Virus record (IMG/VR): IMGVR_UViG_3300025909_000005
DNA length: 64,000 bases
Source of the DNA: a virus
Taxonomy: Duplodnaviria; Caudoviricetes
Direction: 5' to 3' (one strand)
Shown: positions 1 to 64,000 of the stretch, in pieces
Layout: each line of letters starts with the position of its first letter
Position numbering within the stretch: the stretch's first letter is position 1
Program-made: the position numbers and the translations under genes
Notes under the pieces: generated by a model
Told to the model about the DNA's origin: nothing
The model's database searches: none
What the model saw: only the letters and a program-made list of their open reading frames with translations

Positions 1-1
1 C

Positions 2-292
2 GATGTCTACTTCCAGATGAAGTACGACGAGGCCTGCCTCAACAAGAACGTCAACGAGCAGATCAAGATGCTTGACCGCATCGTCGCAGAACTCGAGGAG
101 GTTCACCGCCGTGGCATGGACCAGTTCATGCGCACGATCATCTACATCCTCGATACCTTCCGCCAGAACAACGTCGTGTGGGGAGTAGGTCGTGGTTCGT
201 CTTGCGCGTGCTACCTCCTGTTCTTGGTCGGCCTCCATGCCGTCGATTGTGTTAAGATGGAAGTTCCAATGACAGAGTTCTTCCATGAATAA
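2..292 (+). CDS. DnaE (Pol III alpha)-like N-terminal fragment, C-terminal part only (frame open to window edge)
   Basis: WGVGRGSSCACYLLFLVGLHAVD matches the DnaE GxGRGS...L.Y.LGIT.VDP motif. Confidence 0.75.
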   Translation, partial: DVYFQMKYDEACLNKNVNEQIKMLDRIVAELEEVHRRGMDQFMRTIIYILDTFRQNNVVWGVGRGSSCACYLLFLVGLHAVDCVKMEVPMTEFFHE

Positions 293-893
293 CCCCTACC
301 CAAGCCCCTGGTCTGGCCGCAACAGCGAACCAGGCGAACCGACTGCCTTCACTCTGTGGTACTCCGTGGAGTTTCGTGCAGCGCTTCGGTTTGAGGAAGG
401 TCTCGAACAGCTCGAATCTGACCGCCGAAACTTGGACATCTACGAACGGCAAACTGGCTCCACGATACACGTCATGCGTATTCGGCAGGAGCTGGACGAA
501 ATCGAGAAGAGGTTTAAGCGGTACATCCAGCAGCGTGATGGGGCTGAGGACGAAGAGGAGAAGCCGTCGCGAGTTCCTGAGAACTTCCAGAAGGGCTACG
601 CCATTCGTCTGGCTGACCTGCCGCCCGGCGGACAGGTTCTGTTCGATGGGAAGTACTCGAAGGACAAGGACACCATCCTCGCCCTGATCAAGCTGCGGTA
701 CGACGTCGACATGTTCGACTCCGATTTTGTGGACGAGTTCGATGTCTCGATGATGACCCGTGAGGAGGCCTACTCCCTCCGTCTGATCGACCTGGATGGC
801 TGGATAGACATGAAGTTTGAACCACAACCATGGGTGAAGAACACTGAGCTGAACGCGGACAAGACCAAGTGGAGGACCAGGAAGCTTCCGTAG
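285..893 (+). CDS. hypothetical protein
   Basis: 202-aa ORF overlapping the upstream stop; ends in TAG. Confidence 0.7.
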   Translation: MNNPYPSPWSGRNSEPGEPTAFTLWYSVEFRAALRFEEGLEQLESDRRNLDIYERQTGSTIHVMRIRQELDEIEKRFKRYIQQRDGAEDEEEKPSRVPENFQKGYAIRLADLPPGGQVLFDGKYSKDKDTILALIKLRYDVDMFDSDFVDEFDVSMMTREEAYSLRLIDLDGWIDMKFEPQPWVKNTELNADKTKWRTRKLP

Positions 894-909
894 TCTTGGG
901 GCGGTGGCC

Positions 910-934
910 TATAAATAGGCTAGTGCGATAAATA
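910..934 (+). promoter_or_regulatory. putative late promoters (TATAAATA / TAAATA, T4 gp55-like)
   Basis: TATAAATA at 910-917 and TAAATA at 929-934 upstream of ORF 962; motif recurs before many genes. Confidence 0.55.
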
Positions 935-961
935 TCGCCTTTTCACCGGAGAACCAAGACA

Positions 962-1192
962 ATGGGACAACTAGTACGTAGCGCCCGTGGCGAGCTGATC
1001 GACTTCGAACTGCTGGCCATCAAGCAACAACTCGCGTCAGCCCCTGTTCCCAAGGCCGTCGAGCAGCGCAAGAAGGCAATCGACTTGAAGGACGGCGTAA
1101 AGTCGGACGTCAAGCCAGATGTGGACTTCTTGAAGCCTTCCCTCGAGGCAGCTGCGGCTTCAGGACAAGCGAAGCAAATCAAAAGGAAGTAA
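962..1192 (+). CDS. hypothetical protein
   Basis: SD GGAG, 76 aa. Confidence 0.75.
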   Translation: MGQLVRSARGELIDFELLAIKQQLASAPVPKAVEQRKKAIDLKDGVKSDVKPDVDFLKPSLEAAAASGQAKQIKRK

Positions 1193-1193
1193 G

Positions 1194-1391
1194 ATGTCAG
1201 CATGCGCCTGCATGGGCCCGCCAGGAAACTGCTACTGCATGAGGCAGGCCCGAGGAGAGAAGATCGCGATCACTGAGACGCAAATCTCCGCAGATCTGTT
1301 TGACCTTCTCCCTGATGAGGACAAGAACACCATCAACGACCTGAAGGTCAAGGCGCTGGGTCTATACCTCGTCGCGAAGAATAAGAAATAA
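1194..1391 (+). CDS. hypothetical protein with Cys-rich N-terminus
   Basis: 65 aa, tightly packed between neighbours. Confidence 0.6.
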   Translation: MSACACMGPPGNCYCMRQARGEKIAITETQISADLFDLLPDEDKNTINDLKVKALGLYLVAKNKK

Positions 1392-1400
1392 GGAATCACC

Positions 1401-1724
1401 ATGCAAGTTGAGCCACTGCGCGACAACATCATGTTCCGCTTTCTCGATGAGACGAGCGGTTCAAAGGGCAAGTTCACCGATCGCCAGACCGCTTCTGGCA
1501 TCATCATCCCAACCCTCGACTCCTCGCAGAAGAATCCGCGCTGGGGTCAGGTGCTCGCAGTCGGTCCTGACTCGCAGGTAAACGTAGGCGACTACATCTT
1601 CATCGAGGCCCTTCAGTGGACCTTCGGCACGGAGATCGATGGCCAGAAGATGTGGAAGACCGAAGACAGCCGAGTTCTCTTCGCCACGGAAGATGAGACC
1701 CTCGTCTACAAGATGGAGGTCTGA
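1401..1724 (+). CDS. groES: co-chaperonin GroES (Cpn10)-like
   Basis: PLRDNI...TASGIIIP...GQVLAVGP...VGDYIF motifs of Cpn10; SD AAGGA. Confidence 0.85.
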   Translation: MQVEPLRDNIMFRFLDETSGSKGKFTDRQTASGIIIPTLDSSQKNPRWGQVLAVGPDSQVNVGDYIFIEALQWTFGTEIDGQKMWKTEDSRVLFATEDETLVYKMEV

Positions 1725-2182
1725 TGTTCAAGAAGAGCGAATACATTGCATATTCCCCTGAGGGTCTCCTTGATGCGGTTGTTCAAAAGATTCAGGCTCA
1801 GGGCAACTACAGGATCGGTGCACAGCTGCGAGGTCCTGTCGACCAAGTTTGGGACGGCAAGCTCGTTCAGCCGAAGGTGGACCTTCCTGTCGTCTCCCTT
1901 GACAAGCCTATCCCGCACGTTGATGTTCCATCAGTCATGGTGAACGTGACTCGTGTAAAGTTGAACCTTCGCCAACTTGACTGCATCATTCTGCCTGACG
2001 TGAAGAAGTGGCTTTACCCATGGGCTGCTGCTATTCCTCATGCAGAATGGCTGAAGGCTCGATCTCCGGGCGAACTAGTTCATGCAATGGACGATCAGTT
2101 CGACACGACACCATACACCCTAACCGAACAAGACTTTCTTGACCACGAGTACCTGATCTTCTCGTACGCCACGACCGACTAA
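1724..2182 (+). CDS. hypothetical protein
   Basis: 152 aa, TGATG coupling. Confidence 0.7.
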   Translation: MFKKSEYIAYSPEGLLDAVVQKIQAQGNYRIGAQLRGPVDQVWDGKLVQPKVDLPVVSLDKPIPHVDVPSVMVNVTRVKLNLRQLDCIILPDVKKWLYPWAAAIPHAEWLKARSPGELVHAMDDQFDTTPYTLTEQDFLDHEYLIFSYATTD

Positions 2183-2184
2183 CC

Positions 2185-3474
2185 ATGTTTTTCATCTTTC
2201 TAACGTTTGCGGCCGCGATCTTCATCGAGGCTCTCGGCAGCCTAGTCTCCGTCATCGGTATCTCTGCCCTGTTTGGCGCGAACCCGATCATCATCGCCTT
2301 GGCCATTGCACTGGACGTTGGAAAGATCGTTACGGTCTCCCTCCTGTACACCTACTGGAAGCAGCTCTCGAAGCTCATGAAGGGCTACGCCCTCATCGCG
2401 GCTGGTGTCACCATGATCATCACCAGTTCTGGTGCAGCAGGCTACCTGTCAGCCCAGTTCCAGACGGCCATTCAGGGCACGAAGGAAGGTGAGCTCAAGG
2501 TGTCCGTACTGAAGGACCAACAGGCCAAGTACGAGGCGCGGAAGAAGCAGATCGACGACCAGATCGCGAACCTCCCAACGAAGACGACCGTCACACAGCG
2601 ACTGCGTCTCATGAAGGGATTCAAGGACGAGCAGGCGGCACTCGACAAGAAGATCACTGACCTCGACAAGCAGCTTCCTGACGCGCAGATCGCGCAGATC
2701 GGCACTGAGGCTCACGCTGGTCCAATCCTGTACATCGCGAAGGCGTTCAACGTGACTGTTGAGCAGGCCGTGAAGTACGTGATCGGCATGATCATCACCG
2801 TGTTCGACCCACTGGCCGTGTTCCTGATCATCGCTGGCAACTTCCTTGTTGCTCAACGTAAGAAGAAGTTGGAGACAGGTGAGTTGGTTCACCGCACTTC
2901 ACCACTCCCTGTATGGGACGAGGTTAAGAAGGCCGCTGAGGAAACGCAACGATACACAGGACCAGAGGTCGACTTCGGTCCACCAGTTGGCAAGGAGTTC
3001 CCGAACGAGGAGCCCGCTCCGATGGTCGGTGACGAGCTCGAGCGGTTCAATCGTGCCCAGGAAGAAGGACAAACTGGCGGGTGGCGACGCGATGACGGCA
3101 CCGTAATCTATCCACAGATGCCTGACTTCGTGCTTGACCCGCTGCCACAACCGGCACTACACGCTGAGCCAGCGAAGGTGAACATCGACGTGCCGATGGT
3201 GGATGATGAGGAGCTCGAAGCCCGTCGTTTGAAGGCGCAGGCTGAGCGTGACGCAGAGCTCGAAGAACAAGCGCGCAGGGAAGCAGAGCAGGCAACTGCA
3301 GCAGCCAAGCGCATGCAACCAGGCATGGACTTCCTGCCGACCCCTCGACAAGAGATCACAAAGTCGACCCTTGGATTGGTCCAGCCTGACGCGAGCACGA
3401 TCGTTGATGCACCTCAGGTGCACGGCTTCAAGCGCTCGCAGTTGATGACCACTCCAACCAAGAAGAAGTCATGA
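2185..3474 (+). CDS. membrane protein with coiled-coil region
   Basis: three N-terminal hydrophobic helices, coiled coil, further TM segment, low-complexity C-terminus. Confidence 0.75.
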   Translation: MFFIFLTFAAAIFIEALGSLVSVIGISALFGANPIIIALAIALDVGKIVTVSLLYTYWKQLSKLMKGYALIAAGVTMIITSSGAAGYLSAQFQTAIQGTKEGELKVSVLKDQQAKYEARKKQIDDQIANLPTKTTVTQRLRLMKGFKDEQAALDKKITDLDKQLPDAQIAQIGTEAHAGPILYIAKAFNVTVEQAVKYVIGMIITVFDPLAVFLIIAGNFLVAQRKKKLETGELVHRTSPLPVWDEVKKAAEETQRYTGPEVDFGPPVGKEFPNEEPAPMVGDELERFNRAQEEGQTGGWRRDDGTVIYPQMPDFVLDPLPQPALHAEPAKVNIDVPMVDDEELEARRLKAQAERDAELEEQARREAEQATAAAKRMQPGMDFLPTPRQEITKSTLGLVQPDASTIVDAPQVHGFKRSQLMTTPTKKKS

Positions 3475-3905
3475 CCCACGAGTACATCACCGAGGCACGA
3501 TACAGGGAGCTGCTCAAGCGAGCAGAGGGAAATGAGCAGATGCAGCTCGGAATGCGTGTTCGCTTCCGCGACTTCGTCTTCACGGACCCAATGTACGACT
3601 CGTATGCGGACTATGAGGGTCAGGTGTACATCGTCTCGAAGTTTCGCTGGGACGATGAGTACGCAGAGAACGACTACGATCACGTCTTCCTGAAGAACCT
3701 TGACGGCACTCCAGCCTGCGGTGGGTGCATGGTGCACTCCGGCGATCTCGAATCAGCCGACAAAGCTACCGGTGTTGCTCCTCTGGATTTGTACCCACCG
3801 ACGCACCATTTTGAGCAGACCGTGCAGCCAGTGAGTGAAAACCACCTACTGGGTGCTGACTCTTGGACACGGTGGCTGACCGACACTTTCCTCGGTTCCC
3901 ACTAA
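3471..3905 (+). CDS. hypothetical protein
   Basis: ATGA overlap, 144 aa. Confidence 0.7.
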   Translation: MTHEYITEARYRELLKRAEGNEQMQLGMRVRFRDFVFTDPMYDSYADYEGQVYIVSKFRWDDEYAENDYDHVFLKNLDGTPACGGCMVHSGDLESADKATGVAPLDLYPPTHHFEQTVQPVSENHLLGADSWTRWLTDTFLGSH

Positions 3906-4039
3906 GTAGAGGGTGGACCTCCGCTGCCGCTTTGGTCTGCATGAGTGGACACCATGGTCCAGACCATTTCAAAAGAGAATGAACTCGTTCTGGTTCAGCC
4001 GGCGCTTTTGCCCGCACTGCCAGAAGATAGAGGAGAAAG

Positions 4040-4267
4040 ATGTTTCAGTTTCCATGGCCAAAAGGGACCGTTCATTCCTATGAGCTTCCCGCCGACTTCC
4101 TTGATGCTCTAAACGAGTTTTACGTGAGCTCGGAGGGATACGTCAGTGACGAGCTACCCATTCACCACACTGCCACCGAGGGTCCTTACATCGGCTTTGC
4201 GGGGTACAAGGTGCGAGTTACAATAGAAGAAACGTCACCAACAACGTATCTCGTAAGGCTCGCATGA
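4040..4267 (+). CDS. hypothetical protein
   Basis: SD GAGGAG, 75 aa. Confidence 0.7.
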   Translation: MFQFPWPKGTVHSYELPADFLDALNEFYVSSEGYVSDELPIHHTATEGPYIGFAGYKVRVTIEETSPTTYLVRLA

Positions 4268-4389
4268 CCACCCTCGCCGTTCTACTGTTCCTCTTCATGC
4301 TCTTCTGGTTCACGCTTCGCGTGCTAGGGATCATCCTCGCCATTCTGCTTGTCATCATCTTCGCTGCGATCTTCGGCGGCCTGTCGTGA
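4264..4389 (+). CDS. small hydrophobic membrane peptide (41 aa)
   Basis: MTTLAVLLFLFMLFWFTLRVLGIILAILLVIIFAAIFGGLS; ATGA overlap. Confidence 0.55.
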   Translation: MTTLAVLLFLFMLFWFTLRVLGIILAILLVIIFAAIFGGLS

Positions 4390-4503
4390 TCACTGTGATC
4401 AAGATGGACAAACCGAATCGAATGCTTCGGTTTGGTGGTGGCTTGAACAATGGAAGGTGGTTCGTGCGGTTGGATCTTTGGGCAATTGGAATCAGGTGGT
4501 CGC

Positions 4504-5004
4504 ATGGCGTTTGATCTGTTTGAAAGTCTTGCGAAGCTGTCGAACGGTGACCTGCAGTGGTACGACAACCTCTCAGAGGAAGACAAGAAAACGGCCTCAC
4601 CTCTCGTGCTCGCACGTTGGATGACAGGCACGAGCGACCTTGCCCAACTCGTCCGGATAAATACGTTCGTCAATCCCTACGGGTTCTCTCTCGGTCAAGA
4701 GAAGAGTCTCCTCTTCAAGCTGCTCGCTGCGGCAGCTACGGGGAAAACCCGGCGATACAGTTGGCTCAAGGCACCAGGCACGAAGGTGCAGGTGAAGCAA
4801 CGGGTCGAGGTCATCAAGCAGTACTACGGCGTCTCAACACGCGAAGCCACTCTTTACGCGCAGACAATCTCAGGTGAGGACCTCCTCGAGATGGCTGAAG
4901 AATGTGGTCTGGACAAGGACGAGCTCGCAAAGCTCAAGAAGGAAGTAGCTGATGGATCGGGAAGCACTGAAGGGACTGGCAAAGGGAAGGCGAAACTCAA
5001 GTGA
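4504..5004 (+). CDS. clamp-loader small subunit, T4 gp62-like
   Basis: SPLVLARWM...RRYSWLK...EVIKQYYGVSTREA resembles the gp62 family; start placed at MAFDLF. Confidence 0.6.
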   Translation: MAFDLFESLAKLSNGDLQWYDNLSEEDKKTASPLVLARWMTGTSDLAQLVRINTFVNPYGFSLGQEKSLLFKLLAAAATGKTRRYSWLKAPGTKVQVKQRVEVIKQYYGVSTREATLYAQTISGEDLLEMAEECGLDKDELAKLKKEVADGSGSTEGTGKGKAKLK

Positions 5005-5704
5005 GCCTGCTGTCACCCCACGTAAGGTGACCTGGACCTGTGAGTACTGCCAGCACCCGTTCGTAAGCGAGCGGGTCTTCATGAACCACCGCTGCAAGGA
5101 GAAGGGGCGCCTTGAGGAGCTGCGTGGTTTGGTTGGTCAGTCGGCCTACGCGTACTACAGCGAGTGGATGAAGCAGTCGAAGCGCAGCGTCCCACCCCTG
5201 GAAACGTTCGCACACTCGAGCTTCTACTCGACGTTCATCAAGTTTGCGAACCATGTTCGGCGCGTGAACATGCCGAATCCGATGGGCTTCATCAAGATCA
5301 TGGTCAGCAGCAACATTCAGCCATCGCTGTGGTGCCGTGACAACGTCTACGCACTCTACCTCCAAAGCTACGACACGGCTGTTCCTCCCACCACGCAGTT
5401 CATTGACTCGCTCGATTTCGCGCTGTGGATGGCGGGAGAGCACGAGGTACAGCCAGCCGAGGTGTTCTCGGCCATGGGCCTTGAGAAGGTGCTCTTGAGC
5501 GTGCAGAAGCGAAAGCTCTCGCCGTGGTTCCTTGTTGCCTCGAAGAAGTTCCGTGAGTGGATGGCGGCCCAGAACGAGTGGGACAAGTCTCGTCTCGAGG
5601 GTGCAGTCCAGGTTGGTGCCATGATCATGCGCATACAGCAGACTGAGAAGCACATCAAGCTCTTCAAGGAGTTCTCGAAGGCGACTGAGGAAGCAGGCCT
5701 GTGA
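4952..5704 (+). CDS. C2H2 zinc-finger-containing protein
   Basis: CEYC...FMNHRC motif, 250 aa. Confidence 0.65.
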   Translation: MDREALKGLAKGRRNSSEPAVTPRKVTWTCEYCQHPFVSERVFMNHRCKEKGRLEELRGLVGQSAYAYYSEWMKQSKRSVPPLETFAHSSFYSTFIKFANHVRRVNMPNPMGFIKIMVSSNIQPSLWCRDNVYALYLQSYDTAVPPTTQFIDSLDFALWMAGEHEVQPAEVFSAMGLEKVLLSVQKRKLSPWFLVASKKFREWMAAQNEWDKSRLEGAVQVGAMIMRIQQTEKHIKLFKEFSKATEEAGL

Positions 5705-5916
5705 CGCGCAAGCTCTTCGATTCGATGGATGAGGACTCCGCCCGCTTCTACCAGCGAATCTTCAACACGGCCCTCCTGAACATGCACGCAGTTCGGCGCG
5801 GCTGGTTCGACACGTTCATCTGCGAGACCGAGGACCCTACGATCTTGATTCGTTGGCGTGAGGCGGTGCCCCAAGTTATAATGCTGCTTAGCGCGGCACG
5901 AGACCGCAATGAGTAA
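5701..5916 (+). CDS. hypothetical protein
   Basis: GTGA overlap, 71 aa. Confidence 0.6.
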   Translation: MTRKLFDSMDEDSARFYQRIFNTALLNMHAVRRGWFDTFICETEDPTILIRWREAVPQVIMLLSAARDRNE

Positions 5917-5919
5917 AGC

Positions 5920-6492
5920 ATGGACGTAGACATCGACATTGACCCAAACTTCAAGCCGCTTGAGCTGTTCAAGGACTGGCGACGGGCGTCGCTTGTCAAG
6001 GACGGAAAGCTGTCAGCCCACAACGTCGGCGTCTACCCTCAGAAGATCGCGAAGGACCCGATCACGGGCTTCGCGGCAATCCCGTACGAGGAAGCTGAGG
6101 ATCTCGGCTACCTGAAGGTTGACTTCCTTCCGCTTCACGTCTACAAGAACTTCAAGACGCGCGCTGAGATCGACGCGCTCCTCCAGAAGGAGCCAGACTG
6201 GACCCTCCTGCAGGTGCCATCTGTTCAGCCGAAGATCTTCCAGCTTGCCAAGCACGGCGACCTTCTCAGTGACCTGAAGGTAAAGGACGTTCAGGAACTC
6301 GCTGACGTGATGGCTCTCATCCGCCCAGGCAAGAAGGCCCTCGTCGGGCTCTACAAGAAGGAGCGGAAGGCAGCTCGTGCCATGCTCTACGCGAAGGACG
6401 AGACCGGCTACTCCTTCAAGAAGTCACACGCGCTGGCCTACGCCTACGTCGTCTGGCTACAGCTCCACTTGATTGAGCAAGGGCACCTTTGA
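5920..6492 (+). CDS. minimal DnaE (Pol III alpha)-like catalytic fragment
   Basis: DVDID, HNVGVY, KVDFL, ALIRPG and YSFKKSHALAYA correspond to DnaE DxDxD, HAAGVV, KxDFL, ALYRPG and YxFNKSHAxAY. Confidence 0.8.
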   Translation: MDVDIDIDPNFKPLELFKDWRRASLVKDGKLSAHNVGVYPQKIAKDPITGFAAIPYEEAEDLGYLKVDFLPLHVYKNFKTRAEIDALLQKEPDWTLLQVPSVQPKIFQLAKHGDLLSDLKVKDVQELADVMALIRPGKKALVGLYKKERKAARAMLYAKDETGYSFKKSHALAYAYVVWLQLHLIEQGHL

Positions 6493-6494
6493 CT

Positions 6495-6529
6495 GTGTAC
6501 TTCTTGTTTGACTTGAGCTACAATAAATA
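6495..6529 (+). promoter_or_regulatory. promoter (GTGTAC-N18-TACAAT) plus TAAATA, overlapped by inverted repeat TTGACTTG/CAAGTCAA (possible TA operator)
   Basis: direct sequence reading. Confidence 0.55.
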
Positions 6530-6547
6530 CAAGTCAAGGAGCACACC

Positions 6548-6724
6548 ATGAAGCTGCACGAACTCACCAACGATCACCACGCCGAGAACAACAAGCCCGA
6601 AGCCGATGAAACGGACGAGGCCGCTTGGGATGCTTGGGACAAGCAGATCGAAGCTGACCTGAAGTCGGGCAAGCTGCAGCCGGTCATCGAGGAAGCTCTC
6701 AACCAGGAAGGCGAACCTCTTTGA
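6548..6724 (+). CDS. putative type II antitoxin (58 aa; missed by ORF track)
   Basis: SD AAGGAG; acidic; AWDAWDKQIEADLKSGKL..IEEAL pattern typical of antitoxins paired with ParE-like toxins; TTGA overlap with the toxin. Confidence 0.65.
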   Translation: MKLHELTNDHHAENNKPEADETDEAAWDAWDKQIEADLKSGKLQPVIEEALNQEGEPL

Positions 6725-7041
6725 TCAAGCACCGTCGCTCAATCGAATTCAAGAAGATGTTTGCGGCTCTGCCGCCGAATATCCAGAAGGAAGCCACTGC
6801 GCACTTTAAGCTGCTGCAGGAAGACCCGTCCAATCCGATCCTCCACTTCAAGGAGTTCCGATCGTCGGGCGGTGGCATCCACAATGACGGCACCTTCTCC
6901 GTGCGCGTCACATCCAACTACCGTGCTCTCGGCACGAAGGTGAACAGCAACCCACAGACCATCGTTTGGTTCTTCATTGGCGACCACAGCGCCTACATGA
7001 AGGTGGCGTCTGCGAAAAAGACCTACTCTCCGAAAAAGTAG
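6721..7041 (+). CDS. RelE/ParE-superfamily toxin
   Basis: LP..IQ..A...F.LL..DP.NP.LHFK...FSVRVT.NYRALG...IVWFFIGDH.AY pattern; basic, 106 aa. Confidence 0.75.
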   Translation: MIKHRRSIEFKKMFAALPPNIQKEATAHFKLLQEDPSNPILHFKEFRSSGGGIHNDGTFSVRVTSNYRALGTKVNSNPQTIVWFFIGDHSAYMKVASAKKTYSPKK

Positions 7042-7076
7042 GACACGCGTCCGCTCCCGTGTTGTATAATGGGAGC

Positions 7077-7568
7077 ATGACTCAAATCATCTACATCGTG
7101 CGCGGCAGCTGCGGCTCCTACGAGGACTATTCCGAGTGGGACGTGAAGGGCTTCTTCGACCCGGAGAAGGCCAAGCACCGCATGTGGCAAGAGCAGGAGA
7201 ACCTCAAGGAACTCGTGCGACTGACCGAGCTTGGCCGCAACATTTACCAGGAATGGTGCAAGACGCACCCGCGTCCGGTCTGCGCCGACCTGGTAAAGAT
7301 TCCGAACATCCCGCAGGGTGTCAAGAAGAAGGACTGGCCGAAGGACTTCGTGGAACGCCAGAACGCGGCGCGAGAAGAGAACCGAAAGATCGGTGAAGCC
7401 TACACGAAGGAAATGGGAGAGTGGTGGGAAGCTGGCAAGGTCGACGTTCTCGCTGAACTGCGAAAGCACTGCGAGGACGAGGAACTCCTCGCTCGCCTGA
7501 ATCTGCCGCACTGCGGCTATGCCGATCCGGAGACCACCTACGAGATCGTTGAACTGGAAGTAGAATGA
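7077..7568 (+). CDS. hypothetical protein
   Basis: TATAAT and GGGAG upstream; start at MTQIIYIV. Confidence 0.7.
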   Translation: MTQIIYIVRGSCGSYEDYSEWDVKGFFDPEKAKHRMWQEQENLKELVRLTELGRNIYQEWCKTHPRPVCADLVKIPNIPQGVKKKDWPKDFVERQNAAREENRKIGEAYTKEMGEWWEAGKVDVLAELRKHCEDEELLARLNLPHCGYADPETTYEIVELEVE

Positions 7569-8755
7569 AAGAATTCCTGAAGATCACCTACGGCTCGAAG
7601 CTGTACGGAACGAACACGCCCACGTCGGACACCGACGAGAAGGTGGTGTACATTCCTGAGCTCAACGAGTTGCTCCTGTGCAGGACGCCAGGCATCTTCA
7701 AGAGGCGCTTCGATGCTGAAGGGCGACAGCTGAACGACAACGAAAAGATGGCCGACAACGGCGTCGAGACCGAGTACATCCCGCTGCAGCGCTTCGTTCG
7801 CGACTTCGTCGCTGGTCAGACTTACGCGCTGGAGATCGCGCACGGCTACATGTCGAACGTCGACAAGATGACGGTCACCGATGCTGAAAATATGACCCAA
7901 GCGGAGTATGACGAGTTCATCTCCAAAGTGGAGTTCGTCGACGACCTCATCACACTCTTCTCGAACTCCGAGGTCTACTCGATGGTTGGCTTCGCGGCCA
8001 AGCAGACGTTCGACTACGTGAAACGCGGTGAACGACTCAACGAGGCGCGCAAGGTGATGGCTGTTCTGTCAGCAATCCGGCTGGACGTGAGCTTGGAGCT
8101 CGCTGCTCCTACGTCTGTTCAGGTTCCTCCTGAAGGTTCGTGGCAGCTTGAAAGTTCGAAGTTCAAGGTGAGCGACATCGAGACATCGAACCCGAATCCT
8201 GCTCAAGGTCCGAACAAGCGACTTGAGATTCGTCTCGACACGCCGTACCTTGGTGCAGCTGTGCTGGACGCAATCGCGCTGCAGACCGGTCTACCAATTG
8301 GTGAAGCTGTTTCGAACGGCAACCGAAAGCTGCGGACGCTCGAGCTGAACGGTCGGCAGTACCTCGAGACGACCACGATCGATCATGTCACGAGCCAAGT
8401 GGCGAAGTTGATCCAGCAGTATGGTGATCGGTCGACGGATGCGGCAGAAAAGGACGTCGACTACAAGTCGCTGTCTCACGCTGTACGCGTCTACGAACAG
8501 GCAATCGAACTGCTCGATACCCGTCGGATCAAGTTCCCCCGGCCGAACGCTGACTTCCTGCTCGATATCAAGCAGGGTTCGATCAGCCTTGAGACCGTGA
8601 AGGAGCTGCTGTCATCTCTCGACGCAGAGGTGAAGGAAGCCATCGCGACTTCAAAGCTGCCTGCGCGAACGCCCGCTCTAGAGGCTGAAGCTGACAAGTG
8701 GATGCTGGAACAGCTCCAGAAGATCTACAAGACGCACCGTCTCAGCGCGGAGTGA
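7565..8755 (+). CDS. DNA polymerase beta-superfamily nucleotidyltransferase
   Basis: YGSKLYGTNTPTSDTD (GS...DxD) and C-terminal KSLSHAVR helix. Confidence 0.8.
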   Translation: MKEFLKITYGSKLYGTNTPTSDTDEKVVYIPELNELLLCRTPGIFKRRFDAEGRQLNDNEKMADNGVETEYIPLQRFVRDFVAGQTYALEIAHGYMSNVDKMTVTDAENMTQAEYDEFISKVEFVDDLITLFSNSEVYSMVGFAAKQTFDYVKRGERLNEARKVMAVLSAIRLDVSLELAAPTSVQVPPEGSWQLESSKFKVSDIETSNPNPAQGPNKRLEIRLDTPYLGAAVLDAIALQTGLPIGEAVSNGNRKLRTLELNGRQYLETTTIDHVTSQVAKLIQQYGDRSTDAAEKDVDYKSLSHAVRVYEQAIELLDTRRIKFPRPNADFLLDIKQGSISLETVKELLSSLDAEVKEAIATSKLPARTPALEAEADKWMLEQLQKIYKTHRLSAE

Positions 8756-9212
8756 AGTGCTCGTCTTCGTGGGGCTGAATCGGTTGAACTGACCGTTTCA
8801 GCTTGATCTCGACGCCAGCTGGAATCTTGTTCACACGGCGGCGTCGCACCTTTGGTGGTGTGTCGAGCTCGTACTTGAAGTTGTTGCCGATCAGTCGTGT
8901 GACGTGAGCTAGCTCGAAGTTCTTGTAGATGCGGTTCGTGTGGTGTGCCATGCCCAGGCGCGAGAACTCGAACGAGAGTGGGTACTTGTAGGAGGCTCGA
9001 TAGAACCAGGTGGTGATGACTGAGATCAGCTGTGCGAGGTTCAATCCCTCCTGCTGGGCAAAGTCGAGGACGTAGGCCGAGATTGCTTCCTCTGTGATGT
9101 TGTCGACGATCACGAGGTAGTTCTCGCGTCGATACTCCAACACCGCAAGGAAGAAGTAGTTGCCTTGATCTGACGCAAATTCAACGTGCAGATCTGGAAT
9201 GCGCTTCTTCAT
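8742..9212 (-). CDS. hypothetical protein, late-promoter driven
   Basis: SD AAGGA on minus strand; TAAATA on minus strand at 9237-9242. Confidence 0.75.
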   Translation of the reverse strand: MKKRIPDLHVEFASDQGNYFFLAVLEYRRENYLVIVDNITEEAISAYVLDFAQQEGLNLAQLISVITTWFYRASYKYPLSFEFSRLGMAHHTNRIYKNFELAHVTRLIGNNFKYELDTPPKVRRRRVNKIPAGVEIKLKRSVQPIQPHEDEHFTPR

Positions 9213-9253
9213 GGGTTCCTTTAGATTCAGATTGGGTATTTACTGGCTGGAAA

Positions 9254-9298
9254 CTGTTACACTTTAGATGTGTACAAGAACCACAGGTTGCTTATAAT
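9254..9298 (+). promoter_or_regulatory. promoter CTGTTACACTT-N5-GTGTAC-N17-TATAAT
   Basis: near-identical architecture at 11118-11162. Confidence 0.65.
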
Positions 9299-9361
9299 GA
9301 ATCATCGGTTAAACAAACAGACGTTCAAACCGAATCAACCCAAACTTTGAAGGAATCTGAA

Positions 9362-9682
9362 ATGACCACCACGCAAACCACCCAAGTCGAAGCCACCAGC
9401 ACCGTCGCGACGGTCAAGCCCCTGGCCAAGTACCTCGCCGAGCGTCAAGCCCGCCGCCGCTGCAGCTTCGGCCCGGTCTGGATCCAGTCGGTCCTCGCCG
9501 GCACGGTCACCGACCAGGTCAAGCTCGTCGAACACGCCGTCGAACTGAAGATCGGCGCCCGCAGCGACATGAAGCGCCTGAAGCCGGCCACGCTGCTCGC
9601 CAAGGTGCAGAACGCCCTGGTCCCCGGCTTCGCCACCCTGCACAGCGAACCGGCCCCGACGGCCGAAACCACCGTCGCGTAA
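9362..9682 (+). CDS. hypothetical (probably early) protein
   Basis: SD AAGGA; strong C-ending codon bias. Confidence 0.75.
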   Translation: MTTTQTTQVEATSTVATVKPLAKYLAERQARRRCSFGPVWIQSVLAGTVTDQVKLVEHAVELKIGARSDMKRLKPATLLAKVQNALVPGFATLHSEPAPTAETTVA

Positions 9683-9702
9683 GCGAACCCTTCGCTTCCT
9701 TC

Positions 9703-9723
9703 AAAGCCGCCTTGTGCGGCTTT
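9703..9723 (+). terminator. putative intrinsic terminator
   Basis: AAAGCCGC-loop-GCGGCTTT hairpin. Confidence 0.5.
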
Positions 9724-9740
9724 GCCCGTTAGGAGAACCC

Positions 9741-9890
9741 ATGAACTACTTCACCTTCTCGGCCGTCGCCATCGTTGCGATGTTTGCCCTCTTCGGCTTC
9801 CAATCCTACCAGGAAAACCAGCTGAAGATCGCCCAGATCAACGCGCAGGCCAAGTGCCCGAGCACCGCGGCTTCGGGAGTGGCGCGATGA
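9741..9890 (+). CDS. small membrane-anchored protein (49 aa)
   Basis: SD AGGAG; N-terminal hydrophobic helix. Confidence 0.6.
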   Translation: MNYFTFSAVAIVAMFALFGFQSYQENQLKIAQINAQAKCPSTAASGVAR

Positions 9891-10174
9891 TATCACGCTC
9901 CAACACGATCGTCGGCAGCATCGCCATCGTTCTCGCCCTGCTGGTGGGCCTCGCTGTCGCCTACAAGGCCATGTACGGCCCGATCGCGTCGCACAAGTAC
10001 ACCTCGAACGTGAAGGACATTGCGTACTCGAAGGTCTGCATCGACGGTCACCAGTACCTGCACATCACCGACGAGGGTACTGCAGGCAACGACGGCAAAC
10101 CGCCGATTCCGCGCGCAAGCGCGTACGTGGTCAACGTCAACGACGACGGCACACCCGTCAAGTGTGGCCTCTGA
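9887..10174 (+). CDS. membrane-anchored protein
   Basis: ATGA overlap; N-terminal TM helix; two Cys. Confidence 0.65.
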   Translation: MISRSNTIVGSIAIVLALLVGLAVAYKAMYGPIASHKYTSNVKDIAYSKVCIDGHQYLHITDEGTAGNDGKPPIPRASAYVVNVNDDGTPVKCGL

Positions 10175-10347
10175 TGTACTCGGTCTACCTCGACCAGATT
10201 CCAGGAAGCTCGGGCTTTGGTGGCTGGAGCATCATCGATCCAGCTGGTAAGGTCGTGGACGAAGGCTACACGGAAGAGGGTGCCAAGCAGTTGGTCGAAC
10301 GTCTCAACGCACGTGAACATGGAGGACAAGATGCCAGTGTCGAATGA
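10174..10347 (+). CDS. hypothetical protein
   Basis: TGATG coupling. Confidence 0.55.
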   Translation: MYSVYLDQIPGSSGFGGWSIIDPAGKVVDEGYTEEGAKQLVERLNAREHGGQDASVE

Positions 10348-11080
10348 AGATGCCGAGTTCCTGAAGGTCGATGAGCTTACGTTCGGTACGCTCGTGCAGA
10401 AGGGCGGCTGGTGGATCGGTGTTCACTACTCGCCCAACGAGAAGCGCTACTGCCTCAACCTCCTGCCGTGCCTCACGATCTACTGGGTCATGCCGGGCGG
10501 CTACCTCCCGATCCGCGAGCTCGAGAAGCAGAAGGCGAAGCGCCGTTCGGCCACGATCGAGCCGGACGTTCCATGGTCACATGACCATTCGGAACACGTC
10601 CCGCAGTTCCATGAGGTGCAGTCCGCGCTGCGTGAGTACGAGCTGCTCGCTGGTTCGCCCGCGGCCCTGCAGCTGCTGTCGTACTTCGGCTCGACGCGCA
10701 TTCACGCGATGCATCCCGAAAAGTACCAAGGCCTGATCGATCGCTGTGCTCAAGAGGTGAGTCGAATCCGGATGAAGGGCTGGCACCGCGTTCCAGTGGA
10801 AAATGTGTGGACTGAGGACATCTGCCGCAGCGCGCCAGAAGAGGTTTCGTGGACTCCAAAACCTGGGGTCGCGGTGAAGTACCTTGGCAACCATGCCATG
10901 GACTACGCATGGTCAAATGGCGGTGGTACCAGCTTTAGCGAGTTGGTGCAAATTGGAGGCGCTGACTTCCTGATCGCAGGTCAGGTGCTTGAGGCAGGCA
11001 AGACCTACGAGCGGAAAGATGGAATGAAGTGGACAGAGACCGACGTCGGTGAAATAGGAAGGCGCCTCGGTTTGGGTTGA
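10331..11080 (+). CDS. hypothetical protein
   Basis: SD GGAGG. Confidence 0.7.
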   Translation: MPVSNEDAEFLKVDELTFGTLVQKGGWWIGVHYSPNEKRYCLNLLPCLTIYWVMPGGYLPIRELEKQKAKRRSATIEPDVPWSHDHSEHVPQFHEVQSALREYELLAGSPAALQLLSYFGSTRIHAMHPEKYQGLIDRCAQEVSRIRMKGWHRVPVENVWTEDICRSAPEEVSWTPKPGVAVKYLGNHAMDYAWSNGGGTSFSELVQIGGADFLIAGQVLEAGKTYERKDGMKWTETDVGEIGRRLGLG

Positions 11081-11117
11081 GACCGGTGTACGAGCGACGC
11101 GTCGCTCCCACATCTCG

Positions 11118-11162
11118 CTGTTACACTTCTCCTGTGTACATCTAGGGCAGAGTCGCTATAAT
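11118..11162 (+). promoter_or_regulatory. promoter CTGTTACACTT-N5-GTGTAC-N17-TATAAT
   Basis: second copy of the 9254 architecture. Confidence 0.65.
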
Positions 11163-11201
11163 GAATCTATCGACTAACCAACCTGCTCAAGGAAACTGAT
11201 C

Positions 11202-11597
11202 ATGCTGACCAAGACCCAAATCGCCGCCCTCCGTGTCAAGCTCGACAAGGCCCTCGCCGATTTCGCAGCTGAAAACGGCCTCACCTCCGGCGTCGGTTCC
11301 ATCAAGTACTCGGACACCTCGTTCGAAGCGAAGGTCACCTTCACCGAGAAGGACGCGAACCCGAACGCCGTCAACCCCGAATTCATCGTTCACCTCAAGC
11401 GCCGCGGCTTCTTCCTCGGCCTGACCGAGGCGATGATCGGCACGACCGTGGTCCTCAACGGCCGGCGCGGCCTGATCAAGTACACCTTCCAAGGCATGAA
11501 GAATTCCAAGATCGTCATGAAGGACGGCAACGCGCAGAACTTCCTGTTCAGCGACGAAATCGCCCCGAAGATCGTCGCCGCCTACAAGGCCGCCTGA
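11202..11597 (+). CDS. hypothetical (probably early) protein
   Basis: SD AAGGA. Confidence 0.75.
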   Translation: MLTKTQIAALRVKLDKALADFAAENGLTSGVGSIKYSDTSFEAKVTFTEKDANPNAVNPEFIVHLKRRGFFLGLTEAMIGTTVVLNGRRGLIKYTFQGMKNSKIVMKDGNAQNFLFSDEIAPKIVAAYKAA

Positions 11598-11599
11598 TC

Positions 11600-11980
11600 A
11601 TGAACTGGCCGCTCATCGGAGCCGGCCTTTCTCTCACAGTTGGCGCCATCGGTATTGGCGCCATCTTGTGGGATGCGAGGCGAACTCGTAGGACAGCTCG
11701 GGACCTGCGAGTAGCGAGCATCAAGCGCATCCAAGCGGACGTTGACGAGTATGTCAAGTCAATTGCTCTGTTGGACGCTCAGCTCGAGAAGTTTCAGAGG
11801 GTCGTAGACGCCTGCGTTGGTGAACGCCCCATGAAGAAGATCAAGCTTCTCGCTGACCTCGAAGGGATCACGATCGCGATCGACAAGTGTCGCGAGGCCT
11901 ACGAGAGACGAATGTTCGACCTCATCCTTGCAAAGGAAATGCTCGACTTGATCGACAACCCGCCCACCGAGGTCCGATGA
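11600..11980 (+). CDS. membrane-anchored coiled-coil protein
   Basis: N-terminal TM helix. Confidence 0.65.
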   Translation: MNWPLIGAGLSLTVGAIGIGAILWDARRTRRTARDLRVASIKRIQADVDEYVKSIALLDAQLEKFQRVVDACVGERPMKKIKLLADLEGITIAIDKCREAYERRMFDLILAKEMLDLIDNPPTEVR

Positions 11981-12279
11981 ACGTCATCGAGGTTGGTGCC
12001 ATATGGATTGGGGCGATGGCGATCCTCGGCCCGCTGAGCGACTTGCAGATGCGGCGCAGCAGCAAGCGCTACATCAAGCGAGATTTACGCATCTGGCACC
12101 AAGCTAGGCTTGAAGATGCGAATGCCCGTGGGAAGATCATCTATGCCCTTCAGGAACGAGCTAAAGGCGAGACGAAAATGAAGCGCTTGAAGATCGAACA
12201 CGATTTGCAGGTTCTCTCCCTGAAGCAATCGATCACGATGAGTCAGATCAAATCGCTTAAAAGTGATTTACGCAAGTAG
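11977..12279 (+). CDS. membrane-anchored hypothetical protein
   Basis: ATGA overlap; ends in TAG. Confidence 0.6.
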   Translation: MNVIEVGAIWIGAMAILGPLSDLQMRRSSKRYIKRDLRIWHQARLEDANARGKIIYALQERAKGETKMKRLKIEHDLQVLSLKQSITMSQIKSLKSDLRK

Positions 12280-12318
12280 CGCATCGGTGTATAATGGAAC
12301 CATCAACACGGAGTCCCA

Positions 12319-13629
12319 ATGAATTTTGCTGAAGTCATCGCAGCCTGTGAGAACTCCACGGGTGGCGGCTCGAAGGCTGCCATCAAGGAACACCTGGCGA
12401 AGCTGGATGCACCGAGCCGGCGGCTCGCGTGGTACGCCCAGAACCCCTACGTCACCTTCTACGTGAAGAAGTTCGACAAGCCGTTCACGTATGCCGAGCA
12501 GGACCCCGAGTCGCTCGACATGTTCTTCGCACTGCTCGATCGTCTCTCGAAGCGTGAGATCACCGGCAACGCAGCCCGCGAAGCCGTTCGCGATGCGCTC
12601 GGCACGTTCACGCAGAAGACCGCCGAGTTCATCGAGCGCGTCATCGACAAGGACCTCAAGGGTGGCTTCAGCGCCGACACCTACAACAAGGTGTGGCCGA
12701 CCGACCCCGTTCCCAGCTGGGAAGAGCAGCTCGCCGAGAAGTGCGAGGAGGTCGAAGACTTCGAGAAGTACGTCACCTTTCCGTGCTGGGCGGACATCAA
12801 GTACGACGGCACCCGCCAGTTCGCGTTCGTTCGCAAGGGCCAGCCGGTCGAGTACCGCGCTCGTGGTGGCAAACCATCAGACCACCTGAACGGCCTGTTC
12901 GACGAGGACCTCCTCGCTGTTCGAGAGCAGCTCGACTACGACTTCATCGTGGACGGCGAAACGCTGTCGGCCGAGTTCGCCGGCGCGATGAACGCCAAGG
13001 GCAGCAAGAACGTGGATGCGAAGAAGAGCCTGATCTTCCGCGCCTTCTACATCATGCCGATCGCCCACTGGATCGAGCAGTCGACCACCATCACGAACGA
13101 TGAAGCCCGCGAGTTCATCGCACGCATGTTCAAGGACACCAAGACGGTTCGTCCGACGGTCGGCCGCATGGTCTCCGACTACAACGACATGATGGCCTTC
13201 TGCAACCAGGTCATCGACGACGAGACGAAGTCGAAGGCCGAGCGTGAAGGTCTGATCCTCAAGGACGGCTCGGCCGTCTACGAGTGGAAGCGGTCCTACA
13301 CGTGGGTGAAGGTCAAGCGCTTCTACGACGTTGATGCACGCATCGTCGGCTTTTACCCTGGCCGCGCCAAGAGCAGGCTCGAGAACACCGTCGGCGGGGT
13401 CAACTGCGTGGCCTTCCTCGAAGGCGGTGAACGCGTCGAGTTCAACGTCGGCTCCGGCTTCAGCGACGCGCAACGCGCCGACATGAAGGCCAACCCCGAC
13501 AAGTGGCTCAAGGGCACCCATGTCATCTCGTACCAGGAGATCACGAAGGCCAAGGGCAAGGAGCTTCGCTCCCTCCGCTTCTGCACGCTGAAGCAGGCCT
13601 TCCGCGAAGACAAGCTGGTCGAAATCTAA
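12319..13629 (+). CDS. ATP-dependent DNA ligase
   Basis: KYDG adenylation motif, DGE, EGLILK, KVK, C-terminal OB fold (VGSGFSD). Confidence 0.92.
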   Translation: MNFAEVIAACENSTGGGSKAAIKEHLAKLDAPSRRLAWYAQNPYVTFYVKKFDKPFTYAEQDPESLDMFFALLDRLSKREITGNAAREAVRDALGTFTQKTAEFIERVIDKDLKGGFSADTYNKVWPTDPVPSWEEQLAEKCEEVEDFEKYVTFPCWADIKYDGTRQFAFVRKGQPVEYRARGGKPSDHLNGLFDEDLLAVREQLDYDFIVDGETLSAEFAGAMNAKGSKNVDAKKSLIFRAFYIMPIAHWIEQSTTITNDEAREFIARMFKDTKTVRPTVGRMVSDYNDMMAFCNQVIDDETKSKAEREGLILKDGSAVYEWKRSYTWVKVKRFYDVDARIVGFYPGRAKSRLENTVGGVNCVAFLEGGERVEFNVGSGFSDAQRADMKANPDKWLKGTHVISYQEITKAKGKELRSLRFCTLKQAFREDKLVEI

Positions 13630-13639
13630 GGAGATTCTG

Positions 13640-13837
13640 ATGGCCCCGTACGTATGGTTCGTGATCTCGATCCTCGTCTTCTACGCCATCCTCCTCCGAT
13701 ACGCCCGTGACGTGAGCAACATTGAGTGCCCTGAGTCGCGGGACGTTCCCTTCCCCCTGATCTTTCACCTCGCGGTGCTGGTCGTCGCAGCGGTCCCCTC
13801 CTCTGTCATCGCGCTCCTCTCCGCCTACATCAACTAA
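13640..13837 (+). CDS. small membrane protein
   Basis: SD AAGGAG; two hydrophobic helices. Confidence 0.65.
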   Translation: MAPYVWFVISILVFYAILLRYARDVSNIECPESRDVPFPLIFHLAVLVVAAVPSSVIALLSAYIN

Positions 13838-13839
13838 AA

Positions 13840-14304
13840 ATGACCTTTGCAGAAATCAAAGCCCTGGGCGACAACGGCGTCACAGGCAAGGCGAACGCGT
13901 TCGTGCAGGCACTCATGTCTGCGTGGCTCGATACACAGAACATGGAAGAGCTGCTCGAGTACGCAGATGACTACGAGACCGCAGAAGAGTACCGTGAGGG
14001 TTTCCTCGAGGTCGACAGTTACTGCGACGAGAACTACCTCGAAATGTTCACTGAGCTGGACTGCATCGAGCTCAAGGACGGAACCTTCTACCTGAAGACC
14101 TACGAGTCCCAGGGAGGTGGTGAAGGTGGTGGTGAAGACGTCACCCGCGTGATCGGCGTCTCTGATGACCAGCACGTGGAGCCCTTCGCCTACGTGCGCG
14201 TCACTGGCACCTACTACTCGTACGACGGCACCACGTACAGCGAGAACCAGTACTTCGTCTTCCCGTACGAAGTGCTGGTTACGAAGTTCAAGGACCGGCC
14301 GTGA
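13840..14304 (+). CDS. acidic hypothetical protein
   Basis: 154 aa. Confidence 0.7.
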   Translation: MTFAEIKALGDNGVTGKANAFVQALMSAWLDTQNMEELLEYADDYETAEEYREGFLEVDSYCDENYLEMFTELDCIELKDGTFYLKTYESQGGGEGGGEDVTRVIGVSDDQHVEPFAYVRVTGTYYSYDGTTYSENQYFVFPYEVLVTKFKDRP

Positions 14305-14570
14305 GCCAATTCAAGAAGCAGGACGAAACGTCAAAGCAGGTTGCCTACCGCATCCTGCAGGCGCTGAATCTCTTCAAGAACGAGAAGCCTGAGATTCGTG
14401 AACGAGCTGAGCAGATCGTGATGAGCCGCGTTCAGCGGTTTCGCTCGGGTGAAGGAAACCTTGTCATTGACGGTCGAGACCTCGTTCGGGAAATTCCTGA
14501 ACCTGGGACTGAGCCAGAGATAAATACCAGTGAGGACAAACCCACTGGAGAGGATCCTGAAGCTCTATGA
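14301..14570 (+). CDS. hypothetical protein
   Basis: GTGA overlap. Confidence 0.55.
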   Translation: MSQFKKQDETSKQVAYRILQALNLFKNEKPEIRERAEQIVMSRVQRFRSGEGNLVIDGRDLVREIPEPGTEPEINTSEDKPTGEDPEAL

Positions 14571-14751
14571 CTTCTCAGCGTACGCCGAAAGGCGAGACGC
14601 CATCCGTAAGGAACGTGCCGCTGCTGAGGCGGTCGTAGAAGCCGTCGCGCATCTCCAGGAACCGGGATCGGTACACGAGCTGAAGCAGCGAGTAAACGGG
14701 TGGTTCTCACTACACAAAGAAGCAATCCAACGCGTGGCGAACCTGTCCTAA
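14530..14751 (+). CDS. hypothetical protein
   Basis: 73 aa. Confidence 0.5.
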   Translation: MRTNPLERILKLYDFSAYAERRDAIRKERAAAEAVVEAVAHLQEPGSVHELKQRVNGWFSLHKEAIQRVANLS

Positions 14752-14780
14752 TGAGTCGTCCCGTATGAGGACGTGATAGA

Positions 14781-15632
14781 ATGGACAATATGAAGCCGCG
14801 TTACATTAGAGTCGTTAGCGACCTCCACCTCGAACAGTACTCGGGCAACCGCCCTGAGTTCAATCTGAAGACGTTTATTCCCGAGGATCCTCGCGATGCC
14901 GAGTCAGTTCTCGTGTTGGCTGGTGACATCGACTCTCACCCGGAAACGCTGTACCCGTTTCTTCAAGTTGCACCTACGCGGTTCATGCATGCGATTTATG
15001 TGCCTGGAAACCATGAGTTCTACGGTCACGACATGGATGAGTGGGCAAAGAACCTTCAAGCGCTGGCCGATGCGTACGCCTTTCCAAAGCTGAGTCTCTC
15101 GACGCTGGGTGTTGGCGAGCTGAAGCTAGAGAACGTCCGCTTCATCTTCACCACGTTGTGGGGAGATGGTGGCAAGTCACAATATGAACAGCTGATGGTC
15201 GGAAAGTACCTGCGTGACTTCTCCGTGATTCGTCGCAGTGGGCGTGGCTTCAAGGTGCCCGACATGATCGAGCTGCACAAGCAGCAGCGCGCAGAAGTAG
15301 AGCGTTTGTTGGGCGAACCGTTCGATGGCGTGAATGTCGTCGTCTCGCACCACATGCCCTCGTACCGCTTGTGTCATCCGCGCTTTGGCACGGATGCCAA
15401 TGGCGGTTTCGCGTCGAACATGGACCTGTTCCTGTCGCATGATACCGCGCCGCACATCTGGATTCATGGCCATACGCATGATTCCATCGACACCCGTCTA
15501 TGGAAGACCCGCGTCGTCTGCAACCCATCGGGTTACTACTTTGAGAACGATGCACGCTACAAGAACTTCAAGCCCAGGTTTCTTGACCTAGAGAACCTTA
15601 ATGAGGATCGTGAGGCGCAAGTCGATGGCTGA
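14781..15632 (+). CDS. calcineurin-like metallophosphoesterase
   Basis: SDLHLE, AGDI, PGNHEFY, SHHMPS and HGHTH motifs. Confidence 0.9.
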   Translation: MDNMKPRYIRVVSDLHLEQYSGNRPEFNLKTFIPEDPRDAESVLVLAGDIDSHPETLYPFLQVAPTRFMHAIYVPGNHEFYGHDMDEWAKNLQALADAYAFPKLSLSTLGVGELKLENVRFIFTTLWGDGGKSQYEQLMVGKYLRDFSVIRRSGRGFKVPDMIELHKQQRAEVERLLGEPFDGVNVVVSHHMPSYRLCHPRFGTDANGGFASNMDLFLSHDTAPHIWIHGHTHDSIDTRLWKTRVVCNPSGYYFENDARYKNFKPRFLDLENLNEDREAQVDG

Positions 15633-16044
15633 CATCCTACAGTTCCCCACTCCCAAGAAGTCGTCCACGCCGCCGTCTATCCAGCAGCTGGCGCTGGACT
15701 GCTCTGAGGAGATCGATGGGAACTGGGAGAAGTTTGCCCGCAACAACCGGCTGAACGACTACTTCGTCCAGTCCGTCCCATCGTGGACACAACCTAGCGT
15801 CGACTATCTGTCAGACCTCAACGCGCTCTCACTGATCGAGAGCAAGATTGGTTTGAACATCGGTCTCTTCGCGCCGCAGACAATCGATGAGTCTCAAATC
15901 GGTTGGCTTGCAAACTTCAAGATCAATGGAATACCCGTCGGTACGCCCTTCATGATGTCTGAAGCGTACGCCCGGTGTTTCAATATCCTGCTTTTCCTGA
16001 AACTCCGCCGAGAGATGACCACCCTCGGCATTGAAATCTTCTGA
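15625..16044 (+). CDS. hypothetical protein
   Basis: start MADILQF. Confidence 0.7.
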   Translation: MADILQFPTPKKSSTPPSIQQLALDCSEEIDGNWEKFARNNRLNDYFVQSVPSWTQPSVDYLSDLNALSLIESKIGLNIGLFAPQTIDESQIGWLANFKINGIPVGTPFMMSEAYARCFNILLFLKLRREMTTLGIEIF

Positions 16045-16050
16045 GACACC

Positions 16051-16344
16051 ATGACAACCATTTCCCTGTACGCCATCAGGCGTGATGTTGACGGCCAGTA
16101 CTTTGGCGGCTTTGATCCAACGATGAATCAAGCCCGCCTCGTAAGCTCGGCACTTGAGGCAAAGCTTTTCACCAACAAGTTCGACATCAACCTCCGTCCA
16201 GACGAGAAGATGGTAGAGGTCATCGTGACCCTTTCCGAATCGAATACACAGATCACCGCAGCTTTCAAGCCGCGCCGTCGCTCTGACCGCATCGTGGGTG
16301 CTGAAGGCGTTCCACGCGATGGAGGCCGTCGCAGCACCGACTGA
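16051..16344 (+). CDS. hypothetical protein
   Basis: 97 aa. Confidence 0.65.
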   Translation: MTTISLYAIRRDVDGQYFGGFDPTMNQARLVSSALEAKLFTNKFDINLRPDEKMVEVIVTLSESNTQITAAFKPRRRSDRIVGAEGVPRDGGRRSTD

Positions 16345-16373
16345 TGTACGTGAGCGCAGGTTCGGTGTATAAT
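16344..16373 (+). promoter_or_regulatory. promoter ATGTAC-N18-TATAAT
   Basis: consensus shared with at least 9 other sites. Confidence 0.55.
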
Positions 16374-16378
16374 GAACC

Positions 16379-16582
16379 ATGACCACCGAACTTACTCCTG
16401 AATTCCAAGCCGCTCTCCGCGAGTGGCTCTCGGAAAACCTCCGCGTGCAGGTCGACATCGATCGCGGCAGCTACGGTGCTGACCCGTCGATCATCATCGG
16501 TCTCCGCTTCGGCGACGAGATCGATTCGTTCTACGAGGTGCGCGAAACGCTGCCACCTCCCGAACGCTTCGGACGAGACTGA
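16379..16582 (+). CDS. hypothetical protein
   Basis: 67 aa. Confidence 0.6.
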   Translation: MTTELTPEFQAALREWLSENLRVQVDIDRGSYGADPSIIIGLRFGDEIDSFYEVRETLPPPERFGRD

Positions 16583-17184
16583 TGCAAGTCTACCACTCTG
16601 AACTGAGCCTCGAGGAGGGCTTCGATGTCCTGAGCAAGGACAAGGAGTCTCGCCTCGTTCGTGGCAAGCGCGTGAGCGCTTGCTCTGGCATTCGCCTGTT
16701 CGAGTCCCTTCGCGGGCGGCCGATCCGCTGCTGGGAATGTGGGGCGCAAGCCGACCGCTGGATCGCCGAGAAGGGCCAGCGTGACCTCTACGGCGCGCCC
16801 GTCCTGAACCTCTACGGTCTGCGTGACGGCAAACTCGTCATGATCAACCGCGACCACATCATCCCCAAGTCCCTGGGCGGCGTCGACGACATTGCCAACC
16901 TCCGGCCTGCCTGTGAGGTCTGCAACGGCAGTCGTGGCAACGAAGTCACGGGAGTGGACATCCAGTTCCGCCTCGACAACCCGCACCTCATCTCTCCGCA
17001 TCGCCTGCAAGAAGGTCGGAACGGTGCGCGGCGCGCGTGGTACCGGGCTGGCATCCCGGAGTGGGAACGTCAGAAGGCAGTGGCGCCTTTCGTGGCGCTC
17101 GACCCGAACTTCATGAAGTGGATTCGTGAGAACCCACTGGAAGTTCCGACCGACAAGCACAAGCCAAAGAAGGCGGCGGCATGA
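16582..17184 (+). CDS. HNH endonuclease
   Basis: CWEC...DHIIPKSLGG.DDIANL.PACEVCNGSRGN. Confidence 0.85.
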   Translation: MQVYHSELSLEEGFDVLSKDKESRLVRGKRVSACSGIRLFESLRGRPIRCWECGAQADRWIAEKGQRDLYGAPVLNLYGLRDGKLVMINRDHIIPKSLGGVDDIANLRPACEVCNGSRGNEVTGVDIQFRLDNPHLISPHRLQEGRNGARRAWYRAGIPEWERQKAVAPFVALDPNFMKWIRENPLEVPTDKHKPKKAAA

Positions 17185-17528
17185 AGCGCAAGATCAATCC
17201 CGATCACGAGATGACGGGCGGTGATGCAATCGGCTGGAACCTCTTCTACAAGAAGGACAAGCCGTACATCACCGTGCGTCTGACGACGCCTGACCTCTTC
17301 CTTGCCGAGGTCAACTGGGGTGACGCCATCTACATGTTCCAGCGATGGACGAAGTTCGTTCGGAAGCCCAACTATTGGAAGGTGTACCGCCTCGGCCGCA
17401 ACGCGGGTCGAGAGGTTCTTTTCGAGGGGCTCAATCCGAATGAGATGCTTCGCCGCATCTGGAACGGTGAGTTTGGTGACTTCGCCCGCATTGATGACAG
17501 CAAGCCAGAAGACGCGACTACCCACTGA
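17181..17528 (+). CDS. hypothetical protein
   Basis: ATGA overlap. Confidence 0.65.
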   Translation: MKRKINPDHEMTGGDAIGWNLFYKKDKPYITVRLTTPDLFLAEVNWGDAIYMFQRWTKFVRKPNYWKVYRLGRNAGREVLFEGLNPNEMLRRIWNGEFGDFARIDDSKPEDATTH

Positions 17529-17589
17529 AACGCGCGGGTAATAGCATTAGTGGCTAGATAGCCGCCGCACCCAGTAGTGGCAAGATAGT

Positions 17590-17618
17590 GTGTACATTTC
17601 CCAAGGTGTGGGTATAAT
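17590..17618 (+). promoter_or_regulatory. promoter GTGTAC-N17-TATAAT
   Basis: direct sequence reading. Confidence 0.6.
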
Positions 17619-17624
17619 GAACAC

Positions 17625-17918
17625 ATGAACGCAAACCTCCACATCGTCCTGAAGCACATGTCCTACGGCTGGCGCGACGACGAAATCCTGGGTCCCGTCA
17701 ACTGGGTGTCGGTTCACGAGTGCGTGCAGATGCTGATCATGGACCACAGCGGTCCGCATCAGCTCGTGCACTGCATCTACGAGCTGGAAGTCAAGGACGG
17801 CAAGACCTGGGAAGACCAGGTCGCAGGCCTCCTGAAGATCGCCACGAAGGAACGCGTTCCTGCCAAGAACCGCAAGGTCGAAGTCCAGCACCTCGACTGC
17901 GGCCCTCGTTACCGCTAA
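17625..17918 (+). CDS. hypothetical protein
   Basis: 97 aa. Confidence 0.65.
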   Translation: MNANLHIVLKHMSYGWRDDEILGPVNWVSVHECVQMLIMDHSGPHQLVHCIYELEVKDGKTWEDQVAGLLKIATKERVPAKNRKVEVQHLDCGPRYR

Positions 17919-17926
17919 GGAACCAC

Positions 17927-18340
17927 ATGCGCTCAGCAGTTTGCGTCCTCATCGAGGGCGAGGAGTCCGGCACCTACATCGCCGTCTCGCGCCGCAACGA
18001 CTACACCAAGTGGGGCCTGCCCGGCGGCAAGGTCGATCCAGGTGAAACGAATCTCGAAGCAGTTCAGCGCGAAACGTTCGAAGAAGTCGGTTTTCTACCG
18101 CACAAAATCTGGCTCGAACCGATCTACTCGGGACTGTGCGAAGGTGGCGAAGGTGGCGAGGACTTCTGGGTCACAACGTATGCATCGCGCTACGTACGCA
18201 TGAACCTCTCGGACCTCGTCCTCGAAGAAGGACTGCAGGTAATGTCGCTGACCCGCTCGAACCTGACCGATCCCTTGATCTGTCCGTTCGCCAAGTACAA
18301 CAGGTTCGTCTTCGCAGCCCTGGAGGCCTATCAGTCGTGA
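17927..18340 (+). CDS. NUDIX hydrolase
   Basis: GLPGGKVDPGETNLEAVQRETFEEVG Nudix box; SD AAGGA. Confidence 0.9.
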   Translation: MRSAVCVLIEGEESGTYIAVSRRNDYTKWGLPGGKVDPGETNLEAVQRETFEEVGFLPHKIWLEPIYSGLCEGGEGGEDFWVTTYASRYVRMNLSDLVLEEGLQVMSLTRSNLTDPLICPFAKYNRFVFAALEAYQS

Positions 18341-18618
18341 GTTCGCAAGGCTCTCGTTGAGATGGTCTTGCCTTGCTCATTCATGATGTAGACGTTGCCC
18401 AAGATCGGGTACGTCTCCTGCGCGTCGCTGTTCTCCCGAATGACGATCATGACTGAGGCGTTGCCGTTGAAGTCGCTTGGATTGTAGGGGTTCGTGTAGA
18501 GCGAACCCCACTCGCCGAACTGAATCCGATCCTTCGGACCAACGGTGATGAGGGAGTAGTTCTTGCCCTCGTAAACGTCAGCCGTATCTTCGGCCGACAT
18601 CATCTTGATGTAAAGCAT
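18331..18618 (-). CDS. hypothetical protein, late-promoter driven
   Basis: SD AGGA on minus strand; TAAATA on minus strand at 18660-18665. Confidence 0.65.
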   Translation of the reverse strand: MLYIKMMSAEDTADVYEGKNYSLITVGPKDRIQFGEWGSLYTNPYNPSDFNGNASVMIVIRENSDAQETYPILGNVYIMNEQGKTISTRALRTHD

Positions 18619-18756
18619 GGTGAGTCCTAGTAGTTGTGGTGTTGCCATCTCTGGCTCACTATTTACCAGGCCATCAACCTGCGAGGTGTCCTGATCAAAC
18701 CAACACCTCCGGTGACCTTCGAACTATAATGAATGACCTAACAGAAGGACAGTGAC

Positions 18757-20154
18757 ATGACAGAAGAAATCATCATCGTGGATGACGGCACAGCTGTGGC
18801 CGAGCGCATCAGGGAACTCATCGCTGAAGCAGTGGCAGACGGCCGCAAGCTCGTCACTGTTCGTACCATCGACGCGATCAACGACATCCCCGGTGCCGAC
18901 CTCATCAAGGTCGCACAGATCGAGGGCTGGCAGGTCGTCGTGAAGGCCGGCGAGTTCAACGTCGGAGACCCGTGCGTCTTCTTCGAGGTCGACGCGTTCC
19001 TGCAGCTGAGTGACCCGCGCTTCGCGTTCCTTGAGAAGAACGCCATCACGTGGCACGGTATTCGTGGTGCTCGCCTCAAGACCATTCGCCTGCGCAAGCA
19101 GCTGTCGCAGGGTCTCGCGCTGCCGCTGAAGGACTTCCCAGAGATCATCGCTGAGTGGGACCGTCTCTGCAACGAGCCGGGCGTGAAGGCCGCCAACACG
19201 ACCATTCGTGACGTGAACTTCACTGGCGTCGTTGGCGTCATGAAGTGGGAGAAGATCATGAGCGCCCAGCTGGCTGGTCAGGCTCGTGGCAACTTCCCAT
19301 CCTTCATCCAGAAGTCGGACCAGGAGCGTGCGCAGAACATGGGCGACCGCATCTTCAGCTACGACGAGCAGCTGCGTCCAGTCGACATCAGCGGCATCTC
19401 GATGGAGCAGCTGACCCTCGCCTTCGACGCGAAGCGTATCATCGAGAAGAACGGCCAGTACTTCACGGTCGTGCCGCCGCGTGCCTCACGTGAGACGCGC
19501 TACGACATCACCATCAAGCTCGATGGCAGCTCCATGACGATGTACTGCCGCCTGCCGGACAGCGAAGGTGACATGCTCATCAAGGATGCCGAAGGCAACG
19601 TCATCGGCAACGGCGTGCAGTCAGGCGTCTGCTCTCGCAACCTCGACCTCAAGATCGAGGGCAACGAAGGCAACTCGTTCGTCGACATGGCGCAGAGCGG
19701 CATGCTCGATCAGCTGGTCGAGTACTGCAAGCGGACTGGTCGCAGCCTCGCGCTGCAGGGCGAGCTCATGGGTCCTGGCATTCAGGGCAACCGTGAAGGC
19801 CTGACTGAGAACAAGTTCTTCCTCTACAACATCTTCAACATCAACACGGGCGTCTACCTCGCTCCTGAAGAACGTTACAAGGTGCTGGCAGAGATCAACG
19901 CCCTCGCAGATGAAGGCATCGACCCGCGCTTCAAGTACATCGCGCACGTGCCGGTTCTCTTCCCGACCGAGCGGTTCGGGGATAACGGCATGAGCCTTGC
20001 TGAACTTGGCATCACCGACATGGCATCGCTGCTGAAGTTCGCCGAAGGCAAGTCACTGCACAACGCCGTGCGTGAAGGTCTCGTCTTCAAGGCGTACGAC
20101 GGCACGCACCAGTTCAAGGTGATCAGCAACCTCTACCTCGAACAGGAGAAGTAA
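18757..20154 (+). CDS. RNA ligase (Rnl2/DRB0094-like) with N-terminal OB-like domain
   Basis: KLDGSS motif I, LQGELMG, REGLVFK, FKVISNLYL. Confidence 0.85.
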   Translation: MTEEIIIVDDGTAVAERIRELIAEAVADGRKLVTVRTIDAINDIPGADLIKVAQIEGWQVVVKAGEFNVGDPCVFFEVDAFLQLSDPRFAFLEKNAITWHGIRGARLKTIRLRKQLSQGLALPLKDFPEIIAEWDRLCNEPGVKAANTTIRDVNFTGVVGVMKWEKIMSAQLAGQARGNFPSFIQKSDQERAQNMGDRIFSYDEQLRPVDISGISMEQLTLAFDAKRIIEKNGQYFTVVPPRASRETRYDITIKLDGSSMTMYCRLPDSEGDMLIKDAEGNVIGNGVQSGVCSRNLDLKIEGNEGNSFVDMAQSGMLDQLVEYCKRTGRSLALQGELMGPGIQGNREGLTENKFFLYNIFNINTGVYLAPEERYKVLAEINALADEGIDPRFKYIAHVPVLFPTERFGDNGMSLAELGITDMASLLKFAEGKSLHNAVREGLVFKAYDGTHQFKVISNLYLEQEK

Positions 20155-20240
20155 GTCAACCTGCGTTTTCATCCTGAGGTGTTGTACTGCCTCAGGATGA
20201 CGTGGTAGAATTGCTTTATCAGATCAACACAGGAATGAAC

Positions 20241-20906
20241 ATGGGTATTCTCGACACACTCAAAGGCTCCCTCTTCGAGGATGACGGCTCGACGCCGGCA
20301 GCCCCGCAAAAGGTGGCCCCCGCCCCGGTAACGGCGGCTCCACAGGCGGCACGTGCAACGTCCACGTACACGCCGGGCCCCGTGCTCAACCAGGCCATGG
20401 TCGACAAGATCCTCAGCCAGACGATGGCGCGCAACACGGCGCTGACCGCCCTCATCAAGGCGGCAGATGCCCTCAGCGACGTCATTCCCGACCAGACGAT
20501 GCGCCTCAAGGCAGCACAGCGCACCGCTGGTGCTGGCCGCTCGGGCCAGGACATCGCTGCCGCCGTGGACATCCACCTGAACGACGTCGACATGGCGGAA
20601 CGCACGTTCTCGTCGATGGTCCAGAAGGAAGTGGACACGCAGGCCGGCGGTCTGAAGACCCAAGCGCAGGCCGCCGAGGCGACCGTATCGAACAAGCAGG
20701 CCGAGCTCCAGCGCGCACAGGACACGATCGCGCGCCTCACGCAGGAAATCGCCGACGCGCAGCACGCCGCATCTGACCTCGCCGCTCAGGCGTCGCAGAA
20801 GGAATCCGAGCTGCGCCAGTCCGAGACCGAATTCAAGGCCGCCGCACAAGCCGTGCGCGACCAGCTGAACGGTCAGAAGCAAACCATTCTCTCAACTCTC
20901 GGCTAA
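20241..20906 (+). CDS. coiled-coil protein, first gene of the transporter-like cluster
   Basis: Ala/Gln-rich helical C-terminus; SD AGGA. Confidence 0.7.
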   Translation: MGILDTLKGSLFEDDGSTPAAPQKVAPAPVTAAPQAARATSTYTPGPVLNQAMVDKILSQTMARNTALTALIKAADALSDVIPDQTMRLKAAQRTAGAGRSGQDIAAAVDIHLNDVDMAERTFSSMVQKEVDTQAGGLKTQAQAAEATVSNKQAELQRAQDTIARLTQEIADAQHAASDLAAQASQKESELRQSETEFKAAAQAVRDQLNGQKQTILSTLG

Positions 20907-20925
20907 GCCGAAAAGGAAACCAAAC

Positions 20926-21948
20926 ATGGACGAACTCACCACCAAGCCGAAGTCCTTCTGGGAACGGCCTGAAGGCACCACCGGCATGCTCGTCATCGGC
21001 GGCATCCTGGTCGGCCTCTTCTTCCTCGGCGACACGCTGATGCGGCTGTTCAACACCGCCATCACGCTCGTCGGCCAGGCGATCACCCTCACGATCCTCG
21101 GCTCGATCCTCTTCGCGCTGATCATGATCGTCACGAACAAGAAGTTCCAGACGCTCATCGGCTACATGTTCAAGTCGGCGATGCGGAAGATCACCGGCCT
21201 GTTCGTGGAGATCGACCCGATCGGCATCATGAAGTCGTACATCGAGGACCTGCGGAAGAAGCAGGAAACGATGGACGAGTCGATCGCGAAGCTGAACGGC
21301 CAAGTGAAGATCTGCCAGAAGCAAGTCGACACGAACAAGGCCGAGTACGACCAGCAGATGGCAACGGCAAAGGTCGCGAAGGACAAGAACATGACGTCCG
21401 CACTGACCGTCGCCAGCCGCCAAGCCGGCCGCCTGCAGAAGCTGAACTCCACCTCACTCGAGCCGCTGCTCCTGCAGATGACGATCCACCTGAAGGCACT
21501 GCGCAAGTACCGCGAGGTGACCGACACGGTGATCGCCGACCTGGCCAACGAGGTCAAGGCGCAGGAGATGCAGCGTGACATGATCCGTACATCGTACAAC
21601 GCCATGTCGACCGCCAAGAAGATCCTCATGGGCGGCACCGACGAGAAGGAGCTGTTCGACATGGCCATGGAATCCACGGTCAACGACTACGGCATGAAGA
21701 TGGGCGAAATCGAGAACTTCATCGAGAACTCGAAGGGCTTCGTCGACACGCTCGACCTCCAGAACGGCGTCTACCAGGAAGACGCGCTGAAGAAGCTGCA
21801 AGAGTGGGAGTCCCGTGCGGACAGCATCCTGCTCGGTAACGAGAAGCAGAAGATGCTCGAGCAGACGACGATGTCCTCGCCGGTCGCCACTGGCATCGGC
21901 CTGCCGGCAGCCGCTGACAACGACTTCGCCTCGCTACTGCGCCGCTAA
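20926..21948 (+). CDS. membrane-anchored long coiled-coil protein (PspA/IM30-like architecture)
   Basis: two N-terminal TM helices then about 250 aa of coiled coil. Confidence 0.65.
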   Translation: MDELTTKPKSFWERPEGTTGMLVIGGILVGLFFLGDTLMRLFNTAITLVGQAITLTILGSILFALIMIVTNKKFQTLIGYMFKSAMRKITGLFVEIDPIGIMKSYIEDLRKKQETMDESIAKLNGQVKICQKQVDTNKAEYDQQMATAKVAKDKNMTSALTVASRQAGRLQKLNSTSLEPLLLQMTIHLKALRKYREVTDTVIADLANEVKAQEMQRDMIRTSYNAMSTAKKILMGGTDEKELFDMAMESTVNDYGMKMGEIENFIENSKGFVDTLDLQNGVYQEDALKKLQEWESRADSILLGNEKQKMLEQTTMSSPVATGIGLPAAADNDFASLLRR

Positions 21949-22053
21949 AATAGCTAACACGTTCCAGGTCGGTGAGTTATAATGACTCATCGGCCTTGCG
22001 CTGATAGAGAAGTCTGACAGGACTTAGTTTCATCAACTTTGTAGGAAAATTTC

Positions 22054-23727
22054 ATGGCAAAACTCAAGGCGGCCCCAAAGGCCATTCTGATCGCCGCTGT
22101 GCTGGGCATCGCCGGTTACGGCGTCCACGCAGCGATGAATGCGGGCTACTTCAAGCCGAAGGCAACCATCGCGTCGTCCGTCCCGGACAAGATCGACCTG
22201 CCGACCGCAGGCGCGAACTCCACCACGACCTCCGGCACCGTGATCGCCCCGATCACCGCCAACTCGGCCGACACCGTCAAGGTCGACACCCTCGCGTGGA
22301 ACGCGACGATGGGCATGCACTACGCCAACGGCGGCGTGGACACGGCGAGCGGCTCGCTCATGGACAAGCACGGCCTGAAGGTGCATCTCGTCCGCCAGGA
22401 CGACTACAGCAAGATGGTCGCTGACCTCGCGCTGAACGCCAAGGACCCTTCGCAGGGCGCCAACTTCGTCGTCATCATGGGCGACGGCTACCCGGCCTTC
22501 GTCAAGGGCGCGAACGACGCGCTCAAGCAGTTCAACACCTCCGCCGAAGTCGTCGGCTCGCTCGGCTACAGCCGCGGCGAAGACAAGTGCGTGATCGACG
22601 CGAACGCCTCCCCGAAGGGCGCCCTGATCGCCGGCGTGCTCGGTGACGGCGACATCAACATCTGCATCAAGTACGCCTCCGACAACGGCATCGTCGTCAA
22701 CAGCGACCCGAAGACCTACGACCCGAACGCGATGAACTTCGTCGGCGTGTCGGCCTTCACCGATGCTGACCAGAAGTTCATCGCCGGCGCCAGCGACCGC
22801 GGCCACACGATCAACGGCACCGCCACCTGGACGCCGGGCGACGTGAACGTCTACGACCACCACCCGAACATCAAGGTCCTCGCCTCCACGAAGGAGTACG
22901 CGTGGCAGATGCCGGCCGTCGTGATCGGCAACAAGGCCTGGATGGCCGCTCACCCCGACGTCGTGAAGGCCTTCCTCGCGGCTTCGTTCGAAGGTGGCGA
23001 AGCAGTTCGCTCCGATGACAGCGCCCTGCTGAAGGGTGCCGCAGTCGAAGCCAAGGTCTACGGCGAGCAAGACGCGAACTACTGGGCGACGTACTTCAAG
23101 GGCACCACGAAGGGTGGCATCGCACTGGGCGGCTCGACGACCAGCGGCCTCGCCGACAACGCCTTCCTGTTCGGCCTGAAGGGCAACGACAACCTGTACA
23201 AGAAGGTCTACGACGTCTACGGCAAGATCGCGGTGAAGTACTTCCCTGACAACCTGCCGGCCCTCGTGCCCTACGGTCAAGTCGTGAACACCACCTACGT
23301 GCAGGCCCTGCTCGACTCGGCAACGAACGTCGGTGAAGCAGCGAAGCCGGTCTACGGTGGTCAGAAGTCGGAAGTCGTGGCGAACAAGAGCTACAGCATC
23401 GAGTTCGAAACGGGCAAGGCGACCCTGAAGCCGGCGTCGATCGCGGTCCTCAACGACCTGCTCGACCAGATCGCGGTCTCCAGCCTGAGCGTTCAAGTGA
23501 ACGGCCACACCGACAACGTCGGCGACCCGAACGCGAACCTCGCCCTGTCGAAGGCACGTGCCGAAACGGTGAAGCAGTTCCTGATGGCCAACGCCAGCGG
23601 CAACTTCCCGTCGGAACGCATCACGACCCGCGGTTACGGTGACACCCAGCCGGTCGCCGACAACTCGACCGCTGCCGGCAAGGCGAAGAACCGCCGCGTC
23701 GAAGTCGTGCTCTTCAGCACGAAGTAA
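22054..23727 (+). CDS. periplasmic substrate-binding protein (NMT1/SsuA-like) fused to an OmpA C-terminal peptidoglycan-binding domain
   Basis: N-terminal anchor; C-terminal IEFETGKA..GHTDNVG...NLALSKARAETV...GYGDTQPVADN....KNRRVE. Confidence 0.85.
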   Translation: MAKLKAAPKAILIAAVLGIAGYGVHAAMNAGYFKPKATIASSVPDKIDLPTAGANSTTTSGTVIAPITANSADTVKVDTLAWNATMGMHYANGGVDTASGSLMDKHGLKVHLVRQDDYSKMVADLALNAKDPSQGANFVVIMGDGYPAFVKGANDALKQFNTSAEVVGSLGYSRGEDKCVIDANASPKGALIAGVLGDGDINICIKYASDNGIVVNSDPKTYDPNAMNFVGVSAFTDADQKFIAGASDRGHTINGTATWTPGDVNVYDHHPNIKVLASTKEYAWQMPAVVIGNKAWMAAHPDVVKAFLAASFEGGEAVRSDDSALLKGAAVEAKVYGEQDANYWATYFKGTTKGGIALGGSTTSGLADNAFLFGLKGNDNLYKKVYDVYGKIAVKYFPDNLPALVPYGQVVNTTYVQALLDSATNVGEAAKPVYGGQKSEVVANKSYSIEFETGKATLKPASIAVLNDLLDQIAVSSLSVQVNGHTDNVGDPNANLALSKARAETVKQFLMANASGNFPSERITTRGYGDTQPVADNSTAAGKAKNRRVEVVLFSTK

Positions 23728-23732
23728 GACCT

Positions 23733-23763
23733 GAAGGAGAGAGTCGGGAGACTCTCTCCTCTT
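23733..23763 (+). terminator. strong hairpin / terminator
   Basis: GAAGGAGAGAGTC-loop-GACTCTCTCCTTC. Confidence 0.55.
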
Positions 23764-23804
23764 CTCGTTGTAGCTGACTACCCGTGTGGGTAATGGAAAA
23801 GACA

Positions 23805-24590
23805 ATGTTCACCACTCTCCTCGTACCGTTTGCGCAAGGCAGGAAGTTCAGCCTCAAGTTTCTTGCAGCGGTTCAACTCGCGATTCTCGCGGCCATCTGG
23901 GTCGTGTTGCCTGCCTCGACTGGCATCCCATCCCCAACAGACATCGGCTCGGCGTGGCAAACGCTGGCCACAACTCAAGGTCTTCTCCTTGAGCTCATGA
24001 AATCCGTGGTGGTGATTTGGGAGGCGCTGATCCTGTCAGCAGCATTTTCCTTCGGTGTCGCCTATCTCACCACTGCGGACATTTTCAAGCCAGCAGGCAC
24101 GATGATCGCTTCGATGCGGTTCCTCGGCTTCGCTGGTCTCACGTTCCTCTTCACGATGTGGACGTCGAGCGGGCAGAACCTCAAGCTTGCGCTGCTGACC
24201 TTCGGCATGACGGTTTTCCTGACCCGCTCCACCATCGATGACGTCAAGAGCATCCCGCTGGAGTCCATCGACTACGCTCGTTCGCTCGGCCTCCGAGGCT
24301 GGCGCATCACCTACGAGATGGCAGTTCGTGGCCGTCTCCATGCGATGCTCGACCTCGTGCGACAGAACGCAGCAGTTGGTTGGACCCTCATCGTGATGGT
24401 CGAAGGCCTGGTTCGCAGCGACGGTGGTATCGGCGCTATGCTCCTGATCCAAGGCAAGTACTTCAACCTCGCGTCAGTGTTCGCCATTCAGCTCACCATT
24501 CTGACGTACGGCATCGTTCAGGACATCCTGCTGAACCTTCTCCGGGCGATCGTGTGCCCATACACTGAACTGAACCGGAGCGACAAGTGA
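23805..24590 (+). CDS. ABC transporter permease (NitT/TauT-type)
   Basis: multiple TM helices; EAA-like loop ESIDYARSLG. Confidence 0.85.
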   Translation: MFTTLLVPFAQGRKFSLKFLAAVQLAILAAIWVVLPASTGIPSPTDIGSAWQTLATTQGLLLELMKSVVVIWEALILSAAFSFGVAYLTTADIFKPAGTMIASMRFLGFAGLTFLFTMWTSSGQNLKLALLTFGMTVFLTRSTIDDVKSIPLESIDYARSLGLRGWRITYEMAVRGRLHAMLDLVRQNAAVGWTLIVMVEGLVRSDGGIGAMLLIQGKYFNLASVFAIQLTILTYGIVQDILLNLLRAIVCPYTELNRSDK

Positions 24591-24754
24591 TCGACGACGA
24601 CGATGATGATGATGAAATCATTGAGCACGAAATCAACATCACGGTGCGGTTTCGTGGTACAATGTCAGAGTACGAGGCAGTTGCCGACTGCGTGTGCGAC
24701 GCTGAGTCCATGATCAGTGAATTCATCTCTCAACTCGGCTGCGAGGAACTCTGA
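24587..24754 (+). CDS. small acidic protein (55 aa)
   Basis: GTGA overlap; poly-Asp start. Confidence 0.45.
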   Translation: MIDDDDDDDEIIEHEINITVRFRGTMSEYEAVADCVCDAESMISEFISQLGCEEL

Positions 24755-25065
24755 TGACTAAGCCTTTTACCCCACGTGATGCAGTCGCCGCTCATGCGGA
24801 AACCATTCCAGACCTCGTGATCGATGTCGTCAACGGCCTTCTGGCGGAGGAAAGCCGTGGCACCAGCCGTCGCATCACCTTCACGTCGAAGGAAGTGTCG
24901 AAGCGTATCAAGGCCCTACTCCCAGACCATGTCAAGTTCGAGGACCGCTGGCTCGACTTCGAGGGCGTCTACCGACGTTACGGCTGGAAGGTGTCCTATG
25001 ACGGACCCGGTTACAACGAGTCGTACGATGGCTTCTACATCTTCGAGAAGAAAGACGAGGACTGA
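24754..25065 (+). CDS. hypothetical protein
   Basis: TGATG coupling. Confidence 0.7.
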   Translation: MTKPFTPRDAVAAHAETIPDLVIDVVNGLLAEESRGTSRRITFTSKEVSKRIKALLPDHVKFEDRWLDFEGVYRRYGWKVSYDGPGYNESYDGFYIFEKKDED

Positions 25066-25307
25066 TGGCCTACTCAACCCCTGGCGTCTCCATCTACTGC
25101 ACCATCTACGCGACGATCAACGATCGCGTAGAGGAGTTCAAGAACAAGAAGGGCGAGATCGAGGCGCGCACCATCGAAGGTGAAAAGGTCTGCGAGATGC
25201 TGAACGTCGGCCTGACGCCAGGCGCCTTCCACTCCCTCTACACCCAGTTCAAGCGGCAGCACCCGACAGCTGTCGTCCGCTTTGGCAAGGAATACAAGCC
25301 ATCATGA
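25065..25307 (+). CDS. hypothetical protein
   Basis: TGATG coupling. Confidence 0.65.
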   Translation: MAYSTPGVSIYCTIYATINDRVEEFKNKKGEIEARTIEGEKVCEMLNVGLTPGAFHSLYTQFKRQHPTAVVRFGKEYKPS

Positions 25308-26095
25308 GCACCACCCGACAGTACCGCTACGCCGATCGTCTGATGACGATCGAGGGACTCAACCTCTCGTACGGCAGCAAGACGATCCTTCGCGACATCA
25401 ACCTCGTGATCGACGACATCATCCGCCCAGAGATCACGCAGGGCCAATGCGTCGCGCTGCTCGGCCCCTCGGGCATCGGCAAGACGCAACTCTTTCGCTG
25501 CATCGCAGGCCTACAGCGCCCCACGTCTGGCATCGTCCGGATCAATGGTGACAAGGACCACGTGAAGGCTGGTGAGATCGGTGTGGTTCAACAGAGCTAC
25601 CCATTGCTCGCTCACCGCACGATCCTCAGCAACCTTCTGCTCGTGAACAAGGACAAGTCGAAGGTGATAGAGCTCCTCACTCGCTTCGGCCTCGAGGAGC
25701 ACGCGGACAAGTACCCCATTCAGCTGTCAGGTGGTCAGCGTCAACGCGTCGCGATCATCCAGCAGATGGTCTGCTCACGCCACTTCCTGCTGATGGACGA
25801 GCCGTTCTCGGGCCTCGACATCATCGCGAAGGACAAGGTCTGCAGCCTCATCAACGAGGTCAACCACGTCGACGAGCTGAACACGACCATCTTCACGACC
25901 CACGACCTCGAGTCCAGTGTACAGATCGCTGACCACATCTGGGTCCTTGGTCGCGAGAAGGACAAGCCTGGTGCCACCGTCATCAAGACGATCGACCTCA
26001 TCGAGCGAGACCTCGCCTGGTCACCGGACATCACGAAGCACCCCAACTTCCAACCAACGGTGAACGAGCTCAAGGAGCTCTTCAAGACGCTATGA
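25304..26095 (+). CDS. ABC transporter ATP-binding protein (NitT/TauT-type)
   Basis: Walker A GPSGIGKT, signature LSGGQRQR, Walker B LLMDEPFS, H-loop. Confidence 0.93.
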   Translation: MSTTRQYRYADRLMTIEGLNLSYGSKTILRDINLVIDDIIRPEITQGQCVALLGPSGIGKTQLFRCIAGLQRPTSGIVRINGDKDHVKAGEIGVVQQSYPLLAHRTILSNLLLVNKDKSKVIELLTRFGLEEHADKYPIQLSGGQRQRVAIIQQMVCSRHFLLMDEPFSGLDIIAKDKVCSLINEVNHVDELNTTIFTTHDLESSVQIADHIWVLGREKDKPGATVIKTIDLIERDLAWSPDITKHPNFQPTVNELKELFKTL

Positions 26096-26433
26096 ACGGC
26101 GACACATACCACTTCAAGGCGCTCAAGCGCCACCTTCGCGTCTCCTCTATCGACGGCATCACACCGCTCCGCTACAGTGAGGAAGGTGGGCCTATCGACG
26201 TCTTCGGCGATGGCGTAGTCGAGCACGTGCCTGAATCAGGGTTTGCAAGCTTCTCCTTCCTGAGCGGTGGGCGGTGGCAAGAAGTCTCGATCAGCTTCGA
26301 CACAGAGACCTATCACCGCCGCGGCATCAAGGCCGAGAGCGTGTGGCCCGCTCTCCGCGCCTTCAAGGCGGACTACGAAGAGCTGGTTCGGCAATTCCAT
26401 GGGTGGTCGCGCCCTCGTCTGGCCATCGACTGA
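26092..26433 (+). CDS. hypothetical protein
   Basis: ATGA overlap. Confidence 0.6.
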   Translation: MNGDTYHFKALKRHLRVSSIDGITPLRYSEEGGPIDVFGDGVVEHVPESGFASFSFLSGGRWQEVSISFDTETYHRRGIKAESVWPALRAFKADYEELVRQFHGWSRPRLAID

Positions 26434-26506
26434 TCAACCTGCGTTTGTGAGTGTCTAACCTGTCACAGGTTGCTTACAATAGCTCATCAACAACCAAAAG
26501 GACATC

Positions 26507-27610
26507 ATGCCGAAGCTCAAGGTTCTCCCGAAGGCGCTCATCGTCGCTGCAGTCGTCGGTGGTGGCGCGTTCGCTGCCTACAAGTTCATGCCGAAGAAGA
26601 CCGAAGTGGCACAAGCCACTGAGACGGTCACGACCCCCGCTCCAGCTCCCGTCACCGTCGCGCAAGCACCGGTTCCCGCTCCCATCGCCCAGCCGCCTGC
26701 CGTCCAGAACGACGCACCTGCTGCAACCGAGGCAGCCACCATTCCCGGCCCGGGCGGCAAGCTCCCTGGTGCAGGCATCGCGTCCGGCCAGAAGACCGGC
26801 ACGAACTGGCCGATGGCCGAGAACATCGTCAAGGTCTGCTCGACGAGCGCCTACCCGCTGCGCAACGTCATCAGCGACGGCTCGATCGACAATCTCAACA
26901 AGATCTACACGGACCCGAACACGCAGTTCGGCATCGCGCAAGAAGATGCGATGGCCTACCAGAAGCAGATCGACCCGAAGATGATGTCGCGCGTTGTCGC
27001 CGTCTTCCCGTTCTTCTCGGTCGAAGTGCACGCGATCGCCGCCAACGGCTCACCGATCCACAACCTGGCCGACCTCGAAGGCAAGCGCGTCATCGAGGGC
27101 CCTGAAGGTTCCGGTACCTGGGTGACCACGCAGATCATCAAGCAGGTCACGGGCATCCACTGGCAGACCGTCGAGGGCAACCTCTCCCAGAAGGACGGCC
27201 TCAAGGCCGTCGAGACCGGCGCCGCAGACGTTGAGTTCATCGTCGCTGGCCAGCCGATCCAAGTCCTCACCGGCGCGAGCGGCATCCAGCTCGTCAACAT
27301 CAAGGATCCGCGTCTCGACAAGTACGGCTACTACACGAAGACGATGCTCCCGACGGGCACGTACCCATGGCAGAGCCAGCCCGTCTCGACCTACAAGGTC
27401 AACAACGTGCTCGCGACGTTCGCGTACAAGTCGCAGTACCAGAAGGAAATCGGCGACCTTGTCGGCTGCATCACGAAGAACATGGACCAGCTGCAGGCAA
27501 CCGGTCACCCGAAGTGGCGCGACGTCGACCCGCTGGACATCGATCGCGTGAAGTGGCCGGTTCACCCCGCCGCCGTGGCCGCCATCAAGCGTGAAGCGAA
27601 GCACAAGTGA
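26507..27610 (+). CDS. TAXI-family (TRAP-associated) solute-binding protein
   Basis: GSIDNL, FGIAQED, DLEGKRV..GPEGSGT motifs; N-terminal anchor and Pro/Ala linker. Confidence 0.8.
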   Translation: MPKLKVLPKALIVAAVVGGGAFAAYKFMPKKTEVAQATETVTTPAPAPVTVAQAPVPAPIAQPPAVQNDAPAATEAATIPGPGGKLPGAGIASGQKTGTNWPMAENIVKVCSTSAYPLRNVISDGSIDNLNKIYTDPNTQFGIAQEDAMAYQKQIDPKMMSRVVAVFPFFSVEVHAIAANGSPIHNLADLEGKRVIEGPEGSGTWVTTQIIKQVTGIHWQTVEGNLSQKDGLKAVETGAADVEFIVAGQPIQVLTGASGIQLVNIKDPRLDKYGYYTKTMLPTGTYPWQSQPVSTYKVNNVLATFAYKSQYQKEIGDLVGCITKNMDQLQATGHPKWRDVDPLDIDRVKWPVHPAAVAAIKREAKHK

Positions 27611-27804
27611 GCGAGTTCCGCGCGATCTTCGAAGGTAGAGGGCAGGGCTTGCACAACACAAGCCTGACCCTCGAGCTGGATGGCGAGGACATCTACTACT
27701 TTCGGGCCGACGACATCGGCTACAACGGACTCGACTCGATCGCGATCATGTACCACAACATCGCCGTCAAGCTCGGCCACACCTACGTGGAGCAGGATCG
27801 ATGA
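27607..27804 (+). CDS. hypothetical protein
   Basis: GTGA overlap. Confidence 0.55.
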   Translation: MSEFRAIFEGRGQGLHNTSLTLELDGEDIYYFRADDIGYNGLDSIAIMYHNIAVKLGHTYVEQDR

Positions 27805-28022
27805 GCGCCAAGTCTGAGGCTGCAGGAGTCGCCAGCAAGTTCATGGATCGCGCCATCAAGAAGCGTGAGAAGGAATGGAAAGAGGGTGATGCCTCCAACC
27901 CACCTCCACTGGGCTTGCTCATGACTGACGTCGCTGAGCTGATGGCGAGGGAGATCGTTCGGCTGCAGCGGAAGATTCACAAGCTGGAGAATCCTCCAGT
28001 GCCTGAAAGACCGTGGAAATGA
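27801..28022 (+). CDS. hypothetical protein
   Basis: ATGA overlap. Confidence 0.6.
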   Translation: MSAKSEAAGVASKFMDRAIKKREKEWKEGDASNPPPLGLLMTDVAELMAREIVRLQRKIHKLENPPVPERPWK

Positions 28023-28531
28023 AGTGGCCCCTCTTCTTTGCCTACATGGTTGCGTCGTACGTGGTTGGAACGTGGATCGGTGACACCTCTGACTCCATCT
28101 GGCTCTACGCGCTCATCACCGCACCAGGCACGTTCTTCCACGAGTCCATGCACTGGCTTACGGCAGCAGCGTTGCATGGCAATCCTGGAAGCATGCACCT
28201 GATTCCATCGGGTGACGCACTCGGGTACGTGGCTGTGGAGCCCAACTGGTACAACGCAGCCACGATCGGTGCAGCTCCACTCGTGCTCGCTCCCTTCGCC
28301 GGGCTCTTCCTTGGCCTTGCAACGAGTGCTGGCTTCTCGTGGAAGGCGCCGCTCTACCTGTACCTCGCCTGCTGCTCATGGGCAGCCTGCATTCCATCAG
28401 GCGCCGACTGGGAAATCGCCCGCTCTTCGGCAATTTCATGGCCAATTGCCCTCGTCATTCTTGGTTCACTCACCGCGCTTATCATCTGGCTGCTGATGCG
28501 CTGCGTGGGAACTCAGGATACAAAGCACTGA
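28019..28531 (+). CDS. membrane-embedded zinc metalloprotease-like protein (M50-like)
   Basis: HESMH (HExxH) within a hydrophobic segment; GAAP motif; several TM helices. Confidence 0.6.
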   Translation: MKWPLFFAYMVASYVVGTWIGDTSDSIWLYALITAPGTFFHESMHWLTAAALHGNPGSMHLIPSGDALGYVAVEPNWYNAATIGAAPLVLAPFAGLFLGLATSAGFSWKAPLYLYLACCSWAACIPSGADWEIARSSAISWPIALVILGSLTALIIWLLMRCVGTQDTKH

Positions 28532-28601
28532 ATCACCCTTTTGTGTTATAATGAACTAAGCGGTCGAACCGCGTCACCTACTTTCGTTTGGAGATTTTGA
28601 A

Positions 28602-29192
28602 ATGGCAAAACAACTTTACGTGTCGTCCGCGGTGCAGGTCGCACTACTCAAGGAAGTCCTCATTCCCGAGATGGCAACGGGCTTCTGGAAGGATCACCGC
28701 CCCGCCGACCACGCAGCGCAGTGGGCTGACGTCGAGATCCTGGTCTCCGATACCGACACCCTCGGCCCAGTCGACTTCAAGATCCCCCGCCTCTACAACT
28801 TCGTCAACCCCGACTTCATCAAGCCGAACGAGGCCAAGCTCGTGGCAGCAGCCCAGTCCGCCAAGGCGTCGAGCAACTTCCGCTCCGTCAAGAAGGAACT
28901 CATCGAGCTCTCGCGCATCGTCGGCGGCCGTCTCACCGACAAGAACGCCAACCCGACCAAGGCCAATCGCGGCAACAACAAGGTCGGCACCATCCAGGAG
29001 AAGTCGAAGGACATCGTCAAGGAAGCCGGCAAGACCGTGAAGAAGGTCAAGAAGGACACCGAAGGCGACGTCACCGTCACGAAGACGGCCAACGGCGGCA
29101 CCGTGATCCGCCGCGCGGTCACCCGTGCTGTCGAGACCACGGCCTTCTCCAGCCCGTTCGCAATGGGCCAGGCAATCGCCGACGGCCAATAA
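28602..29192 (+). CDS. hypothetical protein with basic C-terminus
   Basis: SD GGAG; strong codon bias. Confidence 0.75.
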   Translation: MAKQLYVSSAVQVALLKEVLIPEMATGFWKDHRPADHAAQWADVEILVSDTDTLGPVDFKIPRLYNFVNPDFIKPNEAKLVAAAQSAKASSNFRSVKKELIELSRIVGGRLTDKNANPTKANRGNNKVGTIQEKSKDIVKEAGKTVKKVKKDTEGDVTVTKTANGGTVIRRAVTRAVETTAFSSPFAMGQAIADGQ

Positions 29193-29202
29193 GGAGACCA
29201 AC

Positions 29203-29481
29203 ATGGGATGCTACATCAACCCGACCAACGGCCAAACCAAGGAGCAGTGGCTCGCTGAGCACAGCGACGGCCCCTCCACGACCGGCAAGGCTGGCATCAT
29301 CGTCAACGACTATTACCCCGTCTGCCTCGTCGACAACGGCGCGTTCACCGCTGCCGCTGTCTGCTACAACGGCAGCGAGCTCGAGACGTTCAAGCGCGAC
29401 GACGGCCGCCGCAAGGCCTGGTTCCAGGTCCACAAGGACGACCTCTACACGGTCTCCGATCTGGCCAGGTACGAGCGCTGA
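29203..29481 (+). CDS. hypothetical protein
   Basis: SD AAGGAG. Confidence 0.7.
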   Translation: MGCYINPTNGQTKEQWLAEHSDGPSTTGKAGIIVNDYYPVCLVDNGAFTAAAVCYNGSELETFKRDDGRRKAWFQVHKDDLYTVSDLARYER

Positions 29482-29482
29482 C

Positions 29483-29686
29483 ATGATCACCATCACGTGG
29501 CATGACGTCGCCATCGCAATCTTCATCATCGGCCTCCTTGGCCTGATCGGTGGAACGTGGTGGATGGGTCGCCCCGATGACGACGTCGGTTCTGGCACGT
29601 CAGGTGCGCTGGGCGGCACCATCCTTCTCTGGATCATCTTCGTCCCTGTGACGATTGCTGGTCTCATTTCCATGTTCGTGTTCTGA
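29483..29686 (+). CDS. small membrane protein
   Basis: two TM helices. Confidence 0.65.
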   Translation: MITITWHDVAIAIFIIGLLGLIGGTWWMGRPDDDVGSGTSGALGGTILLWIIFVPVTIAGLISMFVF

Positions 29687-29693
29687 GGAAACA

Positions 29694-29966
29694 ATGAGCT
29701 CTGGTCAAAAACAATGCGCTGAAGACGAGGACGACTGGGACGCCCTCAAGAAGAGAGCGGGCGTCGAGGATACGAACTGGCAGGTCTACAGCAACGAGGC
29801 GACTGCCGCCCGCCGCATCTTTCAAGCAGAAGGCTCCACAGGGATCATGCTGAAGCTGAAGGTCAAGCACGAGATCGAACGTGCAAACCTTCACCGCAAG
29901 CAGATGGATGAACTGCGCAAGCTCGCCGACGCCCAGGAAACCCTCCGCGAGATGAGCAAACTCTAA
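29694..29966 (+). CDS. hypothetical protein
   Basis: SD GAGGA. Confidence 0.65.
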   Translation: MSSGQKQCAEDEDDWDALKKRAGVEDTNWQVYSNEATAARRIFQAEGSTGIMLKLKVKHEIERANLHRKQMDELRKLADAQETLREMSKL

Positions 29967-30067
29967 CCTGCGTAAGTTCGGACTTTTTCGCAAGAGTTCG
30001 ACTTACAATGTAAATACAGTCAGAGAGAAAGACTCTCTACGTCAACCGCCTATCGAGGAGCTCGAAC

Positions 30068-31192
30068 ATGGCATCGAAAGTTCTGACCGTCTACATCGGT
30101 CGTTTCCAACCACTTCACAACGGACATGTCCACGTTCTGACGAATGCGCTTCGCACGTCGGACCACACGCTGGTGCTCGTCGGCAGCTCGTTCCGTTCCC
30201 GCACGATCAAGAACCCCTTCACGTTCGACGAACGTAAGGAAGTGCTCATGGCCTGGCACGACGACTCGGAGCTCGACAAGAAGAGCCTGACCGTTCTGCC
30301 ACTGCGTGACCAGCCCTACTCAAACTCCAAGTGGATCGAGTCGGTGCAGAAGACGGTCCACAACTTCATGATCGAGAAGCATCTCGACCCCCGCACCACT
30401 GAAGTTCGCCTCACCGGTTCCGACCGTGACGAGTCGACCTGGTACCTGCAGGCCTTCCCGCAGTGGAAGCTGGCGCTCTGCGCTCCAGTTCCTGCCGGCC
30501 GCGACCTCTCAGCCACCAACCTCCGTCATGAGCTGTTCGGCGCCATGCTTGGCACGGCCATCAAGGACGACACCCCTCGCATCACGCAGTTCTTCATCGA
30601 GAAGTTCCGATTCGGCGAGGAGTTCGCGCTCCTCAAGGCCGAGTACGACTTCATCGAGAAGTACAAGAAGGCCTGGAAGGCAGCACCCTACGCACCCTAC
30701 TTCCTGACCGTCGACGGCGTCGTGATCCAATCCGGCCACGTGCTGGTCGTCCGCCGCGGCGCCCTCCCTGGCAAGGGCCTGCTCGCTCTGCCTGGTGGCT
30801 TCCTCGATCAGAACGAGCGCCTCGCCGACGGCGTGGTTCGTGAACTCATCGAGGAAACGGGTCTGCGTCTGGCTGACGGCAAGAACGCCGAACGCATCAC
30901 GAAGTCGATGCTGCAGGGCGCCATCAAGGCGAAGGAAATCTTCGACGATCCGAATCGCTCGCTGCGTGGTCGCACCGTGACGACTGCCTACCTCATCCGC
31001 CTCGATGACACCAAGCCGCTTCCGAAGGTGAAGGGCCAGTACGCACCGCTCCACGAGACCGGCGGCAAGCTCGTCGTCGAAACGGCTGACGCGTTCTGGA
31101 TGCCGATCGCCGACGCGCTGCGCGACAGCTCGGTGTGGTTCGAGGACCACTACTACATTCTCGAGACGATGCTCGGCTTTGCGAAGGACTGA
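30068..31192 (+). CDS. bifunctional NMN adenylyltransferase / NUDIX (ADP-ribose) hydrolase (NadM-Nudix, NatV-like)
   Basis: GRFQPLHNGH (HxGH), LSATNLR, ALPGGF....E......RELIEETG, WFEDH. Confidence 0.92.
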   Translation: MASKVLTVYIGRFQPLHNGHVHVLTNALRTSDHTLVLVGSSFRSRTIKNPFTFDERKEVLMAWHDDSELDKKSLTVLPLRDQPYSNSKWIESVQKTVHNFMIEKHLDPRTTEVRLTGSDRDESTWYLQAFPQWKLALCAPVPAGRDLSATNLRHELFGAMLGTAIKDDTPRITQFFIEKFRFGEEFALLKAEYDFIEKYKKAWKAAPYAPYFLTVDGVVIQSGHVLVVRRGALPGKGLLALPGGFLDQNERLADGVVRELIEETGLRLADGKNAERITKSMLQGAIKAKEIFDDPNRSLRGRTVTTAYLIRLDDTKPLPKVKGQYAPLHETGGKLVVETADAFWMPIADALRDSSVWFEDHYYILETMLGFAKD

Positions 31193-31345
31193 ATGGCAAG
31201 ATCAAAATGCTGCGCCAAGTGCTTCGGCGTTCTCGAGTATGAAGGCACACCAGTTACAGGCGCTTTTGGCTGTAACTGTTCAAACACCCCATTGTCAGTT
31301 TGGCCTGACGGCAATGGCACCCAAACACAAGGCCACAAGGAGAAA

Positions 31346-32116
31346 ATGATGACCGGATTCCAATTCCCAGGCAGCGACAAGCTGATGAACCGCCTCTTCC
31401 GCCGCGCCGATGGCGTCGTGTGGGACCTCATGACCGGCCGCGTCGGCGTCCAGTCGAAGGAAGGCATCTCGACCCTGACCGGCGAAGGTGATGACGCTGA
31501 AGTCAGCATCAACATGTTCGACCAGTTCGGCATGGAAGTTCCCGCCTTCGCGCAGTCCACGCCCGTCGAGGCCGTCAACATCGGCGACCTGATCTTCTTC
31601 GGCTCGACCGAGAAGCCGGGCTGGGTCGTCGACAAGAAGTACGGCGTCAAGCCGACGGGCTCCACGACTGCCACGAAGCGCAAGACGGCCGCATCTGCTG
31701 CCGTCGCAACGACCGAGGAAGACAAGAAGAACGTGCAGTTCACCCTCATGAAGGTCGACGGCCAGCGCACCACGTGGAAGCCACCGAAGGTTCAACTGCT
31801 CGGCATGGGCGGTGATGGCGTCATGGTCATTCGCTCGCTGCTGACGATGCTGCCTGGCGGACAGAACGCCCTCGGCGGCATGCAGAACAACCTCGTCATG
31901 ATGATGCAGATGTCTGCGATGTCCGGTGACGGTGGTGGCATCGACATGGAATCCCTGATGCCGATCATGCTCATGAGCGCGATGGGCAACGGCGATGGTG
32001 GTGCAGGCGGCAACAACATGATGCAGACCATGATGCTGATGTCCATGATGAAGGGCGGCAACGGCCTCTTCGGCAGCAAGAAGACGGGCTCAAGCAACAG
32101 CCCTTTCAATCGCTGA
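31346..32116 (+). CDS. Met/Gly-rich C-terminal-tail protein of unknown function
   Basis: SD AAGGAG before MMTGFQFPG; repeated MMMMQM/LMPIMLMS segments. Confidence 0.75.
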   Translation: MMTGFQFPGSDKLMNRLFRRADGVVWDLMTGRVGVQSKEGISTLTGEGDDAEVSINMFDQFGMEVPAFAQSTPVEAVNIGDLIFFGSTEKPGWVVDKKYGVKPTGSTTATKRKTAASAAVATTEEDKKNVQFTLMKVDGQRTTWKPPKVQLLGMGGDGVMVIRSLLTMLPGGQNALGGMQNNLVMMMQMSAMSGDGGGIDMESLMPIMLMSAMGNGDGGAGGNNMMQTMMLMSMMKGGNGLFGSKKTGSSNSPFNR

Positions 32117-32211
32117 CCGACGACAGCGACGTAGAGGCGAAGTTCCACTCGGGGCTTCGTTCTCTGACGTACCCTGAGCTTCAGGTTCTCAGTGACGTCA
32201 CAATCGTCGGA

Positions 32212-32616
32212 ATGCGGTTCTACAAGGGCGCGCACGACTACCTTCACACGGTAGGACGCGAGGTCCGCGATACCGAAGAGCAGTGCCTGTACCTGGTGCC
32301 GGAGGCCTCAAATGAGTTCGACAGCAACGCGGTGATGCTGCACAACGGAAAGATCAAGCTCGGGTCTGTCGCAGCAGAAAGTGCTGCCAAGGTTCGTCGG
32401 ATCATGGCCGATTGGAAAGCAGAATCGGCGAAGAAGGCAGCTGCGGCGGGCGCAAAGCATCCCGAGTGGGCAGATGATGTCATAGTTGTACGGATGGCAC
32501 CAATTTCAAGTACAAAGCAAGACTTTGCCCACGTGGCAAGCTTGAAGGTCTACGGGAAGTATCGTATCAACGAGCGTCTCGCTAGGAAGTTTTCAGACAA
32601 ACATCGGAAGGAATGA
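32212..32616 (+). CDS. HIRAN-like domain protein (true start probably upstream)
   Basis: IVGMRFY...LVPEASNEFDSNAV....KLGSV; frame open upstream to 31930. Confidence 0.6.
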   Translation: MRFYKGAHDYLHTVGREVRDTEEQCLYLVPEASNEFDSNAVMLHNGKIKLGSVAAESAAKVRRIMADWKAESAKKAAAAGAKHPEWADDVIVVRMAPISSTKQDFAHVASLKVYGKYRINERLARKFSDKHRKE

Positions 32617-32618
32617 TC

Positions 32619-33524
32619 ATGGGTGGTTCACGTTGGTCAAATGACGACTATGTGTCGTACGCACGCACTACAAACTACGTCAACAAGTCGCGCGACGAAG
32701 TCTTCTCTCACAAGGTTGGTGAGAAGCTGGATCCGCGCAACGTCAAGGTCGGCAAGGGCGACCGCAAGGGCCTGCAGCTTCGCGAGTCCATCATCTCCGA
32801 GCAGAACCCGGACCCGACGCCGATCATCTTCGGTCTCGACGTCACGGGCTCCATGGGTGCGGTCGCCGAGCAGATCGCGAAGACCGAGCTGCCGAAGCTG
32901 ATGACGCAGGTGCACGAGACAGGTGTCGTCTCCGACCCGCACGTCATGTTCATGGGCATCGACGACGTCTTCGCTCAAGGCCACGGCGCCCTGCAGGTCT
33001 CGTACTTCGAGCCTGACCTGAAGATCGTCGAGCAGCTGCGCCAGATGTGGCTCGTCGGCAACGGCGGCGGCAACGGCTCAGAGTCGTACGACCTCGCCTG
33101 GTACTTCGCTGGCCACTACACGTACCTCGAGAACTTCGAGAAGACGGGCAAGCCTGGCTTCTTGTTCACGTTCGGCGACGAACCGGCTCCGTACCAGACG
33201 GTGTCCAAGTCCGACCTCCAGACCATCTTCGGTCCGGGCGAGTACGAGAACACCCCGCCGGAATCGAGCCTGCGCTCCGCTCAGGCGAAGTTCCAGGTCT
33301 TCCACATCATCGTGGAACGCGGTCGCGCCGACCGTGCAACGCGTGACAGCTGGACGAAGATGCTCGGCAACAATGCCATTTTCCTGCGTGACCCGCAGTA
33401 CCTGACGGAAGTCGTCATCGCGACCATGGCAATCGCCGGTGGCCGTGACATCAACGAGGTCATCTCCGAGTCGCGTGTTCCCGAGGAACTGCGCTACGCC
33501 TTCAGCAATTCGCTGAAGGGCTGA
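32619..33524 (+). CDS. vWA-domain protein
   Basis: MIDAS-like DVTGSM, GGGNGSESY, FTFGDE. Confidence 0.85.
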   Translation: MGGSRWSNDDYVSYARTTNYVNKSRDEVFSHKVGEKLDPRNVKVGKGDRKGLQLRESIISEQNPDPTPIIFGLDVTGSMGAVAEQIAKTELPKLMTQVHETGVVSDPHVMFMGIDDVFAQGHGALQVSYFEPDLKIVEQLRQMWLVGNGGGNGSESYDLAWYFAGHYTYLENFEKTGKPGFLFTFGDEPAPYQTVSKSDLQTIFGPGEYENTPPESSLRSAQAKFQVFHIIVERGRADRATRDSWTKMLGNNAIFLRDPQYLTEVVIATMAIAGGRDINEVISESRVPEELRYAFSNSLKG

Positions 33525-33579
33525 TGTACGTGGGTCCTACTCTGTGATACAATGGAGTAGGACCCACAATGGAGCAAGC

Positions 33580-34887
33580 ATGGCAGGATCACGAATCGCA
33601 CCAGTACTCGCAGTGATTGGAGCTGGTTACGGTGACGAAGGCAAGGGCCTCTTCACCGACTACCTTGCCCGCAAGCACTCGAGATTCCAAGGCACGAAGG
33701 TTCCTCTCGTCATGAGAGGAAACGGTGGTGCACAAGCTGGCCACACTGTCGTCGATGGCACGAGGCGTCACGTCTTTGGCCACATCGGCTCAGGCACGAT
33801 GGCTGGTGCTCGTACCTACCTCGCTGAGAACTTCATCGTCAACCCCATGGCCTTCGCTCCTGAACTGGAGAAGGTGAAGGCCCTTGGCATGGACCCGACC
33901 GTCTATGCCCACTCCAACTGCCGTGTCACAACGATCTTCGACATGGCGCTGAATTCCCTGGCCGAGCTCTTCCGAGGTCGCGCCCTTCACGGCTCATGCG
34001 GCTACGGCATCAACGAGACCGTGACTCGCAACGAGGCGGGCTACTACCTCACGATGGCTGACATCCGTGCAGGCACCGCAGTTCTCGCAACCAAGCTCGA
34101 GGACATCCTTCGCGAGTACGTACCGACCCGGCTCTATGCCATCGGCTACCAGGAATGGGACCGCGACTCGGCCACCCCGCAAGTCAGAGCGCAGGCGGAC
34201 GTCTACCTCAAGACCGTCATGGTGCAACAGGACGATCGTGCGGCCCACTGCAGCGCCCTCGCATCGAGGATGCAGAAGGACGTTCACTCGATCCACCTCT
34301 ACGACCCGAAGTCGTTCACGTGGTCAGGCGAGCCGATCATCTACGAAGGTGCACAAGGCCTGCTGCTCGACGAGTACCACGGTACGTTCCCGCACGTGAC
34401 CCGCTCCGTGACAGGCGTCGCCTCCGCTGTTCGTGCTGCCGCTGAAGCTGGACGCACTCAAGTTCAGCCGTACTACATCACGCGCTGCTACACGACCCGC
34501 CACGGTGCGGGTCCCCTGTACAAGGAAGGCGAGATCATCACCGATGGCGTCCGCTCGCTTCCTGATGAAACGAACATGCCGAACCAGCACCAGGGCACGC
34601 TGCGCTTCGCACCGCTGAATCTCGGCCACCTTCGGAACGCAATCGAGCGAGACATGGAACGTGCACGTCACGTCGGCCAGGTCTTCAACATCGAGGTCCT
34701 TCAGCCGAAGCTTGTCGTCACCCACCTCGACCAGCTCGGCCGCAAGGTGCAGTTTGCTGGATGGAGCTACCTTGTCGAGAGTGAAGCTGCTGCGAAAGCA
34801 ATCGGCAACTTCCTCGAGGTGTCCGTCTCGCACGTTTCCTACGGACCTGAAGCAAAGGATGTACGAGAGTTCACCTCTGAGCTATAA
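33580..34887 (+). CDS. purA: divergent adenylosuccinate synthetase (PurA-like)
   Basis: GAGYGDEGKG, NGGAQAGHT, EGAQGLLLD, PHVTRS, TRHGAGP, THLD. Confidence 0.8.
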   Translation: MAGSRIAPVLAVIGAGYGDEGKGLFTDYLARKHSRFQGTKVPLVMRGNGGAQAGHTVVDGTRRHVFGHIGSGTMAGARTYLAENFIVNPMAFAPELEKVKALGMDPTVYAHSNCRVTTIFDMALNSLAELFRGRALHGSCGYGINETVTRNEAGYYLTMADIRAGTAVLATKLEDILREYVPTRLYAIGYQEWDRDSATPQVRAQADVYLKTVMVQQDDRAAHCSALASRMQKDVHSIHLYDPKSFTWSGEPIIYEGAQGLLLDEYHGTFPHVTRSVTGVASAVRAAAEAGRTQVQPYYITRCYTTRHGAGPLYKEGEIITDGVRSLPDETNMPNQHQGTLRFAPLNLGHLRNAIERDMERARHVGQVFNIEVLQPKLVVTHLDQLGRKVQFAGWSYLVESEAAAKAIGNFLEVSVSHVSYGPEAKDVREFTSEL

Positions 34888-34946
34888 TGTTTCCATACAG
34901 TCGTGATAGACACGACTGCCCATCAACTTGATTAGGAGCTAATCAA

Positions 34947-36419
34947 ATGTCTGAAAAACTCGTTCCCTACACCCCGAAGCGCCTCACGTACAACCCGCTG
35001 ATGCGCACGGACAGCTACAAGTTCTCGCACGCCTTCTCGTACCCGAGCAACGCCACTGGCATGTTCTCGTACATCGAGGCCCGCACCGGCGGCCAGGACA
35101 TCATCGTCCCTTTCGGCCTGCAGATCTGGCTGAACGAACACCTCTCCATTCCCATCACCGCAGAGAACATCGACGAGGCCGAGCTCTTCGCAGCTGCCCA
35201 CGGTGAACCCTTCAGCCGCGCGGCCTGGGAGAAGGTCCTCAACAAGTATCACGGCTACATGCCCGTGACCATCCGCGCCGTTCCCGAAGGCACGCCGGTT
35301 CCGAGCGGCAACGCCCTCGTGACCATCCAGTGCGAGGACGAAGAGCTCGTCGGCGAAGTCAACAGGATTCTCGTCTTCTGGATCGCCTCGTACCTCGAGA
35401 CGCAGATGCTGCGCGCCTACTGGTACCCGACCACTATCGCCACCCTCGACCGTGCGACGAAGCTGCAGATCAAGCGCTTCTACGAAATCGCCGGTGCCGA
35501 CCTCAACTTCCTGCCCTTCTCGCTGCACGACTTCGGCGGCCGCGGCGTTTCGTCCGGCGAGACCGCTGCCATCGGCGGTGCCGCCCACCTGCCGTCCTTC
35601 ATGGGCTCGGACACGGTCGAAGGCGTTCGCTACGCCAACTTCTACTACGACGAGGCCATGTCGGCCTTCTCCGTCCGTGCGACGGAGCACTCGGTCGCCT
35701 GCTCGTTCGGCCTGTCGGATGAAGACGAGATCGCGTACATCGCCCACCAGCTGAAGGTCTTCGAAGGCAATGGCAACATCATCTCGATGGTCGGCGACTC
35801 GAAGAGCATCAAGCGCTTCGCAAAGCACCTGTGCACGACCTTCCGTGACCAGATCATGGACCTCCATGAGCGCCTCGGCATGAAGATCGTCTGCCGCCCG
35901 GACTCCGGCGATCCGCTCGAGATCATTCCGATGCTGCTGAAGATGTTCGCTGACGCGTTCCCGACCACGAAGACCAGCGCCGGCTACATCAAGCTCTACC
36001 CCGGCATCGGCATCCTGCAGGGCGACGGCGTCGATCGCATGACGATCCTCACCATCCTCGGCAACATCATGGCCATGAACTTCTCGCCGGACAACATCGT
36101 CTTCGGTTCCGGTGGCGGCCTGCTGCAGAAGGTCAACCGCGACACGTTCAAGTTCGCGATGAAGGCCTCTGCGATCAAGGTCGACGGCAAGTGGAAGGGC
36201 ATCGTCAAGGACCCGGAAACCGACCCCGGCAAGAAGTCGAAGGAAGGCATCCTGACCCTCGCGACGAACGGCCTCGGTGACTACCTCACGGTGCGCCTCG
36301 ACAACTCCGAGAACCCGTACCCGCGCGGCTATCACGATGCCATGGTCACGGTCTACGACAAGGGCCAGTTCTACAACCATACGACGCTGGCTGAAGTCCG
36401 CGCCCGCTGCGCGGTCTAA
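34947..36419 (+). CDS. nadV: nicotinamide phosphoribosyltransferase (NAMPT/NadV)
   Basis: TDSYKFSH, LHDFGGRG, ATEHS, RPDSGDP, QGDG, FGSGGGLLQKVNRDT, KDP.TDPGKKSK.G. Confidence 0.93.
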   Translation: MSEKLVPYTPKRLTYNPLMRTDSYKFSHAFSYPSNATGMFSYIEARTGGQDIIVPFGLQIWLNEHLSIPITAENIDEAELFAAAHGEPFSRAAWEKVLNKYHGYMPVTIRAVPEGTPVPSGNALVTIQCEDEELVGEVNRILVFWIASYLETQMLRAYWYPTTIATLDRATKLQIKRFYEIAGADLNFLPFSLHDFGGRGVSSGETAAIGGAAHLPSFMGSDTVEGVRYANFYYDEAMSAFSVRATEHSVACSFGLSDEDEIAYIAHQLKVFEGNGNIISMVGDSKSIKRFAKHLCTTFRDQIMDLHERLGMKIVCRPDSGDPLEIIPMLLKMFADAFPTTKTSAGYIKLYPGIGILQGDGVDRMTILTILGNIMAMNFSPDNIVFGSGGGLLQKVNRDTFKFAMKASAIKVDGKWKGIVKDPETDPGKKSKEGILTLATNGLGDYLTVRLDNSENPYPRGYHDAMVTVYDKGQFYNHTTLAEVRARCAV

Positions 36420-36421
36420 TC

Positions 36422-36766
36422 ATGATGCGGGTCGTGTACATCGCGGTCCCCAGTCGTGGGGTTGTCAATGGCAACCTCACCTCTGGCTTCATCGAGGAGA
36501 TGGCAATCCTCACTGAAGAGAACCGCAACTGCTGCTTCATCTCGCCCATGCTGCAGAACTACCAGCTCCTTGGCTACATGCGAGTCCATGGCGCCGAGTG
36601 GGCGGACTGGGAGGAGCACTGCACCGCGCTCATCAAGAAGTGTGATGAGATGTGGGTGATCAAGTATCGCGGCTGGGAGGAGTCTACTGGCGTGAAGGTC
36701 GAGACCTCGATCGCCAAGGCTGCTGCCATTCCGGTAGTCTACAAGGAAAGCGTCTGGGCTGAGTGA
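36422..36766 (+). CDS. DUF1937 / nucleoside deoxyribosyltransferase-fold protein
   Basis: YIAVPS...ISP....W...C..LIKKCDEMWV...GWEESTGV..E...A pattern. Confidence 0.6.
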   Translation: MMRVVYIAVPSRGVVNGNLTSGFIEEMAILTEENRNCCFISPMLQNYQLLGYMRVHGAEWADWEEHCTALIKKCDEMWVIKYRGWEESTGVKVETSIAKAAAIPVVYKESVWAE

Positions 36767-37254
36767 TGGACAACAGAGGCAAGCGTCACACTCGCATCGT
36801 GAGCTGGCAGCATTCTCCAATGTGGACGTATGCGGAGCAGGCGGAGTGGCTTGGATTGCAAGGCCTCAAACACCCGCGGCTTAATAAGGCGGCTGACGAG
36901 TGGATGGCGAACACGTGGACCTACGACACCCTCTCTGACGCCGCAAAGCAGTGGATGAAGGAGAATGTCAAGGACTGGGAGGATGAGGAGGCGCTGTACT
37001 CCGCCCAGTACAAGGGCAAGAAGCTTCGCTTCAGGTGCAAGCGCTGTACCGAGTGGTACTCGATCTCGTACTCGCACTGCAAGCGCGGCGGGTGGGGGTC
37101 TGAGTACGAACACACGGACGGTGGCAGCCACTTTCCATGTCGCACACCTGAGGAGCAGATGGCAGAGTGGGACAGGCAGTGGAGGGATTACCAGCGCATG
37201 CAGGAGCAGTGGGCCAAGGAGCCATACGACCCTCACGCACCGAGTGGCTTCTGA
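36763..37254 (+). CDS. hypothetical protein
   Basis: Trp-rich; CxxC plus HCK. Confidence 0.65.
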   Translation: MMDNRGKRHTRIVSWQHSPMWTYAEQAEWLGLQGLKHPRLNKAADEWMANTWTYDTLSDAAKQWMKENVKDWEDEEALYSAQYKGKKLRFRCKRCTEWYSISYSHCKRGGWGSEYEHTDGGSHFPCRTPEEQMAEWDRQWRDYQRMQEQWAKEPYDPHAPSGF

Positions 37255-37298
37255 CCCCACTGTGATATAATGGGTCATCAGCCACTGAAGGACCCAAT

Positions 37299-37613
37299 AT
37301 GACTCCCGAATACAAGGCCTCGTCCGTGATGATCCTCGCGGTGGCCTACAAGACCGTCTCCGCAAAGAAGGGGAAGGGCGAGACCGTCACCCACGAGAAC
37401 GCCATCGGCCTGATCCCTTGGAACGTGGAAAAGGACCCACTGCCCGTCGGCTGGAAGTCCGGCAAGAGCCGCGTCGATTTCCGCACCATCTCCATTGGCT
37501 GGACCCGCGATGCGGGCAAGAGCTTCATCAACCACATGGACCTGCTTGAGAAGTACGGTCACCTCGGCGGGATCGGTATGGTCGAAGCCGAGTACCCGAA
37601 GGACAAGGAATGA
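37299..37613 (+). CDS. hypothetical protein
   Basis: TATAAT and AAGGA upstream. Confidence 0.7.
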   Translation: MTPEYKASSVMILAVAYKTVSAKKGKGETVTHENAIGLIPWNVEKDPLPVGWKSGKSRVDFRTISIGWTRDAGKSFINHMDLLEKYGHLGGIGMVEAEYPKDKE

Positions 37614-38149
37614 GAAACACCCACCAGTACCCCGTCACCCTCGAAGAGGTGAACAGCATGATCAAGGGCGTCGATCTCGGTGGCCCTGACGCTCCAATCG
37701 GCAGCATCGATCCGCTGGCCCTACACCTGCTCAAGGGCTTCCTCGACACACCGAAGGTGCAGAAGGCGCTGGGTGCCTACCTCGAAGAGGTTCAGCCCAA
37801 GTCAACTGACAAGGGACTCGATGCGCTGACGCTCAGCACCATTCGCAACCTCTTCTCGTACGCCTACGGCCGCCGCCCGTTCACGCACATCTACAGTGCC
37901 GACTACGCCGGCATCTCGACCCGCGGCTCGTACGTGTACGACCTCAACAAGGACAACCCGCACACGAAGGTTCGGCTCTACGTTCGCCTCGATCGCATGC
38001 GCCTGCGTGGTGAACTCGATGAAGACCTATTCCAGGACGTGCCACGAATCGAGACCCTGCCTGAGCTGAATGCGCTCAGTGATGAGCCCATCTCCGGCAT
38101 CGGTGCGCTTCTCCGGGACCTCCGAAACCTTTTCCCAGGACGTAGCTGA
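37610..38149 (+). CDS. hypothetical protein
   Basis: ATGA overlap. Confidence 0.7.
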   Translation: MRNTHQYPVTLEEVNSMIKGVDLGGPDAPIGSIDPLALHLLKGFLDTPKVQKALGAYLEEVQPKSTDKGLDALTLSTIRNLFSYAYGRRPFTHIYSADYAGISTRGSYVYDLNKDNPHTKVRLYVRLDRMRLRGELDEDLFQDVPRIETLPELNALSDEPISGIGALLRDLRNLFPGRS

Positions 38150-38202
38150 TCCTACTTCATGCCATAAATAAGTGATCTGGAAAAGATCACTTAGAGGCAT
38201 GA

Positions 38203-39567
38203 ATGAGAATCGACCACCTGTACCGTCCGATCCTGCTCGAGTACAAGCGCGACATCACCGCAAAGAACTGGGGCGAGAAGCTCCTGAAGCGCTACAACGA
38301 AGACACGGGTCAAAAGCCTGAGATCAAGGTTGGTCGCAAGCCTGGTGACAACGAAGCCGCAATCAACACCCTCCTCGAGCACATCGAGGCGATGGACCCA
38401 ACCAAGAACAAGCAGTACACCGAGTGGCTCATTCGTCAGTACCTGAAGGGTCAGTTCCTGCTTGAAGACAGTGAGCGAGTCAAGGGAACCCTTGTCAACT
38501 TCGAGTCGCGCAAGCGCCGTATGGAGAACGCCGACATCGGCAAGTACACGTACCACTCGCTCGAGGACGCAGTCGACGCGCACGCCAAGAAGGAAGATGA
38601 CGAGATCGACCTTGACAAGGCTGACGCCACTGACGGTGATGACCCTGACGCCAAGATCAAGGACGTAAAGGTCCTGTACAAGGGACCGCTCGGCCTGCTC
38701 GCCATCCCTCTGACGAAGGAAGCTTCGTGTGAGATTGGTCGCGGCACCAAGTGGTGCACCGCAGCAACCGGTTCGGGCAACTACTTCCACCACTACTCCA
38801 AGCCAGACAAGCCGCTCATCGTCTGGAAGGACAAGAACGGTGAGAAGTACCAGTTCCACTTCGACACTGACCAGTACATGGACGCGCAGGACCGTGCAAT
38901 CCCTCAGTCGAAGCTTGAGGACATGCGCAAGAACAACCCAGTGCTCCGCAAGATGTTTGCGAAGTACGAGGGCGAATTCGGCACCGATCCTGCCAAGGCC
39001 ATCCGTTACGCCCGTCGTTTCGGCAAGCTTGGTCCAGATGTTGAGAAGGCCATCATCAAGTCTGGTCCAGAGAACGTTTACAACTACGCTGTTGCCATCA
39101 ACCGCCGCTTCCCCGAGGGCGAGGACACCCTCATGAAGGGACCGATCCGCAACACACTGGACTACGTTGGCAAGTTCCTGAAGGGTGAGGGTCTCTCAAA
39201 GGAGAACCTCAAGATCATCGCGTCGAGCCCAGTCTCTGCAGTCGGCTACGCCGTGCAGATGAAGAAGCCATTCCCTGAGGGTGAGGATGCCATTGCATCT
39301 GACCCAACAGCATCTGCTGAGTACGCAAAGTCGGTCATCAAGGGTCGTTGGCAACCAGGTGAGTCTGCGATCTCACGAGATGCAGAAGCCACGGTCTCTT
39401 ACGCAAAGGACGTTCTCAAGGGTCGCTTTGAGCGCGGTGAGGACAGCCTTGAAAACAACAAGACAGAGGCGTATCGCTACGTCCACTACCTCCGCAGCCT
39501 GATCCCTGGATCCCAGTACAAGGACATCGAAGAGCTGCCAGACATGGCACCAGGCTGGAAGAAATAA
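38203..39567 (+). CDS. late protein with GTKWCTA domain and C-terminal helical repeats
   Basis: TAAATA at 38165; SCEIGRGTKWCTA; repeats DP..A..YA..V.KGR...GE.AI. Confidence 0.75.
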   Translation: MRIDHLYRPILLEYKRDITAKNWGEKLLKRYNEDTGQKPEIKVGRKPGDNEAAINTLLEHIEAMDPTKNKQYTEWLIRQYLKGQFLLEDSERVKGTLVNFESRKRRMENADIGKYTYHSLEDAVDAHAKKEDDEIDLDKADATDGDDPDAKIKDVKVLYKGPLGLLAIPLTKEASCEIGRGTKWCTAATGSGNYFHHYSKPDKPLIVWKDKNGEKYQFHFDTDQYMDAQDRAIPQSKLEDMRKNNPVLRKMFAKYEGEFGTDPAKAIRYARRFGKLGPDVEKAIIKSGPENVYNYAVAINRRFPEGEDTLMKGPIRNTLDYVGKFLKGEGLSKENLKIIASSPVSAVGYAVQMKKPFPEGEDAIASDPTASAEYAKSVIKGRWQPGESAISRDAEATVSYAKDVLKGRFERGEDSLENNKTEAYRYVHYLRSLIPGSQYKDIEELPDMAPGWKK

Positions 39568-39576
39568 GGAACGAAC

Positions 39577-40221
39577 ATGCCAAACGCAGTTGTAAAGAGC
39601 TACGCCAAGAAGACTGGAAAGTCGCCTGAGCACATCGAAGGATGGTGGAAGGAGGCCGAGAAGGAAGCCAAGAAGAAGTTCCCAAAGAAGGGCCCTCACT
39701 ACTGGGCGTACGTGAACGGCATCGTGAAGCGCCGTGGTGGCATCAAGGAGGTCATCGGCTTCCGTGACTTCGTTGACCTGCTCTCAGAAGAGGATGGCGG
39801 TGAGAAGGAGTCAGCGCTCTCCAAGATGTCCAAGGAACACGGTCCTGTCCTGGACAGGATCGAGAAGATCAAGGACCTTGGGCGCACCTTCGACAAGGCT
39901 CTCAAGGCTGACGGAGATGAGAAGGCGAAGGGCAACTACGCGCACTGGCTGAAGACGACCGACAAGTACCGAGTCGCCTACTTCACCGACACCGATCTCG
40001 ACATTGAAACCGTCCTCGTCTTCCGCGGCCACAAGTGCTTCGGCCTGGCATCGAAGAACGACAGCGACGCAATCATCGACTTCAAGTTCGTGCCAATGGA
40101 ACGCAGCGACTGGCAGGCGATCGAGGACTTCAGCTTGGACAACCTTGACTCCTCGGCTACAATCACTGATGAGAACCTCGACCACTATGTTGAGATGATT
40201 CTCCAGGCCACTCATAAATAA
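39577..40221 (+). CDS. hypothetical protein
   Basis: SD AAGGA; basic N-terminal half. Confidence 0.7.
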   Translation: MPNAVVKSYAKKTGKSPEHIEGWWKEAEKEAKKKFPKKGPHYWAYVNGIVKRRGGIKEVIGFRDFVDLLSEEDGGEKESALSKMSKEHGPVLDRIEKIKDLGRTFDKALKADGDEKAKGNYAHWLKTTDKYRVAYFTDTDLDIETVLVFRGHKCFGLASKNDSDAIIDFKFVPMERSDWQAIEDFSLDNLDSSATITDENLDHYVEMILQATHK

Positions 40222-40260
40222 ACCAGAGCACAGGTTGAGGCCTGTGCTATAATAGAAACA

Positions 40261-40560
40261 TACTGCAGCAATGCAGTTGTATTGTCGTAATTCGGCATGA
40301 CTTGAAGGATTTGAGACGCGGGTTCGATTCCCGCCGGCTCCACCACAAATCATCTTAGCAAGAACCTTACGCCAACGTTGTGGCAAGGAAAGCAGCAAGG
40401 GTGATTTGTCATGGGGCCGACCAGGCTATCGATCAGGTTACGGAGATGATTGACGCGACACGTCGTAGTGACGTTAAAAACTCGTCTAGTAAACGCAAAC
40501 GACTCCAACTACGCGATCGCCGCTTAATAACCGGCCCGCGCGCGGCATAAGCCACCGTGT
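40261..40560 (+). ncRNA. ssrA: circularly permuted (two-piece) tmRNA: acceptor piece ending CCA at 40345, intervening segment, coding piece from G40413; tag ANDSNYAIAA at 40495-40524
   Basis: GACGCGGGTTCGATTCCCGCCGGCTCCACCA precedes GGGGCCGA; 7-bp acceptor stem with G3.U70; P2 pairing TCAGGTTA/TGACTTGA; TATAAT at 40248; outer ends approximate. Confidence 0.88.
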
Positions 40561-40574
40561 AAAAGAATGAGCTA

Positions 40575-40615
40575 GGACGGACCCGAGGAGCAATCTTTGG
40601 GTCCGTCTGCCTTTC
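40575..40615 (+). terminator. terminator-like hairpin after tmRNA
   Basis: GGACGGACCC...GGGTCCGTCT hairpin. Confidence 0.5.
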
Positions 40616-40676
40616 CAGGTCGATGGACCTGACTTTCGCTTCCATCGTAAATACGTTCAACTTCAAAGGAGTTGAG

Positions 40677-41111
40677 ATGATGACCCACCTTCTGGCCGCT
40701 GTAGTTGCAGTTGGCCTGGCCGCAGCAACACCCACACCTCGTCAACCCGTGTGGGATGACATAGCGAGTTCGAAGGTGTTCAAGATCAGTCTGGACCTAA
40801 AGTCGGTAGACGTCAAGGCAGACAACACGGTTCATTCTCAGCTGAAGGTCACGTACAACGTGCCCATCCCTGTGAAGGGAAAGAAGAAGACAGGGCACTA
40901 CTACATCGAGCAGGTAACTGCAGACTGCGGTGCCGACAAGCTCGTCGTGACTGGTGCCACACTGTTCTCAAAGGACGGTGAGCCTTTGGCGCAAGACGAC
41001 CACCTCAACATGGACCTGCCAAACAACCACATCGATGGCACGTTTGTCACGAGCTTCATGGACCTCATGTGTAACGGCGGCAAAAATACGATTCCTGCGA
41101 TCAACGTTTGA
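40677..41111 (+). CDS. secreted protein (adhesin-E-like beta protein)
   Basis: signal peptide, two Cys, TAAATA at 40648. Confidence 0.65.
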   Translation: MMTHLLAAVVAVGLAAATPTPRQPVWDDIASSKVFKISLDLKSVDVKADNTVHSQLKVTYNVPIPVKGKKKTGHYYIEQVTADCGADKLVVTGATLFSKDGEPLAQDDHLNMDLPNNHIDGTFVTSFMDLMCNGGKNTIPAINV

Positions 41112-41140
41112 GTTATAATGACTCATCGACGGTAAATACT

Positions 41141-41259
41141 GAAGGATGTTGTAGCTCACCGGGAGAGCGGCCCCGAGGACGGGGTGTCCAATCATGTTCA
41201 GTCGGGTTCGCCCGTCATGCGTGATAGCGTAGGTGGTTCGATTCCATCCACAACCTTCA
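41141..41259 (+). ncRNA. tRNA-like element with expanded central region; identity undetermined
   Basis: D-arm GCTC/GAGC and T-arm GGTGG-TTCGATT-CCATC present; no canonical anticodon arm. Confidence 0.4.
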
Positions 41260-41274
41260 GTGTTATTGTTCGAC

Positions 41275-41346
41275 GCCTCGGTAGCTCAGTGGTAGAGCGG
41301 ATGCCTCTAAAACGTCGGGTCGTGGGTTCGATTCCCACCCGGGGCA
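41275..41346 (+). tRNA. amber suppressor tRNA, anticodon CUA (copy 1; CCA not encoded)
   Basis: GCCTCGG/CCGGGGC acceptor; anticodon loop CT-CTA-AA; canonical D and T arms; C-A mismatch at 31:39. Confidence 0.85.
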
Positions 41347-41355
41347 CAGATAAGG

Positions 41356-41568
41356 ATGACCATGGGACGTAGACTTTCCCTGCATGAAATGAATGCCATC
41401 AGGCATGAGGACGATGTTCGCAACTCGCAGATCAAGCGAGGCGAATGGAAGCCGAAGACAAACAACAACTATCACTGCGTGTGTGGTTGTGGTGCGTTCG
41501 CATGCGTGTTCGTGAGCTCAATTCCGCAGACGGTCCTGCCCATGGACGAACGATCAAATGTCTCTTAG
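41356..41568 (+). CDS. small Cys-containing protein between the two suppressor tRNAs
   Basis: SD AAGGA; HCVCGCG; stop TAG lies inside the downstream tRNA. Confidence 0.55.
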   Translation: MTMGRRLSLHEMNAIRHEDDVRNSQIKRGEWKPKTNNNYHCVCGCGAFACVFVSSIPQTVLPMDERSNVS

Positions 41569-41634
41569 CTCAATGGGTAGAGCGACGGTCTCTAAAACCG
41601 TATGTTCCGGGTTCGAGCCCCGGAGGGACGGCCA
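41559..41634 (+). tRNA. amber suppressor tRNA, anticodon CUA (copy 2)
   Basis: perfect anticodon stem ACGGT/ACCGT, loop CT-CTA-AA; weak T1.G72, G73, CCA encoded. Confidence 0.9.
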
Positions 41635-41637
41635 AAC

Positions 41638-41883
41638 ATGTCTGCATTGAAGCGTATCGTTGCTGAGGCTGACGCCGACCCGAAAGGGTACGAGAAGGTG
41701 AATGACTTCTGGCAACAGTTCTTCGACTCGGTAAAGTTCGACAAGGTGAATGACACCGCCATGGTCGAATTTCGCGTCGAGCTGAACATGATCGACGAGG
41801 TGCGTGAGCTGCAGGAAGACCTGGAAAATTTCGAGCAGCTCGAGGCTCAGTTTCGACATCAAATCTCTGGAGACCAGAAGTGA
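41638..41883 (+). CDS. DADPxGY-family paralog 1
   Basis: MSALKRIVAEADADPKGY. Confidence 0.65.
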   Translation: MSALKRIVAEADADPKGYEKVNDFWQQFFDSVKFDKVNDTAMVEFRVELNMIDEVRELQEDLENFEQLEAQFRHQISGDQK

Positions 41884-42059
41884 AGCGCGTTACCATCACC
41901 GATGTCAAGCTACCTGACGCAGCGATCGAGGTGTACAAGATGTACGCCAAGCTGCTGAAGGACCAGGGGAAGTCTGTTCCCGAGCACGAAGAACTGCTGG
42001 AGTACGGCGAGTACTTCAACGTTCGTCTGAACGCAGACGGAACGTGGGAGCTGGTGTAA
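41880..42059 (+). CDS. hypothetical protein (59 aa)
   Basis: GTGA overlap. Confidence 0.55.
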   Translation: MKRVTITDVKLPDAAIEVYKMYAKLLKDQGKSVPEHEELLEYGEYFNVRLNADGTWELV

Positions 42060-42065
42060 TCTAGT

Positions 42066-42094
42066 GTGTACTTCCCGGGGACGGGTAGTATAAT
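42066..42094 (+). promoter_or_regulatory. promoter GTGTAC-N17-TATAAT
   Basis: direct sequence reading. Confidence 0.6.
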
Positions 42095-42100
42095 GGCTTC

Positions 42101-42358
42101 ATGAACAAACACATCCTCAAGCTGCTCGAAGAGATCAACAAGCGCAACACCACGCTGCGTGACATCTTCAAGATGAACGTCGAGGTCTACGACCTGACGA
42201 AGCCCCTGACGAACGAGGAGATCGACAAGCTCCTCGTCCACTGCGAGGTCGAGCTCTCTCCCGAGGTCCTCACCTGCGACGGCGAACGCCGTGTTCCGAA
42301 GGGTCGTGTCGCCATGCTGACGAAGGCGCAGGAAGCCCTGCGTGCCGCGAAGCAATGA
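42101..42358 (+). CDS. hypothetical protein
   Basis: 85 aa. Confidence 0.65.
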   Translation: MNKHILKLLEEINKRNTTLRDIFKMNVEVYDLTKPLTNEEIDKLLVHCEVELSPEVLTCDGERRVPKGRVAMLTKAQEALRAAKQ

Positions 42359-42678
42359 GCATCCTCGGCCGACTCGCTGCAGCCGCTGACGCGGACCCGG
42401 AAGGGTACAAGAGGGCGACGCAGCCGAAGTTCGACTTCTGGAAGGCGGGCCGCGGGAAGACGAGCATTCGACTGCTTGAGGAGCTTGCTGGCGACTTCAA
42501 CATTGACACGCACATGTTTCAATTGGAACGATCACGCGTGATCACTGAGACGGCCCGAGGTATTCAACAGGACATGCTCCGCTACCTTGAGAATGATCTT
42601 GCGATCACCAATGCTCTGATGCCGCGCCAGCGCGCGATCTTGAGCATTGACACCTCTGGTTCGATGGGGCAGCTGTGA
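42355..42678 (+). CDS. DADPxGY-family paralog 2
   Basis: MSILGRLAAAADADPEGY. Confidence 0.7.
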   Translation: MSILGRLAAAADADPEGYKRATQPKFDFWKAGRGKTSIRLLEELAGDFNIDTHMFQLERSRVITETARGIQQDMLRYLENDLAITNALMPRQRAILSIDTSGSMGQL

Positions 42679-42989
42679 GCACACTCTCAAGGATCATCGC
42701 AGCTGCTGATGCAGACCCTGAGGGGTACGAGTCCGCAACGACGCCGCTCTACAACCGGCTTCTTAAGGCGTTAGGCAAAGTGGAGATTCGTTCGATTTTA
42801 ACGCCTCAGCTTTCAGATCAGCACATCGGTCGTGGCTGGCGTCAACTGGCAGATGTACTGCTGATTGCGCCACCGCGAACAGGCAAGTCTGCGATCCGCA
42901 ACGAGCTGATCGTGCTGCGCAGCAAAGAGCGACCTGCGTCTCCGAATGTTCATTTCGACCCACAGTGGTACAATAAATACATCGACTAA
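42675..42989 (+). CDS. DADPxGY-family paralog 3
   Basis: MSTLSRIIAAADADPEGY. Confidence 0.7.
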   Translation: MSTLSRIIAAADADPEGYESATTPLYNRLLKALGKVEIRSILTPQLSDQHIGRGWRQLADVLLIAPPRTGKSAIRNELIVLRSKERPASPNVHFDPQWYNKYID

Positions 42990-43141
42990 CAAGTTGTAGT
43001 TCCGATCAACAACCGACGAGGCACCCGAAATGTAAGTCCGACCCTGAGTTTCATCACACAGGCTAACGATTTTGAGTTTCGAGTTTCATGGGAACCTTCT
43101 CCATGGTAAAAAGGTTCCCCAACTTCCCAAGGAAGACCATC

Positions 43142-43498
43142 ATGCAATCGTAGATCCGCGAAGACGCCAAGACCTATCTGTACACCATCTCTCGCCGCGA
43201 CATCCCTCTCGCGCAACAAGCTGTGCAAGCCGGCCACGCCGCCCTTGAACACGCTTACCTCTACGGCCGTCCGGCCGACCATCACCCCTCCTACATTCAC
43301 CTGACGATTCGAGACAAGGAACGGCTCGAGAAGCAACGGCGTGCGCTCCAAGAAGCTGGCATTCCGACGGCCGAGTTCCACGAACCGTACAAGGACTGGG
43401 GTCTCACCGCCATTTCCTGCCTCCTCACCGAGGAACAACGTCACCACCTGAAGGGGCTCCAGCTGTGGCGCCTCCCCACCCAAGGAGAAGAAGCATGA
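43142..43498 (+). CDS. Pth2-like peptidyl-tRNA hydrolase with in-frame TAG at codon 4 (43151-43153); needs amber readthrough
   Basis: SD AAGGA then ATG CAA TCG TAG ATC...; YTISRRDIPLAQQAVQAGHAA...F.EP...LTAI matches the Pth2 fold, with its first strand upstream of the ORF-track start at 43223. Confidence 0.75.
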
Positions 43499-43899
43499 AC
43501 TACACCATCATTGTCCATGAAGAAGCCCGCCATGGTTACGACCGCTGCGGCGACGGCTGGAACGAACCTGGCACCTTCGAGGTGTTCTGCACCTCTGATC
43601 AAACCGAGTTCGTGAAGAAGTGGGCTGAGTTCGACCTGAAGCAGCCATCCGGTTGCTGGGACGACTTCCAGATCCTGTACGATGGCGTGCCGACGGAATT
43701 CGATGACGCGCACTACGAGCTGGAGCGACTCAAGGACATCGAGTACGCCGCGCTGAAGAAGCAGGCCGAGGCAGACAAGCTGGAGGCGAAGCGTCGCGCC
43801 GAGGAAGAAGCCAGGGTGAAGGCGGCTCGTGCCGTCGAAGCTCAACGACAAGCAGACCTCGCGCAGCTCGAGGCCCTCAAAAAGAAGCTGGGAGTCTAA
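43495..43899 (+). CDS. hypothetical protein with coiled-coil C-terminus
   Basis: ATGA overlap, SD GGAG. Confidence 0.7.
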   Translation: MNYTIIVHEEARHGYDRCGDGWNEPGTFEVFCTSDQTEFVKKWAEFDLKQPSGCWDDFQILYDGVPTEFDDAHYELERLKDIEYAALKKQAEADKLEAKRRAEEEARVKAARAVEAQRQADLAQLEALKKKLGV

Positions 43900-43900
43900 C

Positions 43901-44425
43901 ATGAAGATTACGTACAAGGAAAATCCGCTGGCAACCGTCATCGAGCTCGATGACCATGAGAAGGAGGTCATGCGCCTGAAGCTCAAGCTGGAGATCTACG
44001 AGGACCGTGCCTTCGCCGCCCACTGGGCCCTCGCAAACATTGGCAACGAGCTGCGTGGTCAGATTCGAACGAAGGACATGGCCATCGAGCAGGCCATGAA
44101 GGAACTTGACCCTGACTACTTGCTTGCTGAGGATGGTGAGGGTATCGAGAAGCGGACTGACGATCTACTGACGTGGTACCTTCAGGAACTCCAGTCATGG
44201 CACGACGGTGACTGCACGGCCTTCCCCGCGTCTTGCTGCAAGTGCCATGCCGAGGACATGCTTGGTCTCAATACGATCAAGGGAATTGGCAAGCACCAAG
44301 GGTACGCACTGAGCCAGTACTTCGCCCGTGGTCGCACGCTCAATGAGCTCATCGAGGACGTGTCCCTGAAGCAGGAGCTTCGTGACTGGCTCAGTGAACA
44401 TCGCGAGCGGCTATCTAGCCACTAA
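43901..44425 (+). CDS. hypothetical protein
   Basis: SD GGAG; HDGDC..F..SCCKCH metal-binding-like motif. Confidence 0.7.
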   Translation: MKITYKENPLATVIELDDHEKEVMRLKLKLEIYEDRAFAAHWALANIGNELRGQIRTKDMAIEQAMKELDPDYLLAEDGEGIEKRTDDLLTWYLQELQSWHDGDCTAFPASCCKCHAEDMLGLNTIKGIGKHQGYALSQYFARGRTLNELIEDVSLKQELRDWLSEHRERLSSH

Positions 44426-44459
44426 TGCTATTACCCGCTCGCTCACTAAGGAAAGTAAC

Positions 44460-45029
44460 ATGACGTAGGTTTTCTCCCCCAAGCTGCAGGCTCTTCGTGA
44501 GAAGATGGCCGCCTGCAACCAGACCCAAGGCCAGACCATTCTCCAGCACGGCGAGTCCGTGGCCGAGTGGTACAAGGACCTGATTGGTGCACGCACACGT
44601 GAGTGGCGCCTGCCTGACTGGTTCGATCCCGCCCTCTTCGAGCTCTGCCCAGATGTGGGGACGATGGAGCGCTACCACATCTACCATGATTGTGGTAAGC
44701 CGTACTGCCGTACGGTTGACGAAGAAGGTCGTCAACACTTCCCTGACCATGCCCGTATCAGCGCCTCCATCTGGCGCGTGACCGGTGGCGACGCGGCTGT
44801 TGCTCGTCTCATCGAACACGACATGGACATGCACACCCTCAAGCCGGCAGATGCCGACACCTACCTGCACCTGGACATTGCTCCAGCTCTGCTTCTCACC
44901 GCCCTTGCTGAACTGCACTCCAACGCCGACATGTTCGGCGGGATCGAGAGCACGTCCTTCAAGATCAAGTTCAAGAACCTCAACAAGCTCGGCAACCGCC
45001 TCATCAACCGCATCAAGGAGATCGCATAA
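44460..45029 (+). CDS. HD-domain phosphohydrolase with in-frame TAG at codon 3 (44466-44468); needs amber readthrough
   Basis: SD AAGGA then ATG ACG TAG GTT TTC...in frame with ORF 44505; H...YHDCGKP...HFPDHA...IEHDM HD motifs. Confidence 0.72.
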
Positions 45030-45271
45030 TGGACCGCACTGAATACCTGGCTGAAGTCGCCACCTGGATCAACAACTACAACGAACTCTCGGAGAAGATC
45101 CGCAAGGCTCGTACTGCCTACAAGCAGGCCCAACGAGAAGGCGAGTCGGTCTACAAGACCCTCGGTGAGTACGAACGCCTGAAGCACGAAGCCACGGCTG
45201 AGCTCAGCAACCGAGAGGAGCTCAAGGAGGAGGCGCGCCTGGCCTGGGAAGCTCGACGCCAACCTGCATAA
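45029..45271 (+). CDS. hypothetical coiled-coil protein
   Basis: TAATG coupling. Confidence 0.7.
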   Translation: MDRTEYLAEVATWINNYNELSEKIRKARTAYKQAQREGESVYKTLGEYERLKHEATAELSNREELKEEARLAWEARRQPA

Positions 45272-45337
45272 GCCAGCCACACCAGGTCGATCTGGAGTTA
45301 CAATAGATATAAGAGCCCACACTCATAAAAGGCTCTC

Positions 45338-45646
45338 ATGAAGCGCGAAAAAGAAATCACAGATCGACTTTGGTACAAAGCACGTTTGACCCCCGTTGCA
45401 GCAGGCCTTTTCACCGAGGCCTTCTACCCGCCCGCAAAGCGGGGTAGCGGGGCACAGTACGTCTTCTTCACGCAAGTGGACACCACTCCTACCTCTCAGA
45501 AGGTGGTCGTGGCCTCGAAGATGTCTGAAGCTGGTCTGAGGATGATGACGCGAGACCTGGCCCAGATGTGCCTGATCCCTGGGGACAAGGCAACGAAGGC
45601 TGAAATGTCTCAGCTCAATGAGCTGAGCAAGAACCTCAAACTCTGA
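45338..45646 (+). CDS. hypothetical protein
   Basis: 102 aa. Confidence 0.65.
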   Translation: MKREKEITDRLWYKARLTPVAAGLFTEAFYPPAKRGSGAQYVFFTQVDTTPTSQKVVVASKMSEAGLRMMTRDLAQMCLIPGDKATKAEMSQLNELSKNLKL

Positions 45647-45648
45647 CA

Positions 45649-45876
45649 ATGAAGATCATCACTCGTTCGAAATCGGCTGGACTCGTTTCATTCAGCACTA
45701 ACAGGGTTCACGCCCTCGGTACTGATTGGGCAACGGGTGATCCAATCCTTCCGGTCACCGTCGACATCCGCATTCCCGCTGACAACATCGACAGGCTTAT
45801 CGACGATGCGCGGGCCAACGACCTGGACGTGATCGACTACATCGCCAGCCTGCTGCAGAAGAAGATCGAGACATGA
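45649..45876 (+). CDS. hypothetical protein
   Basis: 75 aa. Confidence 0.6.
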   Translation: MKIITRSKSAGLVSFSTNRVHALGTDWATGDPILPVTVDIRIPADNIDRLIDDARANDLDVIDYIASLLQKKIET

Positions 45877-46193
45877 GACCAAATCAGAAGCGTTACCTTG
45901 GCCACGTGAACCCAGCTCGCGAGCTGATCCGTCAGCTTGCCGACGAGGCACTGAACTTCCGCATGTGTATGAGCGTTCGGTTCCCAAGCAAGCCAGGTGA
46001 CGTTATTCTGAACCTCCCGCCTGAACAGAGGGCAGCTCTCGCCAACCTAAAGCCCGAGGACCTCATGAACGACCGCTGGCCAAACGGCGTGTGGTCTGGC
46101 ATGAACCTTGAAAAGCTGCCAACATGTGGCAGCAGATCACTGTACGACCTCGACTATGACAGAACGTCGCCGCCACTTGCACCTAGACCTTGA
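45873..46193 (+). CDS. hypothetical protein
   Basis: ATGA overlap. Confidence 0.6.
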   Translation: MRPNQKRYLGHVNPARELIRQLADEALNFRMCMSVRFPSKPGDVILNLPPEQRAALANLKPEDLMNDRWPNGVWSGMNLEKLPTCGSRSLYDLDYDRTSPPLAPRP

Positions 46194-46734
46194 GTCGACC
46201 CTCATCGCCCCCGTTCCAACAGGAACTGGAGGCTGGTATCACACCGACCTCTACCCTGCTGGCATCGTGCGAACGAAGGAGTACATCCGCCGGTGGCAGC
46301 CGCACTCGATCAACATCTTCTCGTTCGCCATCTGGAACGACGAGGAGCGCCAGAACTTCAACCTCGGCTGCCGCCCCAGTCTGGAGAAGGCGCTTGGTGT
46401 CAAGTTCGACGCCGTGCCAACCGTCGAGGAAATGTGCAAGGTCCTGATCCCCATCTTCCGTCGTGAGCTCTCACGAACTGAGCTGCTCCAATTTCTTGGT
46501 AAGCAGATCGCGTTTCGAGAGTGCATGCACGCGCGTGGTCTGAAGGGCAACATCGATCCTGGAATTGATGTCACTCTTCTTGACGACGTGGTGTATAATG
46601 AAAGCTTCAACTGGCCCGAGATGAAGATCAGCGGCCACATCCTGAACATCGACCAGATGGAGCACGTGCATGACCCCGACTCAAGACCGATCACTAAGTC
46701 AAGTTCTCCTGGACCACTGGGCTGGGATCGGTGA
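46156..46734 (+). CDS. hypothetical protein, possibly HAD-like
   Basis: LHLDLESTLI resembles HAD motif I (DxD/ExT). Confidence 0.55.
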   Translation: MTERRRHLHLDLESTLIAPVPTGTGGWYHTDLYPAGIVRTKEYIRRWQPHSINIFSFAIWNDEERQNFNLGCRPSLEKALGVKFDAVPTVEEMCKVLIPIFRRELSRTELLQFLGKQIAFRECMHARGLKGNIDPGIDVTLLDDVVYNESFNWPEMKISGHILNIDQMEHVHDPDSRPITKSSSPGPLGWDR

Positions 46735-46999
46735 GAACGTCGACGAGCAGTCCAAGAAGTACTACAAGGACAAGCTCGAGCACGGCACCTGGATTGTCGA
46801 GTTCACGAAGGCAGACGGGAGTGCAGCCGTCATGGAGTGCACCCTCGATCAGAAGCTGACACCGCCGTTGAAGACCGGTTCGACACCTCGACCGGAATCC
46901 CCGACCCTGATTCACGTTTACTCGCTGGACCGCAAGGGCTGGCGCAGCTTTCACGTGACCACTGTCAAGTCATTCTACCAGAAACCGGAGGAACTATGA
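46670..46999 (+). CDS. WYL_2 / SH3-like domain protein
   Basis: VEFTKADGS...MECTL...VYSLDRKGWRSF. Confidence 0.7.
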   Translation: MTPTQDRSLSQVLLDHWAGIGENVDEQSKKYYKDKLEHGTWIVEFTKADGSAAVMECTLDQKLTPPLKTGSTPRPESPTLIHVYSLDRKGWRSFHVTTVKSFYQKPEEL

Positions 47000-47397
47000 G
47001 CGAGAAAAGCGACGAAGAGCTCAGGGAATCTGTTCGCGCCCGGAGCCTTGGCAACTTCATGCAAAACCTCCAAGCAAGGTTCGACGCAAAGCGCGCGGAA
47101 CTTCTTGCAAAGTACGGGCTTGACTTTGAGAAGAGGGTCACCACGTTCGGGATAAATAAGGCTGAGCAAGGAGTAATCGACGACTGGCTGGCTCAAGTCC
47201 AGGCAGAAGTCGTGGCCAAGCAGAGCAAAGAACAGCAGGACCTTGGCGCAGGCCAACCCTACTACGGAGCAGTTGGAGGCGGCGTGAGCTACACGTTTAC
47301 ACCGACTTCCCTCGGCATGATATTGACTGTCAAGGAAGCCATCACGGGCAAGGAGCTGAACGTCACCGATGCCCTCGACTGGTACTTCTACGACTAA
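46996..47397 (+). CDS. hypothetical protein
   Basis: SD GGAGG; YYGAVGGG.SYTFTPTSLG motif. Confidence 0.7.
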   Translation: MSEKSDEELRESVRARSLGNFMQNLQARFDAKRAELLAKYGLDFEKRVTTFGINKAEQGVIDDWLAQVQAEVVAKQSKEQQDLGAGQPYYGAVGGGVSYTFTPTSLGMILTVKEAITGKELNVTDALDWYFYD

Positions 47398-47416
47398 CAG
47401 AAGAACCCTCACAACA

Positions 47417-48007
47417 ATGAAGAAGCTTTTCCTCTCCCTCGCTCTTGCGCTGACGACTGGTCTGGCCAGCGCCGCCGCAACTGTCGGCATCTCGACTGAC
47501 CTCGATCGTGCAACAGGTACGAGCAGCCTCGGCATCAAGACGATGTCCGAGACCAAGGCATCTGTCACCGAGTCCACCCGAGTCGGTGCTGTCGATGCAG
47601 GCCTGCTCGCGCTGCGCTTCAATGACTCAGCTCGCGCTCCAAACGCCAATGGCTTTGAAGTCGGCTACGGCAATGGCATCAGCTTCCAAAGTGTTGGCGT
47701 GACAGCTCGCATCGCGGCTGGTCGTCTGAACTTCGTTGATTCGAACGGCGGTGGTTTCACCGGTCACACGAAGTACTACAGCGTCGAAGCACAAGCCTCT
47801 ATCCGCCTGACCGACCACATCGACGCCTTCATTGGTGCTCGTCACCGCAATGGCCTCGGCGACTACTACCCGTCTGCCAACAAGATCCAAGTCGGCCTTG
47901 ACTACGCAGTCAACAAGCACTTTGACGTGCGCGTCGGCTACGGTCGTTCCCACCAAGATGGCACCAGCTTCAACGGCGTTGGTGTCGCAATCGGGTACAC
48001 CTTCTGA
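47417..48007 (+). CDS. outer-membrane beta-barrel protein
   Basis: signal peptide, alternating amphipathic strands, C-terminal GVAIGYTF. Confidence 0.75.
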   Translation: MKKLFLSLALALTTGLASAAATVGISTDLDRATGTSSLGIKTMSETKASVTESTRVGAVDAGLLALRFNDSARAPNANGFEVGYGNGISFQSVGVTARIAAGRLNFVDSNGGGFTGHTKYYSVEAQASIRLTDHIDAFIGARHRNGLGDYYPSANKIQVGLDYAVNKHFDVRVGYGRSHQDGTSFNGVGVAIGYTF

Positions 48008-48312
48008 TGCTAGTCCAAGGAATCAAGCTGGTCACAGGCCAGGAGCTCGTCGCTGAAGTTGTTCACGGTGTGGTTGGTGGCGGTGGTGTGGAGCTGAAGA
48101 ACCCGCTCCTCCTGATGGTGGCGCCAGGGAAGGACGGCCTCGCCGTCAACTTCTTCCCATGGACGATCATCGCCGAGGGCAACATCACCGTGAACTCGCA
48201 CGCGATCGTGGCGCGCTACGACGTGCCAAGCGACGTCGAGGCAGCCTACATTCAGAACACGTCTGGCATTCAGATCGTGTCTGGTATGCCGTCGCAACTT
48301 CTGCAGGGCTGA
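48007..48312 (+). CDS. Sm-like fold protein typical of T4-like myoviruses
   Basis: IKLVTGQELVAEV...LKNPL...PW....Y...TSGIQIV. Confidence 0.65.
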   Translation: MLVQGIKLVTGQELVAEVVHGVVGGGGVELKNPLLLMVAPGKDGLAVNFFPWTIIAEGNITVNSHAIVARYDVPSDVEAAYIQNTSGIQIVSGMPSQLLQG

Positions 48313-48313
48313 C

Positions 48314-48544
48314 GTGAACTTCGTCGAAATCTTCGGTGAGCTCCCGCCTGAGCTTGGAGACATGCTCGTAGAGGCGCTGGAGAAAGCGGAGATTCCAGCA
48401 GACGCCACGAACATGGAGGTGTTCCTCGCTGCGCACGCGGTTGTCGACGACATCCTGGCGCACCTCGAGAACTACCCACCATCAACACATGTCTGCTGGT
48501 TGCTGAGACAGGTTCCTCAAGCAATCGTCGACCAGGTATCCTAA
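48314..48544 (+). CDS. hypothetical protein
   Basis: 76 aa, GTG start. Confidence 0.55.
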   Translation: MNFVEIFGELPPELGDMLVEALEKAEIPADATNMEVFLAAHAVVDDILAHLENYPPSTHVCWLLRQVPQAIVDQVS

Positions 48545-48601
48545 TCGAAGGCCGATCACTGTAAATAGGTGATCGGCCTTTCTTCTATCCAGGACCACCA
48601 C

Positions 48602-49279
48602 ATGAAACTCGAAGACATCTGCATCAACGAAGAGGACGGCAAGCTGACTGCCCTCGCTGATGCCGCTGAGCAGCACCACCCTGACATCAAGGACGTGGTC
48701 AAGAACTTCCCCAACACCTACAAGAAGGCGATCCACGTTCTTCTTGCCAAGAGCCGCCTCATGTACAACGGCAAGGCGATCTATGATGGCTCCCACAACG
48801 GTGAAGCGATCGAAGACGCCTACGCAGCCGCGAAGGAAGCAGTGAAGGGCCAAACAGTGGAAGTCGACGTTGACATGGACGGCTCACACGCCGACATGGA
48901 CGACGCCACCTCGTACACGATCGAAGCCGAGGTTGACGACGCAGAGCCGGTCTGGGCTGGTTACTCTGTCAAGAACGGTGATCTCTACGTTGGTCTTGAC
49001 GCGTGGCTGAACGAGAATGAATTCAATGAGAAGTGGGACCATAACTTCGAACGCACGTTCGGTGAGGACCACGACCTCGACAACCCTGACCATGACAAGA
49101 TCTTCCAAGCTGCTTGGAAGACATGGATCGAACACCAACACTTCCAGGGCGTGCTTGTTCGCGTCAGCGGCGACCATGCTGAAGTTGTAGAGACTCGCCC
49201 AGGCGGCTTCCACAAGGGCATCCTTCACGGCCACGGCAGCTACGAAATTTCTTCTCAGAAGATCATCCCTCTCGAATGA
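48602..49279 (+). CDS. acidic late protein with MKLEDI leader
   Basis: TAAATA at 48562; SD AGGA. Confidence 0.7.
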   Translation: MKLEDICINEEDGKLTALADAAEQHHPDIKDVVKNFPNTYKKAIHVLLAKSRLMYNGKAIYDGSHNGEAIEDAYAAAKEAVKGQTVEVDVDMDGSHADMDDATSYTIEAEVDDAEPVWAGYSVKNGDLYVGLDAWLNENEFNEKWDHNFERTFGEDHDLDNPDHDKIFQAAWKTWIEHQHFQGVLVRVSGDHAEVVETRPGGFHKGILHGHGSYEISSQKIIPLE

Positions 49280-49482
49280 CAGCCACGCCTAATCCTATGG
49301 AACGAGTTGCGGCCCTTGAGAAGCAGGTCATTCTCCTGCTGAAGGTGACGAAGGAGCAGGAGACGCGGATCAAGAAGCAAGAGGCGGCAATTGCAGCCCT
49401 GAGGAAGGAGCATGCTGCCCACAAGGATCATGTCAACCTCATTCAACGTGGCGTACACGATCTTCAGAACAGGGTCAAGTGA
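49276..49482 (+). CDS. small coiled-coil protein
   Basis: ATGA overlap. Confidence 0.6.
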   Translation: MTATPNPMERVAALEKQVILLLKVTKEQETRIKKQEAAIAALRKEHAAHKDHVNLIQRGVHDLQNRVK

Positions 49483-49668
49483 CAAGTCAACCTGCACAAA
49501 CGTCCACGCTTTTCGGGCGAAACGCATATATAATCTCATGAACGCAAACCTTACATCACTCGCCGCTTTGGTCGCACTGCTTCCTGGATCAGGTTGCAGC
49601 TCGCTGTCCCCTGCTGCGGTCTATGTAACAAAGGGTTCCCGAATCTAACGAGTGCTAAGCTCTAGACG

Positions 49669-49705
49669 AAGGGACCCTCTGAAAAGACGGTCCCTTTGTT
49701 GTTTT
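49669..49705 (+). terminator. intrinsic terminator upstream of the tRNA-array promoters
   Basis: AGGGACC...GGTCCCT followed by T-rich tract. Confidence 0.55.
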
Positions 49706-49715
49706 CAAGGTTACA

Positions 49716-49898
49716 AAATTTGTGTGTACAAGCACGCAGCCGATGATAGAATAGCTTCATCGGTTGAAAAACTGATAACGAGTTAGGTCTTCCAAACAAA
49801 GACTGCGTCCGCAGATGGACTCTCTGAGACGGGAAAATTCTGCAGTTTGAACACTGATTGCAAAATTTGTGTACAAGCAAACGAAGTTGTTGTAAAAT
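49716..49898 (+). promoter_or_regulatory. tandem promoters of the tRNA array (GTGTAC-N17-TAGAAT at 49724; GTGTAC-N18-TAAAAT at 49869), each preceded by AAAATTT
   Basis: duplicated CAAAATTTG(TG)TGTACAAGCA. Confidence 0.7.
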
Positions 49899-49907
49899 AG
49901 CTTCTTC

Positions 49908-49944
49908 AGTCAAACAACGGTTTGATTGGTTCTTTAACAATTTG
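49908..49944 (+). promoter_or_regulatory. rrn-type antitermination signal: hairpin (boxB-like) followed by boxA GTTCTTTAACAATTT
   Basis: matches bacterial rrn boxA (TGCTCTTTAACAATTT); hairpin CAGTCAAAC/GTTTGATTG just upstream. Confidence 0.7.
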
Positions 49945-50148
49945 AGATGCCAACAGCTTACGCTATCTGGCGACAATCGAGATTGGTTCACTTCATCGCG
50001 GGCTCCGGGGTGTTGGACTAGTAGAAGGTCTCGTAGCTTGATAGACGTAAGAGGACTGTTGGCAGTGGAGCAAGGGTCTCGGTAGCCTTGCTTAAATTCC
50101 CATGTGCCCTCACAAGAACACGTGGAGTCCATCACAACAGTCCATTCT

Positions 50149-50223
50149 GGGTCCTTAGCTCAGCGGTAGAGCCCCTCCCTTACAAGGAGATTGTCGTAGG
50201 TTCGATCCCTACAGGACCCACCA
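50149..50223 (+). tRNA. tRNA-Val(UAC)
   Basis: cloverleaf, loop CT-TAC-AA, CCA. Confidence 0.85.
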
Positions 50224-50291
50224 TATCAAAGCGCTCCATGGTAGCGTAAGTCTTTTCATGCGGCCGCCGGTCGAGCGTTTTGATATGGTAA

Positions 50292-50416
50292 GGTGTTTGT
50301 GGGCAAGAGACGAAGCCGCCTGCGATTAAGTGGGTTCCAAGTCAATGAGTAGCGTCACCCTTGGGGTCGCGAAAAGCGAGCAAACACGCTGGTTTGAATC
50401 CAGCCAAACACCACCA
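50292..50416 (+). ncRNA. tRNA-like RNA with about 55-nt expansion; identity undetermined
   Basis: acceptor GGTGTTTG/CAAACACC-A-CCA and T-arm present; anticodon arm non-canonical. Confidence 0.5.
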
Positions 50417-50514
50417 TATCAAAGCACACTCGGTTGTGGCAAGATCAACCAACGTCTGCAGCGTATCCTGCCCAAGGGATCGTGGTTGCGCCTAGTGTGC
50501 TTTGATATGGTAAT

Positions 50515-50603
50515 GTACGTGCTGTCCTAGGAGAGATAAGTGGATTGTAAATCCGCGGCATAAAAGTAAGTCTGAGTGGGTTCGAATCCCACCGCGTACA
50601 CCA
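50515..50603 (+). tRNA. tRNA-Tyr(GUA)
   Basis: loop TT-GTA-AA, long variable arm, CCA. Confidence 0.75.
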
Positions 50604-50612
50604 ACAGAATTT

Positions 50613-50688
50613 GGGCTTGTAGTATTGGGGTTACGGCAGCGCCTTGCAAGTGCTGTGTCAGTGGGGTTCGATTCCCCCCAGGTCCACC
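50613..50688 (+). tRNA. tRNA-Ala(UGC), atypical
   Basis: G3.U70, loop CT-TGC-AA, CCA. Confidence 0.7.
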
Positions 50689-50796
50689 AAAATTCGCTGC
50701 GGCAACGGTCCTTCATGACGACTGCAGAGAAATGGAACATGAAGGCTGGTCGAACTACCTCCTTGCGAGACCTGCAAAATAAATCGTGGAGGTAAT

Positions 50797-50889
50797 GGAG
50801 ATGTTAGCCGAGTTGGCCTAGCGGCAGCGGTCTTGAAAACCGAAGGTTCAGAAATGGACGTGTGAGTTCGAGTCTCACCATCTCCGCCA
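50797..50889 (+). tRNA. tRNA-Ser(UGA)
   Basis: loop CT-TGA-AA, long variable arm, G73-CCA. Confidence 0.85.
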
Positions 50890-51103
50890 TTGAGTTTGTT
50901 TTGATCTAAGTGTGGCTATTGGTTGCTGACAAAGTTCTGCGCTGTCTAGAGCAAGGGACCGAATCGGTGGCTGATATCGTGAAGTTCAAGTAGGGTTCGA
51001 TTCCCAGCGGTTGAGGCCGTACAGGTGTCTTGCATGAATCGTTTGCCAGTCAGGAGCTAGACCTCCACCGATCCGTAACGGGCGCTTAGATCAAAACGAA
51101 TTT

Positions 51104-51179
51104 GGGGGATTAGCTCAGCTGGGAGAGCGGCTGCTTTGCAAGCAGTAGGTCAACGGTTCGATCCCGTTATTCTCCACCA
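51104..51179 (+). tRNA. tRNA-Ala(UGC)
   Basis: canonical bacterial-like tRNA-Ala with G3.U70. Confidence 0.92.
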
Positions 51180-51263
51180 AAACAAGAAGGTTGTAGGTAG
51201 ACGGTCTCTATGGCGCGTACCCGGAAGGGCAACGGCTACGAGTTGGAACCTTCACGAATAATT

Positions 51264-51340
51264 GTCGGGGTGGGAGAGTGGTCCATCCGAGGAGCTGCAA
51301 CCTCCTAGACGCATCGGTTCGATTCCGGCTCCCGACTCCA
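51264..51340 (+). tRNA. tRNA-Cys(GCA)
   Basis: loop CT-GCA-AC, U73-CCA. Confidence 0.85.
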
Positions 51341-51419
51341 AACATGCAACCGATCTGGCAGGCTTATCGGCAAAATATTCGCCTGTCAAACCTTTTTGTT
51401 GCACTTACACGAGACCTCG

Positions 51420-51815
51420 ATGATCTGCAAAGGCTGCGATAAGGAAACTTCGAATCTGAAATACTGTGACAATGCTTGTCAGCAAGTAGCTCAGACGAAG
51501 GCCAAAGTTGAAGCGTTCCTCGAAGGAAAATACGTCGGCAAATTCATGCAGTACGGGACCGGTTCCTGGCCGCGTAGAATGCTGATCGAACATTTTGGTT
51601 ACAAGTGCAATGCGCCGGGTTGCACTGTCGCTGATACGTGGCTAGGAAAACCAGTCACGTTGGAAGTGAACCACATTGATGGCATTGCGACAAACAATGT
51701 CCTAACGAATTTAGAATTCCTGTGCCCCACCTGTCACTCGCAGACGCCCAACTTTCGGGCTCTCAACAAGGTTTCAGTTAGAACGCACAGGAAGCCCCGA
51801 GCCCCTTTAGCATAG
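51420..51815 (+). CDS. HNH endonuclease (free-standing, in tRNA array)
   Basis: CKGC...YCDNAC; LEVNHIDG..TNNVLTNL..LCPTCH; stop TAG inside tRNA-Thr. Confidence 0.85.
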   Translation: MICKGCDKETSNLKYCDNACQQVAQTKAKVEAFLEGKYVGKFMQYGTGSWPRRMLIEHFGYKCNAPGCTVADTWLGKPVTLEVNHIDGIATNNVLTNLEFLCPTCHSQTPNFRALNKVSVRTHRKPRAPLA

Positions 51816-51875
51816 TGGCACTGCATCCGCCTTGTAAGCGGGAGATCGTCTGTTCGATTCAGACAAGGGGCACCA
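51801..51875 (+). tRNA. tRNA-Thr(UGU)
   Basis: loop CT-TGT-AA, CCA. Confidence 0.85.
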
Positions 51876-51883
51876 AGAATTTT

Positions 51884-51970
51884 GCGGTCGTGATGGAATT
51901 TGGTAGTCTTCACGCGTTGAGAACGCGTGGCTCTTAGAGCGTGCGGGTTCGACTCCCGCCTTCCGCACCA
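51884..51970 (+). tRNA. tRNA-Leu(GAG)
   Basis: loop TT-GAG-AA, long variable arm; pyrimidine mismatches at 5:68 and 6:67. Confidence 0.8.
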
Positions 51971-51976
51971 AGTTAT

Positions 51977-52055
51977 CTGTGTGTATTGTCAGTCTGGTTA
52001 GACGGCTGAGTTTGGAACTCGGAGGTCGCAGGTTCAAATCCTGCCACACAGACCA
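51977..52055 (+). tRNA. tRNA-Pro(UGG)
   Basis: C1-G72, loop TT-TGG-AA. Confidence 0.8.
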
Positions 52056-52083
52056 AGTTATTGTGATACAATGAAAGTTCAAT

Positions 52084-52160
<77 letters not shown>

Positions 52161-52215
52161 TTCACCTACTCGCGTGAAGTAAACGCAGCTGACATCTTCA
52201 ACAACGGAGTATGTC

Positions 52216-52497
52216 ATGCGAGTATCAGTGAAGCAAGTTGTTAACGTAGCATTCGCCCACCATGGCGCTCGTACGTTGTCTCCTGGCTGCCTTGGCGAAA
52301 ATCCTTCGGGATGGACGATCACAGGTGAAGTGATGGAAGACTACGTTGAGTGGGTCAACTACTTCGAAGCAACGCATCCTACTCTCGGGTGGGTACGCGG
52401 CGACTACGAAGGAATTGTCGAAGCGAAGTCGAAGAAGGCGTACGCGCACTTCATTGAACACCACCCTCCACAAGAGTGGGACTACTGGGACATCTAA
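52216..52497 (+). CDS. hypothetical protein
   Basis: 93 aa between tRNAs. Confidence 0.6.
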   Translation: MRVSVKQVVNVAFAHHGARTLSPGCLGENPSGWTITGEVMEDYVEWVNYFEATHPTLGWVRGDYEGIVEAKSKKAYAHFIEHHPPQEWDYWDI

Positions 52498-52566
52498 CGC
52501 CCTTCCTCTGCGTCATGAGGCTGCTTACCGCCAACGGGGAGAGCGTAAGTTAACAGTTGGATTTTA

Positions 52567-52642
52567 GCGGGCGTAATTCAGTTGGTAGAATGCTTCCTTG
52601 CCAAGGAAGTCGTCGTCGGTTCGAGTCCGATCACCCGCTCCA
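52567..52642 (+). tRNA. tRNA-Gly(GCC)
   Basis: canonical, U73-CCA. Confidence 0.92.
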
Positions 52643-52647
52643 AATTT

Positions 52648-53079
52648 ATGACACCAATCCAAGATTACATTCAGCTCCCACGAGAAACAAGACGTTCGCA
52701 TCTTGATCTCACTGCTGAGTGCTCGAAGATCGGTGGAACGTCGAAGGAGTTCAAAGGGCTTCTTGCTTACCATCTTGGAACAACGATTCCATCTGGTCGT
52801 CAAGTTTTCCTCTGCCATGCATGCCATAATGGAGCTTGCTCCAATGTCAAGCACCTCTACTGGGGAACTCCAAAGGACAACTACATTGACTGTGTAGAAG
52901 ATCGTGGAACACTCCATGAAAGAAGTTTGAAAATTCACGGTCAAGAGTTTCTTGCAAAGCGCTACACGAGTGGAAGCTCAGCAGGCGGAAAGGGAAATTC
53001 TGGAAGACCAAAATCCGAAGAGCACAAGCAAAAGATCGCTGAATCTCTGCGGAAGAAGAAAAATGCGGCTATGGTGTAG
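52648..53079 (+). CDS. HNH (His-Me finger) endonuclease
   Basis: LCHACHNGACSNVKHLYWGTPKDN; stop TAG inside tRNA-Gly. Confidence 0.8.
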   Translation: MTPIQDYIQLPRETRRSHLDLTAECSKIGGTSKEFKGLLAYHLGTTIPSGRQVFLCHACHNGACSNVKHLYWGTPKDNYIDCVEDRGTLHERSLKIHGQEFLAKRYTSGSSAGGKGNSGRPKSEEHKQKIAESLRKKKNAAMV

Positions 53080-53138
53080 TGGTAACCCATGACATTGCCA
53101 ATGTTAAGACGCGAGTTCGATTCTCGCTAGCCGCTCCA
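53065..53138 (+). tRNA. tRNA-Gly(GCC)
   Basis: loop TT-GCC-AA, U73-CCA. Confidence 0.88.
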
Positions 53139-53296
53139 AACACGTTCTGGTTTCGCTAATGAAGCGTAGTCAGATAGACAGACGATCCCGTGTAGTTCGT
53201 CTGCGACATGCGCCAGCACGGTGGAAAAGTCCACAACTGTGGCCAGCGAGCATTGCTGATTACGAGTAGGGAGTGAAGCTCCGCGGCCCTACACAT

Positions 53297-53383
53297 GCGG
53301 GTGTGGTCCATAGGCGGGCACCAGCCTTCCAAGCTGGCAGTGCGCAAGCACGCAAGTGGGTTCGAGTCCCATCACCCGCTCCA
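53297..53383 (+). tRNA. tRNA-Gly(UCC) with long variable arm
   Basis: loop CT-TCC-AA; GTGC-GCAA-GCAC variable hairpin. Confidence 0.8.
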
Positions 53384-53389
53384 AATTCT

Positions 53390-53475
53390 GGGTTCTGAGC
53401 AGCACTGGCGACTGCACCGGACTGTAAATCCGACGCCTTCGGGCATACTTGGTTCGACTCCAAGAGGACCCACCA
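53390..53475 (+). tRNA. tRNA-Tyr(GUA)
   Basis: loop CT-GTA-AA, long variable arm. Confidence 0.88.
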
Positions 53476-53480
53476 AATTT

Positions 53481-53555
53481 GCGGGAGTAGCTCAGTGAAA
53501 GAGCAGCCGGTGTATAACCGGACGGTCGTAGGTTCAAGTCCTACCTCCCGCACCA
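53481..53555 (+). tRNA. tRNA with atypical anticodon loop (TGTATAA; possibly UAU)
   Basis: good acceptor, D and T arms plus CCA; lacks U33 in the 7-nt loop reading. Confidence 0.6.
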
Positions 53556-53840
53556 GGAATTTCAGAAGTACATGCCGCGGCGGAAGCACGACGGCTCCAA
53601 GAATTCCCACGTGGCGGCGTGAATCCGCTAGTTTGTATAGTCTGTCACTTAACATGACTTTCGTCGCCATTACGTTACTGGTAGGCGTCAACTCAGGACC
53701 CCTGGCTTTCGACTCAAAATCGAAGGAGATACGAAGCTGCTGATGTCGGTGTTGTGAGAACCTTTTCGTTAGGGGAACTCTCTAGGTGCTTGAGCCAAAT
53801 CTCTTGAAGTCGTGAGGGTGGAACCTGGCGCAGAAATTTC

Positions 53841-53957
53841 GGGGACCTAGCTCAGTAGGTAGAGCACTGGATGAAAACGTTGCTGCATAGGTCGACCTTC
53901 AATGCACAACGAAGTACGTACCGGCTGTCCGAGGTTCGAGCCCTCGGGTCCCCACCA
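53841..53957 (+). tRNA. tRNA-Phe(GAA) with 43-nt insertion 3' of the anticodon
   Basis: GGGGACC/GGTCCCC acceptor, loop AT-GAA-A, insert 53877-53919. Confidence 0.65.
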
Positions 53958-54110
53958 GAATTTGACAACCGATAGATTAGGATTATCATCCAAGCAGGTA
54001 TACGTAGGTTCGAATCCTACACGGTGCGCAAGTGCCGTTCGACAAGTGGTAAAGTCACCCGCCTCGCCGCAAGGCATTTTCCTGTCGCTCCTTTGTTGTC
54101 ACTTAGATTT

Positions 54111-54196
54111 GCGGTTGTGATGGAATCTGGTAGTCTTCCTGTGCTCAGAACGCAGGGCCTTCGGGCGTGTGGGTTCGAATCCCACCTTCCGCACCA
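54111..54196 (+). tRNA. tRNA-Leu(CAG)
   Basis: loop CT-CAG-AA; U.U mismatches at 5:68 and 6:67. Confidence 0.85.
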
Positions 54197-54613
54197 AACA
54201 AGTGTCCTACTCTAGGATTAGTCATAGGAACGACCGGGAAATCATAACCGGATGTAAGCAAACCTATGGAGTGAGAGAGGAATGAGATTTTCCTCACGAT
54301 TTAGCTCACGTACCATGTGTACGAGGAGTATACGGCATCGTTCTGCGATGCTAGCCTATTTGATTGATGCCCTTAGCGGGGACAGTGTGGTGGCACGGAT
54401 CGTTTTGCGGTAGTCACCTATGCATGAAGGTTCTTCCCAAGAGTAAGCAAACGTGAGGGGAGACGTCAATCACCAGTTGTCGTAACTGCAGCCTAAGGGT
54501 ATGCAGTACCGGCGCTTCGCCTGCCAATGGCTCCAGGTAGGGACGCACAGTGTGCCGAATCCGTTCAAGCCGGTTTGAGAATAAGGCTGCGTGCCGAATA
54601 TAGGACCACAATT

Positions 54614-54705
54614 GGAGACATGGCAGAGAGGCCGATTGCGCCGGTTTGCTAAACCGGAGATCCACGAAAGTGGGTCCGTGGGTTCGAATCCCACTGTCTC
54701 CTCCA
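54614..54705 (+). tRNA. tRNA-Ser(GCU)
   Basis: loop TT-GCT-AA, long variable arm. Confidence 0.88.
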
Positions 54706-54712
54706 GAATTTT

Positions 54713-54797
54713 GCACTCGTGGCGTAATTGGTAGCCGCGCTAGCTTGAGGTGCTAGAGGGGAAACCCGTGCTGGTTCGAGTCCAGTCGAGTGCACCA
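54713..54797 (+). tRNA. tRNA-Leu(GAG)
   Basis: loop TT-GAG-GT, long variable arm. Confidence 0.88.
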
Positions 54798-54925
54798 GAA
54801 TGAACTCCCCTTCGAGGGAATCGCCGAACGTGGTAGGCGTAGAGCGCATGGCTAAGATCGATGATGCAGTGCGAGGCTAAGTAAAGACAACTCTTTCGGG
54901 TTATCAGACCAAACCCGACCAACAT

Positions 54926-55017
54926 GGAGAAATGGCAGAGAGGCCGATTGCACAACCTTGGAAAGGTTGAGACCGGGTCAAACCGGTCCGTGGGTTCGAA
55001 TCCCACTTTCTCCTCCA
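54926..55017 (+). tRNA. tRNA-Ser(GGA)
   Basis: loop TT-GGA-AA, long variable arm. Confidence 0.88.
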
Positions 55018-55133
55018 TGAAAGAAGACTGGCGTTCCATGCCCGGCCAAAAACCGTAATGCACATGAAAGTGTGGGGCTGTCAGGGAGAAATATGGTGGA
55101 AGTAAATCTCCTTCATCTTCATGAACAAGATTT

Positions 55134-55208
55134 CAGGGTGGGAGGCGTGTGGCAGCCGATGACGTCCGGAGCGTTGTAGTCAGGGTTCGACTCCCTGCAC
55201 CCTGACCA
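55134..55208 (+). tRNA. degenerate tRNA, possibly Pro(CGG)
   Basis: CAGGGTG/CACCCTG-A-CCA and T-arm; irregular D and anticodon arms. Confidence 0.5.
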
Positions 55209-55329
55209 GATTTACCTCGCGAGAGGGCTGCCCCTTGTCTACGGACCTGGGGACCAGCAAAGGAACAGCACATCGTGGTTTGCGGCTGTTCCCTTCACCA
55301 GCACAGGCTGGAGGAAGTCCACGAGATCA

Positions 55330-55405
55330 CGGTGCATGGAGTGAGAGGTTAACCGGCTGTGTAACATACAGTCTGATGTAGGTTCGAGTCCTACTGCACC
55401 GACCA
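55330..55405 (+). tRNA. atypical tRNA, loop GT-AAC-AT (possible AAC anticodon)
   Basis: CGGTGCA/TGCACCG-A-CCA and T-arm. Confidence 0.55.
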
Positions 55406-55410
55406 ATTTC

Positions 55411-55490
55411 GTTTCGATAGCTCAAGGGACAGAGCACGTGGCCCAAGAGGTAGGTACGATGGAAAGCGGTTCGACTCCGCAACGAAACAT
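55411..55490 (+). pseudogene. degenerate tRNA-like sequence
   Basis: TAGCTCAAGGGACAGAGC D-arm and GCGGTTCGACTCCGC T-arm; no clear anticodon arm or CCA. Confidence 0.4.
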
Positions 55491-55659
55491 CCAATTTGAA
55501 GCGTTAGCATGAGAGAATCCTGCATGCCTAATTGTCGTTTGTCCGAGGTCCGACTGGTTGTCGATGAACGATTACAGCGACGTGGATCGGCCGATCCTAG
55601 CTGTTTGTGACTACCTGGTTGTGGGGAGTAACGGTCCCACCGCTTCAATTCAATTTCAT

Positions 55660-55734
55660 GGGGGCAGCAATGGGTTGCGGTTCTCGCTGGCAGCGAGGAT
55701 GTCTAGACGAGTTCGATTCTCGCGGTCTCCACCA
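55660..55734 (+). tRNA. tRNA-Ala(GGC), atypical D-arm
   Basis: G3.U70, loop CT-GGC-AG, CCA. Confidence 0.7.
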
Positions 55735-56083
55735 GATTTGATCCAAGGCATTAGCCGCCCCTAGGCAAGTCCCAACGAAAGTTGAGGTGGAACGCAGTGT
55801 TGAAGCGTTGAGGATCGCCCGAACAAGTCACGGCTTGGAACTCCGCAGTGCGCCATGGAACTCTGCGTCGATAAGAGAAGGCAGTCGTGCACCAATTTGA
55901 GAGCTAGATGCGGATACGGGACACCCACGTCGGAAAACCCTTCCACCGCCATGACAGAACGTAGACGAGCTAGTGGATGCAGCATGAAACCTCGTAGGCG
56001 TGGTTGCCGTAGAGGAAGTTCCCTGCTCTAGGCCAACCTACGCAGGCAATCACTGCTCTCAATGAACATGGTATAATGAACTC

Positions 56084-56299
56084 ATGATCCTCTGCAGCTG
56101 CGCGAACATTCCTGAGAGCGTTGCTCGAGAGAAGCTTAAGACGCAAACGCTGTCTGAGTTCATGATCGAAACGAATTGCGCGATGCAGTGCGGCTCCTGC
56201 TGGCAGGACCTCCTTGACATCGCAGATGAATACGACAACCGATCGACCAGGGTTATCTCCCATTCGACAACCCCTGGTCAACCTCCTTCGTTGTCATGA
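56084..56299 (+). CDS. bfd: Bfd-like (2Fe-2S) ferredoxin
   Basis: MILCSC...CAMQCGSC (CxC...CxxC) pattern; TATAAT upstream. Confidence 0.8.
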   Translation: MILCSCANIPESVAREKLKTQTLSEFMIETNCAMQCGSCWQDLLDIADEYDNRSTRVISHSTTPGQPPSLS

Positions 56300-56303
56300 T
56301 TGC

Positions 56304-56380
56304 GCCCTTGTACGCTAATCGGCAGTGCGGCTCCCCTTAAAATGGAGTGGTTGTGGGCTCGAATCCCACCTTGGGCACCA
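56304..56380 (+). tRNA. tRNA-Leu(UAA) with short variable loop
   Basis: loop CT-TAA-AA; U.U mismatches at 5:68 and 6:67. Confidence 0.65.
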
Positions 56381-56566
56381 ACCCTGTTGGCAAATGTTAG
56401 AGCAACCGCTTGATCTTGGATTATCTACTTTTATTGGTTAAAAACCCGGATACGTTCGACTCGTGTCATCCCTTTATGCCGGTGCACGGAAGGGAATTCT
56501 CCAAATCGCCTTTTGTTGCCCTAACATTTGCCAATGATAAATAGTCCTCCAACAGGAGGACGATGA

Positions 56567-56911
56567 ATGTTGCTGAACGAACTGCTCGAGCTAAACGAAA
56601 TGGCCGAGCTTGAAGAACTCTTCGAGAAGGAATGGTCTGACGCGGTGACGCACCGCAAGCCAGGCACCTTCGCCCCAAAGGGAACGCACTCCAAGTCCGC
56701 TGAAGAGATCTTCAAGATCTACAAGCGACACAGGGTCTCTCCACATGGAGACGGCTCTGCAATTCAGATGCTGCAGTTCTTCATCAACCGTGCCGGAAAA
56801 CGTCTGAAGCCGGAACGGAAACAGGAACTTGAGAAGGCCATTCGAATGCTTCAGGCGGACAACGCCAAGATGAAGGCAGAGAAGAAGGCCAAGGAAAAGA
56901 AGGACGACTGA
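56567..56911 (+). CDS. DUF3175-like protein with MLLNELLE leader
   Basis: KEWS..VT...SAEEI...SAIQMLQFFINRAGK.L..ERK..LEKA; TAAATA at 56538. Confidence 0.75.
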   Translation: MLLNELLELNEMAELEELFEKEWSDAVTHRKPGTFAPKGTHSKSAEEIFKIYKRHRVSPHGDGSAIQMLQFFINRAGKRLKPERKQELEKAIRMLQADNAKMKAEKKAKEKKDD

Positions 56912-56915
56912 TTGT

Positions 56916-56989
56916 AGCGGGCGAGTGTGATGGTAGCACGTTGGGCTCATAACCCAGAGGGCCGGTTCGATTCCGAGGCGCCGCAACCA
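56916..56989 (+). tRNA. initiator-type tRNA-Met(CAU), irregular acceptor stem
   Basis: GGG/CCC anticodon stem with CT-CAT-AA; ACCA end. Confidence 0.7.
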
Positions 56990-57257
56990 AATCCGTAAGG
57001 ATCGTGGAGATTCGCACATCTCCTAGTATAAAGTGGGCGGCTCGCGACCGCAATGACTCGGCTACCTGAGACTTCCTAACGGTGCTCATACGCGGCTAAC
57101 AGAGTCCACGACGGGTCCTAGCCCGTCACGAACAAATGGCATGCAGACGTGTATGCAAAGTCCCACGCCGGAACCAAGGACCTTCACAGGCACCAAAGAC
57201 GGTGGGAAAAGGTGGGCGACGAACAGGGCAGAGCACCCTTCCTGTTTCACGAATTTA

Positions 57258-57336
57258 TGCGGAGGGCCGGCCAGCAGTCGGACGAGGTCTCATAAGCCAC
57301 GGTAAAGATGGGTGCGACTCCTAATCTCCGCTACCA
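57258..57336 (+). tRNA. degenerate tRNA-Met(CAU)-like
   Basis: CTCATAA loop and GCGGAG/CTCCGC acceptor with ACCA; poor T-arm. Confidence 0.4.
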
Positions 57337-57353
57337 TAACTAGAAGGAAGCCC

Positions 57354-57683
57354 ATGAAGAAGATCCTCCTCGCGCTCAGTGCGCTCGTCTCCATTTCCGC
57401 CCTGGCTGCTCCTCAAGCTCCGGCCCCACAAGGAAGCTTTGAAACCCGCCCCGGCTGTATCTGGTCTCATGACGTTGCGCGATGCGCCGTGGACAATCAC
57501 TCACGGGTAAACTTGAGCTGCACCGTGCATGTCTTCGGTCGCACCGAAAGGGGCTTCAAGATCGGCAACACACGCACCGTATCGGTTCCAGCCTTCAAGT
57601 ACAACGACGACGCTCGCCTCTATGCCGCTGAAGGCGACAAGCTCGTCAAGGTCGATGCAGAAGCAACCTGCTCGCCTGAATGA
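57354..57683 (+). CDS. secreted protein
   Basis: signal peptide; four Cys; SD AAGGA. Confidence 0.7.
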   Translation: MKKILLALSALVSISALAAPQAPAPQGSFETRPGCIWSHDVARCAVDNHSRVNLSCTVHVFGRTERGFKIGNTRTVSVPAFKYNDDARLYAAEGDKLVKVDAEATCSPE

Positions 57684-57692
57684 AAACGCGCG

Positions 57693-57765
57693 GTCTCGGT
57701 ATCTTAACTGGTAAAGACGCCTCCCTTATAAGGGGTAGATCTAGGTTCGAATCCTAGTCGAGACA
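57693..57765 (+). tRNA. tRNA-Ile(UAU) candidate (CCA not encoded)
   Basis: GTCTCGG/TCGAGAC, loop CT-TAT-AA. Confidence 0.7.
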
Positions 57766-57776
57766 CACAGAACAAC

Positions 57777-57853
57777 GCGGGTGTGACGCAATTGGTAGAC
57801 GTACTGGATTTAGAATCCAGGTCCTGAGGGTTCGAGTCCCTCCACCCGTACCA
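57777..57853 (+). tRNA. tRNA-Leu(UAG) with short variable loop
   Basis: loop TT-TAG-AA, CCA. Confidence 0.85.
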
Positions 57854-57858
57854 AACAT

Positions 57859-57948
57859 GGATTGTGCGGAGCATGGCGCTCAACTGCCCTCGAAAAGCAG
57901 CGTGTCGGTGATGAGCCGGCAGGGGTTCGATTCCTCCACTCTCCGCCA
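57859..57948 (+). tRNA. tRNA-Ser(CGA)
   Basis: loop CT-CGA-AA, long variable arm, G73-CCA; pyrimidine mismatches at 4:69 and 5:68. Confidence 0.75.
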
Positions 57949-58093
57949 AGATATGGAAGACGCGGCGTCGAAACCGCGTGGTAGTTCGGCCGAACGGTCC
58001 GGTAGCGGGTGGCCACCTGCGAAAGACTTAGAACCTGATTTGGCTCGCGGGGTTCGACTCCTCGCAGGTAAAACCAACTTCCATTTGAACTCT

Positions 58094-58171
58094 GCCCTTG
58101 TACGCTAATTGGAAGACGCGCGCGAGCTCAAACCTCGTGGGTTGTCGGTTCGAATCCGACCTTGGGTACCA
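58094..58171 (+). tRNA. tRNA-Leu(CAA) with short variable loop
   Basis: loop CT-CAA-AC; U.U mismatches at 5:68 and 6:67. Confidence 0.75.
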
Positions 58172-58322
58172 CCATATGGCATCTCAGATTGAGACCCCAC
58201 CCCACACTGATTTGCGATCTGTAGCTTTTACAGATCGCATGTTGTCGTTCCCGGCCCCGCCAGCCGGTGTCCGGATAAATACCCATACGTGCTACGATGT
58301 TGTAGCTCTTCCTCAAGGAATC

Positions 58323-58712
58323 ATGATGACCAAGCTTACCCTCTCCGCTCTTGCGGCAGGCCTCCTCGCCCTCTCGGCAGGTGCCTTCGCAGACGAACCC
58401 GTCCTCAAGGCAACGCCAAACAAGGACGCATACCTCTACTCCAACACATGGGATCGTGCTGACCTTGGCGTCCGTGGCTACGGCTGCGTTCTCCCATGGA
58501 AGTACGCAGGCAAGGTCGCTCTCGGCCACGACACCGTCGTGCGCGTTGAAGTTGGCGACATCACGACCTTCGTCGACTGCCACTACGCACCAGAAGTAGT
58601 GAAGCAAACTGTCGTCGAACAGACGGTCCAAGTCACCGAAGAACCAGCACCGGCTCCAGCTCCTGAACCAGCTCCAGCACCGGTCGAAACCAAGAAGCGA
58701 GTCAAGGAATGA
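58323..58712 (+). CDS. secreted protein with Pro/Ala tail
   Basis: signal peptide, SD AAGGA. Confidence 0.7.
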   Translation: MMTKLTLSALAAGLLALSAGAFADEPVLKATPNKDAYLYSNTWDRADLGVRGYGCVLPWKYAGKVALGHDTVVRVEVGDITTFVDCHYAPEVVKQTVVEQTVQVTEEPAPAPAPEPAPAPVETKKRVKE

Positions 58713-58945
58713 CACTTCAACGTCTCAAGGCCGCGATGAAGGACAAGACGCTCTTGCGTCGAGTTCTTCTTCGATATGACGGACGCTACTCAGTTGGCGT
58801 CGGCTCAGAGGGCGATGAGTACGTTCTGAATCTTCATGTTGAACCCACCACACCGCTGTACGACTTCCCATTCGTCATTGACGTCGAAAACGAGATCGTG
58901 CGCGTTGTGGTGAAGGATGACTTCACAGTCCCTGTACTTTCGTAA
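58709..58945 (+). CDS. hypothetical protein
   Basis: ATGA overlap. Confidence 0.6.
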   Translation: MTLQRLKAAMKDKTLLRRVLLRYDGRYSVGVGSEGDEYVLNLHVEPTTPLYDFPFVIDVENEIVRVVVKDDFTVPVLS

Positions 58946-58995
58946 GGGACTTCTCCTAGACACAGAGCCGCAAACGGCGGTCACAGTAAGGAGAG

Positions 58996-59310
58996 ATGAT
59001 GGACAACAAGAATCCACCGGACGTACCTCAGCAGCCTGAAACTGAGGAAGAAAAGCTGAAGCGTCTCCAGCAAGAAGCTGAGATTCGCAAGGTTGGCCCG
59101 AACGCACCTGACGTTCACACGGGCGATGACACCGTTGGGGTTGGCATGCCAGCTGCACAGCCAGTTTCGCAAGGCAACTCCCTTCCACAGTCAGCCATTC
59201 CTGTGAAGAGCAAGTTCGAAGGAGCCGACTTCTACAACCCACAGGATGCAGAGAACTCTGCCATCCAGAAGGAGCGCGCTAATAGCGGCGCCCAGAAGAC
59301 GGAGGAGTAA
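58996..59310 (+). CDS. hydrophilic low-complexity protein
   Basis: SD AAGGAG. Confidence 0.7.
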   Translation: MMDNKNPPDVPQQPETEEEKLKRLQQEAEIRKVGPNAPDVHTGDDTVGVGMPAAQPVSQGNSLPQSAIPVKSKFEGADFYNPQDAENSAIQKERANSGAQKTEE

Positions 59311-59756
59311 TGGACGCAATTCAACTCCTGATCGATGACCACAACGCGGTCAAAGAGAAGTTTGCGCAGTTCGAACACATCGACAACTTGAACAACGCCG
59401 ACGAGAAGATCACGCTGTCACACGAGATCTGTGCTGCTCTAGCCACTCACATGGCGATCGAGGAAGAGCTCTTCTACCCGGCTGCTCGTGCCCTCTTCGA
59501 CGACAAGGACGATGAACTCGTCGATGACGCCGTGAAGGAACACAAGCACGCTCGCTCGTTGATGAAGGACATTCAGACTCTTGAGGTCGGTGTTCGCCTC
59601 AATCTCGAGATGAAGGCGCTCAAGCTCATGATCGAAGACCACGTCAAGGACGAGGAAGGCACCATGTTCCCTAAGCTTCGTCAGCTTGGCATGGAGACGA
59701 CCCAGCTCGGTGAAAAGATGGCTCAACGAAAGAAGGAACTTTCACCGAACGTGTGA
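59310..59756 (+). CDS. hemerythrin (HHE) domain protein
   Basis: DAI.LL..DH..V...F...H...EEE.FYPA...EH....H...EE..MFP. Confidence 0.85.
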   Translation: MDAIQLLIDDHNAVKEKFAQFEHIDNLNNADEKITLSHEICAALATHMAIEEELFYPAARALFDDKDDELVDDAVKEHKHARSLMKDIQTLEVGVRLNLEMKALKLMIEDHVKDEEGTMFPKLRQLGMETTQLGEKMAQRKKELSPNV

Positions 59757-59769
59757 TATAATCACCACA

Positions 59770-60172
59770 TGCTCAATCACCCGGCCTAACGCTGGCTTCA
59801 CGGCTAGAACAAGTTCGGGGCTGCACAGGACAGGGCTTGTCGCTCTGTGGAAGAAGCGGTCGTGCGTTGGAAACTGCCTTTAAACTCGAAAGGGTCGGAA
59901 GCTCCAGCAACGTTCAATCGTGGTCGATCTCTCGCGGTAACAGTGAGAGCTCTCTATTGCCACTTTAGCTTTGCTTGACCACAACGACTCCGCAGCAAGT
60001 CAAACAGACCTCGTCGACGCTGTCCGCTGAGGGGTCGGGTTGATGCACCTATGATCCGGATTGGAACCCGGGGAGGACGTCGGTCACACGGCGTAGTCAA
60101 ATGTTAGGAACCATCGGCGGTTGTGAATGCCTGATGGAGAAAGTAGAACCCCGGCTATGAGGTGATTGAGCA
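59770..60172 (+). ncRNA. rnpB: RNase P RNA (type A-like, divergent)
   Basis: 12-bp P1 TGCTCAATCACC/GGTGATTGAGCA; P2 CCTAAC/GTTAGG; P4 G(T)TCGGGG/CCCCGGC with bulged U; conserved-region look-alikes AACAAGTTCGGGGCT, GCAGCAAGTCAAACAG, AACCCGGGGAGG, TAGTCAAATG, AGAACCCCGGCTA; TATAAT at 59757. Confidence 0.85.
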
Positions 60173-60314
60173 CCTTTTACAAACACATCTCCATAAAAGA
60201 AGCAGATGAAGCACTTGTCCCTGCTAAATACTAGCAAGGATGAAGTTGAGATTCTTCCCGAATGCCGGTTCCCTCACGGACCCGAGAAGCATTCCAACCT
60301 TTTAAGGAGATGAC

Positions 60315-60875
60315 ATGACTGACATGACCAACAAGGATGCAGCACAGAACTCGGCACCAGATGCCAAGGTTCTTCCTGCTTCCCAGCAGCCAGCAGCAAC
60401 TGGCACGTCGACGAACTCGCTGCCTGTGACCCCACAGACCGCTGACGCCGCACACGTTGCCAACGCAAACCTGCCTCGCGCCGCAGTTCCAACCACAAAC
60501 GCCGTTCCAACGGCCAAGATGACGGACTCGACGAAGGAAGAGCAGTCGAACCTGAAGTCCATCGTTGACAAGACGAAGGACATGTCGGAGTACGACAAGC
60601 AGGAAGCCTACGCCAAGATGGCTGAGGACAAGCTCGGTGAAGACAGCTACCGCAAGGCAGCTCGTCTCGAACGCGAGCGTGAAGCTGCTCTCGCCGAAGG
60701 CGACCCAACCCGTGACCCTGTTGCAAAGCAGAAGGCCATGGACATGACGGTCGTCCAGCCAGGCGCAGTTGCTGACGCACAGAAGATCAAGCAAGTCGGC
60801 AAGGAAGCACTCGCTGATCAAGCGAAGGCACGTGGCACTGACGGCGACGTCAACCCACAGTTCGTTCAGAAGTAA
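60315..60875 (+). CDS. hydrophilic Ala/Thr-rich protein
   Basis: SD AAGGAG; TAAATA at 60225. Confidence 0.7.
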   Translation: MTDMTNKDAAQNSAPDAKVLPASQQPAATGTSTNSLPVTPQTADAAHVANANLPRAAVPTTNAVPTAKMTDSTKEEQSNLKSIVDKTKDMSEYDKQEAYAKMAEDKLGEDSYRKAARLEREREAALAEGDPTRDPVAKQKAMDMTVVQPGAVADAQKIKQVGKEALADQAKARGTDGDVNPQFVQK

Positions 60876-60985
60876 GAAAGATGGGAGGGCTTCGGCTCTC
60901 CCACTTCAGCCCAGGGAGGGCCAGCCACCAAGATGATGGTGGCCAGTGATGTGAAGACGGAGAGTGTTTCCGTCGGGAGACCATC

Positions 60986-61270
60986 ATGGACCTTTGGACC
61001 ACATGGGCAGATCACTACGCCTCTGGTGAAGGCCGGACGCTGATGGCCCAGATCTCGTACTGTCAAGACGAGACAGATGCCAGACAGAAATTCAAACAGA
61101 CTTTCGGGGACTTCTTCGCAGTTGGCTGTGGAGCGGGCCCCGGTGTCGTTACAAACGCAGTGACGAACTACCTGTTCTCCGAGCGTCACCTGCACCTGAT
61201 CAAGTCAGAAGTAGGAAATGCAAAGAGCTTGGACACTCACGTGCAGTTTCATATCAGCTTCGTCCAGTAA
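60986..61270 (+). CDS. hypothetical protein
   Basis: SD GGAG. Confidence 0.6.
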   Translation: MDLWTTWADHYASGEGRTLMAQISYCQDETDARQKFKQTFGDFFAVGCGAGPGVVTNAVTNYLFSERHLHLIKSEVGNAKSLDTHVQFHISFVQ

Positions 61271-61298
61271 ATAGAAGTTCCAGATACAGGAGACTTAC

Positions 61299-61550
61299 AT
61301 GAAGGTAGATGAACTGTTCGAGGCGAAGTGGTCAGCGGACGTCAAGGAGAAGAAGCACCCTCCAGAGGGACTCTTCAAGGATGGCTCAGCTGAAAAGATT
61401 GCAGCGTGGGCATTGAAGTCGCATGGTGGAGACAAGGCAAAGGCCATGGCTTCCCTGAACTTCTACAACAACCGCGCAGGCAAGAACGAAAGCGCAGAAA
61501 TCAAGGCGAAGGTAAACGCCGCAAAGAAGATTGTTTCCGCCAAGGAATAA
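61299..61550 (+). CDS. DUF3175-like protein with MKVDELFE leader
   Basis: KWSADV...PEGLF..GSAEKIA...AMASLNFYNNRAGKN; TAAATA at 61268. Confidence 0.75.
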   Translation: MKVDELFEAKWSADVKEKKHPPEGLFKDGSAEKIAAWALKSHGGDKAKAMASLNFYNNRAGKNESAEIKAKVNAAKKIVSAKE

Positions 61551-61618
61551 CAAACTTTGAGATGATAGACATAGACTCCAATCCTTGGAGCCCATGTTCA
61601 ATTGATGAAGGAATTACC

Positions 61619-62131
61619 ATGAAGAAGACTCTTGTAGCAGTCGCCGTAGCGGCATTGTCGCTCGGCGCGTTTGCGCAAACCGCACAGACGCAAACCATCC
61701 AAGTGCAGCACCACGAGGAACACCACGATCGCGATCGTCATGATGATCGTCGTGGTGACCGTGATGGCGATCATCGCGGTTGGCACCGTGACAACCACGG
61801 CAACTGGGTTCGTGACCTCGCAATCGGCGCCGGCATCGGCCTGTTGATCAACGGCATCGAACACAACAACGAAGCAGCTCAGCAAGATCAATGGCGTGAC
61901 CGCGAAGAGTGGCGCCACCGCTACCATCGTTGGGATCGTGGCTACTACCTCGACGACAACGATCAGCCATACATCGAGCCAACTGTCACCGTGTCCTACG
62001 AGTGGGACCGCTACGGTCGCAAAATCCGTGTAACGCGTACCCAAACTTGTGTAGAATCTACACTGGATGCGTATGACAACGCCGTGTGCACCCGCTGGGA
62101 AATCACGACTGAACGTCGTTACGTTCGCTAA
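61619..62131 (+). CDS. secreted His/Arg/Asp-rich protein
   Basis: signal peptide; HHEEHHDRDRHDDRRGD repeats. Confidence 0.7.
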   Translation: MKKTLVAVAVAALSLGAFAQTAQTQTIQVQHHEEHHDRDRHDDRRGDRDGDHRGWHRDNHGNWVRDLAIGAGIGLLINGIEHNNEAAQQDQWRDREEWRHRYHRWDRGYYLDDNDQPYIEPTVTVSYEWDRYGRKIRVTRTQTCVESTLDAYDNAVCTRWEITTERRYVR

Positions 62132-62175
62132 ATCTACGGAGGGGCTTTCGCCTCTCCTAGAAGTTCTCACTAACC

Positions 62176-62499
62176 ATGGAGATGAATGAGATGATCAAGA
62201 CCCTTATTGTAGCTGCGCTTGCAGCAATGTCCCTCGGCGCAGTCGCTGCCGAAACCGTCGTCACAAAGACGGTGGACACCCACCATGAAATGCGTGATCA
62301 AGGTCGCCATGAAGGCCACCCATACCGCCATGACATGGGCCACCACTACGGCTGGCGCCATCACCGTCACCACCGCCACGTAGTGGTCGTGCGTGACACG
62401 GAAGTGCGTCACATGCACCGTCACCACCGCCATCACATGATGCGCGACGGCAGCGTTGATCGCCATGTCGTTGTAACGAAGGACGTGCACTCGCACTAA
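62176..62499 (+). CDS. secreted His-rich protein
   Basis: signal peptide; HHRHHRH tracts. Confidence 0.7.
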   Translation: MEMNEMIKTLIVAALAAMSLGAVAAETVVTKTVDTHHEMRDQGRHEGHPYRHDMGHHYGWRHHRHHRHVVVVRDTEVRHMHRHHRHHMMRDGSVDRHVVVTKDVHSH

Positions 62500-62580
62500 G
62501 AAAACGCGGTGGTTGAAAGACCACCCGTAAATACTTCGTGAGCGGCAATTCCGCGGCTCAACGTTGATTAGGAGACTCAC

Positions 62581-62757
62581 ATGCTGTACTACGCACTTGT
62601 CTTCTTTGTCATCGCCGTTATCGCTGGTCTGCTTGGCTTTGGTGTCATCGCCACTGCTGCTGCCGGCGTAGCGAAGATCCTCTTCTGGATCTTCCTGGTT
62701 GTCTTCCTCGTCGCGCTCGTCGTGGGCATGATGGGTGGACGTGGGCCAAGGCTGTAA
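62581..62757 (+). CDS. DUF1328 / UPF0391 (YtjA-like) small membrane protein
   Basis: [37 protein letters not shown]; SD AGGAG; TAAATA at 62528. Confidence 0.85.
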
Positions 62758-62775
62758 CGACGTCGCAAAGACACC

Positions 62776-62800
62776 AAAGGACCTTCGGGTCCTTTTTCTT
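62776..62800 (+). terminator. intrinsic terminator
   Basis: AAAGGACC-TTCG-GGTCCTTT followed by T-tract. Confidence 0.75.
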
Positions 62801-62933
62801 TGCCCGCCTCAATCAGGCTAACCTCATGTACTTCGAACACAGCAGGTTGTACAATGAACCTCTGAGCGTATAAATAGACCGTCGCGAACGAGCGACAGTG
62901 TTTCATTTTACAGTTTCGTTTGAAAGGTTTTCC

Positions 62934-63986
62934 ATGAAGAACTACGTAGGCATGTCCCGTGACCACTCCTCGTCAATGCAAGGGATCGCCAAGGCCGCAA
63001 TGGCCGACTACAACGGTACCGTCAACGCCATCAAGGCCGGCGCCGTGGCAAACAACCAAGACACCATTCTGTCAACGGTCCGTTTCGCCAACCGAGTTCA
63101 ACGCGAACTCGTCAACTCCAACGTTCAAGTCTTTCAGCCCATCACGAGCTACCCTGCGAACGGCATGACTGCGCTGTGGGACTCCATCTGGGAACTGATG
63201 GACATCATGGAGTCGGTACCTGATGCCGACGACCCGAACGTTTCGTTTCTGATCCTCGCCACCACCGACGGCGAAGAGAACAACTCCGATCACACCATCG
63301 ATCAACTGCTTGCGCGTATGTACGAGAAGACCCGTACGGACCGCTGGACGTTCGTGTTCCGTGTGCCACGTGGTGCTGCACGTCGTCTGATCCAGCTGGG
63401 CATCCCAGAGGGCAACGTCCTCGAGTGGGACACGACCTCGCGCGGCATGGCAGTCGCTCAACAGCAGAGCGAGCAGGCCTTCACGCAGTACTTCAACGAC
63501 CGCTCGACGGGCATGAAGTCGACGACGAAGTTCTACGCGAACCTCGCCGACGTCTCCATCAAGGACATCCAGCAGTACGCTGCCAACGGTGACCTCACCG
63601 ACATCTCTAGCGAGGTCAAGTACTTCCCTGTCTCCAACATCGAGGCCGGCACGGCGATCCGTGACTTCGTCGAGCAGAAGACGGGTGCTCCTCTCCTGAA
63701 GGGCGCCGCGTTCTACCAGCTCGTGAAGACGGAACCGAAGGTGCAGGCCAACAAGCGCATCGCGATCCGCAACAAGACGACCGGCGCGGTCTACGCAGGC
63801 GACGCTGCACGCCAGATGCTGGCTCTCCCGCTGATCGGCACGGTGCGTCTCGCGCCTGACGAGCTCGGCGACTTCGAGGTCTTCATTCAGTCCACCTCCG
63901 TGAACCGCAAGGTCGACGGTGGCACCAAGCTGATGTACTGGGACCAAGTCGGCAAGGCCTTCAAGGAAGGTCCGTCGGCACGCTGA
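62934..63986 (+). CDS. vWA-domain protein
   Basis: DHSSSM (DxSxS), TALWDSI, ILATTDGEENNS. Confidence 0.85.
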   Translation: MKNYVGMSRDHSSSMQGIAKAAMADYNGTVNAIKAGAVANNQDTILSTVRFANRVQRELVNSNVQVFQPITSYPANGMTALWDSIWELMDIMESVPDADDPNVSFLILATTDGEENNSDHTIDQLLARMYEKTRTDRWTFVFRVPRGAARRLIQLGIPEGNVLEWDTTSRGMAVAQQQSEQAFTQYFNDRSTGMKSTTKFYANLADVSIKDIQQYAANGDLTDISSEVKYFPVSNIEAGTAIRDFVEQKTGAPLLKGAAFYQLVKTEPKVQANKRIAIRNKTTGAVYAGDAARQMLALPLIGTVRLAPDELGDFEVFIQSTSVNRKVDGGTKLMYWDQVGKAFKEGPSAR

Positions 63987-64000
63987 TCATGCGTACCTAC

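Follow-up and report, generated by a model that had tools for sequence, protein, structure and literature searches.

Two tRNA(CUA) genes beside a permuted tmRNA

The window analyzed here, i.e., the whole 64-kb stretch of viral DNA, holds 28 RNA genes according to ARAGORN: a permuted tmRNA, two tRNA(CUA) genes, and 25 ordinary tRNAs. The two tRNA(CUA) genes lie on the + strand at 41275-41347 (copy 1) and 41559-41634 (copy 2), where ARAGORN called each as tRNA(cta) and Rfam family RF00005 scored them at 62.4 and 61.9 bits, respectively, against a gathering score of 29, confirming the initial annotation, which had proposed two distinct amber-suppressor-type tRNA genes. Both are built as canonical elongator tRNAs, with a cloverleaf, a 7-bp acceptor stem, G18G19, U33, and a TTCGA T loop, and both carry a suppressor-type anticodon, CUA in a 7-nt loop with A36-A37-A38. 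As had been noted earlier and as can be read directly from the sequence of each gene, the anticodon loop CU-CUA-AA is common to the two copies while their bodies differ: copy 1 has G1-C72, A73, and a C31.A39 mismatch and continues with CAG after A73, i.e., without an encoded CCA, and copy 2, with U1.G72 and G73, does encode CCA. ARAGORN labels both genes “Pyl”, a label that derives from the anticodon alone. The pylT architecture is atypical, with a short D loop lacking G18G19 and a 3-nt variable loop, and is accompanied by pylS and pylBCD genes, while in both copies here the D loop is standard and contains GG, the variable loop is 5 nt long, and the T loop is TTCGA; on this architecture, assignment as tRNA-Pyl was rejected.

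The pair stands apart from the main tRNA array and next to the tmRNA, as first described: it starts 0.65 kb after the tmRNA, and the next tRNA (50149), 8.5 kb downstream, begins the array of ordinary tRNAs that spans 50149-58171. The tmRNA itself is circularly permuted (two-piece) and lies at 40181-40618 on the + strand with the tag ANDSNYAIAA (ARAGORN, 40253-40618; Rfam tmRNA_permuted RF04321, 102 bits; beta_tmRNA, 92 bits), and the order of tmRNA followed by suppressors also occurs in related loci fetched for comparison (L005-L010, L015, L016/17, L020, and L021). Directly upstream of the tRNA unit is a putative promoter, the 20-mer TGAGTTATAATGACTCATCG (41109-41128, + strand), which is kept in three of these loci (L005, L007, and L008) and occurs in identical form before a very high-GC3 gene at 22054; its function is inferred. 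The motif TATAATGANTNA within it is found four times in the window versus 0.01 expected, and the sites of the promoter-like motif TATAATGA(A/C)T are at 9293, 18725, 21978, and 41114. Three of these four sites precede the highest-GC3 genes, which start at 9347, 18757 (an RNA ligase with PHA02142 OB fold plus RNA_ligase, 18757-20154), and 22054 (an OmpA-domain protein), and the fourth precedes the suppressor tRNA unit. The earlier suggestion that the two tRNAs act at different times appears unlikely, because a single promoter-like site precedes both copies, which together span 520 nt.

Two further elements complete the unit. Between the promoter-like site and copy 1 lies a tRNA-like element (41136-41264, + strand) with a D arm, a T arm, and an extended acceptor-like stem, which is without an anticodon loop and has a hairpin with a 4-nt loop plus an extra arm where the anticodon arm would be. 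It folds at -49.3 kcal/mol (z -2.6), its Rfam tRNA match is weak (15 bits, E 1.1), and it is a 120-nt insertion seen in this window’s variant only, being absent from L005, L007, and L008. Between the two tRNAs is a small conserved ORF of 70 aa with a CxCGCG motif (41356-41568, + strand), for which neither Pfam nor PHROG gave a match; its TAG stop falls within copy 2 (U8-A9-G10), and relatives have a longer version with a TGA stop.

Conservation of the tRNA pair

Both tRNA genes occur in the same order in five soil-metagenome variants (L005-L009), in which the unit runs from the promoter-like 20-mer through the first tRNA-CUA and the small conserved ORF to the second tRNA-CUA. Compared with its relatives, copy 1 has changed both partners of the pairs 6-67, 7-66, 28-42, and 29-41 and shows further paired changes in the T stem, with the loop CUCUAAA constant, and the copy 1 of close relatives encodes CCA, unlike that of the window. 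Copy 2 is near-identical in close relatives except at the first pair, where U1.G72 is found only in this window and all five close relatives have C1-G72. An exact-pattern search of IMG/VR with copy 2 gave no match. When 17 suppressor tRNAs are aligned together with one phage tRNA-Trp, the cloverleaf is kept (97% of cells paired, with 16 of the 21 pairs changed on both sides), a degree of pairing matched by 0 of 500 shuffles, and U33, A36, A37, and A38 are invariant across the 17 suppressors; A36-A37-A38 is the MiaA recognition motif in tRNAs for UNN codons. This comparative pattern indicates that the tRNA pair is no chance match and that its structure is under selection.

A tRNA with A73 is often paired with one with G73 (this window, L005, L014, L020, and L022), and two tRNA lineages seem to be retained, perhaps for robustness; a single suppressor tRNA suffices in many phages. 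Separately, in one locus (L028:11221-11330), Rfam and not ARAGORN reported a tRNA whose anticodon loop region contains ~36 additional nt, which may be an intron.

Charging and the inserted amino acid

In E. coli, the GlnRS identity set comprises a weak 1-72 pair, G73, U35, G2-C71, and G3-C70, and copy 2 had been proposed to carry such GlnRS-type identity. Of this set, only G73 and U35 are conserved; the weak U1.G72 pair, on which the proposal leans, is specific to the window and replaced by C1-G72 in close relatives, and position 3-70 of copy 2 is U-A. Isotype was also approached by similarity: the two copies were compared by BLAST with annotated phage tRNAs, and their identity to 155 labelled class I tRNAs of the fetched loci was computed with anticodons masked. 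The best full-length BLAST matches of copy 2 were mycobacteriophage tRNA-Trp (77-81%) and its nearest labelled phage tRNAs were Trp and Asn (0.70-0.73), and the nearest labelled tRNAs of copy 1 were Arg, Lys, and Thr; with nearest neighbors thus mixed for both copies, no amino acid was assigned in this way. Homologous proteins were likewise set aside as a guide to the amino acid, as the residues aligned to internal TAGs in three loci (L030, L039, and L043) fall at variable positions. 

Copy 2 combines a Trp-like D arm, anticodon stem-loop, and variable loop and G73 with an acceptor stem unlike that of a phage tRNA-Trp in one of the fetched loci (L012). We also observed that the 3' acceptor strand of copy 2, AGGGACG, is the 5' acceptor strand of this same tRNA-Trp(CCA) (L012, 505-580), and that the D arms and anticodon stem-loops of the two tRNAs are very alike; the strand identity might reflect coincidence or an acceptor stem that was flipped. 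In E. coli, CUA tRNAs are recognized by GlnRS and/or LysRS owing to U35 (PMC1483225), and on this precedent the inserted residue would be Gln and/or Lys. The two copies may, as had been proposed, insert different amino acids, but which residue is inserted is probably unimportant, because the UAG codons described below lie in a non-conserved N-terminal leader and because a switch from CUA to UCA, as seen in one relative below, would probably alter synthetase recognition.

Two downstream genes with an amber codon at their start

We scanned the 64-kb window for an ATG followed by an in-frame TAG within 3 codons and then a long ORF. On the + strand, this pattern occurs only at 43142 and 44460, both preceded by a strong RBS and both less than 3 kb downstream of the tRNAs.

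The first of these candidate targets (43142-43498, + strand) lies 1.5 kb downstream of copy 2 and begins, after the RBS AAGGAAG, with ATG CAA TCG TAG, such that TAG is codon 4 (43151-43153). This early TAG is conserved in metagenomic relatives. Past the TAG, the reading frame has no ATG, GTG, or TTG ahead of the conserved first strand of the protein, and any further start codon comes after this strand. Pfam gave no match for this protein or its neighbors. The family profile matches archaeal Pth2 (2zv3, E 2e-4) in an alignment that shows the GKGK loop of the archaeal enzymes shortened, and an AF2 model (pLDDT 91) gave 14 Foldseek matches at E 0.001 or better, 13 of which are chains of the Pth2/Bit1 family (probability 1.0 and TM 0.6-0.75 to 1q7s, 1wn2, 2zv3, 3erj, and 1xty); the remaining match, 2gax, is a functionally uncharacterized protein from Agrobacterium. 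On the modelled alpha/beta fold and the profile match, the product is a predicted member of the Pth2 family (hereafter PTH2-like), with putative peptidyl-tRNA-hydrolase catalysis.

The second candidate target (44460-45029, + strand) lies 2.8 kb downstream of copy 2 and begins, after the RBS GGAAAG, with ATG ACG TAG, such that TAG is codon 3 (44466-44468). Its product carries HD motifs (Pfam HD, E 0.0025) and matches PHROG 14850 (E 6e-61), and its profile matches 3wfo-3wfs (E 4e-5) over chain residues 260-385, the C-terminal part. These structures are deposited as “Poly A polymerase” and “tRNA processing enzyme”, and we take them to be a class II CCA-adding enzyme. The AF2 model (pLDDT 96) agrees, with the top 17 Foldseek matches all being 3wf* chains (TM 0.57-0.68), and the protein thus resembles the C-terminal, tRNA-binding part of class II CCA-adding enzymes (hereafter HD-type). 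An in-frame ATG follows 12 codons past the TAG, and 4 codons past it in the Xanthomonas phages XacN1 and Xoo-sp13, so this protein could arise without suppression. Judging by these models, both target proteins look like enzymes acting at tRNA 3' ends.

Early stops and anticodons across relatives

A search of IMG/VR with the PTH2-like protein returned 39 loci at 27-99% identity. In the fetched flanks, ARAGORN found tRNA(CUA) in 29 of the 39 and tRNA(UCA) in one, and after Rfam and manual checks, which added L016/L017 from Rfam and a non-canonical candidate in L035, 32-33 of the 39 loci had a suppressor tRNA; four loci (L027, L028, L047, and L048) had no CUA tRNA in the fetched flanks. The median distance to the PTH2-like gene is 450 nt for suppressor tRNAs versus 5.7 kb for other tRNAs (Mann-Whitney p 2e-16). 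Under strict criteria, an RBS-ATG followed by a stop within 8 codons opens the PTH2-like gene in at least 17 loci (~22 by eye), and three distant loci have an internal TAG instead. The HD-type gene starts with M-T-TAG or similar in most of the close and intermediate relatives, including L011, L013-L018, L020, L022-L025, and L028. In ~15 distant loci, the PTH2-like gene is without an early stop and tRNA(CUA) still lies directly downstream, which suggests that the link between gene and tRNA is older than the gating and not fully explained by it; the tRNA or its products may be substrates of the enzyme.

One lineage (L021) changed both the stops and the tRNAs. It has two tRNA(UCA) and zero tRNA(CUA), and its early stops are both TGA, with the PTH2-like gene starting ATG GAA TCG TGA and the HD-type gene M-T-W-S-TGA. 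Further, the early stop of this lineage hides no start, because GTC comes next. The acceptor stem of one of its UCA tRNAs is shared with the CUA tRNAs of L022 and L014, and the change from CUA to UCA probably changes which synthetase recognizes the tRNA. The switch was seen in this lineage only, though on two genes and two tRNAs; Agrobacterium phage Atu_ph07, a similar case with UCA (PMC6102473), was absent from the tblastn matches of either target protein, and no second TGA/UCA case was found. Among the sequences examined, the early stop was never TAA. Such a pattern of matched early stops would be difficult to account for if the tRNAs did not read these codons, and both tRNA copies appear to be in use, given that the L021 anticodons switched jointly with the stops of both targets.

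The same arrangement in cultured phages

Several cultured phages share this gene start. The PTH2-like gene begins with M-L-TAG in Ralstonia phage RsoM2USA, M-T-H-TAG in Serratia phage BF, M-A-Q-TAG in Cronobacter phage GAP32, M-T-TAG in Acinetobacter phage ME3, and M-L-TAG in Salmonella phage Arash, and tRNA(CUA) lies within the fetched flanks of BF, GAP32, ME3, and Arash. A single internal TAG interrupts the HD-type gene of BF and of GAP32, and the annotation of the gene is split there. The in-frame TAG has led to errors in GenBank (L050, RsoM2USA; L051, BF; L054, GAP32; L058, Arash), where the PTH2-like gene is missing or truncated (it is unannotated in RsoM2USA and BF) and the HD-type gene appears as two to four “hypothetical proteins”. 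In Arash, a tRNA annotated as tRNA-Phe reads CUA according to ARAGORN.

In jumbo phages of Xanthomonas and Stenotrophomonas, the HD-type and PTH2-like proteins are fused (XacN1, L052, ORF364; Xoo-sp13, L055, Xoo-sp13_327; and RAS14, L056), which implies that the two proteins act together. In frame before the fusion are M-K-TAG in XacN1, M-K-K-TAG in Xoo-sp13, and M-K-TAG in RAS14. In XacN1, M-K-TAG lies 5 codons ahead of the annotated ORF364 start, and the tRNAs of this phage are in its terminal repeats, away from the gene. The nearest cultured phages to the window are Xanthomonas and Ralstonia jumbo phages (~44% protein identity), and a neighboring gene was found in rhizosphere metagenomes and on contigs of 0.2-1 Mb.

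A proposed two-gene suppressor regulon

The tRNAs themselves, the conserved early stops, and the change of anticodon together with the stop are read directly from the genomes; from these we infer actual read-through, and we consider it likely on these sequence comparisons that both genes are functional amber-suppressor tRNAs that serve a small dedicated two-gene regulon with no change to the genetic code. A single promoter behind the phage tmRNA would drive transcription of the tRNA pair, and the tRNAs would presumably be matured by the usual processing and charged by a host synthetase. At a programmed UAG located 3-4 codons into both genes, release factor 1 would then face competition from the suppressor tRNAs, such that termination without suppression would leave a peptide of 2-3 residues and suppression would give the full protein. 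The yield of both predicted tRNA-3'-end enzymes would thereby be tied to a working suppressor tRNA, as in a translational AND gate or a feed-forward delay, and the purpose of such a gate might be to delay, to limit dose, or to sense the status of tRNA or of the release factor. Because several relatives retain TAG (TGA in L021) as an ordinary stop, suppression would have to be partial or tolerated.

A further reading, which is possible and in our view doubtful, is that the suppressors are a built-in probe of tRNA health and provide closed-loop control of tRNA repair. Read-through would require that the phage tRNA be processed, have an intact CCA, be charged, and out-compete the release factor, such that the condition of the enzymes' own substrates would determine how much of each enzyme is made. 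Two differently built tRNAs might then give robustness across hosts or against tRNA-targeting defenses, and such a controller would have been retained from soil jumbo phages to enterobacterial phages.

Code use and alternative explanations

Code use in the window bears on several alternatives to a dedicated two-gene regulon. The window (GC 57%) has ~95 convincing genes, all but two on the + strand, which stop mostly at TGA and TAA. Only two of these genes end in TAG (285-893 and 11887-12279), and each has a TAA 4-6 codons later. Among the products are an ATP-dependent DNA ligase (12319-13629), a NadR-like NMN adenylyltransferase/Nudix protein (30068-31192), an adenylosuccinate-synthetase-like protein (PurA/PurZ-type, partial profile match; 33544-34887), and NAMPT (34947-36419).

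First, the suppressors might act mainly on other messages, with the early TAGs as tolerated by-products; for example, they might read through host UAG stops in the course of takeover, with tmRNA clearing the non-stop ribosomes, or they might act as a backstop when phage genes acquire amber mutations. The large avoidance of TAG stops in the window, the TAA backing behind those that occur, and the tmRNA that adjoins the tRNAs would fit such a role, and ideas of this kind are open in the literature (PMC8386662). However, this reading would leave unexplained why the stops occur in these two genes only and at the same early position across 27-99% protein identity, why they switch to TGA together with the anticodon, and why genes and tRNAs are so tightly linked physically. 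We thus regard action on other messages as improbable for the main function, while it could be an additional role.

Second, the phage might have reassigned TAG to sense genome-wide in the style of code 15, as crAss-like and Lak phages do, with the late or lysis genes lying outside the window. Phage suppressor tRNAs are strongly associated with recoding, sometimes of late genes only (Borges et al., 10.1101/2021.08.26.457843), TAG is rare as a stop here, and the window is only 64 kb of the genome. Against this, code 11 tiles the window normally (ORFs cover 56.1 kb of the 64 kb on the + strand, versus 58.4 kb with TAG as sense), and the only in-frame TAGs found are the early ones of the two target genes. 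Two TAG-rich frames (8923-9168 and 18362-18523) were rejected as recoded ORFs, being antisense to real minus-strand genes. In relatives, whose stop usage was taken from a crude longest-ORF tiling, TAG ends roughly 5-25% of ORFs, and L021, although it carries UCA tRNAs, uses TGA as the stop of 8 of 14 ORFs. TAG depletion is thus true of the window and not a general signature of the relatives, and L021 does not avoid TGA. The GC content of 57% also differs from the low-GC start of the proposed route to recoding (10.1101/2021.08.26.457843). Overall, we rejected code-15 recoding for the window and consider it very unlikely for the phage.

Third, and to us of equally slight probability, the ATG-x-x-TAG starts might be short upstream ORFs with re-initiation downstream, the tRNAs being unrelated. 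Very short ORFs are known as regulators, e.g., the lambda bar minigenes, and in the HD-type gene an ATG that could serve as a start lies 4-12 codons past the stop. Upstream ORFs would nevertheless be free in frame and free to end in TAA, yet every case seen is in frame and uses TAG (TGA where the tRNA is UCA), and the conserved first strand of the PTH2-like protein precedes any canonical start codon.

Finally, that the tRNA genes are decaying relics or non-decoding decoys, e.g., bait for a host anticodon nuclease, might be suggested by the 31-39 mismatch and missing encoded CCA of copy 1 and by the degenerate tRNA-like element next to it, but is scarcely credible given that both copies score ~62 bits, that stems change by compensating pairs around an invariant anticodon loop, that the pair is kept in several lineages, and that both anticodons changed together in L021.

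Relation to known suppressor systems

A dedicated two-gene regulon, our preferred reading, shares elements with several known systems. As in the recoded crAss-like, Lak, and Agate phages (10.1101/2021.08.26.457843), a phage tRNA(CUA) or tRNA(UCA) would read stops within phage genes in a standard-code host, and a timing device through dependence of a gene subset on the suppressor tRNA has been proposed for those phages (10.1101/2021.08.26.457843). Unlike them, the case here has a standard code, a GC content of 57%, two genes with a single stop at codons 3-4, and linked tRNAs. Phage XacN1 (PMC5852040) is closer, being a standard-code jumbo phage with two tRNA(CUA) and a homologue of both target proteins. 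Its authors read through annotated terminal amber stops and did not identify targets of the two CUA tRNAs (PMC5852040), whereas the candidate target here is a TAG that comes early, ahead of the start given in the annotation. For Stenotrophomonas phage Summit, a similar case, targets are likewise stated to be unidentified (PMC9022506), and the phiKp24 genome paper has speculation only. Full-text literature searches found no description of early-stop targets of phage suppressor tRNAs.

Among bacterial suppressors, su7 is the E. coli tRNA-Trp with its anticodon changed from CCA to CUA. Copy 2 resembles su7-type suppressors in its Trp-like D arm, anticodon stem-loop, and variable loop and in G73, and both copies in U35 and A36-A37-A38. 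Unlike su7, a laboratory mutant, the tRNAs of the window are natural and conserved, and their acceptor stems are unrelated to that of tRNA-Trp. A synthetic coherent feed-forward loop uses a suppressor tRNA to remove leaky expression (PMC7969014), and the phage module would follow the same logic, in which the protein requires both mRNA and tRNA; unlike the synthetic loop, the phage module would be natural, ancient, and placed on tRNA-3'-end enzymes.

Implications for jumbo phages

Phage suppressor tRNAs are themselves known and are annotated in many standard-code jumbo phages; what is new here is the proposed two-gene suppressor regulon in a standard-code genome, with a specific conserved pair of targets named for these tRNAs. 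The proposal is directly testable in cultured phages of Serratia, Cronobacter, Acinetobacter, Salmonella, Ralstonia, and Xanthomonas, and it exposes systematic annotation errors, in which the PTH2-like gene is lost or shortened and the HD-type gene broken up.

Together, if right, these observations would answer a published question, namely the role of suppressor tRNAs in phages with a normal code. They would provide a natural counterpart to the suppressor-tRNA gate of synthetic biology and would connect suppressor tRNAs with the repair of tRNA ends and, through it, possibly with the struggle of phages against host defenses that target tRNAs.

Follow-up and report, generated by a model that had tools for sequence, protein, structure and literature searches.

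The question raised by this locus is how a complete protein can be made from a gene that carries a stop codon almost at its beginning. The stretch of DNA analyzed here, a viral sequence of 64,000 nucleotides that is referred to below as the window, resembles part of a jumbo phage genome, with all plausible genes on the + strand and a GC content of about 0.57, and a homologue search found the same protein on a contig of 376,608 bp. Megablast comparison of the locus with 50,697 phage records produced zero matches. Behind a Shine-Dalgarno (SD) sequence, the gene starts with ATG (43142–43144), CAA, TCG, and TAG (43151–43153), after which the frame stays open until the TGA at 43496–43498, which shares bases with the ATG start of the following gene (ATGA). 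This layout had been described in the initial annotation, and all of its elements were confirmed in the sequence. Since eight other metagenome contigs of 99% identity share the TAG, it is neither a sequencing nor an assembly error. Beyond the stop, the earliest table-11 start in this frame is GTG 43223, which has no SD sequence and gives a product of 91 aa, the form found in public gene calls (P0001 and about 40 others). The reading that we favor, with a probability of about 0.8, is that the early TAG acts as a translational lock that depends on phage suppressor tRNAs, and that the window holds two such locks, each on an enzyme acting at tRNA 3′ ends. The coordinates are collected in Table 1.

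Table 1. Positions of the genes, signals, and RNAs discussed in the text, numbered from the first nucleotide of the window
Feature	Position	Strand	Remarks
TAAATAC promoter-like motif copy	42974..42980	+	Probably marks the start of a ~155-nt 5′ leader
Leader hairpin, 9 bp	43090..43119	+	GGGAACCTT/AAGGTTCCC; present, not conserved
Shine-Dalgarno sequence AAGGAAG	43129..43135	+	6 nt 5′ of ATG 43142; SD before ATG also across relatives
Pth2-fold gene	43142..43498	+	118 codons including in-frame TAG as codon 4
In-frame TAG (lock)	43151..43153	+	Next base A
Codons of beta-strand 1, Pth2 fold	43172..43195	+	3′ of TAG, 5′ of GTG 43223; AlphaFold model
HD-domain gene	44460..45029	+	SD TAAGGA; ATG ACT TAG (44466–44468) GTT
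tRNA, anticodon CUA (amber suppressor 1)	41275..41347	+	G1-C72, A73, no encoded CCA; ARAGORN; Rfam 62.4 bits
tRNA, anticodon CUA (amber suppressor 2)	41559..41634	+	U1.G72, G73, encoded CCA; ARAGORN; Rfam 61.9 bits
Two-piece (permuted) tmRNA	40181..40611	+	Usual neighbor of suppressor tRNAs in the phage clade; RF01850 91.9 bits

The segment between the TAG and GTG 43223 bears the marks of coding sequence. Among the 137 homologues found, the full-length ones start with M(x0-8)KTYLYxISRRDIPLAQQA, corresponding to window residues 6–23 after the TAG, and the segment aligns with this conserved N-terminus. In 60 non-redundant gated copies, i.e., copies with an early in-frame stop, the summed column entropy of the 16 codons from the stop to the GTG position was 5.5, 1.7, and 18.7 at codon positions 1, 2, and 3, respectively, and the pairwise differences among the post-stop codons comprised 11170 synonymous versus 4291 non-synonymous ones. 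Since the variation is concentrated at third positions and synonymous differences are in excess, the post-stop segment is coding and under purifying selection. The structure predicted by AlphaFold on the homologue alignment (114-aa model, pLDDT 93) has strand 1 at residues 7–14 and helix 1 at residues 19–37, and a product started at GTG 43223 would be without strand 1 and the initial third of helix 1. The model thus agrees with the earlier proposal that the first strand is encoded upstream of any usable canonical start, placing it inside the TAG-to-GTG segment.

The predicted protein adopts an alpha/beta Pth2 fold, with a four-stranded sheet packed on helices. Of the top 14 Foldseek matches in the PDB, all with a probability of 1.0, 13 were Pth2 chains (1wn2, 2zv3, 3erj, 1q7s of human Bit1, 1rlk, and 1xty) and one was the DUF2000 protein 2gax; the 12 matches with E ≤ 1e-3 had TM values of 0.64–0.75, and the best 30 matches among Swiss-Prot models were all Pth2 or PTRHD1. 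In the HMM comparison of the two forms, the readthrough protein scored 12.9 bits (E = 0.13) against Pfam PF01981 (PTH2), below the gathering score of 23, and the 91-aa form had zero Pfam hits. At the family level, 34 of 67 diverse members matched PF01981 at E ≤ 0.01, and a broad profile of these 67 members (A3) matched Pth2 chains in the PDB, with 24bt_A at 4.9e-6 and 2zv3 at 1.6e-4, whereas a narrow family profile (A2) matched nothing there. The Pth2 assignment is therefore based on the fold and the family-level profiles, not on the Pfam score of the window protein itself.

Similarity to Pth2 in structure may not extend to all of the active site. Sequence identity is 12–23%, and in the profile alignment the “GK” residues of Pth2 form an insertion relative to the phage family, whose loop is shorter and has Q21/Q22 there instead. 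The acidic residue E77 stands at the position of the catalytic acid (Asp), Q25 and H28 are invariant, and the helix motif Q-x-x-H-A is kept. In S. solfataricus Pth2, the Lys of the GK motif and an Asp are reported to be the catalytic residues, and from the alignment this Lys appears to be missing from the phage family, where it is not conserved. With the catalytic Lys apparently in a deletion, peptidyl-tRNA hydrolase activity is not assured. The gene was initially called a Pth2-like hydrolase; the fold upholds this, but the sub-threshold Pfam score and the apparent absence of the Lys do not, and the product is, judging from the model, probably a Pth2-fold tRNA-ester hydrolase that is not a proven Pth2. 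A further difference from Pth2 is that the phage family occurs in viruses and has a link to suppressor tRNAs.

The early stop proved to be widespread among relatives. An SD sequence, an ATG, 0–5 sense codons, and an in-frame TAG were found in 26 of 31 close homologues from IMG/VR loci, with N-termini such as MQS-TAG, ML-TAG, MHKL-TAG, MKA-TAG, M-TAG, and MKGAKV-TAG. A set of 68 non-redundant copies from viral (IMG/VR) and metagenome loci, with duplicates removed and 56–84% aa identity, contained 57 TAG-gated copies, in which a start codon and 0–7 further sense codons precede a TAG in frame with the conserved core, together with two TGA-gated copies and nine that were open or ambiguous. Five open copies form one paralogous clade in the protein tree, and in L032 and L093 the member of this clade adjoins a gated copy. 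The base after the stop was A in 48 and G in 12 of 60 copies, and a pyrimidine in none; work by Bossi in 1983 is said to have found that a 3′ purine favors amber suppression. No ATG was present between the stop and the conserved core in gated copies, apart from L038, in which ATG is the codon after the stop; AAC, GTT, and ACA, which are not start codons, are frequent directly behind the stop. As judged by comparison of these sequences, the early TAG is a conserved feature and not an accident. A Gln at the gate position of some homologues (MQSQIQ..., MKSQIS...) was considered as a sign of a replaced Gln codon and was rejected, as P0029, the single example examined, could be translated only under TAG = Q; such residues in database proteins likely reflect a gene-caller convention and are silent on the inserted residue.

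A suppressor that could read this stop is encoded nearby. Both tRNA(CUA) genes of the window lie about 1.5 kb 5′ of the Pth2-fold gene, score far above the Rfam RF00005 gathering score of 29, fold into the canonical cloverleaf, and have the 7-nt anticodon loop CU-CUA-AA; the window also holds 25 canonical tRNAs. The body of tRNA 1 may be Phe-like, and tRNA 2 has U1.G72/G73, as in GlnRS substrates; global similarity to 323 canonical phage tRNAs was at most 0.78, with no single isotype indicated. Among relatives, a tRNA(CUA) was found in 42 TAG-gated loci, usually 0.1–2.8 kb upstream and often just past the permuted tmRNA, and a tRNA(UCA) in none. Conversely, both TGA-gated loci carry tRNA(UCA) without tRNA(CUA), with two genes in L029 (N-terminus MES-TGA-VTQKHYLY) and one in L021, such that the stop matches the anticodon in 44 of 44 gated loci with a suppressor. 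In the protein tree, L029 is the sister of the TAG/CUA locus L027 (support 100/93) and L021 is placed elsewhere, which means that the stop switched at least twice, each time with a matching tRNA. Of the 40 gated loci with 3 kb or more of upstream flank, about 6, e.g., L014 and L017, had no cognate tRNA in the retrieved DNA, and a pattern search through the entire record from which L017 comes, which is 66% complete, found no CUA tRNA.

Stop-codon usage was also tried as an independent test and was discarded as uninformative on function. In the TGA/UCA locus L029, TGA is not depleted: it remains the commonest stop, at the end of 8 of 15 long ORFs on the + strand. TAG is rare everywhere. Given that most L029 genes still terminate in TGA, strong suppression is unlikely; the L029 suppressor must be weak, timed, or tolerated, and the locked genes may be expressed only at a low level. 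More distant homologues (28–39% identity) are ungated, and some of their host phages carry TAG inside genes. Even so, 15 of 17 such loci have a tRNA(CUA) downstream at a distance of no more than about 1 kb, and in 12 the distance is no more than about 350 nt.

The lock is selective. In the window, an SD sequence, ATG, and TAG followed by a long ORF occurred only at 43151 and 44466, and no other plausible gene with an in-frame TAG was found in these 64 kb of a genome of about 377 kb; across all flanks, there was no third recurring gated family. Similarly, a scan of the complete RsoM2USA genome gave only two coherent early gates, in an unannotated Pth2-like gene and in an HD gene, where the TAG lies ahead of the annotated start of RsoM2USA_91. 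Many genes with in-frame stops, as expected of a recoded phage, were thus found neither in the window nor in RsoM2USA. Among cultured phages, Ralstonia RsoM2USA, Serratia BF, Acinetobacter ME3, Xanthomonas XbC2, Cronobacter GAP32, and Salmonella Arash have the TAG gate, with A as the next base in each; K64-1 and S-CBWM1 are ungated. The tRNA(CUA) is 0.5–3 kb away in ME3, GAP32, and Arash and 13 kb away in RsoM2USA. About 60 related phages, some of them grown in the laboratory, keep the pairing of early stop and suppressor.

The second locked gene of the window encodes a stand-alone HD-domain protein of 186 aa without a nucleotidyltransferase head. It matches phrog_14850 at 2.6e-60 and the HD domain weakly. 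Among its relatives, about 44 loci show an early TAG, and L029 has a TGA there, as does the Pth2-like gene of this locus. The model (pLDDT 96.5) best matched the C-terminal half of class II tRNA nucleotidyltransferases, namely the HD region of the A. aeolicus A-adding enzyme (PDB 3wfo–3wfs, TMq 0.58–0.68), to which there is also a weak profile match over the H..HD..H..D region (E = 1.3e-3). In XacN1 ORF364, Xoo-sp13 gene 327 (Xoo-sp13_327), and L053, a single TAG precedes a polypeptide that combines the HD and Pth2-like parts, with fusion N-termini such as MK-TAG-TIKAMK... (XacN1 ORF364) and MKK-TAG-NFNLMK..., so that in XacN1 and Xoo-sp13 the HD part is joined to a Pth2-like domain instead of a nucleotidyltransferase head. 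The idea of a split CCA-adding enzyme found no counterpart in the window: a tblastn search with the ME3 nucleotidyltransferase head gave nothing, and a PolyA_pol head was absent from Pfam scans of 38 window proteins.

Upstream of the Pth2-fold gene, the initial annotation had placed a structured leader of about 160 nt as a possible regulatory element, and this proposal was not sustained. Folding of 42990–43165 gave an MFE z of −0.36, with 67 of 200 shuffles folding as well, and an Rfam search of the leader found zero families. The hairpin reported ahead of the SD is indeed present, with 9 bp, but in relatives it is conserved neither in place nor in sequence, and leader and hairpin were accordingly dropped as a regulatory structure, with folding at chance level. 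The motif TAAATA(C/G), which resembles the T4 late promoter, occurs 17 times in the window versus 1.8 expected, 15 of them on the + strand. In 36 of 64 relatives, a copy is located no more than 200 nt 5′ of the gate, compared with a background rate of 0.046 per 200 nt. Because the motif in relatives is mostly 37–50 nt from the stop, the leader of about 155 nt and its hairpin are peculiar to the lineage of the window.

Several arrangements without a dedicated suppressor must be weighed against this evidence. The short frame ATG-CAA-TCG-TAG could be a leader-peptide mini-ORF, with the Pth2-like protein made by reinitiation or from a start at ATC 43154. Very short ORFs adjoining a downstream start are a known translational coupling device. 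Directly past the stop, 32 of 60 gated copies have ATT or ATC, rare non-canonical starts, and L038 has ATG. Yet 28 of 60 have AAC, GTT, ACA, ACC, AGC, GTC, GTA, or GTG there, mostly not start codons, and the stop of every gated copy shares the frame of the downstream ORF, a constraint that reinitiation would not impose. Coupling would also leave unexplained the purine at +4 and the use of TAG in 57 copies and of TGA exactly where the linked tRNA is UCA, and we regard it as improbable. A nonsense mutation in a pseudogene, or a functional product in the 91-aa form, would agree with the public gene calls and with the several GenBank records that leave the gene unannotated. Against it stand the retention of the stop in some 60 divergent copies, the strong purifying selection on the codons between the stop and a GTG that has no SD, and the loss of strand 1 and part of helix 1 from a compact single-domain fold; it has very little to recommend it, the least of the explanations weighed here.

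The TAG could also be an ordinary sense codon among many, under a genome-wide alternative code (“code 15”). Some gene callers translated homologues with TAG = Q, the more distant homologues are found in phages with TAG inside genes, and TAG stops are rare in the window, where they end about two plausible genes, each with a back-up TAA 5–7 codons later. However, in the 64-kb window no plausible gene besides the two locked ones has an in-frame TAG, the complete RsoM2USA genome shows just two early gates, and the TAG stays within the first 2–9 codons in homologues of 56–84% identity without drifting to CAG/CAA or to other sites. XacN1 has moreover been described as a standard-code phage, in which reading through 18 amber stops adds nothing (PMC5852040). 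We consider this explanation still less probable than reinitiation. It is thus the in-frame conservation, the anticodon match, the selectivity of the lock, or the fold on which one or another of these alternatives fails. The claim that the upstream segment can be made only by readthrough of TAG 43151 agrees with a stop that is conserved, always in frame, and matched by the anticodon of the linked suppressor, and the comparative data support readthrough as the sole arrangement that fits them.

We infer the following sequence of events for the suppressor-dependent lock. Ribosomes would initiate at AUG 43142, and where release factor 1 wins at the UAG, only fMet-Gln-Ser would be released. Where a phage tRNA(CUA) (41275 or 41559) decodes the UAG, the whole protein of about 118 residues would be made, and the output would track the activity of charged suppressor tRNA relative to the release factor. 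The Pth2-like enzyme is probably made only when the phage suppressor overrides the stop. Which amino acid is inserted should be immaterial for folding, since the UAG falls within the variable N-terminal tail, ahead of strand 1. The same lock would operate on the HD-domain gene at 44460. From the modeled folds, both products may act on tRNA 3′ ends, one as a Pth2-type ester hydrolase and the other as a phosphohydrolase akin to the HD portion of CCA/A-adding enzymes.

As for the purpose, the lock might keep the dose of enzymes for tRNA and ribosome clean-up in line with the extent of suppression, or it might time their synthesis through the accumulation of tRNA; these are the options that we favor. 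Scaling of clean-up enzymes to the level of readthrough would fit with the adjoining tmRNA, timing would operate as with bldA, and a self-limiting loop is a further candidate. A more far-reaching proposal, which we put forward tentatively and consider doubtful, is that the suppressor tRNAs of these standard-code jumbo phages serve mainly as a regulatory key or sensor rather than to assist decoding, with the two enzymes scaled to the ratio of charged suppressor to release factor, thereby sensing the tRNA pool and the state of translation. The phage would then adjust tRNA or ribosome clean-up to the measured state, and the Pth2-type esterase could discharge the suppressor itself, forming a self-limiting homeostatic loop.

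Several known systems resemble the lock in part. Borges et al. (bioRxiv 10.1101/2021.08.26.457843) described stop-codon recoding in phages, with TAG or TGA and phage suppressor tRNAs, and proposed a timing device. As in the locked phages, stop-containing genes in recoded phages would be translated only once the phage suppressor is active. However, recoded phages have stops throughout many genes, mostly structural and lysis genes, whereas the locked phages otherwise use the standard code, with one stop each in two small genes for putative tRNA-end enzymes, within the first codons and in a non-conserved tail, and the lock, unlike the stops of recoded phages, is kept as such across distant phages. 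Natural regulation by a single tRNA is known from Streptomyces, in which the bldA tRNA-Leu(UAA) controls TTA-containing genes. There, too, a dedicated tRNA is the key for the few genes that contain its rare codon and provides translational timing, but bldA reads a rare sense codon, whereas the phage lock is viral and is a stop at which the tRNA would compete with a release factor. Synthetic feed-forward gates have been built with suppressor tRNAs, in which an early amber codon and an inducible suppressor lock the target gene (PMC7969014); these gates are engineered, whereas the phage lock is natural and conserved.

For two phages of the same broad jumbo-phage group, suppressors of the same kind have been reported without a target. 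XacN1 carries two CUA suppressors, whose targets were not identified, and readthrough of its 18 amber stops added no similarity (PMC5852040); for RsoM2USA, a suppressor tRNA was reported and no specific target was named (PMC8504454). Both have large tRNA sets, as the window does. The 5′-proximal TAGs in XacN1 ORF364 and in the Pth2-like and HD genes of RsoM2USA appear to be the targets of these orphan suppressors. Our literature search found no paper linking Pth2-like genes to phage suppressors.

Large phages with the standard code often carry amber suppressor tRNAs whose purpose is not known, and the lock offers a concrete natural target for them. It would show, in a minimal natural form, how genes can be controlled through suppression of a stop codon. 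Since the lock is found in the cultivable phages GAP32, Serratia BF, ME3, RsoM2USA, XacN1, Xoo-sp13, and Salmonella Arash, it is directly testable. It also matters for annotation, as locked genes, the Pth2-like gene among them, are truncated or missing in several GenBank records. Furthermore, a large uncharacterized Pth2-like family of 1547 representative clusters is linked to suppressor-tRNA biology, including that of truly recoded phages. If the sensor proposal were true, the close association between ungated Pth2-like genes and tRNA(CUA) in truly recoded phages would make this protein family a general, so far undescribed part of the phage machinery for changing the code.

The gene that directly follows the Pth2-like gene overlaps it at the stop codon, and the proposed amber lock on the Pth2-like gene may or may not be transmitted to it by translational coupling; the transmission is uncertain because this gene has a strong Shine-Dalgarno sequence of its own (AAGGAG). 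The motif TAAATA(C/G) occurred at 17 sites in the window against 1.8 expected, and 15 of these sites were on the + strand. The majority lay a short distance upstream of a gene, several were flanked by inverted repeats, and one lay approximately 140 nt upstream of the first suppressor tRNA(CUA) gene. The motif looks like a phage promoter, similar to the T4 late promoter.

The use of TAG as a terminal stop was restricted to two plausible genes of the window (285-914 and 11887-12294), both of which carried an in-frame TAA 5-7 codons past the TAG. Such a back-up TAA could curb the harm caused by amber suppression, while with two genes the arrangement may also be due to chance. A permuted, two-piece tmRNA was located near the suppressor tRNAs, and in most of the related loci a permuted tmRNA was likewise found 1-4 kb upstream of them. 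The match of the window sequence to the betaproteobacterial tmRNA model is a hint to the possible host. The window also contained an RNA-repair-type gene set comprising an RlaP-like Pol-beta nucleotidyltransferase, an ATP-dependent ligase, a calcineurin-like phosphoesterase, and an RNA ligase with a PHA02142 OB domain, which fits a tRNA-repair theme surrounding the locked genes. A further set consisted of an NMNAT-Nudix fusion, an adenylosuccinate-synthetase-like gene, and NAMPT.

Further features of the window
Feature	Position	Remarks
Permuted two-piece tmRNA	40181-40611	Tag ANDSNYAIAA; RF01850 (betaproteobacterial tmRNA model), 91.9 bits, above gathering threshold
TAAATA(C/G) copies (examples)	912, 6524, 30011, 41133, 42974, 48562, 61268, 62871	Eight of the 17 sites
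Gene following the Pth2-like gene	43495-43899	134 aa, no family; ATG overlaps the Pth2-like gene stop (ATGA)
RNA-repair-type gene set	7565-8755, 12319-13629, 14781-15632, 18757-20154	
NAD salvage and related genes	30068-31192, 33544-34887, 34947-36419	

The Pth2-like gene lacked an annotation in the cultured phages RsoM2USA, BF, and K64-1, as well as in several Erwinia and Yersinia phages, and the tRNA annotated as tRNA-Phe in Salmonella phage Arash (positions 4307-4378 of the locus) carries the anticodon CTA according to ARAGORN. Two Pth2-like copies per locus were present in L032-L034 (9317 and 10001) and L093, with one TAG-gated copy containing a long ORF (217 open codons) and one copy representing an ungated paralogue (MKNYLY...), which fell into a separate ungated clade. 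On one short contig (L126, position 182), the Pth2-like gene stopped at TAA and was directly followed in the same frame by the HD gene (..PHT*VLSTTLDDL), an arrangement that could reflect either a fusion made by readthrough or simply a GTG start of the usual kind.

Ungated Pth2-like genes with 28-39% identity were also found in the IMG/VR loci L040-L056, where they lay directly upstream of a tRNA(CUA) gene, within approximately 350 nt in 12 of the 17 loci. Some of these phages had TAG inside genes. The ungated Pth2-like gene and the tRNA(CUA) look like a conserved two-gene cassette in phages that probably use code 15, in which TAG is read as a sense codon genome-wide.

What the first reader, a model, noticed from the sequence alone, without database searches (positions are those of the whole stretch)
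44448..45029. HD-domain phosphohydrolase with TAG at codon 3
The only strong SD in the intergenic gap (AAGGA at 44448) points to ATG 44460. Readthrough gives MT*VFSPKLQALREKMAAC..., a plausible amphipathic N-terminal helix, while ATG 44505 lacks a comparable SD. HD proteins of this type can process nucleotide or RNA ends (family knowledge), so a second RNA/translation-related enzyme may be under amber control.
Basis: partly seen in the sequence, partly recalled or inferred. Interest (0 to 1): 0.75.

Follow-up and report, generated by a model that had tools for sequence, protein, structure and literature searches.

The report
Amber-gated phage HD tRNA-repair-type gene
A giant phage has a TAG stop as the third codon of a small HD-type hydrolase gene and carries two TAG-reading tRNAs 3 kb upstream; 44 of 51 related phage lineages keep a TAG in this gene, so it is very probably a switch read by the phage's own suppressor tRNA, whose published targets were unknown.

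Summary
Observation confirmed. AAGGA (44448-44452), ATG 44460, ACG, TAG 44466-44468 and twelve more codons run in frame into Met 44505 and on to TAA 45027-45029.

Interpretation supported by comparison.
- I collected 83 homologous phage loci, which form 51 clusters at 70% identity. 44 clusters carry an in-frame TAG in this gene: 36 just behind a short ATG leader, 4 at the start of a PTH2-HD fusion, and 4 only inside the gene. It is never TAA or TGA.
- The 7 TAG-free clusters encode the same N-terminal extension behind an ordinary ATG.
- The extension evolves like coding sequence, and in the model it forms a confident helix that spans Met 44505.
- The SD before ATG 44460 is strong. The one before ATG 44505 is at random level.
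- tRNA-CUA genes lie within 3 kb of the gene in 25 of 51 clusters.
- The window otherwise uses the standard code. TAG ends only 2 of 92 genes, and only this gene and the PTH2-like gene (43142-43498) carry the device.

The protein is a divergent HDIG-type hydrolase. Its closest solved relative is the HD domain of a class II tRNA nucleotidyltransferase. In other phages it is fused to a PTH2 domain.

I found no paper describing this. The XacN1 authors reported that they could not find targets for that phage's suppressor tRNAs. Earlier notes of this scan describe the same tRNA-CUA/PTH2 system on this same genome, not on other DNA.

The parts
44448..44452 (+). Shine-Dalgarno AAGGA serving ATG 44460, with a 7-nt spacer
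   Evidence: Duplex energy is -6.0 kcal/mol, stronger than for 70% of window genes. Purine-rich SD-like motifs precede the leader ATG in most homologues.
44460..44468 (+). Leader ATG-ACG-TAG: start codon, Thr, and the in-frame amber codon at 44466-44468
   Evidence: ATG-NNN-TAG is the commonest leader form, found in 19 of 40 representatives.
44469..44504 (+). Twelve-codon N-terminal extension (VFSPKLQALREK) between the TAG and Met 44505
   Evidence: Coding-type substitution pattern. Homologous to directly encoded N-termini of TAG-free relatives. Part of helix 4-15 in the model, with block pLDDT 95-96.
44460..45029 (+). Full HD/HDIG-type phosphohydrolase gene: 189 codons including the TAG, ending at TAA 45027-45029
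   Evidence: PHROG 14850 at E 2.6e-60. Pfam HD at 18.8 bits and TIGR00277 HDIG at 21.4 bits, both below cut-off. Invariant H, HD, H, D and H residues. Model pLDDT 97.4. Best PDB matches are 3wfo-3wfs.
44505..44507 (+). Conserved internal Met: the table-11 start, and a possible secondary or reinitiation start
   Evidence: Invariant in A1 and nearly invariant in A2, including homologues whose start lies upstream. Weak SD of -2.5 kcal/mol.
41275..41347 (+). Amber-suppressor tRNA (anticodon CUA) number 1; short variable arm, A at the discriminator position
   Evidence: ARAGORN. Rfam tRNA at 62.4 bits against a cut-off of 29. Sequence.
41559..41634 (+). Amber-suppressor tRNA (anticodon CUA) number 2; G discriminator, U1-G72 pair, CCA encoded
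   Evidence: ARAGORN. Rfam tRNA at 61.9 bits. Sequence.
43142..43498 (+). Companion PTH2-like gene with the same device: AAGGA, ATG-CAA-TCG, then TAG at 43151-43153
   Evidence: It aligns at 38% identity, E 2e-16, to the PTH2 domain fused to the HD protein of XacN1, and that domain passes Pfam PTH2. Homologues next to HD genes nearly all start M-x-x-TAG.

Best explanation
The HD gene really starts at ATG 44460. Ribosomes load on the AAGGA site and make Met-Thr, then meet UAG at codon 3. Without a suppressor, release factor 1 ends translation there and no enzyme is made. When one of the phage's two tRNA-CUA (41275-41347, 41559-41634) has been made, processed and charged, it reads the UAG. Translation then continues through a 12-residue extension and Met 44505 to TAA 45027-45029 and gives a 189-residue protein. 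The TAG is therefore a translational gate. It ties synthesis of this enzyme, and of the neighbouring PTH2-like enzyme that carries the same gate, to a working phage suppressor tRNA.

The enzyme is a divergent HDIG-type metal-dependent phosphohydrolase. It is closest to the HD domain of class II tRNA nucleotidyltransferases. It most probably works with the PTH2-like protein on tRNA 3' ends, either healing phosphate or cyclic-phosphate ends or recycling acylated tRNA.

Shown here: the anatomy, the conservation, the coding nature of the extension, the genomic linkage to tRNA-CUA, and the fold.
Inferred: actual read-through, which amino acid is inserted, the timing, and the substrate.
For: 1. Anatomy and SD strength.
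2. 44 of 51 clusters at 70% identity keep an in-frame TAG in this gene. 36 have it behind a short ATG leader, 4 at the start of PTH2-HD fusions, and 4 only at internal codons (18, 34, 42 and 105; a fifth internal TAG at codon 35 sits in L054 beside an N-terminal one). None has a TAA or TGA mini-ORF.
3. The post-TAG extension has coding-type divergence like the core, while the upstream control is flat. In L007 the TAG sits where the window has Gln, so the frame is continuous across it.
4. TAG-free relatives encode the homologous extension behind a normal ATG. CBB begins MIYPNTFEELLHV-M behind GGAGG, and L075 reads MM-TAG-IYPQNFDELKQA-M.
5. AlphaFold2 gives pLDDT 97.4, and helix 4-15 spans Met 44505.
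6. tRNA-CUA lies within 3 kb, on the same strand, in 25 of 51 clusters. 28 of 93 flank tRNAs are CUA, against 1-2 CUA found per searched genome of 24-60 tRNA matches. tRNA-CUA was found in 11 of the 15 large records searched by pattern.
7. The window is otherwise standard code. No internal in-frame TAG lies in coding sequence. TAG ends 2 of 92 genes, and both have a backup stop within 6-12 codons.
8. The base after the TAG is A in 28 cases, G in 7, C in 5 and T in none of 40.
9. Function: the only significant PDB matches are 3wfo-3wfs, titled 'tRNA processing enzyme'. hmmsearch gives E 1e-4 with the HD motif aligned, and Foldseek gives E 1.5e-4 with TM 0.66. HD is fused to a PTH2 domain in pT24, L020 and XacN1.
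Against: - There is no direct evidence of translation through the TAG: no peptide, no ribosome profile, no reporter.
- The one RNA run that holds part of this region does not cover the gene.
- Met 44505 is nearly invariant. It could serve as a reinitiation start and give a shorter product without suppression.
- Seven clusters have no TAG although some have tRNA-CUA beside them, so the gate is dispensable.
- The amino-acid identity of the two tRNAs could not be assigned from sequence.
- The A after the TAG may only reflect the preferred Ile codon.
- Pfam HD and TIGR00277 HDIG scores are below their curated cut-offs.
Confidence: 0.75

Rival explanations
1. Met 44505 is the functional start. ATG-ACG-TAG is a two-codon upstream mini-ORF (a minigene) that tunes translation of the HD gene by termination and reinitiation, or merely recruits ribosomes, with no read-through. 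A mixed form is possible: a short isoform by reinitiation and a long isoform by suppression.
For: The Met is nearly invariant. The leader is very short, like known minigenes. Public annotations start at this Met. No direct proof of read-through exists.
Against: - A mini-ORF would not need to be in frame, nor always end in TAG. Here 40 of 40 are in frame and end in TAG, none in TAA or TGA.
- The 12 codons after the TAG evolve as coding sequence and are homologous to true N-termini of TAG-free relatives.
- Four clusters carry the TAG only deep inside the gene (codons 18-105), where reinitiation cannot rescue the domain.
- The sister PTH2-like gene has no start codon after its TAG ahead of its conserved first strand.
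- The SD before 44505 is at random level.
- The Met stays conserved where it cannot be the start.
Confidence: 0.12
2. The phage uses a reassigned code in general (code 15, TAG read as an amino acid across the genome), and this gene is just one of many with in-frame TAG.
For: The phage encodes tRNA-CUA, and TAG is almost unused as a terminator, ending 2 of 92 genes.
Against: No TAG lies inside any coding region of the 64-kb window with coding signal on both sides. Only two N-terminal cases exist. XacN1 was annotated with the standard code with 18 amber stops (PMC5852040).
Confidence: 0.03
3. Translation of the extension starts at a non-AUG codon directly behind the TAG (termination-reinitiation on AUU, AUC or AUA), so no suppressor is needed.
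For: The codon after the TAG is Ile in 19 of 40 representatives.
Against: In the window it is GTT. In 17 of 40 the codon differs from AUG at two positions: GTT, GTA, CTT, CTA, ACC, AAC, AAT, GCT, GCA or GGC. This does not explain internal TAGs or the linkage with tRNA-CUA.
Confidence: 0.03
4. The TAG is a chance or disabling mutation (a pseudogene), or an assembly error.
For: None beyond the presence of a stop codon.
Against: The same TAG is in the 98%-identical contig L004, and a TAG is kept in 44 of 51 clusters. The whole gene, including the extension, is under purifying selection.
Confidence: 0.01

Closest known systems
Stop-codon recoding in phages with phage-encoded suppressor tRNAs (code 15 TAG to Gln in crAss-like and Lak phages; bioRxiv 10.1101/2021.08.26.457843; PMC9523058; PMC6784885)
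   Same: A phage-encoded tRNA-CUA reads TAG in phage genes while the host uses the standard code. TAG is avoided as a terminator. The proposed role is regulation of when genes are translated.
   Different: In those phages TAG is spread through many, mostly late, genes. Here the window is standard code and the TAG sits once each in two small tRNA-related genes beside the tRNA, mostly at codons 2-8. This is a gene-specific gate, not a code change.
The two CUA suppressor tRNAs of Xanthomonas jumbo phage XacN1, published without known targets (PMC5852040)
   Same: Same phage group. XacN1 ORF364 is a homologue of this gene (43% identity).
   Different: The authors read through the 18 annotated amber stops and found nothing. 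The target proposed here is a two-codon leader, ATG-AAG-TAG, directly in frame before ORF364. A search from annotated stops cannot see it.
HD domain of class II tRNA nucleotidyltransferases (PDB 3WFO-3WFS; from my own knowledge, the E. coli CCA-adding enzyme HD domain has phosphatase and 2',3'-cyclic phosphodiesterase activity)
   Same: Best and only significant sequence-profile and fold match. The H...HDxGKP...H motifs align.
   Different: The phage protein is a stand-alone 174-189 residue domain without the nucleotidyltransferase head. Identity is 18-21%. No activity has been tested.
prfB (RF2) autoregulation by an early in-frame stop codon (own knowledge)
   Same: A conserved in-frame stop early in a translation-related gene makes synthesis depend on the state of the decoding machinery.
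   Different: prfB needs a +1 frameshift at UGA and senses RF2.
Synthetic suppressor-tRNA gates (PMC7969014) and lambda bar minigenes (own knowledge)
   Same: The engineered circuits place an amber codon early in a gene so that output needs a suppressor tRNA. Without a suppressor, the leader is a two-codon minigene.
   Different: This is a natural, conserved device. Whether the unsuppressed leader causes peptidyl-tRNA drop-off is unknown.

Membership tests
HD superfamily metal-dependent phosphohydrolases (Pfam PF01966; HDIG TIGR00277) | Conserved H...HD...D metal-binding motif | tested here: met
   Invariant H15, H61-D62, H82, D106 and H110 (numbered from Met 44505) in 15 sequences. The motif reads HDCGKP, which is HDIG-like.
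HD superfamily metal-dependent phosphohydrolases (Pfam PF01966; HDIG TIGR00277) | Score above the curated family cut-off | tested here: not met
   PF01966 scores 18.8 bits against a cut-off of 22. TIGR00277 scores 21.4 against 27.6. It is a divergent member at best by these models.
HD superfamily metal-dependent phosphohydrolases (Pfam PF01966; HDIG TIGR00277) | All-helical HD fold | tested here: met
   The model has pLDDT 97.4 and is mostly helical. Foldseek gives significant matches to the HD region of 3wfo-3wfs, and the weaker matches are all HD proteins: PgpH, PhnZ, YfbR.
HD superfamily metal-dependent phosphohydrolases (Pfam PF01966; HDIG TIGR00277) | Metal-dependent phosphohydrolase activity | not testable with these tools
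   Needs an enzyme assay.
Class II tRNA nucleotidyltransferase (CCA- or CC-adding enzyme) | Nucleotidyltransferase head and neck domains | tested here: not met
   The protein has 189 residues and matches only residues about 260-383 of the 497-525 residue chains. It resembles one domain of that enzyme and is not a member.
Genome-wide TAG reassignment (code 15 phages) | Phage-encoded tRNA with CUA anticodon | tested here: met
   Two such tRNAs at 41275-41347 and 41559-41634.
Genome-wide TAG reassignment (code 15 phages) | In-frame TAG in many genes | tested here: not met
   None of the 250 plus-strand TAGs has coding signal on both sides. Only 43151 and 44466 are of the ATG-x-TAG type. This was tested on this 64-kb window only.
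Gene-specific programmed stop-codon decoding by a dedicated tRNA | In-frame stop conserved across homologues, with coding sequence on both sides | tested here: met
   44 of 51 clusters. The extension is coding. Internal TAGs are flanked by conserved domain sequence.
Gene-specific programmed stop-codon decoding by a dedicated tRNA | Demonstrated insertion of an amino acid at the stop | not testable with these tools
   Needs proteomics or a reporter assay.
Regulatory upstream mini-ORF (minigene) | Function independent of reading frame and of stop-codon identity | tested here: not met
   The leader is in frame and ends in TAG in 40 of 40 representatives. There is no TAA or TGA case.

The most novel reading that the evidence does not exclude
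The gate is a self-limiting loop and not a simple timer. The two UAG-gated enzymes (a PTH2-like ester hydrolase and an HD 3'-end phosphohydrolase, fused into one protein in some phages) would act on the suppressor tRNA itself, or on the dipeptidyl-tRNAs that fall off at the unsuppressed two-codon leaders. More suppression would then make more of the enzymes that deacylate or trim the suppressor, which would hold read-through of UAG at a safe level. This would be a natural tRNA-based homeostat for stop-codon suppression.
Probability: 0.15. Interest if true: 0.9.

Novelty: new variant of a known kind. Interest (0 to 1): 0.8.

Why it matters
- Suppressor tRNAs are common in large phages that otherwise keep the standard code, and their purpose has been an open question. 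The XacN1 paper states that no target genes could be identified (PMC5852040).
- This finding gives them concrete, conserved targets. A stop codon placed within the first few codons of a tRNA-repair-type HD gene, and of its PTH2-like partner, makes each gene readable only by the phage's own tRNA.
- It predicts that the gene is mis-annotated in cultured phages. In RsoM2USA and XacN1 the start is called too late. In CBB, Kaldavass and fHe-Yen9-03 the gene is split into two or three CDS (GAP32's note and coordinates suggest the same).
- It offers a natural example of the amber-gate logic used in synthetic biology.
- It can be tested directly in laboratory phage-host pairs.

Tried and rejected
- Megablast of the locus against GenBank phages found no near-identical record.
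- No whole genome is held for the window.
- Assigning the amino-acid identity of the tRNA-CUA by similarity to other phage tRNAs was inconclusive. The nearest tRNAs are 63-75% identical and of many types. All that can be said is that the variable arms are short and that two discriminator classes exist, A73 and G73.
- A co-variation test asked whether a TAG-free HD gene means no tRNA-CUA. It does not. G002 has a TAG-free HD gene yet carries a tRNA-CUA, and its PTH2-like gene has the TAG instead.
- RNA evidence: the single metatranscriptome run that holds part of the region gave one 263-nt contig over 43008-43269 (the PTH2-like leader, TAG unchanged) and nothing on the HD gene. Nothing can be said about its transcription.
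- The predicted complex of the HD and PTH2-like proteins gave no verdict (score 0.01).
- PADLOC found no defence-system match. NCBIfam gave only a sub-threshold HDIG hit.
- Frameshift model (prfB-like): rejected because the leader and the body share one frame.
- DNA-motif explanation of the TAG: rejected because nothing but TAG is conserved around it and its frame is fixed.
- The motif ATAGCATTAG upstream of several homologues is not enriched in the window: 3 matches with up to 1 mismatch, reached by 5 of 100 shuffles.

Full report
**1. What is in the sequence**

The window has 57% G+C, and the genes I called all lie on the plus strand. It carries 26 ordinary tRNA genes and a tmRNA. Set apart from the main tRNA array are two tRNAs with anticodon CUA at 41275-41347 and 41559-41634. 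Both pass the Rfam tRNA cut-off, at 62.4 and 61.9 bits against 29.

At the finding, the upstream gene ends with TAA at 44423-44425. Then come AAGGA (44448-44452), a 7-nt spacer, ATG 44460, ACG and TAG 44466-44468. Twelve sense codons follow, then ATG 44505, and the frame stays open to TAA 45027-45029.

The SD before ATG 44460 pairs at -6.0 kcal/mol, stronger than for 70% of the window's genes. The region before ATG 44505 pairs at -2.5, which is the median of random positions.

**2. The homologues**

The 174-residue table-11 product matches PHROG 14850 (E 2.6e-60, function unknown) and Pfam HD weakly. tblastn finds it in 30 phage records, nearly all jumbo phages. Their hosts include Ralstonia, Xanthomonas, Stenotrophomonas, Erwinia, Yersinia, Cronobacter, Pectobacterium, Serratia, Acinetobacter and Tenacibaculum. 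Two scans of IMG/VR gave 80 loci.

I read the frame upstream and downstream of the conserved Met in 83 loci, with TAG marked separately. I then clustered the domain at 70% identity, which gave 51 clusters:

| Class | Clusters |
|---|---|
| In-frame TAG 4-29 codons before the conserved Met, behind a short leader | 36 (one of them also has an internal TAG) |
| PTH2-HD fusion proteins that begin M-x(1-7)-TAG | 4 |
| TAG only inside the domain (codon 18 in L010, 34 in the Rak2-like phages, 42 in L091, 105 in L043) | 4 |
| No TAG | 7 |

- A fifth internal position, codon 35, is the extra TAG of L054.
- In no cluster is there a leader closed by TAA or TGA.
- In the 40 representatives with an N-terminal TAG, 39 have an in-frame ATG 1-12 codons before it. 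The commonest form is ATG-NNN-TAG (19 of 40).
- The base after the TAG is A in 28, G in 7, C in 5 and never T.

**3. Is the stretch between the TAG and the Met translated?**

Four lines of evidence say yes.

- **Substitution pattern.** Pairwise divergence by codon position in the last six extension codons is 0.61/0.47/0.72. This is like the core (0.52/0.43/0.69) and unlike the flat upstream control (0.735/0.729/0.74). In the window's own clade the figures are 0.14/0.22/0.58 against 0.69/0.76/0.75 upstream. Leu at -4 is present in 29 of 32 sequences.
- **TAG-free homologues.** They encode the homologous peptide behind a normal start. The Rak2-like phages begin MIYPNTFEELLHV-M directly after a stop and a GGAGG site. 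L075 reads MM-TAG-IYPQNFDELKQA-M.
- **Continuity across the TAG.** In L007 the TAG lies where the window has Gln and L005 and L006 have Glu, and sequence on both sides aligns. The frame is therefore continuous across the stop.
- **Structure.** AlphaFold2 on 37 sequences starting at the codon after the TAG gives pLDDT 97.4. Its first helix covers residues 4-15, and Met 44505 is residue 13. A protein starting at that Met would lose most of this helix.

Annotated homologues such as RsoM2USA_91 and XacN1 ORF364 start at the Met only because gene callers cannot pass a TAG. In CBB, Kaldavass and fHe-Yen9-03 the internal TAG has split the gene into two or three annotated CDS.

**4. Who reads the TAG**

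- ARAGORN on the 3-kb flanks finds a tRNA-CUA on the same strand in 25 of 51 clusters, sometimes 6-400 nt from the gene.
- 28 of the 93 flank tRNAs are CUA, and 16 of the 30 representatives with any flank tRNA have only CUA tRNAs. The searched genomes gave 24-60 tRNA matches each and 1-2 CUA tRNAs where found.
- Pattern search plus ARAGORN found tRNA-CUA in 11 of the 15 large records searched, among them RsoM2USA and CBB. XacN1 has two per terminal repeat according to its paper.
- The window is otherwise standard code. No TAG has coding signal on both sides, and only 43151 and 44466 have the ATG-x-TAG form.
- TAG ends just 2 of 92 called genes. Both are followed by another stop within 6-12 codons.
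- The amino acid inserted could not be determined. This may not matter, because most TAGs sit in the unstructured tip before the first helix or in a variable loop.

**5. The partner gene**

At 43142 the same device recurs: AAGGA, ATG-CAA-TCG-TAG, then a PTH2-like domain whose first conserved strand has no start codon behind the TAG. This protein aligns at 38% identity (E 2e-16) to the C-terminal domain of XacN1 ORF364, and that domain passes Pfam PTH2.

The HD domain and the PTH2 domain are thus one protein in XacN1, L052, L057 and L067 (HD-PTH2) and in pT24, L020, L047, L056 and L071 (PTH2-HD). The PTH2-like genes next to HD genes nearly all begin M-x-x-TAG.

Two genomes whose HD gene lacks the TAG still carry the gate on the partner. 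In G002 the PTH2-like gene begins MKKDHNIG-TAG, and in G018 it begins MT-TAG. The two genes therefore form one functional unit, and the gate sits on either or both of them.

**6. What the enzyme is**

- The invariant residues give the H...HD...H...D...H pattern, with an HDxGKP motif.
- A profile of the family finds only the chains of 3WFO-3WFS in the PDB (E 1e-4), with the HD motifs aligned.
- Foldseek finds the same entries, titled 'tRNA processing enzyme', as its only significant matches (E 1.5e-4, TM 0.66). Weak matches to other HD hydrolases follow.
- By my own knowledge these entries are the Aquifex aeolicus class II CC-adding tRNA nucleotidyltransferase. The review PMC3925840 describes its tRNA complexes.
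- Also by my own knowledge, the HD domain of the E. coli CCA-adding enzyme has phosphatase and 2',3'-cyclic phosphodiesterase activity.
- Together with the PTH2 fusions and the tRNA neighbourhood, a role at tRNA 3' ends is the best inference. It is untested.

**7. Mechanism and rivals**

The best reading (0.75) is a suppressor-tRNA gate. Translation starts at 44460 and stops at codon 3 unless the phage tRNA-CUA decodes UAG.

- **Upstream mini-ORF with reinitiation at Met 44505 (0.12).** It does not explain the fixed frame, the exclusive TAG, the coding extension, the internal TAGs or the PTH2 case. A minor short isoform cannot be excluded.
- **Genome-wide recoding, non-AUG restart behind the TAG, and pseudogene.** Each is contradicted by a specific test.

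Why the gate exists is open. It may be a timer or a check that the phage's tRNA supply works. A more novel possibility is a feedback loop in which the gated enzymes act on the suppressor itself or on dipeptidyl-tRNA released at the two-codon leaders.

**8. Novelty**

In the paper library I found genome-wide recoding in gut and jumbo phages and isolated reports of suppressor tRNAs without targets. [quoted passage not shown] The Summit phage abstract says the same. I found no description of a TAG gate in this HD family or its PTH2 partner. The library is incomplete, so this is absence in what I could search.

Earlier notes of this scan on the same genome already describe the two tRNA-CUA and the TAG in the PTH2-like gene, and they mention this gene as the second target. 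I reached my reading before seeing them and re-tested the shared claims.

New in this report for the HD gene:
- the family-wide count, with turnover of the TAG position;
- the coding test of the extension;
- the structural role of the extension;
- the assignment to the tRNA-nucleotidyltransferase type of HD domain;
- the HD-PTH2 fusions;
- the split annotations in cultured phages.

Noticed in passing
L115:1484-1570 (- strand) and L029:1457-1543 (+ strand): In two phage lineages (genomes of L083 and L017) that have the TAG-gated HD gene, ARAGORN finds no tRNA-CUA. A tRNA-like RNA with a CUCUAAA anticodon loop lies in or near the HD locus. Its D arm is replaced by a longer hairpin that shows compensatory changes between the two copies. 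ARAGORN and Rfam do not call it.
   Followed up: partly
L023:562-1128 (Pectobacterium phage CBB), L024, L025; also L094-L099: In Rak2-like cultured phages the HD gene carries its TAG at codon 34 after the conserved Met. Where I read the annotation it is therefore split into two or three separate hypothetical CDS (CBB_407/408, fHe-Yen9-03 g411/g412, Kaldavass CDS0236-0234). The neighbouring PTH2-like gene there also begins MAQ-TAG or MAH-TAG.
   Followed up: yes
window 43829-44425; L001:913-1473: The gene just upstream encodes a Cys-rich protein with the motif GDCTA...C.CHAE. It is shared with RsoM2USA_92 (E 2e-8 over 38 residues). In RsoM2USA that gene ends in the very TAG that precedes the HD extension and is in frame with it, so read-through there could also fuse the two proteins.
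   Followed up: partly
window 40181-40618: The phage tmRNA gene scores as the Betaproteobacteria-type tmRNA (Rfam RF01850, 91.9 bits) and also as permuted tmRNA. This hints at a betaproteobacterial host, in line with the best named homologue being a Ralstonia phage.
   Followed up: no
window 285-893 and 6721-7041: These are the only two of 92 called genes that end in TAG. Each has a second in-frame stop 6 or 12 codons later, so suppression would add only a short tail.
   Followed up: partly
L130:1350-1950 (genome of L051): A PTH2-like gene with two in-frame TAGs: one at codon 3 (MT-TAG-V) and one inside the domain.
   Followed up: no
window 44422-44431 (- strand), 17541-17550 (+ strand); upstream of the HD leader in L005-L010: The 10-mer ATAGCATTAG, or a near copy, lies 25-45 nt upstream of the leader ATG in several close relatives. 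It appears in reverse orientation over the stop codon of the upstream gene in the window. It is not enriched in the window, and its meaning is unknown.
   Followed up: partly
window 43008-43269: One contig of a rhizosphere metatranscriptome covers the leader of the PTH2-like gene and keeps the TAG unchanged. It is the only public RNA-library holder found, and DNA carry-over cannot be excluded.
   Followed up: partly

Follow-up and report, generated by a model that had tools for sequence, protein, structure and literature searches.

A large soil phage probably encodes its own RNase P RNA, a divergent one of bacterial type A, with putative activity on phage pre-tRNAs in partnership with host RnpA. 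The gene lies on the plus strand at positions 59770-60172 of the window, the 64,000-nt stretch of phage DNA analysed here, directly 3' of the block of 27 tRNA genes. It is 403 nt long, is closed by a 12-bp helix P1, and holds no ORFs except short, unconserved ones of at most 65 aa. The preliminary description had proposed a phage-encoded, sequence-divergent RNase P RNA, and this identity is supported by the matches of relatives to the Rfam model RF00010, by homology of the window copy to one of these relatives (L017), and by compensatory change in the helices.

Position and genomic context

A gene-free stretch of 403 nt following a TATAAT had been claimed, as had a P1 of 12 bp, and both are borne out. 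The TATAAT occupies 59757-59762 with a TG ahead of it, and P1 is a perfect 12-bp helix (UGCUCAAUCACC/GGUGAUUGAGCA) at the ends of the element. A consensus scan gives no full sigma-70 promoter. The single-sequence minimum-free-energy (MFE) z-score of the element is -0.55, which is not significant against shuffles and is uninformative alone. That the element is more than chance follows from the recurrence of the same helices, with different sequences, in about 12 relatives.

The window contains 27 tRNA genes and a permuted two-piece tmRNA, and the array presumably includes odd tRNAs and ORF-free blocks. CCA is encoded by 20 of 25 phage tRNA genes. Two tRNA genes with CUA anticodons, amber suppressors that ARAGORN calls tRNA-Pyl, lie just 3' of the tmRNA gene (window:41275-41347 and 41559-41634), and a 139-aa HNH-endonuclease-like ORF with sub-threshold Pfam matches lies within the tRNA array (window:51396-51815). 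The window also encodes a DNA ligase, NAMPT and a PurA/PurZ-like enzyme. The last of these (window:33544-34887) is an adenylosuccinate-synthetase homolog that matches a PHROG family named PurZ, which hints at 2-aminoadenine (Z) DNA. An RNA-repair-like set comprises an RlaP-like nucleotidyltransferase, a metallophosphoesterase and an Rnl-type RNA ligase with a PHA02142 OB domain (window:7565-8755, 14781-15632, 18757-20154). A search for RnpA (PF00825) finds none in five viral records, including a 98%-complete genome of 336 kb, and none among 20 small basic ORFs of the window.

Helices and conserved motifs of the window copy

The window copy contains a full catalytic domain (Table 1), made up of P1-P5, with a bulged-U P4 flanked by CR-I and CR-V, the P6 pseudoknot, P15-P17 with the GGU, and a CR-IV-like segment. 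P2, P3 and a P4 with a bulged U had been predicted earlier, and all three are found in the stretch that had been named.

Table 1. Features of the RNase P RNA-like gene in the window
Feature	Sequence	Positions	Strand	Pairing or comment
Possible extended -10 promoter element	TGaTATAAT	59754..59762	+	by eye, tentative; 7-8 nt 5' of P1
Whole RNase P RNA-like gene, P1 to P1, 403 nt		59770..60172	+	ends from best terminal helix; contigs from RNA libraries span only 59763-60174
P1, 5' strand	UGCUCAAUCACC	59770..59781	+	pairs with 60161-60172; P1 present in every relative, with different sequence
P2, 5' strand	CCUAAC	59785..59790	+	pairs with GUUAGG 60103-60108; sole 6-mer solution in the 5' part
P3 hairpin	CUGGCU-UCAC-GGCUAG	59792..59807	+	relatives have GNRA or UNCG loops, or long inserts, there
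J3/4, CR-I and P4 5' strand	AACAAGUUCGGGG	59808..59820	+	bulged U at 59815 or 59816
P5, 5' strand	CUGC	59821..59824	+	pairs with GCAG 59992-59995; position anchor-fixed
P6 pseudoknot, 5' strand (J5/7)	GGACAG	59828..59833	+	pairs with CUGUCC 60020-60025 in the P17 loop
P7 and extension, 5' strand	GUCG-CUC-UGUGG	59839..59850	+	pairs with CCACA-A-CGAC 59979-59988; RNAalifold on five large forms
Specificity-domain-like insert, 128 nt		59851..59978	+	P12-like hairpin 59929-59949 with GGUAACA loop (loop also in L002)
J5/15 and P15 5' strand	CAAGUCAAACAG	59996..60007	+	RF00010 counterpart GCAAggccAAAUAGG via L017 alignment
P16/P17 arm	GACCUC ... GGGGUC	60007..60036	+	loop holds P6 3' strand
J16/15 with CCA-binding GGU and P15 3' strand	CGGGUUGAUGCA	60036..60047	+	RF00010 counterpart CGGGUaggccGCU via L017 alignment
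Two hairpins at P18 position		60048..60094	+	60048-60076 and 60077-60094; RNAalifold; candidate P18 homologs only
CR-IV-like J18/2, running into P2 3' strand GUUAGG	AGUCAAAUG	60095..60108	+	comparison with L017 UAGAUAAAUGAUAGAC
Extra P19-like hairpin between P2 and P4, 27 nt		60111..60137	+	MFE fold; UUCG hairpin at equivalent place in L017
J2/4, CR-V and P4 3' strand	AGAAAGUAGAACCCCGGCUA	60138..60157	+	P4 3' strand AGAACCCCGGCUA is 60145-57
P1, 3' strand	GGUGAUUGAGCA	60161..60172	+	pairs with 59770-59781

A position-by-position comparison with E. coli rnpB shows that P4 of the window copy has the same geometry, namely 3 bp, a bulged U and 5 bp. Its pairs are A-U, G-C, U.G, [U], C-G, G-C, G-C, G-C and G-C. 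As had been claimed, paired changes in P4 preserve pairing. Specifically, three pairs are swapped on both sides relative to E. coli rnpB (A-U to G-C, G-C to U.G and C-G to G-C), and compensatory change extends across the family.

The altered forms of the conserved regions that had been pointed out, AACAAGTTCGGGG (59808-20) and AGAACCCCGGCTA (60145-57), are both present. J3/4 reads AACAAG in the window copy versus a family consensus of AGGAAG, J2/4 reads GUAGAA versus ACAGAA in the family, and CR-IV reads AGUCAAAUG versus a consensus of AGAUAAAUG. The CR-IV J18/2 reference is AGAUGAAUG and the relatives have UAGAUAAAUG; the window copy keeps the A-rich cores of CR-IV and J2/4 while the flanking bases are changed. 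The corresponding segment of L017, UAGAUAAAUGAUAGAC, is aligned by RF00010 to CuAGAugAAUG.

Comparison with E. coli rnpB reveals no recognisable CR-II or CR-III of the specificity domain in the window copy. In the large relatives the specificity insert ranges from 73 to 154 nt and folds differently in each, and in the mini forms it is gone. A close relative assembled from an RNA run (contig X9) is a natural deletion variant, in which 110 nt of the insert (59858-59967) are replaced by the 5 nt TTCAT. The variability of the insert in length and fold, its lack in the mini forms and its partial deletion in the RNA contig indicate that selection holds the specificity domain much less tightly than the catalytic domain, or in a different way. 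The specificity domain is non-canonical, and recognition of the tRNA elbow is probably relaxed or altered.

Relatives in other phages and metagenomes

About 12 non-redundant relatives occur in viral and metagenome contigs. A pattern based on P4, AGTTCGGGG..GAACCCCGGC, gives 10 matches, one of them a true homolog (L002) and the other nine chance matches in coding DNA. A second signature, AAGTCAAAYAG ... GGGTTGATGCA, was built from blocks common to the window copy and L002, and leads to true relatives at 8 viral loci and 6 further metagenome loci. Six of the 15 matches in the metagenome and cellular signature search are chance matches (L019, L020, L025, L027, L031 and L033). The signature has a single match in 185,579 cellular species genomes, a chance one. 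One locus, L023, is nearly identical to the window copy (99.5%) and represents a strain variant. An exact 25-mer has no match in IMG/VR, blastn against GenBank phages with the element or an 8-kb stretch as query returns tRNA matches only and no close relative, and the neighbouring hemerythrin protein as query for related loci yields no relative.

The relatives differ widely in size. The window copy and L002 are 403 nt long; L012, L014, L015, L017 and L011 measure 346-390 nt; L022, L024 and L030 measure 257-275 nt; and the mini forms L013, L021 and L032 measure 191-228 nt. Nearly all members lie in or beside tRNA genes. GOLLD RNA genes are found a few kb from the RNase P-like genes in two loci (L021:8826-9231 and L022:3204-3675), and a tmRNA lies 1.4 kb downstream of the RNase P-like gene of L030.

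One member is encoded by a cultured phage. Stenotrophomonas phage DLP6 has an unannotated copy of about 249 nt directly upstream of a tRNA-Arg gene (L034:1407-1655, equal to KU682439.2:105774-106022), and the DLP6 genome paper makes no mention of RNase P or a ribozyme. The window copy and the mini forms have in common the signature AAGUCAAAYAG...GGGUUGAUGCA, which reads GCCAAACAG...GGGUUGGUGC in DLP6, and the P4 variant AGUUCG.../...CGGCUA, DLP6 included. By its J5/15...J16/15 signature, its P4 variant (AGUUCG/CGGCUA) and its place in or beside a phage tRNA array, the window copy belongs to a phage tRNA-cluster RNase P RNA family, of which it is a full-size subtype. At 403 nt, with P7 and a 128-nt insert, it is not one of the minimal forms that lack a specificity domain (about 150-250 nt).

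In a 132-kb contig classed as a provirus (L016:5070-9063), a mini gene is split into a 5' half (about 5070-5125) and a 3' half (about 8930-9063) by a 3.8-kb cassette that encodes an Rrf2 regulator, NrdD, an NrdG-like activase and two small ORFs. Immediately upstream is a PNKP gene. Judged by DNA ligase, the nearest cultured phage is RsoM2USA, a Ralstonia phage of 344 kb (36% identity), in which neither the signature pattern nor RF00010 detects a copy. The split gene and the RsoM2USA genome without a copy suggest that the gene is useful rather than indispensable to the phage.

Compensatory change across the family

Helices were extracted by rule, at fixed offsets from conserved anchors, from 12 non-redundant sequences. 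P1, P2, P3, P4, P5, the P6 pseudoknot and P16 are found in 12 of 12. In these anchor-defined helices 419 of 420 cells pair, with compensatory double changes in 29 of 35 columns. P4, P5 and P16 are anchor-fixed and involve no pairing search; in them pairing holds in 191 of 192 cells, and double changes occur in 12 of 16 columns. Slid controls, in which the 3' partner is moved by 1-3 columns, show 32-42% pairing. P4 pairs in all 96 cells of the 12 sequences (double changes in 5 of 8 columns) and P5 in 48 of 48 (double changes in all four columns). In P2, five of the six columns have double changes across the family.

Pairs were also counted on a model-guided alignment of eight members, itself fitted to the structure; 97.2% are paired, and in 28 of 37 both sides have changed. 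The observed value is not reached in any of 500 shuffles, and slid controls give 25-46%. Helices 1-3, the P1-P2-P3 scaffold, contribute 15 of 18 pairs changed on both sides. MAFFT alignments of the short and intermediate forms misalign P1-P3 and were left out of the counts. An independent RNAalifold analysis of the five large forms also yields P1, P2, P5, P7 with its extension, P15, P16 and P17, with an A-U to G-C double change in P7. The J5/15 and J16/15 motifs are invariant in the family, but the search pattern itself selected for them.

The P6 pairing is a tertiary contact that serves as the hallmark of type-A RNAs. It is formed in 12 of 12 sequences, and all four scored columns have double changes. 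The window copy pairs GGACAG with CUGUCC, and the corresponding strands are GAGUAG/CUACUC in L017, GCAGAGAU/GUCUCUGC in L022, CUGCUUA/UGAGCAG in L024, CCACG/CGUGG in L030 and AAACC/GGUUU in the mini forms. Per-sequence shuffle tests give p = 0.004-0.31, and it is the recurrence of P6, rather than any single sequence, that supports the pairing. The catalytic domain alone cleaves substrates, and P6 matters for its activity in that setting (PMC5839562).

Relation to bacterial RNase P RNA

An Infernal search with the Rfam model RNaseP_bact_a had been suggested as a check, and the window sequence itself fails it. No RNase P model matches at the gathering score, nor does relaxing the threshold to E<=10 yield a match, whether on 681 nt or on the exact 407 nt. 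Four relatives match RF00010 over its full length, namely L017 (59.1 bits, E 1.5e-17), L024 (57.7 bits, E 4.6e-15), L030 (56.7 bits, E 1e-14) and, by unfiltered scoring, DLP6 (54.7 bits, E 3.3e-17). E of the relatives' matches ranges from 1e-14 to 1e-18, and L014 matches weakly, at 22.3 bits; every relative scores below the gathering score of 100 bits. The ends of the four full-length matches fall within about 12 nt of the ends set from P1 alone. For the DLP6 stretch cmscan lists nothing, yet unfiltered scoring gives the 54.7 bits. Because the cmscan filters lose this match, they may also account in part for the blank on the window.

The window copy is linked to these matches through L017, with 84.6% identity over 104 nt (E 7e-24 in a search space of 2e8 bases) and 73% identity over the 5' 75 nt. 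By this sequence similarity the two are clearly homologous. A covariance model built from three mini forms only (R1) is too specific; it gives a partial local match on the window (E=0.019) and none on E. coli rnpB.

Expression and head-to-tail joints

The element is contained in 20 public rhizosphere and soil runs, nine of which are metatranscriptomes. In all four RNA runs compared with window:58800-61200, contigs cover 59763-60174 at a depth of 5-15. The flanking genes have essentially no RNA cover, the exceptions being short contigs of low depth at 59448-59482 (with non-matching flanks) and 60752-60902 (run X8). This lack of cover over the flanks makes DNA carry-over unlikely and points to a discrete stable RNA as the likely source.

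In all four metatranscriptomes the RNA contig over the element, 393-411 nt long, is closed head to tail, with joints at 60174>59765, 60173>59763, 60166>59769 and 60165>59773. Each joint would cap P1 with a loop of 4-8 nt. The evidence consists of assembled contigs, which give no joint frequencies, and the joints could stem from circularity of the RNA, from ligation of its ends across P1 or from an artefact. A contig depth of only 5-15 makes a rare reverse-transcription artefact an unlikely source. We consider it a real possibility, somewhat short of probable, that the phage RNase P RNA is largely a covalently closed circle whose P1 ends are joined, perhaps by the phage set of Rnl, RlaP-like and phosphoesterase proteins. 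Circular RNase P RNA has been reported so far only in some archaea (PMC4238349). If the RNA is circular, an exonuclease-proof viral RNase P ribozyme of this form would be new for bacteria and phages.

Proposed function and alternatives

The element is most likely a working RNase P RNA that uses host RnpA. The RNA would fold and then recruit the host RNase P protein RnpA, the complex would hold phage pre-tRNAs by the acceptor stem and the encoded CCA end, and the 5' leaders of these pre-tRNAs would be cleaved off. Processing capacity for the 27 tRNAs and the two-piece tmRNA would in this way be added or secured during infection. Such a proposed role in maturing phage tRNAs and tmRNA with host RnpA fits the genomic context.

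Other roles for an RNA of this ancestry are less plausible. It is unlikely that the element is an RNase P-derived ribozyme whose substrate range has changed to phage-specific RNAs, such as spacer hairpins, tRNA-like array modules, tmRNA pieces or mRNAs, in place of general pre-tRNA processing. Bacterial RNase P cleaves non-tRNA substrates too, which counts for such a change, as do the variable, non-canonical specificity domain (73-154 nt), its absence from the mini forms, and the odd tRNAs and ORF-free blocks of the array (unchecked); against it, the CCA- and acceptor-stem-binding elements are the best-conserved parts, and most phage tRNA genes encode CCA. A catalytically weak or dead mimic might soak up host RnpA or compete with host RNase P RNA, and so re-program or shut down host tRNA maturation. 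No phage RnpA is found, J3/4, J2/4 and CR-IV of the window copy carry substitutions, and the region that contacts RnpA (P2-P4, CR-IV and CR-V) is conserved, all of which such a mimic would accommodate. Yet it would have no need for the P6 pseudoknot, J5/15 or the CCA-binding GGU, which are all conserved or co-varying, and the 27 tRNAs of the phage themselves need RNase P activity, which makes the mimic quite improbable.

Explanations that deny the element a function or an RNase P ancestry fare worse. The low similarity to RF00010 and the split gene in L016 could be signs of a decaying, functionless remnant of a captured host rnpB. We disfavour this as very unlikely, because the family signature occurs in no cellular genome (185,579 species genomes, one chance match), compensatory change keeps the helices across lineages of 36% to 56% G+C, and four metatranscriptomes contain the RNA in abundance. 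Were the element an unrelated structured RNA, or its resemblance to RNase P RNA due to chance, the missing Rfam match of the window and an MFE z-score of only -0.55 would be explained. This reading is effectively refuted by four relatives that match RF00010 at E<=1e-14 and whose match ends fall about 12 nt or less from the P1-defined ones, together with the homology between the window copy and L017 and the covariation in the family.

Comparison with known systems

RNase P RNA, the ribozyme that trims newly made tRNAs, is generally seen as a universal housekeeping RNA with its gene on the chromosome. Full-text literature searches found no paper that describes a virus-encoded RNase P RNA. The nearest report is that of the diverged RNase P RNAs of CPR bacteria, which were found only below the Rfam noise cut-offs (PMC8172020). 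A conserved phage lineage would show that real RNase P RNAs are missed by standard covariance models. It would also extend the translation-related functions of large phages to an RNA enzyme. Its members, in which P4 pairs are exchanged and specificity domains reshaped or missing, would serve as natural experiments on the tolerance of the catalytic domain. Since DLP6 is a cultured phage, bench work on its copy can address the question directly.

The window copy shares with type-A RNase P RNA (E. coli M1 RNA, rnpB; RF00010) the order and geometry of P1-P2-P3, the bulged-U P4 between CR-I and CR-V, P5, the P6 pseudoknot between J5/7 and the P17 loop, P7, P15-P17 with GGU in J16/15, the CAAAnAG motif of J5/15, a CR-IV-like segment and a similar length (403 versus 377 nt in E. 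coli). It differs in being phage-encoded beside a tRNA array and in lacking a match to RF00010, to which its relatives match at 22-59 bits. P4 has three exchanged pairs, base changes occur in J3/4, J2/4 and CR-IV, and the specificity domain has no recognisable CR-II or CR-III and varies between relatives. An extra hairpin lies between P2 and P4, and two hairpins take the place of P18. Unlike type-A RNase P RNA, the phage family has a J5/15-P15 signature that is absent from cellular genomes (one chance match in 185,579 species genomes).

Within the family, the window copy differs from the mini forms, including that of DLP6, in being full size and in keeping P7, the 128-nt insert with its P12-like hairpin, and the extra 3' hairpins, in place of which the mini forms have a short hairpin or nothing. 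Lost or remodelled helices of the specificity domain and escape from standard covariance models are features shared with the type T RNAs of Thermoproteaceae and the RNA of Mycoplasma fermentans (PMC3579882) and with the diverged CPR forms (PMC8172020). Those RNAs are the only, essential RNase P RNA of the cell, whereas the phage RNA is an accessory viral copy of type-A ancestry, and its window form is not reduced in length. With phage tRNA arrays and tmRNA it shares the genomic neighbourhood and the character of a phage-brought part for tRNA supply and ribosome rescue. It differs from them in that it is a predicted RNA enzyme that would process those RNAs, rather than a substrate of translation.
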